Below are positions 1-64,000 of a stretch of DNA of 64,000 nt, piece after piece (the stretch's first letter is position 1; each line of letters begins with the position of its first letter). The DNA lies in assembly GCA_043228905.1 (NCBI GenBank), contig JBHGNT010000018.1, forward strand, positions 13,020,001 to 13,084,000. The letters run 5' to 3'. This DNA is from Azolla caroliniana. Its lineage: Eukaryota > Plantae > Polypodiophyta. The notes beneath the pieces were generated by a model, which searched no databases, had not been told where the DNA came from, and saw only the letters and a program-made list of their open reading frames with translations. The translations under genes were made by a program, and so were the position numbers.

Positions 1-2328
1 TTGTGTTTGATGAGTCCGCGTCCTAGTACTTGCCTCCGACTCAAGAACTCACCTCCAATCCGAGTTCTGATGATAAGGACAGCGAGGCCGAGGTGCCTCC
101 GGTTGAACCTGAAATCCGGACCCCCGAAGAGAGTCCGATTTCATTTCGGTTAAGTGGACCGAATGGACGACTGAGTCGGTACGACCAGTCCGATGAAGAG
201 CCGGCAAGTAGTGGAGACTCGGTCTTGCATTCCCCGCACAGGAAGGCGAGGAGACGGCTTACGCACAAAGAGAAAGGGAAGAAGAAGGTGTCAGATTCCG
301 GCACGGATAGGAACGAGTCAGACTGATGCAAGTCAGACTCCGAGGGAAGTGGTGACAGGTCTTCAAGATCGAGGTCCGCGTCGGCTGAGAAGACCTCGCC
401 ATCGGCTAATGACCGATTACGCCGATCTACCCGCCAGAAGAACCCAGTTATGCGGTTCGGATTCAACGAGTACATGGCGCATCACTATGCGTACATGACC
501 CGTGTAGCGGAAGTGCGTGAGCCGGACGGCTACGTAGAAGCGGCTCAAGATGCGAATTGGCGCGCCACAATGGAGGAAGAGTTGCACGCACTAGCGGAAA
601 ACGAGACCTGGGACCTGGTTGACGCATTGAAGGGTGTGAAGCCGATCAGATGTAGGTGGGTGTACAAGGTCAAGTACAACACCGACGGCTCTGTCAACCA
701 ATACAAGGCCCGGTTAGTAGCAAAAGGCTACGCGCAGAAACACGACATCGACTATGATGAGACGTTTGCGCCGGTCGCGAAGATGAAGACCATCCGTGTT
801 TTGCTCGCGGTAGCCACGGCCAAGGGGTGGCACTTACATCAGATGGATGTAAAGAATGAGTTCCTGCAAGGTGAGCTTGAGGAATAGGTGTACATGGTAC
901 AGCCCCCCGGATTTCACTCCGGAATGAACACTTCGGGAGTGTGTCGTTTGAAGAAGTCCCTTTACGGACTGAATCAAGCCCCGCGTGCTTGGAACGCGAA
1001 GATCACGCAACATTTGCGTCGGATGGGCTTTACGACATCAAAATCGGATTCCTCATTGTTCGTTCTGAAAGGTCGACTCGGGCCGGTTAGTATTTTACTC
1101 TATGTTGATGACTTGGTCATCACCGGCGCCGACCTAGGTGAAATCAACCACGTGAAGCTCTAGCTTGCAGCATCGTTCGACATGAAGGATCTGGGGGATC
1201 TTCATTACTTCCTCGGGATCGAAGTGATCCGCACCCCCGAAGGCATACTGATCAGCCAACGTCATTACACGCTGAATATGCTCTTCAAATTCGGGATGGC
1301 CGACTGGAACTCTGTCTCGACTCCTCTTGATAGAACCGTCAAGCTTCGCCCCAATTCTGAAAGGTGTGTGACCCAACGAGGTTTCGACAAATTCTCGGAA
1401 GCCTTATTTACTTGACAATCACCCGACCCGATCTTAGTTATCCGGTCGGGGTGATCAGTCAGTTTATGGCGGGACCTAGCGAGGAGCATCTTCAGTGTGC
1501 CCAACACGTACTACGGTACATAAGGATCTGCAGGTGGAGGTGTTCGATCTGACGACGATCTATTGCGAGAACCTTAACAGCATCCAGCTCACGAAGAACC
1601 CAATTTTCCACGCACGGGTCAAACACATTGAGGTGCACTACCATTTTTTCCATGAGTGTATCCTTTCTGGTGAAGTCGACCTTCAGTATGTTCCGACGGA
1701 TCGGCAGACCGCCGACATCTTCACCAAGCCTCTTGTTCTGGACAAGTTGCGACAATTCTCGGGTGCGCTTGGGTTGTGTCACCTTGACGTGCCGCACTTG
1801 AGGGGGAGAGACGTCCCAGATGACCACGACGCAAGGGAGCAAGAAAGGAGCGGAAAAGACCGTAGCGCCGAGTCGGATGACGAATTCGACTTCGGATCGG
1901 CTGAAGAAGCCGAGGGCGGATCCGCGGAAGAGTCCGAAAGCGGACATAAGGGGAGCAGCCGGAAGAAAGAGCCAAAGACAACCAAGCCTGAGGGAGATGA
2001 TGCCGTCAAGGGCGAGAAGACCAAAGACGAGTTGGAGACAGCCAACTCGGACGAGAGCAAAAACCGATCGGAGGTAGCCGAGTCGGTTCGAGTGTTTGAT
2101 TCGGATACACTGAATCAACCGAAGGCCAAGCGGAAAAGAAGACAGCAGGAGAAGCGCCAACACTGCGGCAACAAGGGAGCTGTGAAGGGTCGTACTGACC
2201 GGAAGGGTCGAAGCGCACGGAGTCGAACAGGCCGAGGAGCGCGAGCGAGGCGTGGAGCTAGGAGGAACCGGAGCGGTGATCCGGAAGATCCCGAAGAGCC
2301 TCAAGTTGAGCTTGAGGGGGAGTGTTGA
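1..2328 (+). pseudogene. Disrupted copia pol (INT tail-RT-RNase H plus charged C-terminal extension)
   Basis: ORF fragments 30-326, 450-887, 888-1163, 1182-1415, 1364-1552, 1495-2328 separated by stops/frameshifts; roughly 250 nt covering the RNase H N-terminus is missing near 1520 relative to the copy at 28975-29240. Confidence 0.9.
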
Positions 2329-2772
2329 GAGACAAGCTCAACATCGGCCGGATCAGCTGAGCAAGCCGAGGACATGATTGGTTGGGACCGATCGGTTAGG
2401 CCGAACCGGTGAGTAAAACGGATGTGTAAACGGGTACACATACCGGTGCGTAGGAAGGTTGTATCAGTGCGTAAACCGAAAGGCCATTAGAAAGATATTC
2501 CTTGTAAGGAATAGTTTTGGGAGTAAAAGTCAAGGCTCATTTATGAGCAGTCAAGTACTGTTAGTACTTGTGTCAGCCCCATTGTCAGGGCTTGTATAAA
2601 AGTGCTCACTGAGCACATCTTATGTATAGATTGAGTATTATTTTTGAATTAAGTTTTGTGCTTACTCTCTCTCTATCTCTCTCGTGCGTACTATGCAAAC
2701 CTAAGCCTTCCATTAAACCTGTGTTTTCTATTGTTCAATTTTCTATATTGCTTCCGCATGCAATTATTTTCA
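2323..2772 (+). repeat. 3' LTR of copia family A
   Basis: Starts TG directly after the PPT; TATAAAA at about 2595; similar to LTRs at 25087, 30030 and 46605-46991; the 3' end is placed by comparison. Confidence 0.85.
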
Positions 2773-3285
2773 ATTTATGTGTTAGGAGCACAAAAGGAAT
2801 GGTTGGACTTGAGCTAAATTGTTCGAATGGATGGATGTGGCTTAATTACTCCAAATGGTTTTGGACAGATCGGACGACGGGACCGGATGGAACCGGAATC
2901 GGGACGGACGGAACAACAACTGGTGACAGAACTAGAACCGACGACTGAACCGGGCCGGCCGGATGCGGACCCGGACCAGACGGATCGGATGGGCCGGATG
3001 CAATCGGACGGATCATGCACGGGCCGAACTTTACAGATGATAGGATCATGCGACCGAACTAAAGTAAAGTAAAGTAAAGCAAAGCAAAGTAAAGGTTATG
3101 TGAATGCATGCAACGAAAATCAAACTTTATGTAAAGTAAAGATCATGTGGATGCATGCAATTGAAGTCAAGATGGAAACTGGAGTTCCTTCATGCAAATG
3201 CGAGAATGGAGGAGAAAAACTATCTTTCGATGATCCATAGATCCTAATGGTCCTTAGGGGATCAAAGCCATCTTTTGGGGGAAAA

Positions 3286-3550
3286 AAACCCTAATTTTCT
3301 TATCGAAACCATAAACCCTAATTTTCCTTATGTAAGTTATCTCTCACATAAACCCTAATTTTCCTTACGGAAGCTATCTCTCAAAAACCCTAATTTTCCT
3401 TACGGAAACCATATCACCCAAAAACCTTAATTTTGCTTACAGAAGCCATATCTCTCGAAAAGACCTAATTTTTTTTCTTATGAAAGCCATATCTCATAAA
3501 TTTGAAACCTAATTGTTTCTTATCAAAGCCATATCTCACAAACCCTAAAA
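3286..3550. repeat. Degenerate tandem repeat (~35-40 bp unit, ~7 copies) containing AAACCCTAA
   Basis: Repeated aaaccctaattttccttacggaa(a/g)c(c/t)atatctc-like units read directly. Confidence 0.8.
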
Positions 3551-3921
3551 TTTTGTAATCCCAATCTTGGGATTGATTGTAATTTTTTTTCTCCTTTGCT
3601 AATGAAATTTATTAAACTTTCAGTTAATTGTTAAAAATATAAACGCACGAATCTGATATCCTCTGGTTGGAGGCCCCAGGGTCCTACCTCAAGTTCATGT
3701 ATCCTCGTTGTATTTTCGCGACACAATACTTCTCGAGTAGTCACCCCTCGAAGTCTGCCCAATTACGGCAGTTCGCTTGCACTTCGAGCACCTTCGCATG
3801 GATGCTTAACGTTACGACCAGAGGGAATCTGGACAACCGTTTGTGCTCCGGAATGATACTCATCAACATCTCGGCCATGTAGGCCTCCGGGCAGCTTGTT
3901 GGATGCTCCCTTTACCGCAGT

Positions 3922-4506
3922 CTAGTCTGTCACAAGCCCATTCATTTGGGTGTCATCTTTGAGGAGAGTCCCCAACTCTTGTTTATCCTTCATATCCACA
4001 TCATTTAGGAAGTACAAAGTCTTTTCCTCCTCTAGTAGCACTTGGTTTGTGGTGGGGAGACGAGTAAACATCGGGTCAAACTCGTCGTACACCCTTGAGG
4101 CGCTCATCTTCTTATTCTTCTTCTCTATCCACTTCATCAAGACAAGTCGAGTCATCCTCGACAAATCTTCCGTCACGAACTATGCAATTATTGCTTTCTC
4201 GAACTCGGTCCATGTTGTCTTCCCTTCTTGAAGCTCGATGACCCGTCTTTGGATGTTGTTCGCGGTAACTCTCTTAAAACTTGAGTTTTGACATGCTTTA
4301 GACATGGCCCTCTAATTCATCTCCCTTTTGTATGCATCAAGGAACTTCGTAATGTTCCTTCCATCAAATTGACCCTTGATCTCCATGACACGGGCAACAA
4401 CCTTCTCCACGCTCACATCGTTGTCCCGAGATCTCATCATTTGTTTGACAATTACCATCATCCTTTCGAACTCTCCCGCTTGATTGCTTGAGGATGTCAT
4501 CTCCAA
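3922..4506 (-). pseudogene. Retrotransposon gag remnant (probably Ty3/gypsy)
   Basis: ORFs 4312-4506 (GQFDGRNITKFLDAYKREM, gag-like N-terminal motif) and 3922-4176, starting about 40 nt downstream of a tRNA-like PBS. Confidence 0.6.
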
Positions 4507-4545
4507 GTATCGGTCGATCCTCGTCTTGATCCTTCCTACTGCTTC

Positions 4546-4563
4546 TTCACGTCGGGCTCACCA
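4546..4563 (-). other. Putative primer-binding site complementary to tRNA-Trp 3' end
   Basis: Plus strand ttcacgtcgggctcacca matches the plant cytosolic tRNA-Trp 3' end as recalled (TTCACGTCGGGTTCACCA) at 17/18; candidate LTR end (minus-strand ...CA) at 4571. Confidence 0.65.
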
Positions 4564-5886
4564 AGAAAGATGCCGAGGACATACTCGTGTGTTCGTGAAA
4601 TGAAGTGAGATTCGGTGTTTGTACTAGTTTTATTGAGAAATTATTAAAGATAGAGAGAGAGAGATTGAGAAACGGAGATTCCAATTTTGAGACAGATTGA
4701 GAAACCCTTGACTTCAATTTTTAGAAACAAGATACATCACCAATAAGATAACTACATTTTATTATTGTTTTCTTGATTCAGTACATAGCTTGCTTGATTA
4801 ATTGATTGATGATCCTTTTCTTTTTCCTCGATTCTTTTATAGATGCCCCCATGCATATGATTCATGTGAGGGTGCAAGACATGCACAATGCATGCGATGC
4901 ATGTTTGCCATTTGGCAGTCCTGCATCACATGTGATGCATGATAACCATGTCATTCATTCAAGCTCTCATGTAGGAGAATATGAAAAAGTATAATGATGA
5001 AAATACAACTTTTTAAGAAATGACTTGGCTTTGTGGTAAGTCAATTGTGGGAGAGTCGACTAGCTGAAATTGGTTAGAACGCCAAAACAAGAGTCGGTTG
5101 GCCGAAATCGACCGAAAAAGCCAAAACGAGAGTCGGGTGGCCGAAATCGGCCAGAAAGCCGAAACAAAAGTCAGTTGGCCGAAATTGATCGGAAATCTGA
5201 AATGGGATTCGGTCAAATGGTAGTCAACCAAATAGAAGGTCAGACGAATATACACAGATACATATACACATAGTCATATATATGTATATATGAGATAAGT
5301 TGGTTTATATATAGAGAGAGTCATATTAGCTGCATATGGGATAACTCACTGAGAAAAAACAGTGAGAGAAGCGCGGAAGTGAACCCTTCTTGGTTTTCTC
5401 CTTTCCAACAAAATTAATGGATGCTGGCCAGAGAAGTCCTGCCCAGCAAAATCAACAGATTCTAGTTGAAACTGTATTTGGGGCCCACGCCGCCAACCCA
5501 TTTTCGAAAAAGCTAGACACACTGACTGCCGAAGCACTCCCCGCCAAAGAAACTTCGCGGAAATGAACCGCACTCTCTCTAAATTGAGGGGAAGTTAATG
5601 TACCATTATTGTAAATTACCGTTTTACTCGAAAAAAAAAGGGAGGCATTTAGAGCTATTTAAAGCCTTGTATTTAAAACCTTTTACATGTACACATGCAA
5701 TCCAAGAAAGGCAATTAACTACTTGTTCACACGCATGAAAATGACCCGACGAAAAGAGGAACGTAGCATCTACTCTCACATTTCTCACATAGACGAACAT
5801 AGTCTTCAACATTCTCACTCTCCTTGCTCTCCTTGCTCCCATCACTCCCCTCCCCTCGCTTGCATTAGGCTCACCCTCTGCACTCA

Positions 5887-7700
5887 ATGCACAACCCACC
5901 TTTCCCCATGGCTCTTGATATTCCGCATACCCTCTGCCAGTGGTCCATCGCCCACCAGTTCGGAGGTTACATCCGCGTTGTCGACGCTCAGCCCCACCCC
6001 AACGCTCAGGACATTGGTGCCAAGATGAACATCGACACCATCACGAACGCCATGGTCTGAAAGAAGCTCGGCCTCAACTCGCTGGGGGACCGATGTTTGG
6101 AGATCCCTCCCACCGCCGTACTGGAGAAATATTTTTGCGAGTACCCAACTTCCGTTAAGGCGTACAAGATCTAGTAGGTACCAGACATTTTCTTCCGGGA
6201 TGTCGCCAAATTCATGCTGGAGGTCGCTTATGTGCACCCCAAGTCATATGGGATGCCAAAACACAACGCAGGGGTGATCATCGCCACGTATGAGGAAGCC
6301 CACATGGATTGAGGATACATTACTGGTGCGGTCTTACGGTCTGGGCTCATTGCCATATAGGTGGGGAAGAAAATGGTCCCCATCATCGCACAGTAATTCA
6401 TCGTATTGTTTCTGCCTATTTTAGCGCTTCCACGCTCCAATCCAGCCAAGCCAAGAGGTGATACAAATGCCAGTCTCTGGTCATAACAAGTGACTCGACG
6501 AACTCCACACGAGCGAATGGCAAGATGAAGAAATCGAGCGGTTGCAAAACCTCGCGCCGACTGAGCAAATTTAAATCGGCAACCGGCACCTCCATGTCCG
6601 CGGAGCGACGGATGGAAACTGGGGAACCGGACATCTAGAGGAGCGAACAGAACAGGGAGGAGCCTCCTTGAAGCCCATAACAGAAACGCCACCTGCTTGG
6701 ATCGAAAAAACGGCCAAGGCCTCACAAAGCACACAACCACACAACAGGTCATAGATGCACTAGTCGAACCATCAACAATAGTCGTGCCCGACATGATTGA
6801 ACGAACAACACTGAATGTGAAGCTGGAACAAGGGAAGGGATTCCTAATTTCTGAGAGCAAACTTCTCTCCTATAGAGAAATCTTGGCCCTCGCACATGAA
6901 TTCACGGTAATCTTAAAGTTCGGCACATCATTCGAACTCGTCGAGTTCTTGGCAATGGAGAAAGTCACCATGGCCAAGCACCAAGCCAAAGAACATGCCG
7001 AGAGACAAATGATCCAGCACTCACTGGATTCATAGAGCCGGAAGAAAAAAACTCTTTGAGCAAAATCAGGCGGAAATGGCACATCGACGGCGAGCACATG
7101 GCAATCAAATTGCCAGTACTACATATGGCCCAGGTCGAAGTTCACCAAGAGTTGTCTCAGGTGAGACATGGAGCAAAGGACATGGCTTGCAAGAATAGGC
7201 ATGCGAGGAAAACGAAAAAGGAGCACAAGTGGCAGATACAAGAGCTGCAATAAAATATGGTTGAACTACAACTCCAACTACAAAGCGCCACATACATGCC
7301 CCCCAGAAGGCTCCTCCACGGAGGATAGTCGTGCATTGCACGAGGAGGTAGAGGCACAACAACCGATAGTGATCAAGGCAAAGAAAGCAACAACCTTGGC
7401 AGAATCGGAAATCAAGCGGCTCTGGTCAGAGCTTAGACAGTCCTTGGACTGCAAAAAAGGTGTTCGGGCCACAACCCAGAAAAATGCGAAGGCTCTCCAG
7501 GACAAGCTTGATGCATTCATGATCGTGCACAACCGAACACTCGCAGCCCTGGATGAACAAAGGAGGCTACCTCTCACACCGAAAAGGCGGTAGTGGAACT
7601 TCATGAGGCGAAGTTAAAACAAAAAGAATGGTATGAAGAGTAGATGGTAGATGAAAATAAACTGGCGGAGGAAATCCAGCTCCGCATACGGAATGAAATG
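5887..7700 (+). pseudogene. Decayed accessory ORF of a gypsy-type element (copy 1), unknown function
   Basis: Manual translation aligns with 38796-36113(-): LEKYFCEYPTSVKAYK..DVAKFMLEVAYVHP..IIATYE vs LRSYFIDYSPSAKAYK..EVAKFLLEVAFVSP..IIATYD, and FGTSFELVEFLA vs FGTSFELVEWLA. Confidence 0.8.
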
Positions 7701-8239
7701 TGCATGTGTTCATACACATACTCATCCTCACACACTCATATACATTACAAATACACATCAACGACATTATCGTGTTCCATCCTTACACTACCCCATACAC
7801 TCCTACAAGTAACACATGGCACGCTTGTGGGACAACCCACTCGCCATGTAAACTCTTCTCAACCGGAACTCCATCGGTTGTCTCAACGATCGAAAATCCT
7901 TCGATCGGATTATAGCTCTAGGATCAATAACTTTGATCAGAGCTTCTCTTGACTCGAACCTTCTCGTTCGGTCAACATATCCCTCAGTTGGATTACACAC
8001 CAATCGGCTCGTCCACTGCGGCATGGGTCGTGAAATTGTGTTGCGTGTATGGTTTTTCTCTGGTTTCTTCATGTGAGTTGTGTTTTGTATCCCTTCAGGT
8101 CTTTCAAAAATTTTGTTGTTTTTTCTACTCTCAGTTTTTTCAAACAATTTATTTTCTGCCCTTGAGTTTTCGAAATTCTCGTCTTTGCCCTCAAGCTTTA
8201 AAAATTTCGATGATGCCCTTATGTTTTTGAAATTCCTCA
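7700..8239 (-). repeat. Putative 3' LTR of element C
   Basis: Minus-strand purine tract aagagaagggaggggatag followed by TGAGG at 8239; no partner LTR in the window, distal end uncertain. Confidence 0.4.
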
Positions 8240-9078
8240 CTATCCCCTCCCTTCTCTTTTCTTCCTATTTCTACTTTTTCTTTTCTTCAGTGTCGTTTTC
8301 TGGTTTCGGTCCTTCTTGCTTCTTCTCTGTGTCGAATTCGTCTTTCTTTACTGAGTCTACGTCAGACTCCGAATCTCAGCCTTCGATTGATTGATCGATC
8401 TCTCCTCTCCTTCGTTTGCATGTTTCTCTGTATGTCTTCCTTCCTTCTCTATTGTTACCTTTTGCTCTTTCTGTTTCAATTCTTCTTCTTTTTCCTTCTC
8501 TTGGCGTAGCATCTATCTTTTGTTGCATCCTTGTTTCTCCTCTCTCTCCATTTGTCTTTTCCTTCTCTCATTTGATGAGGCTTCCTCTTGTCTAGTCGAA
8601 CTTGTCTGATCGGTTGCTGGACGTCAGTTCGGCCGCTGATGTACGCAGTCGGCTCTGTCATTGTCTGTCCGCTCTCCCGGATGTAGGCCCTCGTCGTCTA
8701 TCAGGGCAGTTGCCACTATCTAACGGTCAACTTTGTTCGGGGCCGTTGATGTCTGTTGGTTGACCATTTGCTTGCCGGCTTCCAAACCGTTTGTCCGACC
8801 GATTGTTGGCTGGTTGTTCGCTCTGATCGTCTCTGTTTGTCGGTGATGTTCTGCTAGCCATCTACGTCTGTAGGTTATCTTCGTTCGTCGGCCGTCGGAC
8901 CTCTGTTTGGGGCTGTATCTAAGTCTTTTGGTCACCCTTCGGGGTCGGTTGTCCCCCCACTGTGTTGAGCAGGCAAGCTCAACTAGATTCGGATCAACTG
9001 AATAAGCCAGAGCGGAGAACCAGATCAGTGTCCGAATAGATCGGTATTCGGAACCTAGAGTCGGACTGGAGTCGAATC

Positions 9079-9737
9079 CTATTTGTTGGTTGTCCATGCT
9101 TCTTCATAATGTGTTTTCATTTGCGCCCAGATCTGAGACTCCTTCTGATGGAGTCCTTCTAGCCGGCTCATCTCATTGTTGAGGCGTATTTCGACATCTT
9201 GGGTGTTTTGTCGCTCGTGCTCGAGCTGCTTGTCATACCATACCTGCTTTTGTTGTGCCGCCTCCCTTAACATCGTGATGATTCCTTCTTTCTTGGTTCC
9301 CTCCTCATTGAGTTTTTTCAGCTCGGGCTTTGTTTGACTATGTGCGATTATTTCAGCATTGAGCTTGTCTTGAAGTGCTTTGACCGCCTTACGCCCTTTC
9401 ACTCGAATGTCCGCTTCTTTGTCCGAAGACTGGCGGAGTTCTGACCTACGGGCGTTCGATCTTAGATTCAGCCAGCTCGTTAGCCCATTTTGCCTTGGCC
9501 GTCATTACCGCTTGGGCCTCTGTCTCCTCCCGTAGAGCCTGCATTTCAACTATCAGGAAAGCGTGGACGGGAGTTGGTTGCGCCATTGGTGCGTTGTGTT
9601 TGAGCTCCGTAATTCTCCGTTGTGCTTCATTCAACTGGTGCTAGGTTACCTTTATAGTCTTCCACAAATTTTTGTTCTTGGCAGCCACATCTTTAGCGCC
9701 AATGGTAACGGTCACCAGCTCCCTATGTACCTCCACT
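9079..9737 (-). pseudogene. C-terminal coiled-coil part of the gypsy accessory ORF (copy 3)
   Basis: VEVHRELVTVTIGAKDVAAKNK / ALREETEAQ..KAKWANELAESKI / VKALQDKLNAEIIAHSQT align with copy 1 VEVHQELSQVRHGAKDMACKNR / ALHEEVEAQ..KAKKATTLAESEI / AKALQDKLDAFMIVHNRT. Confidence 0.8.
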
Positions 9738-10455
9738 AAGGCCGTGGTACTTCCATTTCTCCTACATTGATTTCTTCCATTGTCAACATTTTGACTCGTT
9801 GAGAGATCTCCATTTCTCGCTCAAACGCATCTCGTGCTTTGCTCAGATCCAGTAGTGATTCCGGATCTGGTTCGTACTCCTCGCCCTTTGGGACAACCGA
9901 CGCTACGTAATAGTCAGTCATCTCGAGGATGTCTATCTCGAACAACGGTAAGATCTGTGGGTTTTCGTCTAGGTATGCTTCTAGTTCCGTATCATCCATC
10001 CCTTCCAACATGTTGACCTCTTCCGTATATAGTGGTGTTATCGTTGTTGTGGGTGACGTCGTTTCCTTCGTCGGCACCTGGACCTTGGCTTGGCCCAATT
10101 GAAAGCTAATGCAGTTGTACTGTTAGTTCTTCTTGATTTTAGCTTAGCGTAACCATGGTCGTCCTAACAAGATAGGGTACACACCTAGAGCATCAAGAGC
10201 CAGCACAATGGTTGCAATTTCAAAGGCATGACCACCGATTACGATCCGTAACTTCCGAACCAATCCCAACGGTCTGGTGGAACGAGTATCTGCCATACGG
10301 AGCTAGAACGGGCATGCTTCCCACTCCGTAATGTCGAGGCGATTATACGTGGCTTTACTAATCCTGATCCCCCATCGATAATGCAACCGGTGATTTCTTG
10401 ACCTTGTAGCACCACCTTAATAGCCAGATTGTGATGATCAAACACAGTTGGTCTT

Positions 10456-11093
10456 TGCAGAGAATATGCGGAATAATTTTCGGCCACAACCGAGACTTAG
10501 ATCACTTAATGATAATCAAACACAATAAAAATGCAGAAATGGAAGTAAGTACACAAACAGAAGAGAATGCACAAGATGTTAACGGGGAAAACCCTAAACG
10601 AGAAAAACCACAGGGGAACTATCACTATGTAAGGAGAATACAACAGGGGAACACAGAGGCAACGACCTCGTACTCACAATCTTCGCCTGGTGGCAGTTAC
10701 AACAGAGATTCACTCTCTCTCTCACTCACTCTCTCTCTCTCTCTCTTTCCCTCGTTTACGTTCTGTACAATTGTTACACCAATAACTCTATACAATAAAA
10801 TAATGACTACAACCAAGAGTTTGCCCTAGCTCATATTTATATTAATATGACTTTTGGGCTATTTACAAATATAGCTCCAGTGGGCTCTCTGGAACATATT
10901 TACATATATGTCTTTTCATCCTGTGAGAGGTTCTCACCGGGCCTGCAACATCCGGTTCTCACCGGGTCTTCCTTGCCAGGTACTCATCATCCGGTTCTCA
11001 CTGGGTCTGCATCATCCGATTCTCACCAGGCCTTCATCATCCAGTTCTCACTAGGCCTTCATCATCCCATCCGGAGGGACCGAGATCCTCACA
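10456..11093 (-). repeat. 3' LTR of copia B
   Basis: Direct repeat of 15157-15685 with indels; adjoins PPT agtgaaaagggagtt. Confidence 0.93.
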
Positions 11094-11103
11094 AACTCCC
11101 TTT

Positions 11104-14100
11104 TCACTCCAGCATGGGATGCCTCGCCAGTCCGATCTTCTTCCGGCATGCATCCAACTTGTCGGGTGTCGGTACCTTGATCAACATATCTGACCCATTC
11201 TCCTCCGTGTGGATCTTCATCAGCACAAACTCTTCCACTCGCTCCCGAATCGAGTGGCACCTCTACTGTATGTGCTTCGTCCTGGATTGATAGGCTGCGT
11301 TCTTCGTAAGGTGGATGGCACTTTGACTGTCGTAGTAGAGCCGGTATTCCTCTTGCCGGATCCCTAGCTCTCCGATGAAGTCCTTCATCCACAATATTTC
11401 CTTGCCAGCTTCCACAGTTGCCATGTACTCCGCTTCTATGGTTGACAATGCAACCATCTTCTACAGACTCGATTGCCACAAAACAGCTCCCCCTGCATAT
11501 GTCATGACGTATGTGGGTGTTGACCGACTAGTATCCGCATCAGCCGACATATCCAAATTGGTGAAATTGTCAAGTTGGGGTTTACCGGAGCCGAATCGGA
11601 GACACATACTTGAGGTGCCTTTCAAGTACCGGAGTATCCATTTTACCGCATTCCAGTGCTCCTTGCCGGGATTGCTCATGAACCGGCTCACCACTCTAAC
11701 TGCATATTTGATATCCGATCGGGTACACACCATTGTGTACATTAAGCTCCCGATGGCAGAGGCATATGGTATCTTCATCATATCCACCTTCTCTGCCTTC
11801 TTCTTCGGGCTTTGCTTACCGGATAACCTGTAGTTTGTCGGGAGTGTCGATCTGACCGGTTTAGCATCTGACATGTTGAACAACTGAAGCAACTTTGTCA
11901 CGTACTTCTCCTGTGACAACCACAATTGCTTCTTTGACCGGTCCCGGATGATATGCATCCCTAGTATCTGTCTTGCCGGACCCAAGTCTTTCATTGAGAA
12001 GGTTCGGTTCAGAGCCTTCTTCAGCATCCGTATCTTGACTTGGTCTCGTCCGACAATCAACATGTCGTCCACGTATAGGAGGAGTATCAGGAAGTCTCCA
12101 CCTTCGAACTTCTTCACAAATACGCAGTGATCGGCCTACGTCTTGTGGTATCCTTGATCGGTCATGAAGGAGTTGAACTTCCGGTACCATTGTCGGGGAG
12201 CCTGCTTCAAACAGTAGAGGCTCTTCTTGAACCGGAAAACCATGTGCTCCTTCTCTTTCTTCTCAAATCCCTCCGGTTGCTGCATGTAGATCTCCTCTTT
12301 GAGGTTGCCGTGGAGGAACGCCATCTTCACGTCTAACTGCTCTACCTCGAGGTCCATGCTTGCCGTTATGCTCAACATCGTCCGGATGGAAGTCATCTTT
12401 ACTACCGGGGAAAATATCAAGTCGAAGTCCACGCCCTTCTTCTGCTGGAACCCCTTCACCACGATCCTAGCTTTGTACCTTGGGGGGTTGCTAGCATCTC
12501 CCGGTTTCAACTTGTACACCTACTTATTCCGGAGTGCTCGTTTTCCTTTCGGCAACTCCACCAATTCATATGTGTGGTTCTCATGCAGGGAATCCATCTC
12601 GTCCTACATGGCACTTAACCACTTGTGGCTATGGGTGTCATCCTTTGCTTCTTCGAAGCTTTCCGGCTCCCCCTCATCGGTCAACAATACATGTTTTGCA
12701 TCCGGAAATCTCCGGGGGGCACTTCTTTCCTGGAGAGGATATCTCCGTCCTAGGTTTTCGGTAACCGGCTCTTGTGTCTATTCTTCATCCAAATCCGATT
12801 CGGGGTCTTATCCGGTTCCGGTTTCAACTTCCTCTCCTTCTTCTACCGGTTCGGTATCCTCACCGTAACTGGCCGGTTCTTCAAGTGTCAACCGGCTTCT
12901 AGCCGGGTAGGTTTGAATCTCATCAAACCGATCCTTACCGGTCGATTCAGAGTTCATTATCTTCATCTCCAACTACCAGTCGGTAAGGGTCTTGTCCTCC
13001 ATGAAGATAATATCTCGACTCCGGAAAACCTTCTTGTCGACCGTATCCCACACTCGGTAGCCGAACTCATCATCGTCGTATCCGAGGAATATGCAAGGCC
13101 GGGACTTTGGATCCAACTTTGCTCTCCGGTCCTTTGCCACATGCACGTAAGCGAGACACCCGAAAACCTTTGTATGCCGGTAAGACACTTCCTTACTGGT
13201 CCACACTCTTTGCGGCATGTCTCCGTCCAAGGGCACTTAGGGTGCTCTATTTATCACGTACGTCAGCCCAAAACGTCTTGGGTAACTTGACATGTGCTAG
13301 CATACTCCGGACCCTCTCCATTATGGTCTGGTTCATCCTTTCCGCCAACCCATTGAGTTCCGGTGTCTTTGGCTCGGTAAATTTGAGCTGGATTCCCTTC
13401 GAGCGGCAATACTCCTCAAACTACCCCCGGTATTCGCCTCTATTATCTACTCGAACCGCCTTCAACTTCCGATTGGTTTCTCTTTCCACTCTTGCGTGGA
13501 GCTCCTTGAAGACGGATAACACTTGATCCTTCTTCTTCAGCGGTGTGGCCCACAACTTCCGGCTGTGGTCATCTATGAACGTCATGAAGTACTGCGATCT
13601 GGCATGTGACTTTGTGTCCACTTGATACACATCGGTATGCACCAGCTCTAGTGGTGCATTACGTCTCATCGGTGGCCTTGAGTGGAAGGAGGTCCAGTTT
13701 TGCTTACCGGCCAGGTAGTCGGTGCACTTCTCAAGATGCACATCTTTCACCGGAATGAGGTTGTCTTCGGCAAGCCTCTTCATCCCCTTCTCGCTCATGT
13801 GACACAGTCTCTTGTGCCACAGCTCACCGGCAGTGTAGGATGCAACGTTCACTTCTTCTTCCCCGCATAACCGGGCATTCATTAGGTATAGAGTGTTGGC
13901 TTTCCAGGACCAAGCCACTATTAGGCTCGCTTTGCTGAACTTCATGACTACGTTCCGGATGCTACCCGTGTAGCCTTCATCATCTAGCCAACCGGCTGAT
14001 ATTAGGTTCAGTTGAACCTCCGGAATGTGTCGAACATCCTTTAGCAGCAGCTTGCATACGGTTGGTGTTGTCAACTACACGTCTCGTATGCCGACAATTC

Positions 14101-15127
14101 GGCATGTACCTTCATTCCCCATTTGGACACAACCGTGCTCACCGACTGTGTAGGATGAGAAGCATTTCTAGTTCGGGGTAAGGTGGAACGACGCTCCGGA
14201 ATCAGCAACCCACGTTATCTCGTCGCCGTCAAGGTTCAACTCAACTCTCCTAAGTGATGAGCATCAACTCTTCTTCACTTGCCGCGATTGCCGTCATTCC
14301 CTTCCGGTCTGGTCCTCGCCGATCCGAACCGTTTCGGTCTGGTGACTTCTTCGAATCGGTATTGTCGGTTCCATTGTCCTTTTGGAAATGCCGACAGTTC
14401 TTCTGGACGTGCCCCGGCTTGCCGCAATAGAAGCAAGTGGGCCTCCCCCTTGACTTTGACCATGTCCCCGACTTTTCCCGATTCTGGGGACTACGGTTCC
14501 TTTGTCTTCCACGTTGCGATTCGGTAAGGAGCACTTTGGAGTCGGAGCTCGTATCCTTGTCTTTCTGATGTGCCTCCTCATCTAGCAAGCTCGACTTGAC
14601 TCTTGCTAGGGATAACTGTTTTCCTTCCGGCCTGGCGTTGCCCAAAGTGACAACTAACGTCTCCCAGCTATCTGGGAGGGAACCGAGTAGGAGCAATACT
14701 AGTACCTCATCCGTGAGAGGTACTTCCAATGATGTTGCTTGGTGAATCAGCCCCTGGAAGGCATTCATGTGCTCCGCCATGCTGGAGCCATCTTGGTACC
14801 AGAGTCTTACTAGCTTCCGGAAAACCGAAACCCGATTAACAACATTTTAGTTCCGAAACATAATGCCGATCTTCTCCCAGAGATCATGAGCCTTGCTCCT
14901 TCATTGAAGCTATTGTACAGGCTCATGTCGATGAAACACCGGATGTATGTCGTTGTCTTCATGTGCATCACCTCCCACACTGTGGCATCGATCTTGTCCG
15001 GTCTCTTGTCCCTGAACTCAACTGGCAACCAAAGATCTTTGACCATGAGCATGTCCCTCATCTTCGACTTCCACACTGAATAGTTGGAGCTAGTGAACTT
15101 GAATATGCCGTTGAACGATTCTTCCAT
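11104..15127 (-). pseudogene. Copia B gag-pol polyprotein, multiple stops/frameshifts
   Basis: MEESFNGIFKFTSSNYSVWK gag, CFYCGKPGHVQKNC knuckle, LWHKRLCHMS..LELVHTD integrase, LYVDDMLI RT, KHIQ RNase H. Confidence 0.93.
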
Positions 15128-15156
15128 TTTCTGTGTTGTTTGCTCTGATACAAGAT

Positions 15157-15685
15157 TGTAGAGAATATGCAGAATAATCTTCGGCCACAACCGAGACTTA
15201 GATCACTAAGTACACAAACAGAAGAGAATGCACAGGATGTTAACGTGGAAAACCCTAAACGGGAAAAACCACGGGAGCCCACAGACTCCGAACTATCACT
15301 ATGTAAGGAGAATACAATAGGGGAACACAGAGGCAACGACCTCGTACTCACAATCTTTGCCTGGCGGCAGTTACAATAGAGATTCAATCTGTCTCTCTCT
15401 CTTTCCCTCTTCTACGCTCTGTACAGTAGTTACACCAATAACTCTATACAACAAAATAACGACTACAACCAAGAGTTTGCCCTAGGTCATATTTATACTA
15501 ATATGACTTTCGGGCTATTTACAAACATAGCCCTAGTGGGCTATTTGGAACATATTTACATATATGTCCTTTCTTCCGGTGAGAGGTTCTCACTGGGCCT
15601 GCAACATCCGGTTCTGACCGGGTACTCATCATCCGGTTCTCCACGGGCCTTCATCATCGCATCTGGAGGGACCGAGATCCTAACA
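15157..15685 (-). repeat. 5' LTR of copia B
   Basis: Minus strand TGTTAGG...TACA followed by PBS-like TTGTATCAGAGC. Confidence 0.93.
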
Positions 15686-17399
15686 GTCTTGTGGCAAACT
15701 CTGTAAATTTCGCTGGAATTCCTACTCTGTCTGCGCCCTGCATTCGGATTTCCACAACTTGATGGAACCGCGGAACCCGTATTAATAATTTATCCATTGT
15801 TAGCGTAATCTGGCAATCGGCAATTGCTAGCCAAATCGGGTCTGTCGCCGACGCTGTGTCTTGTTCGTGGTTGGCGGTGTGCCTAGATTCTTGGCACATG
15901 CATTCCACATTGGCTTCATTTGCTTTCGTAGCTTTGCGGAAATTGTCTTGCTCTGTCGAGTCCGTGTTTTTCACCTTATTGCGGGTCGTGACTTGGTGGA
16001 CTTCCATCGTGATTGTGTTCACTGTTGGTCCCTTCCCTTCATTGTGTCATGGGCATTGAGTCGTAGTGGCCTGGTTGTTGACAAATAAAACAGTGGACAT
16101 TGGACTCACCTTTTTCTACCACTGGGCAAACCATGGGCTCCATAGGTGGCAGCTATGTTTCCCATGACCGCTGGAACGCCTATTGTTACGGGGTTTCTAT
16201 TGGTATTCATGACGATTATCTTGGCGCTGCTCTTCCTCTGAACTTTCGTCGGGGATACGCTGATTCCGTGATTGTCGATTGCCTCTGTATGAGCGGGGCT
16301 TAGCCTGACCCCTACGATTGTTGGTGGCACAGGGGTTATCGTGGCGACGCCCTCCCCGAGGATTGTACTGGTCATGGCTTGGGTATTCCTCTTCCTCTTG
16401 ACCTTGTTCGTCTGAATATGGATAATTGTTGGGGCGAAGATTGTTCAGTTGGCCCGAACGATGATTACGCTCTAGATTTCGGTAGCGCTCCTCCTGTCGA
16501 TCCTTGTCGTTCTCACAGTTTGTCCGTTCAGACTCCATACTGCGAGCTGTTGGTTTGGGTCGATTTAACATGTTATATTCCCATTGATCCACCGTATGTA
16601 CCCTTGAGTGACAAATCGGACAGAGGATTCACATGTTGCAATCCACCACAGAATGCCCTGAGTTCAAACAAATCGTGCACTATATGGCTTGCTGGAAGGT
16701 GTACTCCTCGTCTGTAGGTAATGCTTGACACAACGATGTCATGGACACCCCCTTGTCATCGTCTTCCAATTCGAGTTGTAGGGCCCGTTCTATAACCATG
16801 TCGACCATTTGGCCTGTAAAATTTTGCATTCCTAACATTGTTCGGAAGGGTTGACACAACGCTGCCAAAAATGTCTTTTTCACTTCATCCTCCATAGGAG
16901 CTCTAATCAATTGGTGTCGTAGGCTTTGGGAACACAAGCTAAAATCAACAACGGACTCTTGCTAGAGTTGTTTAATTGTATAGAACTGACCGATAATTTC
17001 ACGTTGCGGAATGCTTCAGTGAAAGAATCGTAAAAACGCCGATTGGAGTTGGTCGAATGATGCAAACGACACAATGTTAAGTTGGGAATGCCAACGGGTA
17101 GCTCGTCCGTCCAAGGTTAATCCAAATTTTGCGATTTTTGACACGTGCACTTCAGCCTCCGAAAGCCGCTATGACATATGGTTCGCGTTCTAGACATTCA
17201 AGAATGACCATGCATGGCCCTGAGCGTTGGTATCTCTGCTGAAACGATGGTATGAGAAAGCCATCACGGTAGACTGGTTGGTGCTAAGGTAAGTGTTGTC
17301 GACACGATGTGGGGGTGTTTGACTTACAGTCGATGCTCCTTGGAGAGGAGAACCATGAAGATGCGTCAATGAGTATGCACACTAACAACAAAATGTTGT

Positions 17400-19990
17400 A
17401 CACAGCACACAGAGACCCTGTGGTTGTGGTGGTCGAGGTGGATCAACGTACAATATAGGCGGCCCAACAAGAGCAGAATCGGAGGCACAAAGATGGTGTT
17501 GACAGCAATTCGGGACCCTCCAGAAACAAGGGGAGTCCTAACAGCACCTGAAACCGGCAAGGCAAAGCTGACACGGAATGTTGCTGATGTGGCTGGAATG
17601 GCCGCAAAGAAAACGAGTGCTGGAAGAAAAGAGCCGATTTGGACAAAACCGGTGTGCCTGATCGCACTTCGTCGGAGCCTCGGAGGGAGCCAGGTTGGGA
17701 CCGACCCTCGTAATGAACCATAAGGCCTACCGGATGGGAGAATCTGACTCGAAGTCAGAAGAAGTTTGGTATGTGAACTCCGGAGCTTCAAACCATATGA
17801 TGAACCACAAAGAGTGGTTCTCCTTTCTCGAGAAGCCAGAAAAGTCGGGGATAGTCAAAACCGGAGACGATACCCCACATCCTATCGAGCACATCAAGGA
17901 TGTCCCACTAAGCCATGTTAGCCAGAAAGGGGTCATGAGGAACATCCTGCATGTTCCGACGATCACCAAGAACTTGGTGTTGGTCGGCCAGATCATAGAT
18001 CAAGGAATGTAGGTCCGATTCACTCAGCATCGGGATGGAAGAATGGTCATCCTCGAAACCAATGATGGTTGCACCGCTATGTTCGTGAAAGGGCAGAAAG
18101 TCGAGTCCGACATCGACCTATGGCATACACGGATAGGAAACATCAACTTCCGGAAGCTTCAGGAGATGCAGTCGAAACATGTGGTTTTTGGACTGCCAAA
18201 ATTCAGTGGCTAGAAAGGCCAAATATGTGAAGCTTGCCAGCTCGGGAGCTAGCATAGGCTTCTATTCTGCAATGAGAAGAATCGGAGCCGGAATCGGCTT
18301 GATCTCATCCATTTGGATGTGTGGGGACTGGCTTAAAATGTGAGCATCAGCGGGAGTCGATATTTTGTCTCCTTCATCAATGATTTCAGCCGACACACCG
18401 GGATCTACTTAATCGAGAAGAAGAGCGAAGTCTTCTTGTGCTTCTAGGACTTAAATAATCATGTTGAACGAGAAACCGGAAGGAAGATCAAGTGTTTGAG
18501 ATCGGATTGCGAAAAAGAGTACTTTTCCGACCAGTGAACTACTTATTTGCAGACCAAGGGAATCCAATGGGAGTTCTCCTATAGATACCCACCAGAGCAG
18601 AACGGCGTACTGGAACGTCGGAACCGGACGTTGCTAGAAGTGAAGTGCATGCCCCAGATTTATTGGGCCAAAACAATTCGGACGGGGCTCTACATACAGA
18701 ATCAGATATCTGCCTCAGAGACAAAGGTGTCGCCGCACGAATTGTACTTGGTGCAGAAGAAGAATTTGGCACACCTACGAGTATTCAGCAACATTGACTA
18801 TGTGCATGTGCCGGATGAGAACCAGGAGAAACTAGATGCCAAATCTGAGAAGTGCATCTTGGTGGGCTACTTCAACGAATAGAAGGGGTACAAGTGCTAC
18901 AACCCCCCTTCGAAGCAAGTCCGAGTTAGCCGTGATGTCGTCTTCAACAAATCCTCATCTTGGTACTTCTCATCACCCGAACTCTAGCAGATTCCTGTGG
19001 ACAATGCAACTGATATTGGAATAGATGGAAACATAGCAGATTCTGAACCAGATTGTCTGACCTCTCTCCAGATCAGTGAACAGAATTTGGACTGGTTGGG
19101 CTAGAGCAGTCAACCGGATGACGAGCCGGCGAGTAGGGAAGACTCGGTCGTGCTCTCCCCACGCAAGGAACCAAGGAGATGGTTCACATGCAAAGAGAAA
19201 GGGAAGAAGAAGATGCCAGAGTATGGCACGGATAGGGAAGAGACAAATCAGAGCGAATCTGACTCCAGAAATAACAAAGATGGATCTTCGGAAGAGAAGT
19301 CTGAGTCGGTCAAGAGGGCCACGAAATCGGTGAACCAAAAGGTGTGCCGATGCACCCGCCAAAAGCACCTCGTAGTTCGGTACGGATATAACGAGTATAT
19401 GGCGCATCATTATGAGTACATGTTGAAGGTAGCAACCGTGCGTGAGCTGGAGAGCTACGTAGAAGCGACTAAGGATATGAATTGGGAGAAGGCCATGAAA
19501 GAAGAGATGCACACACTCATGGAATATGAGACATAGGACTTAGTGGATGTACCGAAAAGAGTAAACCCGATCAGTTGCCGGTGGGTGTATAAAGTCAAAT
19601 ACAATGTTGATGGCTCCGTGAACCGGTACAAGGCCCAAATTGTGGCAAAAGGCTACGTGCAGCAACACGAACTCGATTATGACGAGACCTTCACGCACGT
19701 TGCGAAGATGAAAACAGTTCATGTATTGCTTTCGGTGGAACCGGCAAAGGGGTGGCATCTACATCAGATGGATGTGAAAAATGCATTTCTGCAAGGCGAC
19801 CTTGAACAGGTGCATATGGTTGAGCTCCCCGGATTTCATTATGGAATGAACATGTCCGCTATTTGCCGACTGAAGAATTCCCTTTACAAACTAAAGCAAG
19901 CCCCGCGTGCCTGGAGCACGAAAATCAAGCAGCAACTGCGTCAGATGGGGTTTGTCACGTCGAAGTCAGATTCTTCATTGTTCATCTAGT
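17400..19990 (+). mobile_element. Truncated Ty1/copia fragment related to families A/J (late gag, PR, INT, RT N-terminus)
   Basis: WYVNSGASNHM protease, KLDAKSEKCILVGY integrase, WHLHQMDVKNAFLQGDL RT; no LTRs visible; ends approximate. Confidence 0.85.
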
Positions 19991-19999
19991 GAGGTTGGC

Positions 20000-21405
20000 A
20001 TGGACCAGAAGGGAACTTATCCCTAGAGAAGGTGAAGTCGAGCTTGCTGAATGAGGAAGCTCATCGGAAGGATAGAGAGGCAATCACTGACTTGAAGGCC
20101 TTAGGCATCGAAGGTGACATGAACCGAGTAAGAGGCCAAAATAGAAGTCTCCAGAATCGGGAGAAATCGTGGACAAGGTCAAAGTCGTGGGGAAGGCCCA
20201 CATGCTTCTATTGTGGGAAGCCGAGGCACTTTCAAAAGAATTGGCAACACTTCCGAAAGGAGAAAACGGGAGCCGATGGTGCCGAACCGAAGAAGATTCC
20301 GGAAAGAAGGGGCACCTCGGCAATTACGACGAGTGATGAAGAGTTGTTGCTCATTACTCAGCAAAGTGAGCTAAACCTCGTCCGTGAGGAATAGACATGG
20401 GTGGTTAATTTAGGTGCGTCATTTCACCTAACCTTTGACCGAAAGTGTTTCTCAACATACAAGGTCGGAGATCATGGTCTTGTACAAATGGGAAATGGAG
20501 CATGCCGAATTGTCGGCATAGGAGATGTGTGTTTGGAAACTTCTACCGGGTGCGGATTGATATTGAGAGATGTCTGACACGTTCCAGAAGTTCGACTTTA
20601 TCTGATATCAACCGGTCGCTGGATGACAAAGGCTACACAGGTAGCATTCGGAACGGTGTCATGAAGTTCTGCAAAGGGAGCCTGATTGTGGCTTGTGCCT
20701 GGAAAACCAACACATTGTATCTAATGCATGCCCGAATATGTCGCAAGGAGGTAAACATGGTAGTCGACACATCCGGTGAGTTGTGGCACTAGAGGCTATG
20801 CCACATGAGCTAGAAAGGAATGCAAATGCTAGCCGAAAATTATCTCTTGTTGGAGATAAAGAATGTGCATCTGAAGAAATGTGTTGACTATCTGGCCGAC
20901 AAACAAAATAGAGCCGTTTTTCGACCGAGGCCCCCGATTCAAAGGAATACCATTTTGGAACTTGTACACACCGATGTATGCTATGTAGACGCAAAGCCTC
21001 ATTCTAGTGGACAATACTTGGTAACCTTCATTGAAGATCACAGTCATAAGTTGTGGGCTTGCGTATTGACAACGAAGGATCAAGTACTGAGTGTCTTCAA
21101 CGAGAATCGAGAGAGAAATCGGTCGGAAGTTGAAGGCGGTTAAGACGGACAACAACGATGAATACTGAGGGCAATTCAAGGAGTACTGCCGATCTCAAGG
21201 TATTCGGCTAGAGTACATAGTGCCAAAGATGCTAGAGTTAAATGGTATGGCTGAGAGAATGAACCGGACTATCATGGAAAGAGTATGGTGTATGCTGGCA
21301 CATTCGAAATTGTCGAAGATATACTGGGTTGAGGCGATGATGACAATTGTTTACATTACAAACAGGTCTCCTTCGGTACCATTGGAAGGAGACATACCAC
21401 AAAGG
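20000..21405 (+). mobile_element. Truncated Tnt1/Tork-like copia fragment (gag end to integrase), host of element F
   Basis: KSSLLNEE, CFYCGKPRHFQKN, LELVHTD, AERMNRTIMER, ending at SPSVPLEGDIPQR where the F LTR begins. Confidence 0.87.
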
Positions 21406-21955
21406 TGTTGGGAAACAGGTCCCTCCGGATGGGAAGAGAAGAGGCAAGTTGATGAGTAACTCGGGACATTGTATTTGTAAATAGTCAAAATGTGCCACAT
21501 GTGGGCTATGTATGTAAATAGCCGTAAAGTTGGATAAGTAGAAATACAACTAGGGAAAAATTTAGTAAAGGCGTGGTAGATCATTGTTGTATGATTAGGT
21601 TGTGAGTTACAAGAAGGTAGTGGCCTCTGTAATTGTGTAAGACAGAGAGAGAGAGTGAGTGAGAGAGTTAGTGCATAACTTTGTAGCCAACTATTGATGA
21701 AGAAGATCTCGAGGTCATCGCCTTTGAGTTTCTTGTTGTATTTTGTCTCTACATATAGTGATTTTGTTTCTCAGGGTTTGTGGACTCCTGTGTTTTTTCC
21801 CATTTTGGGTTTTCAACGTAAAATATCAGTGTCTCAGTTCTTTCTGTTTTTCTTCGTTTTCTACCACTCATTTTTTTGTTTGTGTATCTATTTCACTCAT
21901 TTCTCAGTACCAACATACCCACACGAAACCGGTTGTGGCCAGTTGATTCTTGACA
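21406..21955 (+). repeat. 5' LTR of copia F
   Basis: TGTTGGGAAACAGG...TTGACA, then AAG and iMet PBS; resembles the LTR start at 50256. Confidence 0.9.
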
Positions 21956-23703
21956 AAGTGGTATCAGAGCGATGGAAGACTCGTTCGGTAGCATGTTCAA
22001 GTTAAATAGCTCCAACTACTCAGTGTGGAAGTCGAAGATGAGAGACATGCTCGTGTGTAAAGACCTCTGGCTGTCGGTGCAATTCGGAGACAAAAGACTC
22101 GACAAGATCGATGCATCGACTTGGGAAATCATGCATCTGAAGGCGGCAACATCTATAAAGTGTTTTATAGATATGAGTCTATACAACAACTTTGATGAAG
22201 AGACGAGTGCTGACATCCTCTGGAAGAAGATTGGCGTGATTTTCCAAAACAAGAATGCCTTGAACACAGTTTCCATTTTTAGGAAAAGTGAGACTCCGGT
22301 ATCAAGATGGCTCCAGCATGGCGGAGCACATCAATGCTTTTCAAGGACTGATGAACCAAACCACCTCTCTAAAATTACCTCTTGCCGACGAGGTATTAGC
22401 ATTGTTGCTGTTAGGATCCCTTCCGGACAACTGGGAAACGTTGGTTGTCACAAGGGAAACACCTATCCTTAGAGTAGGTGAAGTCGATCTTGTTGAATGA
22501 AGAAGCTCGCCAGTAGGACCGAGACTCCAATACTGACCAGAAGGCCTTCGTCACAGAAGGTGACACGATTCGAGGAAGACGCTGAAATCGAAGTCCCCAG
22601 AACCTAGATAAGTCAGGGACTAGCTCAAAGTTGAGGGGAAGGCCCACGTACTTCTATTGTGGGAAGTCGGGGCACTTCCAAAAGAATTGTCAACATTTAC
22701 AAAAGAAAAAGGGGGGAGCCGATGGTGTGCAGCCGAAGTTGATTTCTGACAGTAAGAACACCTCGACAATCGCAACAAGTGAGGAGGAATTGCTACTGAT
22801 CAACAAGCAGAACAAAGTGAACCTTGTCAATGATGAATCAACATGGGTGGTCGATTTGGGTCCGTCATTCCACCTAACCCCCAACCGGAAATGTGTCTCA
22901 TCCTACAAAGCCGGTGATATCTGATCTATAAAGATGGGAAATGGAGCATGCTGAATCGTCGGCATTGGAGATGTGTGTTTGGTAATGCTAACCGGGTGCA
23001 GACTTTTGTTTAGAGATGTACGACACGTTCCGGAGGTTCGATTGAACTTGATATCAACTGGTCGGCTGGATGACGAAGGCTACATGGGTAGCTTCCGGAA
23101 TGACATCATGAAGTTTTGCAAAGAGAGCCTGATCGTGACTTGAGCCCGGAAGACAAACACACTATATTTGATACATGCTCGAATCTGCCGAGGGGAAACA
23201 AACGTGGCGGCTGACACGGTCGGTGAACATAGCATAGGAGGTTGTGCCACATGAGCTAGAAGGGGGTGTGAAAGCTTGCCGAGGACAACCTCATTCCAGA
23301 GGTGAAGAATGTGCAACTTGAAAAGTGCACAGATCGCTTGGCCAGAAAGCAAAATCGAACATCCTTCCGATCCAGGCCCCCGATGAGGAAGAAAATGCCG
23401 CTTGAACTCGTGCATATAGACATATGCTATGTGAATACAAAGTCGCATGATGGTTCACAATATTTCATGAGCTTCATTGATGATTGTAGCTGGAAGTTGT
23501 GGGCTTCTATGCTGAAGACGAAGGATCAAGTGTTATCCGTCTTCTAAGAGTTTCAAGTGAGGGCCGAGAGGGAAACCGGCTGAAAACTGAAGGTAGTCTG
23601 AGAGGACAATGGCGGAGAGTACCGTGGGCAGTTCCAGGAATACTACCGAAATCAAGAAATTCGGCATGAGTATACCGTGCCAAAGACGCCAGAACTTAAT
23701 GGG

Positions 23704-24130
23704 TGTCATGATATGGCAAGACTCGAACCCATGACCTTATGTTATATGGGTCGAGCTCTTAACCATTATACCATCTATTGTAATACATAAGATATTATTT
23801 TCATTTAAGCTTTATTATAGGAAATTAATGTATATTCCAGATTTCTCTAGAACATTCTAAAAGCTTCAGGATTACTCCTGAGAACACTATAAAAGAAGGC
23901 ACTAGGCATTATTTTGAACCAAATTGGTTCAACGCCAGTCTTAAGCCTCGTAACCCTTTTGTACTTACTCTTCACATAATATATCATCTGTTATCATCAT
24001 CTCTCTCTCTCTCTCTCCTCTTCTCTCTTTCTCCCTCTCAGGAGTCTTACAAAATCCCGTCCTTTTTGTACTAATAGTACTTCCCTTCTCTAGTATTAAT
24101 TCTCTCTCTATTTTAGTACTATTCCTGACA
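23704..24130 (+). repeat. 5' LTR of chromovirus D
   Basis: TGTCATG...CCTGACA, 427 bp, TATAAAA at 23888. Confidence 0.95.
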
Positions 24131-24364
24131 GTTTGAACCAATTTTTCCTCTCTAGTCTTTCTTTTGGTTTCCCTCATCCTCTTATCCTTTTTCTATACAC
24201 TGGCTTCTGTTAGCGCCCAAGAATACCAATTCGTTTTCTCCGAGCTACATGGTCTAAAAGAAAAATTTGTTGCCTTTGAACAAGAAAACCAACGATTGTT
24301 AGGGGATCTTCAACAAATCGCCCTAGAAAAATAGCAAACGCAGCAACAACATGGGGAGTTAGCA

Positions 24365-25086
24365 TTGCGTGTGCAACAACTCGAAGCAGCTTTGCAACAA
24401 CAAGGATCAAGTCCCCACGGATTTTATAAAGAACCCAAGATTGGGCTTCCTATGAAATTTGATGGAATGCGATCGCAATTTAGGGGATTCCTCAATCAAG
24501 TACGCTTAGTCATTCAAATGCATCCTTCTCGATACCCCACTGATGCATCCCGAGTCGGCCTAATAGGCACGTTGCTTAGCGGCTCAACCTTGGCATGGTT
24601 TGCTCCGGTTCTGGAAAAACAATCGCCCTTACTTAATAACTTTGAAGACTTTATTAGTGAGTTTAAAGCTTGCTTTGGAGATACAGACAGCATCCGGACA
24701 ACGATCAACAAAATCCAACGATTGCATCAAAGAGATCGTCTACTCGCTTCAGATATCCCCTAGGATGATCAGGCACTAATGGAGCAGTTTCGCTGCGGTC
24801 TGCGAAACGATGTCAAAGATCTACTTCTAACCTTCCCTGAAGAGCCAAAGTCTCTTACGGAGGCAATCAGTCGAACGGTCCGATGTGACAACCGCCGTTT
24901 GGAACGTCAATTACAAATACCACGCTCTAGGCCAGAGCCCACTTACGCCTAAGTCGCGGCTAAACCGTTTGCACGAGACATACCTCAAGCAAATACTCCA
25001 ACGCCGATGGAGATCGACATCATGTGTCGACGTGGCCCCATTATCGGAAGAAGAAAAGCAACGACAACATGCAAATCGATTATGTC
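24365..25086 (+). pseudogene. Chromovirus D gag (continues at 30427 with CCHC knuckle)
   Basis: KEPKIGLPMKFDG..FLNQVRL..LLSGSTLAWF; PTPMEID; after removing H the text reads RLCLYCGGTGHIAINCP. Confidence 0.88.
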
Positions 25087-25483
25087 TGTTGAGAGACAAG
25101 CTCAACATTCGTGCGTAATACGATGCGTAACCCAGTGCATAGACTGGGTGTGTAAATCGGTACGCATAACATGGTTGTATTAGTGCGTAAATTGGAAGGC
25201 CATTAGTATGATATTCCTCATAAGGAATAATTTTGGGAGTTAGTGCAGAGCTCACTTATGAGCATTGAAGTATGTGTCAGTACTTTTGTTACTCTGTATG
25301 GACTTGTATAAAAGTGCTCACTGAGCACATCCTATGTACAGATCGAGTATTATTTTGAATCGAGTTTTTCTGTGTGTTCTCTCTCTCTGTCTCTCCCACA
25401 TACTATGCATATACAAGCTCTCCATTAAACCTGCGTATTTTCTGTGTTCGGTTTCCTATTGCTTTCGCATGCTATTCTTTACA
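25087..25483 (+). repeat. 5' LTR of copia H
   Basis: TGTTGAGAGAC...CTTTACA immediately followed by iMet PBS. Confidence 0.96.
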
Positions 25484-25566
25484 TGGTATCAGAGCGTGAG
25501 GGTTGAGAACCTCTGCAACCGACATAGCTTGAAAGGGAAACTAACCAAGAAGAACAGGTAAAACCG

Positions 25567-28500
25567 ATGGATAGAGGCATGGCTAGCTCGCTTCCGACGG
25601 AGAAGCTCAACAGAAACAACTACGCGTCTTGGTCCTACAAGATGCACCAATACCTTCTCGGGCACGGTTACTGGAGCTATGTCGACGGAGCAAATGACAC
25701 AGCACCCGAATCGACACAGAGATTTCCTGGTGTGGGAACAGTCGGTGAGTAGAGTATTGTACTGCTTCATGTCTTGTGTGGGCGAACAGCTCCTAAGCTA
25801 CATTCGGCATGCAAAAATGCCGAAAGATGCTTGGGGAAATCTGAAGCAAATTTTCACCGCAAGCACTACAACCAGGAAGCTTCAACTCTGACAGGAGCTG
25901 AGCAACCTACGACAACACGATTTGTCGGTGGTTGATTACACCTCGAAGATCAAAGATATATGTCAGTCCTTAGCCTCCATCGATGTGAACGTCGAGGAAG
26001 GCGAGATGGTGCAGATCTGTCTCGGTGGACTGGCATCGAAGTTCAGAGCATTCCGAACTGCTGTGTGTACATGGGAGAATACGTCGTTGTTTTTCGACCT
26101 ACAGTCGATGCTCCTTATAGAGGAGAACCACGCGGGTGCGTCGACGAGCACGCATGCCGAAAACAAGATGTTGTACATGGAGGGAGATAGGCCCCGTGGT
26201 CGTGGCAGCTGAGGCGAGTCAGTGCGCAATGGAGGCGGCCGACGGGATCAAGGACGAAGGCACCGAAGTGATGCCGACAACAATTCCAGACCCTCCGGAA
26301 ATAGGGGGAGTCGAGGCGATGAGAACCGGCAAGGGAAATCCGTTGCGGAATGCAAGTACTGTGTCAAGAAAGGCCACAAGGAGAGTGATTGCTGGAAGAA
26401 GCGTGCTGATTCAGAGAGGACCGGATCCAGATCAAGCTCTGGACAAACCGACAAAGGAAATCGGCAACAATCGCACTACGCAACAAGGTTTGGAAAAGCC
26501 GGAAAAGGGTCAGCCTTCGTGACGAGACACGAAGCGAACTCGATGAAGATGTCCACCCCGAAATCGGATGAGGTGTGGTACGTCGACTCCGGGGCATCAA
26601 ACCACATGACGTGCCACAAGGAGTGGTTCTCATACCTTGAGAAACCGATGCAACCGGGAGAAGTCGCAACCAGAGACGTCACTCCGCATCCGATCGTGAA
26701 TGTCGATGAGGTTCCCATGAGCCAATTTTGGGCAGAAAGGGAAACTCATGAACGTGTTACACGTCCTCAGAATCACGAAGAACTTGGTATCGGTCGGATA
26801 GATCATCGACCAAGGGATGCAAGTTCGGTTCACGCATGTCGGGTGCTTCATCGAAAAAGAAGGACGAGTTATTGTGTAAGGGCGTAGAGACGGGAGGATC
26901 TTTATCCTCGACTCTAGTGACGGTGGCACCGCAATGTTCGGGAAAGGACAAAAAGTCGAGTCGGATATTGACTTATGGCACAAGCGGATAGACCTCAAAG
27001 GGTTCGTAGAAACGGAAATAGGACGGAAGATCAAGTGCTTGCAGTCAGATGGCAGAAAAGAGTACTACAACAGATGGGAATTAGGCGTGAATTCAGTTGT
27101 AGATACACGCCAGAGCAAAACGGCGTGGCCGAGAGGAAGAACCAATCAATTGTGGAGGCGGCACAGGCATTGCTGGAGGAAAAGAGCTTGCCCAAGTTCT
27201 ATTGGTCCGAGACGATACAAACTGCGGTGTACATTCAAAATCGGATCAGAGAAAAAGTGTCGGCGCATGAGCTGTATTTCGGACGGAAGCCGGATCTGCG
27301 ACACTTGAGAGTTTTCAGGAGCATTGCGTATGTGCATGTGCCGAAGGAGAAACGGAGGAAGTTGGACACGAAAGCTGAGAAGTGTATCTTGGTCGGCTAT
27401 TCAGACGAGCATAAGGGTTATAAGTGTTGTTACCCTCGCACCAAACAAGCGCACGTGAGCCGCGACGTTGTGTTTGACGAATCCGCATCCTGGTACTTGC
27501 CTCCGACTCCGGACCTCACCTCCAATCCGATTTCTAACGATGAGGTCAGCGAGGCCGAGATGCCTCCGGATGAGCCTGAAATCGGGATCCGCGAAGAGAG
27601 TCCGATTTCATTTCGGTTAAGCAGACTGAATGGACGACTGAGTCGGTTCGATCAGTCTGATGAAGAGCCAGGGAGTAGTGGAGACTCGGTCGTGCATTCC
27701 CCGCGCAGGAAACCGAGGAGACGGCTTACACGCAAAGAAAAAGGGAAGAAGAAGGTGTCAGATTATGGCACGGATAGGAACTAGTCGGATCAACGCGAGT
27801 CCGATTCCGAGGGAAGTGACGATGGGTCTTTGAGAGCAAAGTCCACGTCGGCCATGAAAGCCTCAACATCGGCTAATGAGCAATTACGCCGATCTACCTG
27901 ACAAAAGAACCCTGTTGTGTGGTTCGGTTACAACGAATACATGGCGCATCACTATGCATACATGACGTGTGTAGCGGAAGTGCGTGAGTTGGAGAGCGAC
28001 GCAGAAGCGGCGAAGGACGTGAATTGGCGTGCTGCAATGGAGGAAGAGATGCGCACATTGGTGGAGAATGAAACCTGGGACCTGATTGACGCATCGAACG
28101 GTGTGAAGCCGATCGGATGTAGGTGGATGTACAAGGTCAAGTACAACACTGACGGCTTGGTCAACTGATACAAGGCCTAGTTAGTAGCGAAAGGCTATGC
28201 GCAAAAACACGGTATCGACTACAATGAGACGTTTGCGCCGGTCACGAAGATGACGACCCCGTGTTTTGATCGCGATCGCTGCGGCAAAGGGGTGGGACTT
28301 ACATCAGATGGATGTAAGGAATGCGTTCCTGCAAGGTGAGCTTGAGGAACAGGTGTACATGGTACAACCCCCCAAATTTCCCTCTAGATCGAACACTTCG
28401 GCGGTGTGCCGATTGAAGAAGTCCCTTTACGGACTAAAGCAAGCCCCGCGTGCCTGGAACGCGAAGATCACGCAACGATTGCGTCGAATGGGCTTTGCGA

Positions 28501-29933
28501 CGTCAAAATTAGACTCCTCATTGTTCATCCGGAAAGGTCGACTTGGGCCGGTTAGTATTTTACTTTATGTTGATGACTTGGTCATCACCGGCGCTGACCT
28601 AGGTGAGATAGACCGCGTGAAGCTCCAGCTTGCGGCATCATTCGACATGAAGGATCTGAGGGACCTTCATTACTTCCTCGGGATCGAAGTGATCCGTACC
28701 CCGAAAGGCATATTGATCAACCAACGTCATTACGCATTGAATATGCTCTTCAAGTTTGGGATGGCCGACTGTAAGTCCGTCTCAACTCCTCTGGATAGAA
28801 CCGTCAAGCTTCGCCCCAATTCTGGAAAGGTATGCGACCCGACGAGGTTGCGACAAATGGTTGGAAGCCTTATATACTTGACCATCACTCGACCAGATCT
28901 CAGCTACCCAATCGGGGTGATTAGTCAGCTCATGGCGCGACCGACCGAGGAGCACCTTCAATGTGCACAACGCGTACTCCGGTACGTCAGTGGCACTAAG
29001 GACCGGGGGCTACTATATCGGACCGATACTGCCGTGTAGTTGGTCGGTTACACCGATGCTTATTGGGCCAGAAACGCCGACAATCGCCAATCCATGTCTG
29101 GTTTCGCGTTCTCTCTTGGGAGTGCCTCGATCGCGTGGAGTAGCAAGAAGCAGCCGACAGTTGCGCTATCAAGCACCGAAGCCGGGTATAGAGGAGTAGC
29201 TATCGCGACATGCGAAGCCATATGGTTGAAGGGGCTACTTAAGGATCTGCAAGTGGAGGTATCCGATCCAACGCCAATCTACTGCGACAACCTCAATAGC
29301 ATCCAGCTAGCTAAGAACCCCATCTTCCACGCCTGGACTAAGCACATTGAGGTGTACTACCATTTCGTCCGTGAGCGTGTTCTCTCTGGTGAAGTCAAAC
29401 TTCAGTATGTTCCGACGGATCGGCAGAACGCCGACATCTTCACTAAGCCTCTTGGTCTAGACAAGTTGCGGCAATTCTCGGGTGCGCTTGGGTTGCGTCA
29501 CCTCAATGTGCCAAACTTGAGGGGGAGAAACGTCCCGAATGACCATGGAAGAGGGAGAGAAGTTCCGGAAGACGAAGACCGCGATGCCAAGTCGGATGAC
29601 GAATTCGATTTCGGATCAGCTCAAGAAGCTGAGGGCGAACCCGCGGAAGATTCCGAAAGCAGACATAAGGGGAGTAGTCGAAAGAAAGAGCTGAAGCCAA
29701 CCAAGGGCGAGAAGATCGAAGACAAGTTGGAGACAACCAACTCGGATGAGAGCGAAAACCGATCGGAGGAAGCCGAGTCGGTTCGGATGTTTGATTTGGA
29801 TATGCTAAATCAACCAAGGGCCAAGCGAAAGAGAAGGCAGCAGAAGAGGCGCCAACACCGCAACAACAAGGAAGCTGAGAAGGGTCGTGTAAGCAGACAA
29901 GCCGACCGGAAGGGTCGAGGCCCGCGGAATTGA
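25567..29933 (+). pseudogene. Copia H gag-pol with internal deletions and charged C-terminal extension
   Basis: MDRGMASSLPTEKL gag, CKYCVKKGHKESDC, WYVDSGASNHMT, PEQNGVAERKN, LYVDDLVI, CDN..KHIE; about 300 nt of integrase missing at ~26990 relative to 45500-45820. Confidence 0.93.
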
Positions 29934-30029
29934 ACGGGTCGTGGAGCGCGAGCGAGGCGTGAAGCCAGAAGGAACTGGAGCGTAGATCCAGGGGAACAGG
30001 TGGAACCTCAAGTTGAGCTTGAGGGGGAG

Positions 30030-30426
30030 TGTTGAGAGACAAGCTCAACATTCGTGCGTAATACGATGCGTAACCCAGTGCGTAGACTGGGTGCGTAAAT
30101 CGGTAAGCATATCATGGCCCTATCGGTGTGTAAACCGGAAGGCCGTTAGTATGATATTCCTCGTAAGGAATAATTTTGGGAGTTAGTGTAGAGCTCACTA
30201 ATGAGCATTGAAGTACATGTCAGTACTTCTGTCAGTCCGTATGGACTTGTATAAAAGTGCTCACTGAGCACATCCTATGTATAGATTGAATATTATTTTG
30301 AATCAATTTTTTCTGTGTGTTCTCCCTCTCTGTCTCTCCCGTGTACTGTGCATATACAAGGTCTCCATTAAACCTGCGTATTTTCTGTGTTCGGTTTCCT
30401 ATTGCTTCCGCACGCTATTCTTTACA
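30030..30426 (+). repeat. 3' LTR of copia H
   Basis: Direct repeat of 25087-25483. Confidence 0.96.
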
Positions 30427-30779
30427 ATGTCTTTATTGCGGTGGAACAGGGCATATCGCAATCAATTGTCCCCATAGGCCAAGAAGATAGGTAAATCAAA
30501 TCATAGCTTGTACTAAACCCGAGTCAATTCTTCCCTTAGGAGTGTTTGATAGTATTAATAGTACTAATAGAGTGTCTGATAGTATTAATAGTACTAATAG
30601 CCCAAGTATCTCAAACAAATTTGAAATCCTTAGTCAATTAGATGAAGAGTTAAACGATTGAGTCTAGCCAAAATAGGAGTCATTTGGTTGGACAGCCCTA
30701 GATCTGTACAACCCATTAGTGGTTCCATTCCCTCCAAGCAAGTTAGTAATGTCTTCCTAGCCCAAGTCATGGTTAGTAC

Positions 30780-33700
30780 TAAAAGTACTCCCCCACCCCA
30801 GTACACGTCCTAGCACTTCTAGATTCTAGAGCCAATTCCTGTTTCATGGATCGAAATTTTGCCCAAGCTTCTCAGATATCCTTAAGAAAACTTCCTTGCC
30901 CCACATCTATAGTAGTCATTGATGGTCGTCCCATTGCTTCCGGGAATATTGTAGTAGAGTCAAAACCCATTCAAATTGTCCTAGGTAGTTTTGTGTGTGT
31001 AGTAGCATTTAATATAATTAGTAGTCCAGAGCATCCCATTGTCCTGGGATTAACTTGATTTGAATTACATAATCCAGACATAGATTGGAGAACAAGAGAA
31101 GTCTGATATCGACAACCCCAAGAATGTACTCATCGAGTTTCGACCATTTCACTACGTCAATTACGTGAAGAAGGACACAAGAAGGCAATGTTCCTATTTG
31201 CAATATCAGTACATCCTTCCAGTACTATTAAGGAGGAATCCTTAGTGCAACTTCCAGCGAAATATCATCCTTATGCCGATGTATTTGACAAGGTAAAAGC
31301 CGGTATTCTTCCTCATCATCGTCCCTATGATTGTCCCATCGATTTACAACCAGGAGCAGAGCCAACTTGTCACCCACCGAGTTAGAAGTCCTTCGAGCCT
31401 ACATAGAGGAGAACTTGGCAAGTGGGTTTATTCGTCATTCGAAATCTCCGGCCGGTGCACCCATTTTCTTTGTCAAGAAGAAAGATGGCTCACTTTGTCT
31501 TGTCGTTGATTACCGCAGCTTGAATAAAGTCACCATCCGGAATAGGTATGCACTTCCTCTTACATCAAGTCTTTTAGAGTGAGTTAATGGTGCCAAGTTT
31601 TTTACAAAAATCGATCTATGAGGAGCGTATAACCTCGTGCGGATCCGACCGAGAGATGAAGGGAAGATCGCCTTTCGCACACAGTATGGGCATTTCGAAT
31701 ATACTGTTATGCCATTCGGTCTAACCAATGCACCCGCAGTCTTCCAACACATGGCAAATGATATATTCAGAGACCTCTTGGATATCTGTTTGATCATCTA
31801 TCTAGATGATCTATTGATTTATTCGAAGACCAAGGAAGAGCACAATTCTCAAGTACTATTAGTACTAAAAAGACTCCGCAAGAATGGTCTTTATGCCAAG
31901 CTAGAAAAATGTAGCTTTGACTGCAAGCAAGTGGAATTTCTAGGCTACGTCATCTCCTCAAAGGGCATCTCCATGGATCCAACTAAAGTCCAAACTGTGT
32001 TAGAGTGGCAAATTCCACGGTCGGTATGAGATGTACAATGTTTTCTAGGTTTTGCTAACTTCTACCGCAAGTTTATATAGGATTACTCGAAGATTATTTT
32101 ACCTCTCACACAACTTACAAAGAAGGGACAAGCATTTCTTTGGTCCAATGAAGCGGACATGGCTTTTCGGCATCTTAAGAAAGCCTTTACATCAGCTCCT
32201 ATTCTAGCTCATGTGGATACAAACAAACCATTCATCATGGAGGCTGATGCATCGGGTTTCGCCCTCAGTAACATCCTTTCTCAACAAGGAGATAAAGAAG
32301 AGTTACATCGTGTGGCTTCTCATTCGCGCAAATTCGATGCCGCGGAAATCAACTACGAAATACATGACAAGGAATTATTAGCCATCGTGGATTCCTTTGT
32401 GCAATAGCGGCATTTCTTAGAGGGCTCTCCACATCAAGTCATCGTCTTTAGTGATCACAAAAATCTTGCTCATTTCCAGAACGCTCGGGTGCTAAATCGA
32501 CGGCAAACTCGGTGGGCTCAATTCCTCATGCGTTTTGACTTCAAAATCACATATCGACCGGGGAAGCAGCAAGGAAAAGCAGATGCGCTATCACGGCGAT
32601 CATATCTTGCACCTTGTTCTGGTGATCCAGCGTTTGATAATCAAAAGCAAGTAATCTTGGGACCAACACGATTGCACACAACGCAGATTTTTCACACCCC
32701 AATGGATTCCCGGATTACCGATGCCATACGTGGGAACTTGAAGACAGACAGTTTTGCTCAAGACATTCTGGAGCACATTGATACCTCTCGGGCATCCTGT
32801 TCCCAATCTCAACAACCAGGTATAGACTACCGACAATTCGAATATCATGATGGTTTGTTATTCTTTAAAAAGCTTGTATATGTCCCCAATTGCTCCTGTC
32901 CCCTTCAAATCGTCCAAAATTGTCACGACACCTATACGGCGGGACATTTCGGTAGTACTAAGACGTTGGATCTCGTTCAATGATCTTTTTGGTGGCCCCA
33001 TATGCGAAGTTTTGTCGACGACTACGTTCAGACTTGTGATGCTTGCTGCCGAGCAAAGATGACCCGACACCATCCATATGGCTTGTTGGAACCCTTACCG
33101 ATTCCAAGTAAGCCGTGGCAGTCTATTTGTCTTGATTTTATCACAAATCTGCCAGTCTCGAAGGGGTTCGATGCTATCTTAACTGTCGTCGATTGATATA
33201 CTAAGATGGTACATTTTGTGCCATGTACTAAGGTCATCACTAGCGAGGAAACTGCCGCCCTTGTCAAGCGTGAGGTATTTCGACATCATGGCCTCCTAGA
33301 CAGTATCATCAGTGACCGAGGACCTCAATTCGTCTCCAAATTTTGGCAGCATCTCTTCAAGATGCTCAAGGTCTCTGGCAACCTCTCCTCCGGCCACCAT
33401 CCCCACACCGATGGGCAGGCGGAACGAACAAACCAAACGCTGGAACAATATCTCCGGTGTTTTCTGAGTTATCAACAAGAAGATTGAGCCGATATTCTCC
33501 ACTTTGCGGAGTTTGCATATAATAATGTTGTTCACTCCTCGATTCGGGTCTCCCCATTTTACGCTTATACCGGTTCTCATCCTCGCTTGTCGGTGATCGA
33601 CACCCCGGAGCTACCTACCAATCCTCGTGTTGAGGATCATTTGGAGAGGCTACGCAACATCCAGATGGATCTCTCTACTCATCTTTGTCATGCTCAACAC

Positions 33701-34230
33701 ACAGAAGACTTATGCAGATCGTCATCGGCTTCCCTCCTCTTTTGCCATCGGAGATCGAGTATGGCTCTTACGTCGTCACATCAAGACTACTCAATCGTGC
33801 GACAAGTTGGATTAGCGATGACTCGGTCCTTTCCGTATTATTAGTAAGGTTAATGATGTCACGCTTCCGCCTTGATCTCCCTCCGCATCTTCAGATACAT
33901 TCGGTTTTCCATAGCTCTCTTCTTGAACCTTATAAAGCAAATACTATTCCTGATCGTGTTACACCACCGCCGCCCCCGCTTGAGTTGGAAGCTGGCCCGG
34001 AGTATGAAGTTGTTGTCGTCCTCGATTCCAAACTTGTTCGCAACAAACTTTATTATTTGGTCGATTGGCTCGGCTATAGTCCGAGCGAACGTACTTGGGA
34101 ACCCGTTGAGCATGTCGCCAATGCTCAGGATCTTCTTGCTGAGTTCCACCGAAAGTATCTGGACAAACCCGGTCCGCACTCAGCGCCGACTCATCCCACT
34201 CGTCTTCTTAAGGGGGAGATAGTGTCATGA
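30780..34230 (+). pseudogene. Chromovirus D pol (PR, RT, RNase H, INT, chromodomain), many stops
   Basis: [74 protein letters not shown], chromodomain YEV..VLDSK..YYLVDWLGYSPSERTWEP. Confidence 0.95.
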
Positions 34231-34651
34231 TATGGCAAAACTCAAACCCATGACCTTATGTTATATGGGTCGAGCTCTTGACCATTATACCATCTATTGT
34301 AATACGTAGGATATTATTTTCATTTAAGCTTTATTATAGGAAATTAATGTATATTCCAGATTTCTCTAGAACATTCTAGAAGCTTCAGGATTACTCCTAA
34401 GAACACTATAAAAGAAGGCACTAGGCATTATTTTGAACCAAATTGGTTCAACGCCAGTCTTAAGCCTCATAGCCCTTTTGTACTTACTCTTCACATAATA
34501 TATCATCTGTTATCATCATCTCTCTCTCTCTCTCTCTCCTCTTCTCTCTTTCTCCCTCTCGGGAGTCTTACGCAGTCCCGTCCTCTTAGTACTAATAATA
34601 CTTCCCTTCTCTAGTACTAATTCTCTCTCTATTTTAGTACTATTCCTGACA
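34223..34651 (+). repeat. 3' LTR of chromovirus D
   Basis: Direct repeat of 23704-24130 after PPT 34210-34222. Confidence 0.95.
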
Positions 34652-36112
34652 ACGGGCTGGCCGAGAGAATGAATCAGACCATAATGAAGAGAAAGAATCA
34701 GACCTTAACGGGCTTGCACATGCTAAGTTACGGAAGACGTTTTGGGCTGAGGCGTTGATGACGGCAGCGTATGTGATAAATTGATCACCCTCAGTACCCT
34801 TGGACGGTGATGTTCCACAAAGGGTGTGGAGTGGCAAAGACGTATCTTACCGACATATGAGGGTGTTTGGTTGTCTTGCCTATGTGCATGTGGCAAAGGA
34901 CTAGAGGGGAAAACTAGACCCGAAATTTCGACATGTATATTTCTTGGCTACGATGACGACGAATTCGGTTATCATCCATGGGACTTAGCTAATAAGAAGG
35001 TGATTAGGAGTTGTGACATTGTATTTATGGTGGAAAAGACAAGTGTCGATTGGGTGATTGAGAATAAATCTCCAATTACTGAATCGAGCCAAGTCGATGC
35101 TCGGCCGAATTGAGAGGAAATCGAATTAGAGCGAGTCGGCCGATTTAATACTCGACAAAATCGAGATTCGACTCAAGAACAAGGGGTACCGGCTGAACGA
35201 GGAATCGAATCCAACTCGGCAGAGAAAGTCAAAGAAGAACCGACCATGCCGAACGGAGGCCAAAGATATCCCTTGAGAGAGAGAAGGGCCCCCGGAGATT
35301 TCCGGATGAAGAGCGTGTGTTGCTTACCAATGAAGGGGAGACGGAAAGCTTCGAAGAAGCTAAACAAGATATCCACACCCAAGAGTGGTTGAGTGTCATG
35401 CAAGAGGAGATGGAATCCTTGCATGAGAACCACACATATGAATTGACTGAGTTGTTGAGAGGAAAGAAGGTGTTCCGCAATTAGTGGGTATACAAACTGA
35501 AACCGGGAGAAAGCAGAAATCCACCAAGATACAAAGCCTGAATCGTCGTGAAAGGTTTTCAACATAAGAAGGGTGTGGATTTTGACGAGATATTTGCCCC
35601 GGTGGTCAAGATGACATCCATCTTAATAGTGTTGAGCATAGCGACCAGCATGGATCTCAAAGTCGAGCAATTGGATGTCAAGACTGTTTCTGCACGGTGG
35701 TCTCGAAGAGGAGATCTATATGCACCAGTCGGAAGGATTCGTTCTTGGCTCCACCCCCCACCCATCAACACTTGTCCCAGCCGGCGTGCCAAAATTATTG
35801 GGTTGTTCGGCCGACAGTTAGTTACTGTATCTAACTGACAGAATAAGTCGAACGTTCTTCTTGTAACATTCTATCAAGATGATTGTGGTAGGAAGTGAAT
35901 AGAAGAACTACTCGGTGATTAGAAATTGTGCTAGGTAACCTTGATCGACTACTTGGTTTTAATTTAATTACTGAGAATAACAATGCACAGAGAGACCGTC
36001 GACACAACAATACTCTAACTATTATCTTATGTTAATTCCAAAATAGAATGATAGATTTATAATGTTTTTTGTTTCCTCTTTTATAGGTAAAATCGAGAGT
36101 CTCTTTTCAAGA

Positions 36113-38796
36113 TTACACTTGCCCTTGTTTGGCAAGAACAATTCCAAAACTATCTAACTCCTTCATATTTCTGAACATTGTCGACTCCGACCCTTTCACA
36201 CTTGTTTGATTTTGCCCTTCCGACCATTTAGCCGACCGGCTAACACTTGGCACACTCGTAGGATAGTGCTTGGCACGGTCGAAACCCCGTCCTTGCTTAC
36301 TCCTGGTGCCCTGAGGGTTCGGGGTCGTCATCGTCGACGCCATCTTCTTCGTCGTCATGGCGAATGTCAAACAATGAAGGTTCTTCTTCAGTCCCTTGTT
36401 CGGTGTTGGTCGCGTTTGCTTCCTTGTCCTATCCTGTTACATCATCGTCCTCTACATGTAGTTGGTCTGTGGAAGCTCCTAGTTCAACAGTCTATTGTCG
36501 GCATTGTCTTTCGTAGCCATCCAAGCGTACCAACATGTCGATGTCATGGGCATCAAATTCCTCCATTAAACGGGTTATCTCTTCCCTATGAATTGCCGCG
36601 AGTTCATACAAGACTCGAGCGAGGTCTTCTTGAATTATTTCAATGGCTTCATCAGTCATCTTGAACAATCTTGCGTCCTGCTTTTTGCAATTATCCCTGT
36701 CAACGTGTAATAATTGCAACTCTGTAGCCCGCACTGACCAGGTCTTCTAGCCTTTGTCGAGGGTATCGGCTACCAACTTCAACATTTTTTTCTTGTGAGC
36801 CCGTAACATGTGTCAAACTTTGTCTTCACCTATATTGACCTTATACTACATTGTGACCAATTCCTTTCGCATGTCCGCTATCCGAGCCTCCGTCGACCCT
36901 TGTTCAGTCATTAACTTTCTATTGTCTTTGCCTCCCATTGTTGCTCAAGAATCTTCTTTAACTCTTGAATTGCATTGTCCACGTTCTCCAACAATGCTCC
37001 TATCATGGTCTTGGCAAGTTCAATGCGGTCTTCCATCTTTTTCACATTTTCCTCGGCCTTGGCAGCTCTGTCGTTTGCCTCTTCGACCTTCTTCTCTGTC
37101 TGACGTAGCTGATCCCACAATTGTTGGTTGGGTACATGTGGAATGCTCACAAAGCCACAATGTTGCATATGGTCTTCAACCTGCTTTACCTTTTCCTGTG
37201 CTTGTCGGAGCCGCTCCAATAGTTCAGTGTTGTCCTTCGTAGCTCTCGAATATTGGTCATTAATAGATCAACTGCCACCGTGGCCTTTTTGCATCCTTCG
37301 GTCATGTTCTATTTAGCCTTGTTTGTTCTCGCATATTCTCAATGGAATTCCACCAGAGCCAGGTTCAATGGAGGCATCTGAATTGCCTCTCCCCTATACT
37401 TGGCGATCCTTTGTCGGGTGATTCGAACCAACTCCGGTTGTTCCTCTGGTTTGATTGCACCTATCATGGCCGTTTGAATCATGATTTGATCCCTATGTTC
37501 TTGGGCCATCATGGTAGATGCATACTGCAATATATGAGCTAGCCATTCCACAAGTTCAAAAGATGTTCCGAACAATAGAATTGTTGTTAATCCATGTGTT
37601 GTCGGCAGTAACACTAGTAGTCCCAATACCTCACTTGGGGTCATCGAGGAAGATTTCCTCTTTCCTAGACAACTCGTGTCGGTTGGATCGACACGCATCT
37701 CGTGTTCTATTTGTTGTACTGAGTGTGGCAGTGATTGTTGTTCTTCGACCTGTTGCCTCTTTGCAGCTTGTATATCTTCTTCTGTTTGTTGAAACCTCTA
37801 ACTCTTCTGCTTCGTTCGGGGTGATTGTGGTTGATTCTTAGCCTCGGGTGTTCGGTTTGATTCTTGAATAGGCTGGGTTTGAGAAGACGGTTCCTGAACA
37901 GGTTGTGATTGGGGGTTCGAAGTCGACTCCTACTCCTACTAGGGTTCGGTTCGGTTTCCGATTGTTGGGTTGGTTCCGACTTGTGTCGATGCCGGTTCTT
38001 GCCACTCTTCTCGTGGCACTTTCCTCCTAGCCCTTGATGTTGATCTCGGTTGTGTTGGTTGCCCCCTGTCTTTCCTTGGGGTCTTACGCCGACTCTCCGT
38101 ACTTGGTGTCGGGTAGAGTACTGTGAGCCATCAACCGAAGATGGGCTTCATTGGTTTGCCGTTTTGTACCCCTTTCAGTTGATCCCTCAGTGCTTTGCCT
38201 ATCAGATATCCCTAGTCGATTGTCTCCCCATCATATGTGGCGATAATAAATGCAACTCTTTGTTTGGGCATACAATTGAACCTCGGACTGACGAACGCCA
38301 CTTCCAACAAGAACTTGGCAACTTCCTGAAATAACTTGTCCTCTCCCCCCTCAGTCTTGTATGCTTTAGCTGATGGCGAATAATCAATGAAGTATGACCT
38401 TAGGATCGTGGGTTCCAGAGGGTTTGTACCATCAAACCCTTCCCTTTTTAGGTTCAAAAATCAGCGTACCTGTTTATTGGTGATCTTGGCTACATCGATT
38501 TGATTTATGATTTCTGAAGCTCGTGGATAGGGTTTGACATCTGCAATAATGTATCCTTGAAGACCCTTGGTGTGCAACCATTGACGAAGTCTATCAGATA
38601 CAGGAATCGACATGGTTTCATCTTCTCTCATCTTGGAGTTGTTGGTGATTGTTAGAGAATAGAGAAAGTGTCGATCTGTTTGCTGGTTCCAGAAGGAAGA
38701 AGCATGAAAGCTCTGTGCTATGTGTGCTCGAAAACGTTTGTGTTGTTGTGAGACACAAAATGTGGAGGAAGAGTTTTTGGAGAAAAGTTGGGCCAT
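36113..38796 (-). pseudogene. Accessory ORF downstream of element E integrase (copy 2), unknown function
   Basis: Chain of same-strand ORF fragments 38461-38796, 38212-38457, 37339-37698, 36911-37219, 36492-36734, 36113-36370; homologous to 5887-7700; heptad-rich C-terminal half. Confidence 0.8.
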
Positions 38797-39051
38797 GTTT
38801 TTTTTTTCGAGGGGTTTTAATGAATAAAAATATGCTATTAATGGTTGTGGTAGTATGAATATAGTAATAATAGCTTTTAATAACCATCACTCGTAATAAA
38901 TAGTAAATGATAATTGTCTTGTCCATTTATAATCTAAAAAGGACAGTGCCAAGAATTCATCATAACAAGAATCAATTTCTGTTATATTTTTGCCAAGATT
39001 TTTTTTTTTTTTTTCTAATAAATAATATTTACACTTTGTACCCTTACCACA

Positions 39052-42000
39052 TCACTGAGTGGTCGGCAGATTGTCAACGTCGACTCTGATTCTAAATGGA
39101 TTTTTCGGTGTCGGTCCTTGATAAGGCTTAAGTCGGAACCCGTTCACCCATGTTGGCAGGATTTCACCAGCTAACGTTCTGACTTGATATGTCCCTTTTT
39201 TACTGTTGACTAACCAAAATGGTCCTGTCCACCAAAATCGAAGTTTGTTGGGCATGGGACCTATTGTTGTTTGGAATACCAATACTGGCTTTCTGACTTC
39301 GAACATCTTTTCCTTTTGTTTTTTGTGTCGGTCAACAAATGCCTTTGTTTGTCTTTGTTTATGTTATAATGCACACATGGCTTGAAGCCGACACTCTTCC
39401 ATTACTAACAATTGTTCCTTCCTTATTCCTTCCGATTGTTCTTCATCCAATCTTTCAGTGATTTAAACTCGTAGTGTTGGAATTTGGAATTCGACTCGCA
39501 TTACGACTTCGAGTCCGAATGCCATTCGGAACAAGATCGATTTGATAACTATCTTGTATGAAGTCCGATATGCCCACAAAGGACTACGAGGCTTGTGATC
39601 CCAGTCTGTTCTATTCTCATTAACGATTTTCCTCAGAATCATTTGTAATGTCTTGTTGGTCAATTATGCCAATCCATTGGCTTGAGGGTAGTACGGAGTA
39701 CTTCTTTTATGTACTACTGCATATGAAGTGGATAGCTCATGTATAATTTTATTTATAAATTGAGTACCTTGATCACTTACCAGTTCAATTGGGCAACCAA
39801 ATCGACACCATAGAGATTCATAAAGAAATTTTGTTGTGGATGTGGTCGTGTTATCTCGAAGTGCCTTGGCTTCAACCCACTTGGTATAGTAGTCGGTGGA
39901 GACCATAATATAGCGATTCCCAGTCTTTGCAGCTGCCCGTTTGAATGGTTCGATAAAGTTGAGACCCATTTTTGAAATGGTTCCAAAGGTAATACCGACT
40001 GATGTGGCGTCCTATCTTTTTCTGTGGGTTGGCAGGTCCGCTGACATAAATCGCATTGTCGACAATAGTCGACTACGTCTTTGAGGTAGTCAGCCACCAA
40101 ATCTTCCTTGTCATTGTTTCCCCAGCATAATGACCGCCGACAATATCACAATGGGCGTCGCGCAAAACTGCTTCTTTCTCGTGTTGTCGAACCGCACGCC
40201 GCCATATCTTCCAAATCTTCATTGCCATTGTTTCCCCAACATAATGACCGCCGGCAATATCACAATGGGCCTCGCGCAAAACTGCTTCTTTCTCGTGTTG
40301 TCGAACCGCACGCCGCCATATATTCCAAATCTTCATTGCCACTGTTTCCCCAGCATAATGACCGCTGGCAATATCACAATGGGCCTCGCGCAAAATTGCT
40401 TCTTTCTCATGTTGTCGAACCGTGTGCCGCCATATCTTCCAAATCTTCATTGCCATTGTTTCCCCAGCATAATGACCTCCGCCCATATCACAATAGGCCT
40501 CGCGCAAAACTACTTCTTTCTCGTGTTGTCGAACCGTGTGCCGCCATATCCTGTGGGCTTCTTTATGGTATAATGTGTCATTCAAGAGACAAAAGTTTCC
40601 ACTTCTTACCGCTAGCATTTTCCTTTCATCTAAGGGCATTCCTTCTAGTGGTAGTCCGATAATAAGGAAAATCATCATTTCGGTGATCCATAAATTTGCT
40701 TGATCTTCATCCATCCCTAGGGATGCCACTGTGTCGACTCGAAAAAATTGAGCGTCAAGAAAATCATCCTTTACTCTTGTACATGACTCTAGTCGACTCA
40801 GATAGTCGACGACTACATGTTGTACCCCTGGTCGATGGATTATGTCAAATTCAAACTCTCATAGCAATAATGTCTAGCGGGCCAGTTTTACTTTTAACTC
40901 CTGCTTGGACACTAAATATAATAATGTTGAATGGTCAACATGGAATGTGAATGTTTGGCCCAACAAGTAATGTCGGAATTTATTGATACTATAAGTCATG
41001 CTGAGAGCCTCACATTCTATTGTTGAGTAGTTTCATTCAGCCGTTGAAAGCTTCTGACTCGCATTGTAAACTGGTGTGTACCAATTCAGATCCGTCAGTT
41101 GCATTAACGAGCTTCCAATTGCCACATCGGACGCGTCAACAAAGACATGAAACTGCTTCTCCCAGTTGGGAGGTTGTACAATTGGTACCGTAGTGAGCAT
41201 CTTCTTAAGGCAATCGTAAGCATCTTGCTCTACATTCGTCCATTGAAAAGGTGTTTTATGCACTGCCGCATGTAAAGGTGTTGCCACATCGGCTAGATAC
41301 CGAATCATCCAACTATGCCTAATTTGGCCCAAAAATCTACTGAGATCTTTCAGATTAGTCTACGCCAGAGCTTCTATTATGCTTCCATTATTGCTTTCAC
41401 TTTGTCGGGTTCGACTGTTATGCCTTCCTGACTAACAATATGGCCGAGTAACATACCACTCATTACTCCGAATGCACATTTAGTAGGATTGAGATTAAGT
41501 TAGCCTTGTCGACATCGTTCTAGACACGGACGTAAATGCTCAAAATGATTAGGTTTTTTACTATACATGGCAAAATCATCAAGAAATACCTGCATAAATG
41601 TAGGTATATAATTAGTGAATATTTCCTGAATGACCCTCTCAAATGTTGTTGGGGTTGTTTTTAAGCCAAACATCATTACGACTACAAAAAATACTCCCCA
41701 TTCAGTTACAAATGTTGTTTTATCCTGATCCACTGGGTGCATTTGAAACAGATTATAGCCACTGAATCCATCCAGAAAGCTATAAATTTCATGTCCTTCC
41801 ACCGCATCCAAAACTCCATCCGTAAAGGGTAACGGAAATGCATCTGTTACCATAACTGCATTAAGCTCTCGATAGTCGACACATACCCTGCTCTTTCCAT
41901 TCTTCTTGGGTACGACTACGATTCGACTTAACCAAGTTTCCATCTTCACTAGTTGAATAAAACCGACTCTGAGTAGTTTGTCGATTTCCTCTTTTACTTT

Positions 42001-43040
42001 CATTGCATAATTGGGATTTAATCGGTACCGACGCTGTTGTATAGACTTTGCTTCTTGATGCAAATTTATCTGATGCTAACAGAAGGTTGGATCTAATCCC
42101 TTCATATATTCAAATGACCAGGAAAACACATCTTTATATTGACGCAATGAATCAGTCATCTTAGCTTTTTATTAGTCGACTCCAATTCTTTAGTTATCAG
42201 AATGGTCTTCGGTTCAGCATGGGTGTCAGCTAAGTTTAATTCTTTGAGTGCCGATGCTTGGACTCTTTGGGACATCTACATCTCCCTTTCTGTAACTTCC
42301 TATTGAAGTCATAATTCCTTCAATGTTTTGTCATCAATGGGAATTTCTTCTTCTTTATCTTCCTCACCCATATCTGGTGTAAACGTGTGCATGATGTTGA
42401 CTTTGAATAGTGGAATGATCTTTGGATTGTCTTAAAAATATTGGTCTTCTTCGGCCTCATCCAATCCTTCCCTCATGTTTACTGCTTCGGCATGAACTGG
42501 TAAACATTGCTGAGTTGTATTGTCCATTTCTTGTGTTGACACCCGAATTTTACTCTTACCCTTCCAAAATGTTAAGATGGTATTGTTCCAATTCTGTTTG
42601 ATATTTGTTGTCTTTGGCCAAGGTCGGCCTAATAATAATGGATATGCACCAGTTGCATCCAAATGAAGCACTACTGCCAACAATGACCTCTAATTGGCGA
42701 ATTAGACCCATGGCCAGATTGTACTTGTGTCGGCCATTCTTAACCAGAAAGGACATGTGTTCCATTTAGTAATTCCGAGCCAATCACATGTGATCTTATT
42801 AATCACATTTACCCATAATCCACCGTCAACAATAGTATCGGTGACTTCTTGACCCCGAATTACTACTTTTATTGATGGACTTTGTTTATCCATTACTGTC
42901 GGTCCGGTGATCGTATTGTTGTAATTAACCGACACTTTTTCAGTCCCATTTTGTGCAATAATTGTTGCGACCTTCTCCGTGAATCTGGGCACTAATTTTA
43001 ATAATCCCGCCAAGGGTAATGACCCTTGGCAATCTGCCAA
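39052..43040 (-). pseudogene. Element E pol (PR-RT-RH-INT), disrupted
   Basis: ORF fragments 42702-43040, 41500-42063, 41033-41332, 40073-40729, 39664-39969, 39463-39663, 39052-39306 carry the canonical motifs. Confidence 0.92.
40097..40550 (-). repeat. In-frame tandem repeat, 4 x 114 bp, in the integrase zinc-binding region
   Basis: ccaaatcttc recurs at about 40097, 40211, 40325, 40439; translation IWR..VRQHEKEA.LREAHCDI.GGHY.GETM..KIW four times. Confidence 0.95.
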
Positions 43041-44937
43041 GATTTTCCATGTTTCTTCATCTTCCAGTGACGTTTTTGGTGCCGACTATCCAACCAGTTG
43101 TGCCTCAGTTGATGCCGCATTGTCTTGCATCATTTTGGCGAAGTTATTGTTGTTGGCTTCCTCGACCCATTCCTTAGTCGCCTTCCGTACTACTTCCTGC
43201 ACCTCCCACTCCGATTGTTTACCTTTACTACGAGTGGCTACTTGCTATATTTTTAGTACCACCATATTTACTGTCGATGCCTTTCCTTTATCTTTCGTGG
43301 GGCATTGATTTTCATACTGTCCATCTTTTTGCATATATAGCTATTTAGAATTGATGAGCCACTAGATTCTACAGGTTCATATTGAGGTTGATGAGCTCCT
43401 GAGATTCAGAATTATCCCTATCTCTGGAATCATGTTGAAATTGCTGAGACCCCTTCGGCTTACGGTTGTCATTAAATCGATGATTTGGTGGTCAATTATC
43501 CTCATTTCTTCTATAGTTATTGGACCTTTTTTCATTCGGATAACAACTTCGCTTGTAGGGATGTCGGTTATTGTTATCTCGTCAGGGTGAGAAGTTCCGA
43601 TCATAATTATTTCGATTATCCCATTGGTAGTCATCTTGGTGATCCTCATCATATCAGTCATTACACTGATATTCATTACATCGATAATCGTCTCTCTGAT
43701 TATCATCTCGATGACTATCATTCTGCCAGTTATCATCTCTATGGTTATCTTCACACCGAGAATCATCTCGCTGCTCCGACTGATAATGATCATCATCACG
43801 CGACCGATTCCAATTTTCCTGATAATTATTTTCAGGATGTATTTGTCGAACCAATGCAGCTCTTTTATTGAGTAGATTACACTCACACTACTTGACTGAA
43901 TGAGCTTTGAATGGCAAATCATACAATGAGTGCGTATACTGCATTCTATTGTTGATTGCCCTGTGTTGAGGCAAGTAGTACATTGAACAGCTTGTCTGAA
44001 CCTGAGCTCCTCTAATGTAGGTAAGTTCTAGTGTAACGTCGACATGCTCATACTACTATTATTGTGTGTCTGATCCATTGTCAGAGCTTTACCTACCACT
44101 TGCTCCAATGATTGATTCCGGAAATCGAACACTGCTAGAGTTGTTCGAAGAGGTTCACGTATAGCCTCCGGGAATATATCTTTCAATTCCTCATCTGGAA
44201 TTGGCCATGAAATCTAAAGTCGAAAATTCTGAAATCGGATCACAATATGTGATACCGTTTCATGTGGTTCCTGATAGGCCGCATAGAATTGACCTATTAG
44301 ATCCTTCGGTGGGATCCATTGATGAAACAATTGTGTGAATTTCGTAGCTAATTGTTCAAACGAGTCGAACGCTTTTGGCCCATTCTGGGCATACCAATTT
44401 GTCGATGGACCATCAAGCGATAAGACAAACTTGGTTGCGGCCGGTAGTCGCTGAGCCACATGGTTCATCTCCCATGTTGTCAAAAAATCTCTTCTATGCG
44501 CTTCCGCATCAACGCCATCTCAATATTTCGAGTAAGGGTAAGGCATATTGTCTACTCCCCAAATGTCGTAAAAAGAACTTTGATCAATTAAATCGGGCAT
44601 TGCAACTCCCCCTCACCTTCTTGCTGAGTCTGATTGATAGGTACCGAATTGTCAGCACTCCCACCTCCTACACGTTGACTAACCGATTGTGTGCTTGGTC
44701 TTTTTCGGCCTACAGATGTAACCAAACTAGACGACATCCATTCCCTTCATCACGGCAATGGTACCGAAAGTTTGAATCTTTCATGGTGGATCACAATTTT
44801 AACAAGACACAAGCCGATCATTGTGTCTTTGTTAAGAAATATGAGGAGGATACTTTCTCATCCTCCTGTTGTATGTTGATATGCTAATTGTAGGATAGGA
44901 CCCAAAGAAAATCAGAAGTTTGAAGAAGGCTCTGAGC

Positions 44938-46991
44938 TCGTATTGGAATTGGGGTTCCGAGTCGAGGGCAGGTACCAGGACGCGGACTCGTCAAACACAA
45001 CGCCGCGGCTGACACGCGCTTGTTTGGTGCGAGGGTTATAGCACTTATAACCCTTCTACTCGTCCGAGTAACCGACCAAGATGCACTTCTCGGCCTTTGC
45101 GTCCAGCTTCCTCCTTTTCTCCTTCGGTACATGCACATACGCAATGCTACCAAACACCCTCAAGTGTCGCAAGTTCAGCTTCGTTCCGAAATATAGCTCG
45201 TGCGCCGACACTTTGTCTCCAATCCGGTTCTGGATGTATACCGCGGTCCTTACCGCCTCGGCCCAGCTGAACTTGGGCAAGCTCTTCTCCTCCAACATTG
45301 CCCATGCCGCTTCCACAATCGACCGATTCTTTCTCTCGGCCACGCCATTCTGCTCTGGCGTGTATCTACAACTGAATTCGCGCCGAATTCCCATTTGTTG
45401 TAGGTAACCGTTGAATTGACCGGAAAAGTACTCTTTCCCGCCATCCGACCGCAGACACTTGATCTTTTGTCCCGTTTTGGCTTCCACGAACCCTTTGAGG
45501 TCCCGGAAACAGTCGAAGACTTCGCTCTTCCTCTCAATGAGGTAGAGATCCATGTGTGCCGCGTGTGGTCATCGATGAAGGAGACAAAATATCGGCTCCC
45601 GCCAAGGCTAACGTTTTGTGCCGGCCCCCATACATCGGAGTGTATAAGGTCGAGCTTGTTCCAGCTCCGGTTTCGCTCGTTTGGGAAAGGAAGTCGGTGT
45701 TGCTTCCCAAGCTAGCAGGCTTCACAAATTTGTGCCTTTCGGCCACTAAATTTGGGCAATCCGAACACTACCTGTTTCGATTGCAGATCTTGAAGCCGTT
45801 GGTGGTTGACGTGGCCTATCCGCTTGTGCCACAAGTCGATGTCCGACTCGGTCTTTTGTCCCTTCGCGAACATTGCGGTGCCGCCGTCATTGGAGTCGAG
45901 GATGAACATCCTCCCGTCTCTGCACCCTTGCGCAATCACACGGCCTTCTTCCTCAATGAAGCACCCGAGGTGTGTAAACCAAACCTCCATCCCTTGGTCG
46001 ACGATCTGTCCGACCGAGACCAAGTTCTTTGTGATTGTCGGAACGTGCAGCACGTTCTTGAGTTTCCCTTTCTGCCCGACATGGCTAAGGGGAACTTCTC
46101 CTCGATGTTCATCTCTATGGAGGCGAGGGAGTCGCAGATATCCTTGATCTTCGAGGTATAGTTCGCCACCGACAAGTCGCGTTGTCGTAGGTTGCTCACC
46201 TCCTGTCGAAGCTGAAGCTTCCTAGCTGTGGTGCTCGCGGCGAAAATCTTCTTCAGATTTTCCCACGCACCCTTCGGCGTCTTTGCATCCCGAACATAGC
46301 TCAATAGTTGTTCGCCCACACACGATGCGAAGCAGTATAGTACCCTGCTCGCCGATTGCTCCCACGACGGGAAGTCTCTGTGTGTCGATTCGGGTGCCGC
46401 ATCATTAGCTCCTTCGACATAACTCCAGTAGTCGTGCCCGAGCAAGTACCGGTGCATCTTGTAGGACCAAGACGCATAGTTGGTTCTGTCGAGCTTCTCT
46501 GTTGGAAGCGAGCTCGCCATGCCTCTATCCATCGTTCTTCTTGTTCTTCTTTGTCAAGCCGTGTCGGCTGCAGAGAGGTTCTCAACCCTCGCGCTCTGAT
46601 ACCATGTAGAAAGTAGCGTGCGGAAGCAAGTATGAAGATAGAACAGAGGAAGGAAACTCAGGTTCAATGGAGAGCTTAGGCTTACACGGTATACGCGGGA
46701 GAGACATAGAGAGAAACACAAAAAACTATATTCAACAATAATACTCAATCTCTGTACATAAGACGTGCTCAGTGAACACTTTTATACAAGCCCTAGAAGG
46801 ACTGACCGAAGTACTGACAGTACTTCAATGCTCATCAAGAGCCCCTACACTAACTCCCAAATATATTCCTCACGGAATATCTTTCCTAACGACCTCCCGG
46901 TTTATGTACTCGGCCTAACCGATCGGTCCCAACCGATCCGGTCCTCGGCTTCTTCAGCCGATCCGGCCGATGTTGAGCTTGTCTCTCAACA
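44938..46991 (-). mobile_element. 5' part of a family A copia (element I), inserted in the 3' LTR of J
   Basis: LTR 46605-46991, PBS 46593-46604, gag MDRGMASSLPTEKLD, integrase to ~44945; flanked at 46992 by J LTR sequence aggagtcacacccgac. Confidence 0.92.
46605..46991 (-). repeat. 5' LTR of copia I
   Basis: Minus strand TGTTGAGAGACAAGCTCAACATCGGCCGG...TCTACA then TGGTATCAGAGC. Confidence 0.93.
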
Positions 46992-47273
46992 AGGAGTCAC
47001 ACCCGACTTAGTATGAAGTGTGAGGTGGTGCTTTATATATAGTCACCCTCTCTCTTCATTAAATAACTACAACAAACACTCTCTCTCTTGGGGAATGTGA
47101 AGACTCATAGTCATGGGGAATATGTAACTCATTAGTTATGTGTTATAGAATATGATTCTATAACACATAGTTAATGTGTAGAGAGTAGTGGTGTGACTCT
47201 TGACCTTTCAGTAATCATGGATTCTCAAAAGGTATGTTCACACGTTGCACTATGTTGAGCTTGATTCTCAACA
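46992..47273 (-). repeat. 3' LTR remnant of copia J
   Basis: Direct repeat of ~56776-57058. Confidence 0.92.
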
Positions 47274-50255
47274 CGCCCCCTCAAGCTCAACTCGGGTCGG
47301 TTCCTTTTGATTGATGTCCGCTTCGGCTGGTATCCGGTTCGGACAATCTCCGGTGTCCGCTTCGGCTTGTACCCAGTTCGAACGGTATCTAGTTCTCGCT
47401 TGTACTCCCCCTCAAGCTTGGCAAGTCAAGGATCGTCAATCCGAGGTCTAACATAAATTGCTGAAGCTTTTCGGCTCCTAGGGCCTTGGTGAAGATGTCA
47501 GCTATCTGAAGGTTTGTGTTGATGTGTAGAAGATTGACATCTCCAACCTGAACACGCTCTCGAATGAAGTGATAGTGCACTTTGATATGCTTTGTGTGTG
47601 CGTGGAATACTGGGTTCCTAGCCAAATATATATTGCTCATGTTGTCGCAGTAAATGGGAGTCGGATCCTTGATGGGAATACCCAGATCCTTCAAAATCCT
47701 CTTGAGCCATACGGTTCACATGCAGCTACGGTTGTGCCCCTGTATTCGGCCTCCGTACTCGAAAGTGCGACAGAAGGCTGCTTCTTACTACTACAAGATA
47801 TTGCTCCGCTACCGAGCGAGAAGACAAATCTGGAGGTCAATCGTCGATCAGATTTGTAGCCTGCCTAGTTTGTGTACCCTTTGAGTCGTATTGGTGTGGT
47901 CGATGTGTAGAGAACGTCGTAATCCATTGTGCCACTCACATATCGTAATACTCTCTTAGCGCAATCAAAATGCATATCTCGTTTGTGCCGGAGTCAGCAT
48001 CTAGTTTGAGGTTTTGATCGAGAGGCGTGGCAACCGATTTGCACTCAATCATCCCGAACTTGCATAACAAGTTGAGGATGTAGTGTCATTGAGAGATCAT
48101 AATGCCAGTCGGAATCCGAATTACTTCGATGCCAAGGAAGTAATGGAGCTCCTTCATGTCCGTCATCTCAAATTTTCCAGAGAGGAGGGACCTAACCTTG
48201 TTGATGTCGATTAGACTTTCACCTCCAATGACCATATCATCCACGTATAGGATGATGACAATTAGGCTTCTAGAGTCATGTCGTACATAGAGGGAGTTGT
48301 CAGATTTCGACATTCGAAAGCCGATTTGATGAAGATATTGCGTAATCTTTGAATGTCAAGCACGCGGTGCTTGCTTGAGGCCGTAGAGTGGCTTCTTGAG
48401 TCGGCACATGGCTTTCAGATGAGTACGCGATTCGAAATCGAGTGGTTGCACCATGTACACCTCCTCTTCTAATTCGCCTTGAAGAAAGGCATTCCTGACG
48501 TCCATTTGGTGGAGGTGCCACCCTTTTGCTTCTGCAAGTGCGATCACGGTCCGCACCGTCGTCATCTTTGCTACCGGGGCAAAGGTCTCCTCATAGTCGA
48601 CTCCATGTGTTTGTGCGTATCCTTTCTCTACGAGTTGAGCTTTGTAGTGGTTGACAGAGCCGTCGGCATTATACTTCACTTTGTAGATCCATTTGCAGCC
48701 AATTGCCTTCATATGTGGTGAGTGGGGAACGAGATCCCATGTCTTGTTCTTGTGTAGTGCACTCATCTCCTCAGTCATTACTTCAATCCTTCATGGGTTC
48801 TTTGTGACTTCAGAAAAGATTTTCGACTCCCGTATTGTTGCCACCTCCATCATAAATGTGTAATGGTATGCCATGTACTCATCGTAGCCGAATCGGCTTA
48901 TGGGGTTCTTTTCACGGGTGGATCGGCGAAGCTTCTCGTTTGTGGATTCTAAGGCTTTCTTCACTCCATTTGTCCGGATGTCAAGGCCTTTGAACTCACT
49001 ATCGAGGGAGTGAATCGATTCGATGCCGTCAAAATGATCATCTTCATACTCCGGCATTTTTGTCTTCCCTTTGTCCAGATTCGAACTCGGCCGAGATGTG
49101 CTTTGATCGCTCGGAGGCTCTTGTGGCCCACTAAGCCTTGTCATAATTGGGCTTTCTTCGAACATGCACATGAGCCGATCTTCGGCTTCTATCTCTATTT
49201 CGGCGGAATCCAAGTCGAGCGGAATCGAAGTCGAAGTTGTCTCTGGTGCGTACCAAGATGCGGACTCGTCGAAAACGACATCTCGACTTACTCGAGATTT
49301 TCGAGTTGAGGCGTTATAGCACTTGTACCCCTTTTGCTCCAGTGAGTATCCTACGAGGATACATTTCTCCGACTTCAGGTCGAGCTTTTGTCGCTTCTCG
49401 TCGGGGATGTGCATGTACGCAATGGAGCCGAATATCTGAACATGCGATAGGTCCGGCTTCTTTCCGAAAAACTTCTCGTGTGGAGTAAGTTCCTGCACAC
49501 CCAATGTCATACACCAATTCATGAGGTATACGACCGTGTTAGCCACTTCTGCCCAATACGACTTCGGCACGTGCTTTTCGTTCATCATGGGTCGTACTAC
49601 TTCGAGGATGTGCCGATTCTTTTGTTCAGCCACTCCATTTTGTTGTGGCGTATGTCGACACAAAACTCTCGTCAAATTCCTTCTTTCCGTAGATACGCCG
49701 TAAACTCATCCGAAAAATATTCATTGCCTCCATCTGATCAAAGGCACCGTACGTGTCGATTCTTAGCTTTTTTGACTCCACTCTTGAATTTTTGGAAGTG
49801 TCCGAACACTTCGCTCTTTTGCCGCATCAGGTAGATCCAAGTGTGCTTAGAGAAGTCGTCGATAAAGGTCATGTAGTATAAGCATCCGTCGAATGTCGTC
49901 GTTTGAGCCGGTCCCCATACATCATAATGAATTACATCGAGTATGCCTTTACTTACATTCCTATCCTTCGAAAATGGATGCCGTTGTTGCTTGCCGAATT
50001 GGCAAGCCGCATATACGCCTTCAATCTCTCTCTCTTTGAAGGTTGGGCGTTCGATGACGATTCCTTTCAATTGCATCGCCTTGAGCTTTTGGAGGTTTAT
50101 ATGGCCAATCCGCTTGTGCCATAACTCTATGTCGAACTCGGCTTTCGTGCCTTTTGCGAACATGGTCGATTTCATCTCGTGCAAGTCGAGAATGAACATT
50201 CGGCCCTCTCTTCATCCACGCGCGATGAGTCGGCCCTCTTTTTCGATGAAGCAAC

Positions 50256-50844
50256 TGTTAGGAAACAGGTCCCTCCGGAAGGATGAGAAGGATCCGGCTA
50301 CGGAAGACCCGGTGAGAACCGGATGAGGAGTACCCGGCAAGCGCCGGATGATGCAGGCCCGGTGAGGAGTGCTCACCGGATGAAGGGACATATTCGTAAA
50401 TATGTCTTCTGAGAGTCCATCGGGGCTATATTTGTAAATAGCCGAAAAGTCATATTAGTATAAATATGACTTAGGGCAAACTCAGAGCGTAGTTGTTGAT
50501 AGAGTGGTTGTCATTCTTGTTGGCGCAAGATTAGAGCACAACCGTGTACAGAGAGAGAGAGAGAGAGGAAGAGGTTGTTGCCTCTGTTGTAACTGCTGCT
50601 TGTGGCGAAGATAGCAAGCTCGAGGTCGTTGCCTCGGTGCTTCACTATTTGTACATTGTGATATAGTGATAGTTTGCAGTCTGTGGGTTGCCGTGGTTTT
50701 TTCCCTAGTTTGGGTTTTTCCACGTTAACATCCTGTGTACTCTTCTCTCCTTTGTGTCGTGCGTTTCCTTTCCCGTTTTCTGTGTATGATTCTAAACTCG
50801 GTTGTGGCCGAGCGTTGTTCATCGGGAACGTGAAGTTCCTGTCA
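50256..50844 (+). repeat. 5' LTR of copia G
   Basis: TGTTAGGAAAC...CCTGTCA, AC, TGGTATCAGAGC. Confidence 0.95.
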
Positions 50845-50873
50845 ACTGGTATCAGAGCGAGACGACGCAGGAA

Positions 50874-53800
50874 ATGGACGATTCGTTGGGCGGCATGTTC
50901 AAGCTCACTGGCTCCAGCTATTCAGTATGGAAGTCGAAGATGAGGGACATGCTTGTGGTTAAAGATCTTTGGTTGCCGGTTCAGTTCGGGGACAAGAGAC
51001 CGGACAAAATCGATGCCATGATATGGGAGGTGATGCACATGAAGACAACGACGTACATACGGTGCTTCATCGACATGAGCCTATACAACAACTTCAATGA
51101 AGAGAGCAAGGCTTATGAGCTCTGGGAGAAGATCGGCATTATGTTTCAAAACAAAAATGTTGTTAATCAAGTTTCGGTATTCCGGAAGCTAGTAAGACTC
51201 CGGTACCAAGATGGCTCTAGCATGGCGGAGCACATGAATGCCTTCCAGGGGCTGATACACCAGGCAACTTCATTGGAAGTACCTCTCGCCGATGAGGTAC
51301 TAGTGCTACTCCTACTTGGTTCCCTCCCGGATAGCTGGGAGACGTTGGTTGTCACTTTGGGCAACGCCGGGCCGGAAGGAAAACGGTTATCCCTAGCAAG
51401 AGTGAAGTCGAGCTTGCTAGATGAGGAGGCGCGTCGGAAAGATAAGGATATGAGCTCCGACTCCAAAGTGCTCCTTACCGAATCGAAATGTGGAAGACAT
51501 AGAAACCGTACTCCCCAGAACCGGGAAAAGTCGGGGACACGGTCAAAATCAAGGGGGAGGCCTACTTGCTTCTATTGCGGCAAGCCGGGACACTTCCAAA
51601 AGAACTATCGGCATTTTCGTAAAGACAAGGAAACCGACGGTACCGATTCGAAGCGGACACTGGACCGGAACGGTAAAGACCGGAGAGGGCCGGACCAGAA
51701 GGGAACGACGGTAATCGCGGCAAGTGAAGAAGAGTTGATGCTCATCACCGAGGAGAGTGAGCTAAACCTTGTCGGCGACGAGATGACCTGGGTGGTCGAC
51801 TCAGAAGCGTTGTTCCACCTTACCCCGGACCAGAAATGCTTCTCATCCTACTCAGCCAGTGATCACGGTTGTGTCCGGATGGGGAATGAAGGTACATGCC
51901 GAATTGTCGGCATAGGAGACGTGTGGTTGACAACACCAACCGGATGCAAGCTGCTGTTGAAGGATGTCCGACACGTTCCGGAGGTTCGTCTGAACCTGAT
52001 ATCAGCCGGTCGGCTAGATGATGAAGGCTACACGGGTAGCATCCGGAACGGTGCTATGAAGTTCAGCAAAGGGAGCCTGGTTTTGGCTCGGGCTTGGAAG
52101 GTCAACACATTGTACCTGATGAATGCCCGGTTATGTCCGGAGGAAGTGAACGTGGCCTCTGACACTGCTGGTGAGTTGTGGCACAAAAGGCTGTGTCACA
52201 TGAGTGAGAAGGGGATGAAGAGGCTGCAGACGACAACCTCATTCCAGTGAAGAACGTGCACTTGGAGAAGTGCACTGATTGTCTGGCCAGTAAGCAAAAC
52301 CGGACCTCCTTCCGACCAAGGCCACCGATGAGACGTAATGCACCACTGGAGTTGGTGCATACAGATGTTTGTCAAGTGGACATGAAGTCACACGCAGGAT
52401 TGCAGTACTTCGTGACGTTCATAGATGACCACAGCTGGAAGCTGTGGGCCACACCGTTGAAGACGAAGGATCAAGTGCTATCCGTCTTCAAAGAGCTCCA
52501 CGCGAGAGTGGAAAGAGAAACCGGCCGGAAGCTGAAGGCGGTTCAAGCAGATAACGGAGGTGAATACCGGGGGTAGTTCGAGGAGTACTGTCGCTCGAAG
52601 GGAATCCGGCTCGAATTTACCGTGCCGAAGACGCCGGAACTAAACGAGCTGGCCGAGAGGATGAACCAGACCATAATGGAGAGGGTCCGGAGTATGCTGG
52701 CGCATGCAAAACTACCCAAGAAGTTTTGGGCTGAGGCACTGTCGATGGCGACATATGTGATAAACAGATCACCCTCAGTACCCTTGGACGGAGACACGCC
52801 GCAGAGAGTATGGACCAGTAAGGAAGTGTCCTACCGGCATCTGAAGGTGTTCGGGTGTCTCGCGTACGTGCAAGTAGCTAAGGACCGGAGAGGAAAGTTA
52901 GATCCAAAGACCCGGCCATGCATATTCCTCGGTTACGGCGATGATGAGTTCGGCTACTGAGTGTGGGACCCGGTTGACAAGAAGGTATTCCGGAGTCGAG
53001 ATATTATCTTCATGAAGGACAAGACGCTCGCCGACTGGGAGTCGGAGAAGAAGATAATGAACTCCAAGTCAACTGGTAAGGATCGATTCTACGATCAGCA
53101 GACCCAACCGGCAAGAGACCGGTTAGCACTCGAGGAACCAGCCGGTTACGGTGAGGATGTCGAACCGGCAGAAGAAGAAGTAGAGGAAGCTGAAACCGGA
53201 ACCGGCCAAGACCCCGAATCGGATTCGGATGAAGAGCAAATGGAGGAGCCGGTTACCGAAGCCCAAAGACGGAGATATCCTCTCAGAGAGAGAAGGCCCC
53301 CCTGGAGATTTCCGGATGCAGAGCATGTGCTGCTAACCGATGAGGGGGAGCCAGAAAGCTTTGAAGAAGCGAAGGATGACAACCAAAGCCGCAAATGGTT
53401 AAGTGCCATGCAGGATGAGATGGATTCCATGCGTGAGAACCATACGTACGAATTGGTGGAGTTGCCGAAAGGAAAGCGGGCACTCCGAAACTAGTGGGTG
53501 TACAAGTTGAAACCAGGAGATGCCGGCAAACCCCCGAGATACAAAGCCAGGATCGTGGTGAAGGGGTTCCAGTAGAAGAAGGGCGTGAACTTCGACGAGA
53601 TATTTGCCCCGGTAGTAAAGATGACCTCCATCCGGATGGTGCTGAGCATAGCGGCTAGCATGGACCTCGAGGTAGAGCAGCTAGATGTGAAGACGACATT
53701 CCTTCACGGTGACCTCGAAGAGGAGATCTACATGCAGCAACCGGAAGGATTCGTGGAGAAAGGGAAGGAGCACCTGGTATGCCGGTTGAAGAAGAGCCTG

Positions 53801-54919
53801 TACGGACTGAAGCAGGCTCCCCGACAATGGTACCGAAAGTTCGACTCCTTCATGACCGATCAAGGGTACCACAAGACGCAGGCCGATCACTGCGTGTTTG
53901 TGAAGAAGTTCGAAGGAGACGACTTCCTGATACTCCTTCTGTACATGGACGACATGTTGATCGTCGGACGAGACCAAGTCAAAATACTGATGCTGAAGAA
54001 GGCTCTCAACCGGACCTTCTTAATGAAAGACTTGGGTCCGGCAAGACAGATGTTGGGGATGCATATCATCTGGAACTGGCCAACGAAGCAACTGTGGCTG
54101 TCACAGGAGAAATACGTGACAAAGGTGCTTCAGCGGTTCAACATGTCAGATGCGAAACCGGTCGGATCGACGCTTCTGGCAAACTGCAGGTTATCTGGTA
54201 AGCAAAGCCCGAAGACGAAAGTAGAGAAGGCTGATATGATGAAGGTTCCATATGCCTCTGCCATCGGGAGCTTAATGTACGCAATGGTGTGTACTCGACC
54301 GGATATCGGATACACAGTCGGAGTGGTGAGCCGGTTTATGAGCAATCCCGGCAAGGAGCACTGGAACGCAGTCAAATGGATACTCCGGTACTTGAAGGGC
54401 ACTTCGAATATGTGTCTCCAATTCGGCTCCGGTAAACCTCAACTTGACGGTTTTACCGACTCGGACATGTCGGCTGATGTGGATACCAGTCAGTCTACAT
54501 CCGGGTATGTAATGACATATGCAGGGGGAGTTGTTTCGTGGCAGTCGAGGCTGCAGAAGACGGTTGCGTTGTCAACCACGGAGGCGGAGTACATGGCGGC
54601 TGTGGAAGCCAGCAAGGAAATATTATGGATGAAGGACTTCATCGGAGAGCTTGGTATCCGGCAAGATGAATACCGGCTCTATTGCAACAGTCAAAGTGCC
54701 ATCCACCTTGCTAAGAATGCGGCCTACCATTCCTGGACGAAGCATATCCAGAGTAGGTATCACTAGATCCGGGAAAGAGTAGATGACCAGGAGTTCATGC
54801 TTACGAAGATCCACACGGCCGAGAATGGGTCAGATATGCTGACCAAAGTACTGATACCCGACAAGCTGGATGCATGCCGGAAGCGGATCGGACTAGTAAG
54901 ACATCCCATGCCGGAGTGA
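50874..54919 (+). pseudogene. Copia G gag-pol, one frameshift and a few nonsense codons
   Basis: Long ORFs 50802-52250, 52247-52576, 52622-52960, 52961-53494, 53585-54766 with all copia domains in order. Confidence 0.95.
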
Positions 54920-54929
54920 AGGGGGAGTT

Positions 54930-55349
54930 TGTTAGGAAAAGGACCCGGCTACGGAAGACCCGGTGAGAACCGGATGAGAAGGACCCGGCTACGGAAGACC
55001 CGGTGAGAACCGGATGAGAAGGACCCGGCTACGGAAGACCCGGTGAGAACCGGATGAGAAGGAACCGACTACGGAAGACCCAGTGAGAACCGGATGAGGA
55101 GTACCCGGCAAGCGGAAGACCCGGTGAGAACCGGATGAGGAGTACCCGGCAAGCGCCGGATGATGCAGGCCCGGTGAGGAGTGCTCACCGGATGAAGGGA
55201 CATATTCGTAAATATGTCTTCTGAGAGTCCATCGGGGCTATATTTGTAAATAGCCGAATAGTCATATTAGTATAAATATGACTTAGGGCAAACTCAAAGC
55301 GTAGTTGTTGATAGAGTGGTTGTCATTCTTGTTGGCGCAAGATTAGAGC
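54930..55349 (+). repeat. Truncated 3' LTR of copia G with a 40-bp tandem expansion
   Basis: Unit aggacccggctacggaagacccggtgagaaccggatgaga occurs four times from 54940 plus a partial variant; match to 5' LTR stops at gattagagc. Confidence 0.92.
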
Positions 55350-56593
55350 GCAACATCATTCCGACTCTCGAAGTTCTTGGAACCATTCTTGATGAGACGT
55401 CATATGGTTCGAGGCACCGGAGTCGACGAACCATACATCTTCCGGACCCGAGGCACTAGTTGAAGTAGAAGGCGACATAGAATTTGCTCTATGTCTCATC
55501 ACGAACATTCCACCACAATCGTCATAATCGGAGTTGGTGGCGTAGTTGGTGAGTTGTCGGCTAGTGGAAGCCAACTCACGTATCTTCTTAAGGCATTCTT
55601 CTTCATGGTGACCGATTTCTCCACAATATCCGCATTCGACCGAATTTTGCCGATTCAGACCGGAATGGAAGCTCCCCTTTCTTCCGAAGGTTCCTCGATG
55701 GCTTCCGTCTTAATGCTGAAATTGCGAGTTGTTTTCGTAAGTCGAGCCTCGTCCACCTCTTCCTTGGCCGAATCGGCCTCTTCTTGCACAGTCGCGTCCT
55801 ATTCCTCCGTCTGAATGCGTGTAGAGCATGTGGCCTTCCGAGGCATTGCTCCTTGTTCGAACATGATTTTCATTTACCAACAACATGGATTGAAGATCGA
55901 AGGAGGGCGGATTCTCTCGTGCTAGTACGACAGTCCGCATCACGTCGAACCGTGGTGCAAGGCCGCCAAGGCATATTTGCACCATTTTGTCATCCTCCAC
56001 ATTGACGCTTATCGAGCCGAGTGCATCACAAAGCTCCTTGATCTTCAAGGTGTAGCTTGTGATGGACATATCCCGTTGTTGGATGTTGTTTAACTCTTGG
56101 CGGAGTTGAAGATTTCTCGCGATTGTGTTGGCGGCGAAAATCTTTCGTAGATTCTCCCACGCTTCCTTTGGCGTTTCAGCTTCTCGAATGTAGTCGAGCA
56201 TGTGGTCGTGAACATATGTCGCCAAGCAATACATCACTCAGCTTGCCGCTTGCTCCCACGTTCCATAGTCGACGTCTTTCGGGTCGGGTCGGTTTTCTTG
56301 TGCGCCCTTGATGTAACCCCAATAACCTTGGCCGACAAGGTATTAATGCATCTTGTACTCCCAAGATGTGAAGTTGTTTCGGTCCAACTTCTCGCTAGGG
56401 AGAGTGCTTCCCATTTGAGTATTCATTGTCAATTAAGCTTCCTTTGTTCTTTTCCTTCTCTCTCGAACACGAGCTATGTAGTGGTACTACGATAGCAATG
56501 AGCCGGTTCTTCTTGAACGTCGGCGTAGAGCACAACACATGATCACGAAGAGGTGAGTGGGCTAGATCGAGCTACCAAATCGCTCTGATACCA

Positions 56594-57058
56594 TGTAAAG
56601 AATCGATGGTGATTCTTGTGAAGCAGAATAGATGTGCGTTATGTGCGTATATGTGTGAGAAAAAGAGAGGAGAGAAAAGAGAACTCAAGATAGATAGATG
56701 AGAGGAAAAAAGAATACTGAAGAAGAAGGTGTATATTTCACAAGTAGAATAAGATTTACAAAATGTAGCATAACAAGGAGTCACACCCGACTTAGTATGT
56801 AGTGTGAGGAGGGTGCTTTATATATAGTCACCCTCTCTCTTCATTAACTAACCACAACAACCACTGTCTCTCTTGGGGAATGTGAAGACTCATAATCATG
56901 GGGAATATGTAACTCATTAGTTATGTGTCATAGAATATGATTCTATGACACATAGTTAATGTGTATAGAGTAATGGTGTGACTCTTGACCTTTGAGTAAT
57001 CATGGATTCTCAAAAGGTGTGTTCACACGTTGCACTATGTTGAGCTTGATTCTCAACA
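56594..57058 (-). repeat. 5' LTR of copia J
   Basis: Minus strand TGTTGAGAATC...CTTTACA then TGGTATCAGAGC. Confidence 0.94.
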
Positions 57059-58747
57059 CTTTCTTTGCTTAGAATTAGGGTTTGCCTCATGACTAACTCA
57101 CACAACTAGAGAGAGTTTAGTATTCTTCCATGCACTATATGTATGTTAGAGGGTTATCCTTCAATGAGACAAGATTACTCATCATTAGCTTAAGTTGCTC
57201 TCAATGATGACTTCTTCATATCAAATTTGTACTAGTAGGTTTAAGAAAGTACTTTGATGTGTCTAATAGATTTGTTTCATGATTCATTAACATCAATTGT
57301 TTTCGACTAAGATGGGAGGCTTCATTAGACCTAATTATTGGTCTAGTTTTGATGCAAGTTCCTCCAACATTCTTGAGAGAGGGTTACAACATACATCAAT
57401 TTTTCAGATTGGCCATACTAAAGAGCTCATATTTAAAAGCATCAGCTCAACCTAATACCAATTATAAAATATTGCTTGTCGTTGCTCTACCATAACAAAA
57501 GATGTTGCATGCACATTTTTATTGTCATAATATTGGATATCAAAAATCAAACATAGGAGAATTTGTAGAAGAAATTTATTTAGGAAGGAAGTTTGTACAC
57601 CATCTTAGGTCTTTCAAGAATTTTTACTAAAGACTTGTGCCCCAATATTATGAGAACATTGAGGAGTTGTGAATTCAACAATCTATATCCTTTGAAGACT
57701 ATTATACATGACCAGATGAAACTAGAGAAGCCTCAGATATATATGCATCCTTGGCTTTCATTGTTTCCTTTGAAAGAGGTTGTTTCAACAAACTCACTCC
57801 GTCCAAGCAAATTTGTTACACATTGTGGAATTGGGCCAAGAATGGCATGTTCCTTCAAGATCAAATGAAAGGGAACGCAAAAAATCCTCAAAAATATCCA
57901 ATTAGAGGTGATCATCCTTACAATAGAGTTGATTATCCAGAATTGTTAGTGATTATCTGGGGTGATTAGGTCTCAATTATAAGTGACAAACAATTGGTGG
58001 AATTTGATTTGGACATTACTTTTGTGATCTTTGACTCAAACATTCTAGACAATTGAACTCGGCAAGATAATGTGGCCATTTCACTGAATTGGCAAGATAA
58101 TCAACTACTTGCAAAATCCAAAATCCTGCTCTTTGTTTTGCTTTAGGGTGTTATTAAAAGCTTCATTGGGGATGATTCACATTGATGAACTGCTTTTTCA
58201 AAACCATGTAACCTTGAGGATCAACAAAAACGAATGCATTCCCAACAACAGAAATTCAAATTCAAATAATCAAGTAAGAGAAAAAGAAGATAATTCCAAT
58301 ATTAAATATCAACCCAACTTTGGCATATCACATTCAGATAGCAACAGCAATTATAGCGAGATATTTGATGTGACATGTTCAATTTAGCTAACCAAAAATA
58401 TTATAAATACACTAAAGTTCTAAACAATATACACTCATTTGTTCGTAGCTCAAGGTCTAACAACCTTTCATTTTGTAGATAATTTTCTACATCTAACATT
58501 CGGGTGGTTACATAATCTTAGCATGTTTGGGACTTTCCTAGTTGCCAATAACTATTTTCTATGTACAAAAGAGAGTACTGCATATTGTTGAATGTTTTTA
58601 AGGGTTTCAGATGTATTATGTATTAGGTTTATAGTGTTTCGTATGGTTTGATTAAGGATTTTGAAGATATAGGTCATTTAGGTTTAGGGAATAGTTAGGA
58701 TGTAGGATGTGGTTGGGGGGTTTTCGGAAAAGAGGTTCGTTAACCCA

Positions 58748-58991
58748 TCAAGTGTGTTCTTGAGTTTTCAAAGTTGGTCTTTCACCTGGTCCCCTGAGTA
58801 GCATAGATAAGCTGTTTCCATTACCCCAAAAAGAAGCTAAGCTGAGTCCCATCACTGCCATGACCACCACAGAGCATGCTGGGGGAACAGCTTGGCTCCC
58901 TCCCAAAAATTGAGTTGCAAGAAGTCCTGCTAGTGTTGAGCTTTGCATCCCAGTACATAACGACAATGTCCGCCTAGTCTTCTCGTTAATC
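58748..58991 (-). CDS. BASS3: BASS3-like sodium/metabolite cotransporter, exon 5 (last)
   Basis: Acceptor ttctgtag at 58992; RTLSLCTGMQSSTLAGLLATQFLGGSQAVPPACSVVVMA; TGA stop. Confidence 0.92.
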
Positions 58992-59296
58992 CTACAGAAA
59001 ATCGTTCAACAGACATGATTGGGAACATAGTTTCTTATAATAAACTGGTACATTTTTGTAATTCATTTCATTGAGAATGGTTTAGGGAAAAGCACCAGAA
59101 TACTCCTAGCTTGTTGAATATGTACCCAAATATGATTAAGTATAAAAAAGTTTTGAGAATACCCATGTAAGAAATACATTTAAATAGATTTAGCATTCTA
59201 GTAACTCTTTGCAAGCTTAGGGTTTTCTTATAAATACACAGGTTAAGGTATTTTGGTGTTTCGCCTCAACAAAAACTCATACGTACTCATACATAC

Positions 59297-59544
59297 CTCA
59301 ATGCAGGAGCCTTAGCCATCCAGTATCCAAATGTGAAGCCAGCCAAGTGAAATGCTATGACCGGAACTAATAGTTGAAGTCCTTGAAAACTTGTGATTCG
59401 AGCCTTATTCAAAGCAAGTGGACTCCCTATGCAAAGGGATGTGCATACCATTGCCATGATGGGCATTATGGGACGGACCACATCGACCACCGGTTTTGCA
59501 TATGTGTTCAACGCAAGGCCCAACATTACAGGACATAAGACCAC
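59297..59544 (-). CDS. BASS3: BASS3-like cotransporter, exon 4
   Basis: ttacag acceptor, gtatgt donor; VVLCPVMLGLALNTYAKPVV..MVCTSLCIGSPL; phases fit neighbours. Confidence 0.93.
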
Positions 59545-60197
59545 CTGTAACACATAAAATCAGCATGATGAACAGCAAGTTCATGATATGTGCACACACA
59601 CACATATAACTCGAATAGGGAGTCAATAATAAGACTAGAGAAATGCCCAATTGCATGTGCTAAGTTCTTCTGTCTATGCATAATCAAATCTGGATAACCA
59701 TGGTTCAGATCCGACGCCTAGGATTTTCTGGAGTATATAAAGGGATAATGTAATCCCCTCCTAACTGATAACAAGGTTATGAGAAGTTTGTTTGCATCCT
59801 ATATTATGCTCATAGGCATCTCTAGCTTTGTTGGTGGCTTAGTGACCGTCTGTTAGATGCCTCCTTACTTACTGGTCTAGGGTTCATGTCCTGCTTTCAT
59901 GGATGAAGCAGAGAGATTCATCCATTTCTGGAATAAGCAGTTTTCATTATAGAGAAGCGGAAGCAGCACTTGTCTTTCAGTCATATGGCAAATCAAATCA
60001 AGTTGAGCTATTGTCGATCGATCAGTGAAGAATGAACTAGCATGCCCACCTGTAGCTTGTGGGTATTCATTTGGTTTATCCCCTACACTATGGGTGCCTG
60101 TTTATCGATAATTGGGCATATCTCTACCCATCATTTTACTCATAATGCATAGTTCAGTGCACATGTGCATAAGACTCATAACAGCAACATGAGATAC

Positions 60198-60504
60198 CTG
60201 TAGGATGGACTTCGCCATAGCAATTCCATCGACAGGGACAACAGAACCAATGAGGAGCCCTGTTAGTAGAGGTGTAACAATGACCGATGTGATGGTCGAC
60301 AAACTTGTCAAGACAATACTCAATGCAACATCACCATCGCTGAGATAGCTGGCATAGCTTGAGAGTTGTGCACCCGCAACACATGCGGTAAGTATGAAAC
60401 CGGAAGCAAATACCTCAGGCATTCTGAATGCCTTGGCCACAATCAAACCAAGTAGTGGTTTGGCTATATATTGAGAAGCATAGCCAGCAAGAACTGGCCT
60501 CGGC
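60198..60504 (-). CDS. BASS3: BASS3-like cotransporter, exon 3
   Basis: ttgcag acceptor, gtatct donor; QYIAKPLLG..CVAGAQLSSYAS..TPLLTGLLIGSVVPVD..SILQ. Confidence 0.94.
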
Positions 60505-60608
60505 CTGCAAGACCAAGAACAACAATAAGAACATGTCATTGCTTCATGTATTTGCAACCTATAAGAAAATATGATATGTTACATGATGACCCACTAATCC
60601 GCACTGAC

Positions 60609-60704
60609 CTCTTCAAGACGATCACGAAGTCCTTGATTGAAAGTTGGATACCAATAGAGAGCATTATACCCCCCAGAGCTGGAGCATAATATTCTTTCCT
60701 CACC
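60609..60704 (-). CDS. BASS3: BASS3-like cotransporter, exon 2
   Basis: atgtag acceptor, gtcagt donor; VRKEYYAPALGGIMLSIGIQLS. Confidence 0.93.
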
Positions 60705-60958
60705 CTACATAAAACAAATCCAAATGTAGCCAAAGGTATTGTTAAGCACACAATAACGCTGCAAAACAATGACTATCAAACGGTCGTCGAAACGATTCCA
60801 TTGGAGTAACAACTTACACGGCACATATGCTTGTAACAAAAGAAACCACGGATTAAACCAATGAACATGTGATTCAGGTCGCCCTTAATCATGGTTAAAT
60901 AATACAAATATACATATAAACTTAGACCTAGAGATTGGGGAGTTATGAAGATAAGTAC

Positions 60959-61338
60959 CATGTAAAAGTGGGGGGATGCACCAAGGCTGCAATTGCTGTA
61001 GCCACGACTACATATGGGAGCAAAGACGACAGGGCTTTCGCAAAGTCACCATTAGCTAAGCTTGGAATCCTTAGTGATTTTATACCAAGCAATGAAGTGC
61101 CCTGTTGCTTATCATGCCTCCCCACTCTTCCCCCATGGGTGGGAGAAGCTTTGCAAGTGATAATGGGGAGGGAATATTTCCCGGAATCTAATAGGCACAC
61201 AGCATCTTTCATTGAGTCTAGTCGCAAGGCATCTTTCATGAACCTCAGGTGCTTGTGTGAAGCAAAGGATGAATTGTTGAGGGTGTGTATAGAGATGCAG
61301 ATTTGGTTGAGGCTAAGGGGTGATTGATGGGGTGCCAT
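60959..61338 (-). CDS. BASS3: BASS3-like cotransporter, exon 1 (probable plastid transit peptide); spliced CDS 1275 nt, 424 aa
   Basis: GCCATGG start context; Ser-rich N-terminus then KALSSLLPYVVVATAIAALVHPPTFTW; GT donor at 60958. All five exons join in frame; motifs match Arabidopsis BASS3 as recalled. Start codon is inferred. Confidence 0.85.
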
Positions 61339-61680
61339 GGCATGAGTGGTAGTGCATATATACATCTCTCTGTCTGTCTCTATGTTTGTATGTATATATG
61401 ATATGTGTTGGATTGGGTGGAGGGAAGCAGGGGAAGAATTGAAAAGAAGGAGAAAGAGATGGAAGAGGAAGTCTGAAGAGTATATGCTATGGTATTGTTA
61501 TAACTTATTATGTATGTATATGATGTAGTTAGAACACTTTGTGTGTGTTGAAATGACAGAGAGACAGAGACAGAGACAGAGAGAGGCCTTCAGCTGTCCA
61601 CCATTCATTTTCATTTGTATCCACACACCTTGGTGGATCCTCACGGTGCTCACACTTTATTTATGGACATACATAATCAC

Positions 61681-61721
61681 TACATACATACATACATACA
61701 TACATACATACATACATACAT
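61681..61721. repeat. (TACA)n microsatellite upstream of BASS3
   Basis: About ten perfect TACA units. Confidence 0.95.
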
Positions 61722-63161
61722 TTACATGCCCATATCAATATATGTACATATTGTCATAGTATCCAAATGCTTTAAGACATGATTCTATGAAATGGCCGCA
61801 CTTTTCTTTTCTCCTTGTTACGGCACCAATTTCAACACCCATTGGTGCACACTCACTTCCTTCGGAGCCTACCTCTTAATGAAAAAAAACATCACACAAA
61901 CATTATCTTTCTATTGATGCTAGTTTTGGTCCTAATTCCTCTCACTATGTATGCATCATGGATGGGCAATTAATTAATTACACCAAGTATTAGGTTGTTT
62001 ATTGGTCCATACCGAAGTAACAATGCATTCGTCTCTACTTAATTACAATACTTTCGTATTGTTTAGCTATCCAACGAAAGGTGGTGATTAGGTAAATGTT
62101 TTCTAATGTCGAATATATGGTTGTCTAGTTGATTTTGATACTTATAGCGGTATATACGTAACTTAGCCTTTCTTTACAAAAAAAATCGTAATATCGACAG
62201 GAACCTCAATGTGAGGTAAAAGTGAGCACATTATGATTATACACGAAATGACCTCCTACCACACAAGTCACTACAAGTCCATTTATCTCGCGTAGTACGT
62301 AGAAATATTCAAAGAAGAGGACACGTCAATCTAGTAAAAGGGGCCCCAATCTTTTTATGCACATCGGTATGTGAACCCAAAAGTTGTGCATATTCTTAAC
62401 AAGAATAAGAAAAGTGAGGTTCTAAATAGGTATCGTGTAAGTTTTATGTGCACTTTAAAACGAGGTTCAAATTTATCCAACTAATACCTTAATTGGTGCA
62501 AATTTTTGTGAACTAAATGATATTCTTTTCCTAACTTTGACATCCAAAGGAAGGCATTTTACCACACATTCTCTCTTTGCACTTACTGAAATTCAAAATG
62601 ATTGAAACACTTGAGTTCATTTTGACCCTAAAAACATTTAAAGAAGGGGATATTTGTTGAGATGTAACAATTAGGAAAGGAATGCCTCAATTTTGTTTTG
62701 CATATCCTGAATTGCAAGAAGTCGTTTGGCAACAATATAATTGTGTACACAAGCAAGTTAAGGTCACATGCCTATTCCATCACACTCACTCTTGACTTCA
62801 AGACACACACACACATTGTTGCGATGTATCATTTAGGTAAGGAATGCCTAAATTTTGTTTTGAATATCTTGAATTGGGGAGAAGTTGTTTGGCCACAATA
62901 TATATTGCGTACATACACTAAATGAGGTCATGTACATGTGCCATCATACTCATTCTAACTTCAACGCGCACTTGCACTCTCTCTCAATCAACTTTTGACC
63001 CATTGGACAGGAAGCATCAACCACCACAAATCACAATTATCCAATCATATTTACAAACAAATTGTCGATGTATCCCTTGTTAGTTAATTAATCATTCTTT
63101 GTATTGTGGAAAACATTGTTAATTTTGTCAACCCATTTTAAGGGCAAACAAATAGTGTGTG

Positions 63162-64000
63162 TGTTATGAACTCATGCATGAAATGAGTCATGCTATATCT
63201 ATTTTAGTCTTAAGCTTTAGTTAACAAGACTTCATGATGTAAATTGTATGCATGCATCCCATCATCTTGTGGGTCATAAACTCATATATCTCAATCATTT
63301 TGGATGATATAGAGAAGAGCATAGCCTATGAGCTCTATCTAGAGATTATATTGATATGTGATGAGTGATCTTGATTAATATCTAATCACTCATTGATCTT
63401 GTTTAATAGTCTATTCTATAACACGTTATTAGCACGATTAGCCTCTCCCATAGCAATTAATTATTCTCTTATACAAATCTACCTTATTGTTACCATTAGC
63501 ATGGCTTCTCAAGCTCTACAAATAGAGAAATGTTTATTCCCGCCACTTGCATTCGATGGGTCCAATTATATGACTTGGATGGTTCATGTTAAAGGCCATC
63601 GCACAACGAAAGATCTTCTTCATACGGTAATTGATCATTTTAATGATGTTGAGAACTCAAATGCTAGGAAGCGGGGAGCAGAAGCGTTCATCTTCATCCT
63701 TCATCACCTTGATGTAAGCCTTCAAAATCAATACTTCTCCATCAAGAATCCATCAACTCTTTGGAAGCAACTCAAAGCCCATTTTGATCATCAACGAACT
63801 GTTCTCGGCCCCAACACTTTGCATGAATGGAATCAACTTCATTTTCAAGATTTCAAGACAGTTGTTGAATATAAATCCTCACTATTTGATATCGTTTGTA
63901 AACTTAAATTTTGTGGTCATGACAATCTTGTTCAAGAGGTGAATCTAATCAACAAAACGGTATCTACTTTTCATACCTCAAATTTTAATCTTTCCGAACA
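63162..64000 (+). mobile_element. Ty1/copia, Bianca-like, 5' end (runs off the window)
   Basis: Candidate LTR TGTTATG (63162)...CTATAACA (63423), PBS cgttattagcacga 63424-63437, gag ORF from 63501. Confidence 0.8.
63501..64000 (+). CDS. Bianca-like copia gag, open to the window end (absent from the ORF track)
   Basis: Manual translation MASQALQIEKCLFPPLAFDGSNYMTW..LWKQLKAHFDHQRTV..EWNQLHFQDFKTVVEYKSSLFDI..LKFCG..KTVSTFHTSN with no stop. Confidence 0.8.
   Translation, partial: MASQALQIEKCLFPPLAFDGSNYMTWMVHVKGHRTTKDLLHTVIDHFNDVENSNARKRGAEAFIFILHHLDVSLQNQYFSIKNPSTLWKQLKAHFDHQRTVLGPNTLHEWNQLHFQDFKTVVEYKSSLFDIVCKLKFCGHDNLVQEVNLINKTVSTFHTSNFNLSE

Follow-up and report, generated by a model that had tools for sequence, protein, structure and literature searches.

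An accessory gene kept by selection behind pol in gypsy retrotransposons of the fern Azolla caroliniana, with a fold probably of the PMD/VANC type

The function of the extra ORFs of plant retrotransposons has been described as unknown (PMC7264820, PMC4408406; published work is cited here from the available portions of each text). ORFs that combine a PMD with a coiled coil are known from Tat elements of seed plants; moss Tat-like elements lack an extra ORF, as do Tat I/II elements, and the first appearance was placed in gymnosperm lineage III (PMC4408406). The available text of PMC7264820 mentions neither ferns nor mosses. The origin of the PMD, in gypsy elements or in host genes, has been called 'fully open' (PMC5418596). 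VANC, encoded by VANDAL DNA transposons, attaches to short motifs of the element encoding it and strips methylation (PMC5735166). Further comparison literature is found in PMC7466625, PMC12859917, PMC10886601, and bioRxiv 2022.12.06.519325.

Here we followed up three copies of an extra ORF in the window, i.e., the whole stretch of 64,000 nucleotides analyzed, one of them in a gypsy element designated element E. The features are listed below; omega values are Nei-Gojobori estimates from 10 young family A copies.

39052..44743 (-): Gag-PR-RT-RH-INT remnant of element E, on the same strand as the extra ORF
40097-40550: four tandem copies of a 114-bp repeat, within the zinc-finger region of the element E integrase
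38614..39051 (-): spacer between pol and the extra ORF, AT-rich, containing a poly(A) run and TATA-like words
36297..38613 (-): extra 3' ORF remnant of element E, from the ATG at 38613 to a stop at 36297, ~2.3 kb
38107..38613 (-): N-terminal globular domain, predicted PMD/VANC-type fold
37640..38106 (-): low-complexity P/Q/S/T/E linker, omega 0.38
36890..37640 (-): FGTSFELVE helix block and long predicted coiled coil, omega 0.20
36504..36884 (-): C-terminal block, conserved and helical (W-x2-W...ELxxLRAD...D)
36248..36288 (-): tRNA-Arg(UCU)-matching site at the PPT position, with a T-arm match, a small hairpin, and the 3' 17-18 nt ending in CCA
35804..36245 (-): 3' LTR of element E, TG...CA, ~440 bp
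35774..35791 (-): PBS-like copy of 18 nt, lying 11-12 nt beyond the 3' LTR and complementary at 16/18 positions to the tRNA-Arg end
5908..7700 (+): copy 2 of the extra ORF, truncated at its 3' end, family G/B-like
9097..9745 (-): copy 3 of the extra ORF, coiled-coil part only
7817..7833 (-): another site matching tRNA-Arg, located downstream of copy 3 and ahead of an LTR start (TG at 7814)

On the strand of the extra ORF, homology to gag-pol extends from 44743 to ~39052, which puts the ORF of element E in sense orientation and 3' of the integrase. The original prediction had described a sense ORF remnant of ~2.7 kb at 36113..38796. The remnant is real, but it is shorter, and that range also takes in the start of the 3' LTR and the pol-ORF spacer. 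It carries 14 in-frame stops in its aligned parts and two frameshifts (near 37240 and 36915). Compared with the intact 822-aa homologue P0004, it is 41% identical over residues 1-465 (9 stops) and 35% identical over residues 615-819 (5 stops), with two frame changes between the aligned parts. A tblastx comparison of 35801-39100 with the window gave a match at 5977-7026(+) with an E value of 6.8e-24, and blastn gave the self-match alone, which bears out both the colinear peptide blocks reported between element E and 5887-7700(+) and the claim that the copies are alike in protein and little alike in DNA. That second copy is present but starts at 5908. The third, reported on the minus strand, is also real; it corresponds to residues 407-618 of a family-B ORF (46-50% identity). 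All three were said to follow a gypsy integrase, which is true of element E but not of the others: copy 2 has no pol homology upstream of it in the window, and copy 3 is joined directly to a protease remnant (10487-9751). All three copies are broken.

No partner LTR for element E was found within the window. After its 3' LTR, positions 35745-35803 (-) contain the PBS-like copy, AAG, and ~25 nt resembling the LTR start of the L130 type, followed by copia sequence; this junction is aberrant. The window is rich in transposable elements. A separate gypsy element with RT, RH, integrase, and a chromodomain (Chromo, PF00385) occupies 31358-34230 (+), and two copia copies that are 85-90% alike lie in inverted orientation at 50245-55354 and 10984-15706, the plus-strand one having 99% identical LTRs and 40-bp tandem repeats. 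A fragment of a host sodium/bile-acid symporter (SBF) gene is present at 60105-60578 (-).

Two genome searches returned 3741 and 4324 first-look candidates, and all 150 candidates scored in each search matched. Among the 150 scored in the first search, 18 had open frames of at least 750 aa, and 10 of these 18 loci make up our family A sample. All 10 have ~457-bp LTRs that are 98.3-100% identical, 5-bp TSDs, gag-pol, and a stop-free ORF of 806-822 aa that ends ~45 nt before the 3' LTR, so intact copies linked to gypsy pol do exist. The same gene occurs in other families at 25-45% identity; one family-C element combines identical LTRs with a 1952-aa gag-pol frame and an 892-aa ORF. Across families, the stop-free ORFs (806-892 aa) are ~36% identical in the N-domain. 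The carrier families are very abundant and recently inserted. Among nine loci picked by hand for their 3' site (see below) and not for the ORF, ORF domains adjoin the site in five and are absent in four, indicating that the two are not always together. One family-A copy, L096 (G000:C1:21120468, ~1470-1523), is internally deleted; its LTR is followed by 54 nt of copied tRNA at the PBS, and its deletion join shows 5-nt microhomology and falls exactly onto the start codon of the extra ORF. Outside the genome, a profile search of 1.84 billion representatives gave 352 matches with an E value of ≤0.001, mostly short unnamed fragments, and word-index homologue searches gave 7-8 unnamed ENA proteins and nothing else. 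P0157, which appeared among the library matches, was rejected as a repeat artefact. As for the host, one of its genes, a U-box gene, has its top named matches in Adiantum and Ceratopteris (59-60%), followed by proteins of gymnosperms and lycophytes (53%) and of liverworts (50-51%); this single gene, compared by identity, points to a fern.

In the 10 family A copies, omega was 0.19 for the N-domain, 0.38 for the linker, 0.20 for both the FGTSFELVE box and the coiled coil, 0.22 for the C-terminal block, 0.75 for the acidic tail, and 0.26 for the whole ORF, compared to 0.28 for the integrase region of the same elements. The past purifying selection that had been suggested is borne out, and the value for the whole ORF is not near 1. 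Element E itself gave 0.14-0.16 against two relatives and 0.35 against the closest decayed one; against copy 2 the comparison is saturated (pS 0.78, pN 0.40). Integrase and N-domain trees of 12 elements recovered the same three groups, and the extra ORF evolves several times faster than the integrase in these trees. The low omega together with the matching trees shows that the gene is inherited with pol and kept by selection.

The architecture proposed earlier stands in part. The FGTSFELVE block is common to families A and B only; C and E have another helix there. The block at 36884-36504 is a second conserved C-terminal block that had been missed, and it is modelled as two long helices (pLDDT 71.5, pTM 0.36). 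In intact homologues the linker appears to start with a basic, NLS-like patch. In agreement with the earlier description, there is no evident transmembrane helix, as peak 19-residue hydropathy (KD19) was 0.87-1.32 in all four near-complete homologues.

The earlier reading did not recognize the family, and at the sequence level this holds. Scanning the ORF, its separate N- and C-domains, and its matches against Pfam gave no meaningful family; the Pfam HMMs for PMD, Transposase_32, ATHILA ORF-1, and Transposase_28 gave no match, and the DUF1985 HMM (PF09331) matched 0/100 aligned members and 0/50 whole proteins. PDB sequence searches with the extra ORF found nothing, nor did Foldseek against the PDB, a viral structure library, and VIA, for the families represented there. 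Hence, no described extra-ORF family matched strongly in sequence. Genome searches for PF10536, PF20167, and PF03078 gave no match anywhere, controls included, and are uninformative. The predicted fold does provide a link. The N-domain model shares a core fold with VANC21 (PDB 9lnk) over 162/170 residues at 9% identity; the match spans 95% of the domain and has a lead of 4 Z units over the second-best of 48,161 chains. Independently of this match, the Atlas points to VANC's own domain family, DUF1985 (0.80), and its relatives, the nearest named clusters being Athila ORF-1/Transposase_32 (0.84). The N-domain is probably a remote member of the PMD/DUF1985/Transposase_32/ATHILA group; PMD and Transposase_32 had been named earlier as families to compare.

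Like VANC21, the extra ORF would encode a transposon-borne accessory protein with a globular domain and an extended coiled coil. Unlike VANC, which is described as dicot specific (PMC13547354), it is carried by a fern LTR gypsy retrotransposon and not by a VANDAL/MULE DNA transposon, its domain is more compact (170 residues versus a span of ~220), and it has no conserved Cys/His cluster. Tandem cognate motifs were not found either: there was no 7- or 8-mer excess in five of six families (one copy per family, exact words only). With the PMD ORFs of Tat/Ogre it shares its place after pol and before the 3' LTR in a gypsy element that is not a chromovirus (PMC4408406, PMC6317226) and, as in host MAIN/MAIL1, a PMD-type domain with a coiled coil, the fold link running through VANC-MAIN homology (PMC5418596). 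It differs from them in having no Pfam PMD match and in its orientation, as the first Tat PMD ORF was antisense (PMC4408406). In Athila, too, an OTA-type element without aRH and with a 5-bp TSD carries a 3' ORF in sense orientation (PMC11728184), and a coiled-coil oligomer has been predicted for the Athila domain (PMC13547354); the Athila HMMs do not match our ORF, and our elements have a tRNA-Arg-type PBS in place of Asp/Asn/Ala and no PPT.

The element itself is OTA-like, and it departs in defining traits from Tat, from Athila, and from Phygy and Selgy (REXdb lineage table, PMC6317226, in its available part). The tRNA-Arg PBS and the 5-bp TSD (10/10 elements) are those of OTA|Tat (Tat III, Ogre), but no aRH was found among the Pfam matches of the 1813-aa gag-pol, where the RH-to-integrase gap is ~115 aa, and neither an aRH nor a chromodomain was seen in the gag-pol of element E. 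The absence of aRH, the 5-bp TSD, and the extra 3' ORF are those of OTA|Athila, but the PBS is not, being for tRNA-Arg(UCU) in families A and B. The 4-bp TSD, the tRNA-Trp/tRNA-Ala PBS, and the absence of an extra ORF that mark Phygy and Selgy are not found here. As modelled, the extra ORF would be a new, compact, sense-oriented PMD/coiled-coil-type variant in a fern, structurally linked to VANC. We found no printed account of it; Steinbauerova 2011, the VANC21 structure paper, and the REXdb element files lay outside the scope of our search and may bear on this.

The copy in element E is a dead copy of a third gene, kept under selection behind pol by a Tat-like gypsy lineage (aRH-less and primed by tRNA-Arg). 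Its product is predicted to have the PMD/VANC fold and would likely bind the DNA or chromatin of its own element and counter silencing; we consider the chances of this explanation as a whole evenly balanced. Because of the predicted VANC21 fold and of what VANC does, motif binding and demethylation, the product would most likely be a nuclear, oligomeric factor that shields its own family from silencing, a reading by analogy to which we give about half of our confidence. A spliced RNA of its own, or one transcribed from an internal promoter, would give rise to the extra protein. In the window spacer (38614-39051) and those of L041, L053, L110, L112, and L118, a poly(A)-rich run follows the pol stop and TATA-like words lie ~150-300 nt before the ORF start, and the spacer is a possible internal promoter. 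A nuclear location is predicted from the basic patch and the absence of a transmembrane helix, and self-assembly from the long coiled coil, as modelled for the VANC and Athila proteins (PMC13547354). Once in the nucleus, the oligomer would dock on LTR or spacer DNA via the conserved basic residues K84, K118, K/R120, and K154 and keep its family transcribed, as VANC does for VANDAL transposons. Against anti-silencing count the failure to find tandem target motifs and the fact that host PMD proteins work in the opposite direction, in silencing (PMC5418596).

The main rival accepts the fold but lets the protein escort the pre-integration complex, as a chromatin tether or nuclear-import aid replacing the missing chromodomain. 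The chromodomain-less pol, the basic patch and coiled coil, the failure to find tandem motifs, and the shared inheritance with integrase would all suit this; nevertheless, the sole solved relative is an anti-silencing factor and the ORF is separate from pol, with no built-in route into particles, and we consider it unlikely. That relative, which derepresses, also speaks against a MAIN-like self-restraint in which the protein, bound to its own element, would dampen or time expression as a copy-number control. The silencing role of host PMD proteins (PMC5418596) would favor such restraint, but the families are still very abundant and recently inserted, making it improbable. If the VANC21 match were a chance helical resemblance, we would be dealing with a new fold in some other nuclear or RNA-level role, such as RNA silencing suppression; the domain coverage, the Z margin, and the independent Atlas result make this quite doubtful. 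An env-like or movement protein carrying particles between cells would fit the sense 3' position known from the env-like ORFs of Athila and SIRE and the coiled coil (PMC7264820, PMC4408406), but none of the four proteins has a hydrophobic segment of membrane-spanning length and there was no match among viral structures, and we hold it to be very improbable. Of the functions suggested earlier, anti-silencing thus gains specific support from the predicted fold and particle trafficking gains none. That all three window copies are broken could suggest a neutral passenger or chance reading frame, an explanation of negligible probability that is ruled out by selection (omega 0.19-0.26) and by intact, pol-linked ORFs in families so diverged in the N-domain.

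The second finding concerns replication. A PPT-like tract had been reported before the LTR, but the 15 nt preceding the LTR are 57% purine on average and 67% at most (29 sites). At this position the families examined instead carry the last 18 nt of tRNA-Arg less one base, 2 nt before the LTR, with a T-arm match and a small covarying hairpin upstream (2/4 compensatory pairs, 97% paired). A pattern for this site gave 1283 matches, versus 13 for the control; in element E, also 2 nt before the TG, it is decayed (13/17 and 8/10 matches). A self-folded T-stem was weakly supported (no compensatory pairs, 83% paired) and was set aside. In families A and B, the PBS is the complement of the 3' end of a host tRNA-Arg(UCU) gene. 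In family A, e.g., L042 (4567-4600), it lies unusually far from the LTR end (11 nt) and pairs with 13 nt of the tRNA only. Eight of the 11 genome matches of the mature tRNA end lie at PBS junctions, where 31-70 nt of tRNA have been copied, and show minus-strand priming by tRNA-Arg, as in Ty3-type replication (PMC5371799); what differs from that system is the tRNA-Arg(UCU)-matching site in place of the PPT and the copied tRNA at LTR starts. Families C, D, and E have the PBS TGGCGACCAC, for another tRNA, yet the same 3' site, and we therefore rejected pairing of the site with the element's own PBS. We take TGGCGACCAC to be of the tRNA-Arg type; a tRNA gene for it was not found, nor was read-through of this type of PBS.

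Eight matches have a perfect tRNA end immediately ahead of an LTR start; six of them represent three events, and two are unassigned. In the first event, 57 nt of mature tRNA precede a family-C 5' LTR (three matches plus a fourth copy); in the second, exactly 18 nt lie at an LTR-LTR junction (two matches) of family A, whose own site is not identical to the tRNA; in the third, 18 nt precede another 5' LTR (one match). The modified base at position 58 of the tRNA is consistent with a stop at 18 nt. These copies are probably footprints of an unremoved plus-strand tRNA primer and as such are genomic evidence for a plus-strand priming route; template switching onto the tRNA or a built-in RNA mimic acting as primer is also possible. 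Where the site departs from the tRNA, G to A changes predominate: 16 representatives show 24 of them and 4 C to T changes (p 0.002; 0.017 once six explained by another isodecoder are left out; the samples are non-independent), a pattern that wobble pairing of the tRNA to minus-strand DNA would allow. At L132/L133 (G000:C16:17527334-17527844), three tandem family-A LTRs are joined twice by a U5 spacer and the exact 18-nt tRNA end, which looks like an integrated two-LTR-circle junction. L107-L109 (G000:C2:11996001-12026000) is a tandem family-C amplification of full, deleted, and solo-LTR units with 57 nt of mature tRNA-Arg before the 5' LTR. L130 and L131 belong to another LTR family (start TGTTGATGGG/TGTTTAGAGG) and show a perfect 18-19-nt tRNA-Arg end before the LTR; they lack the hairpin and, within 1.5 kb, any homology to pol or the extra ORF. 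Troyka elements were considered as a PPT-less precedent, for which the available text of PMC12440569 gives no support. We found no printed account of plus-strand tRNA priming (subscription journals were outside the search).

Taken together, the extra ORF is a real, selected accessory gene whose fold is probably of the PMD/VANC type and for which anti-silencing is plausible. On the modelled fold, the VANC/PMD type would occur in gypsy elements beyond the seed plants. With an ORF that is under selection, intact, present in high copy number, and predicted to fold like VANC21, anti-silencing by an LTR retrotransposon becomes a concrete hypothesis, and the young natural copies are test material for it. 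More tentatively, and with a good deal of doubt, this fern gypsy lineage may hold, as a functional anti-silencing gene, the PMD/VANC fold in its most compact and probably early form and may also have dropped the PPT, priming both strands with a host tRNA. If so, retrotransposons would have used the fold as a weapon before there were seed plants, and its descendants would include host MAIN/MAIL and dicot VANC.
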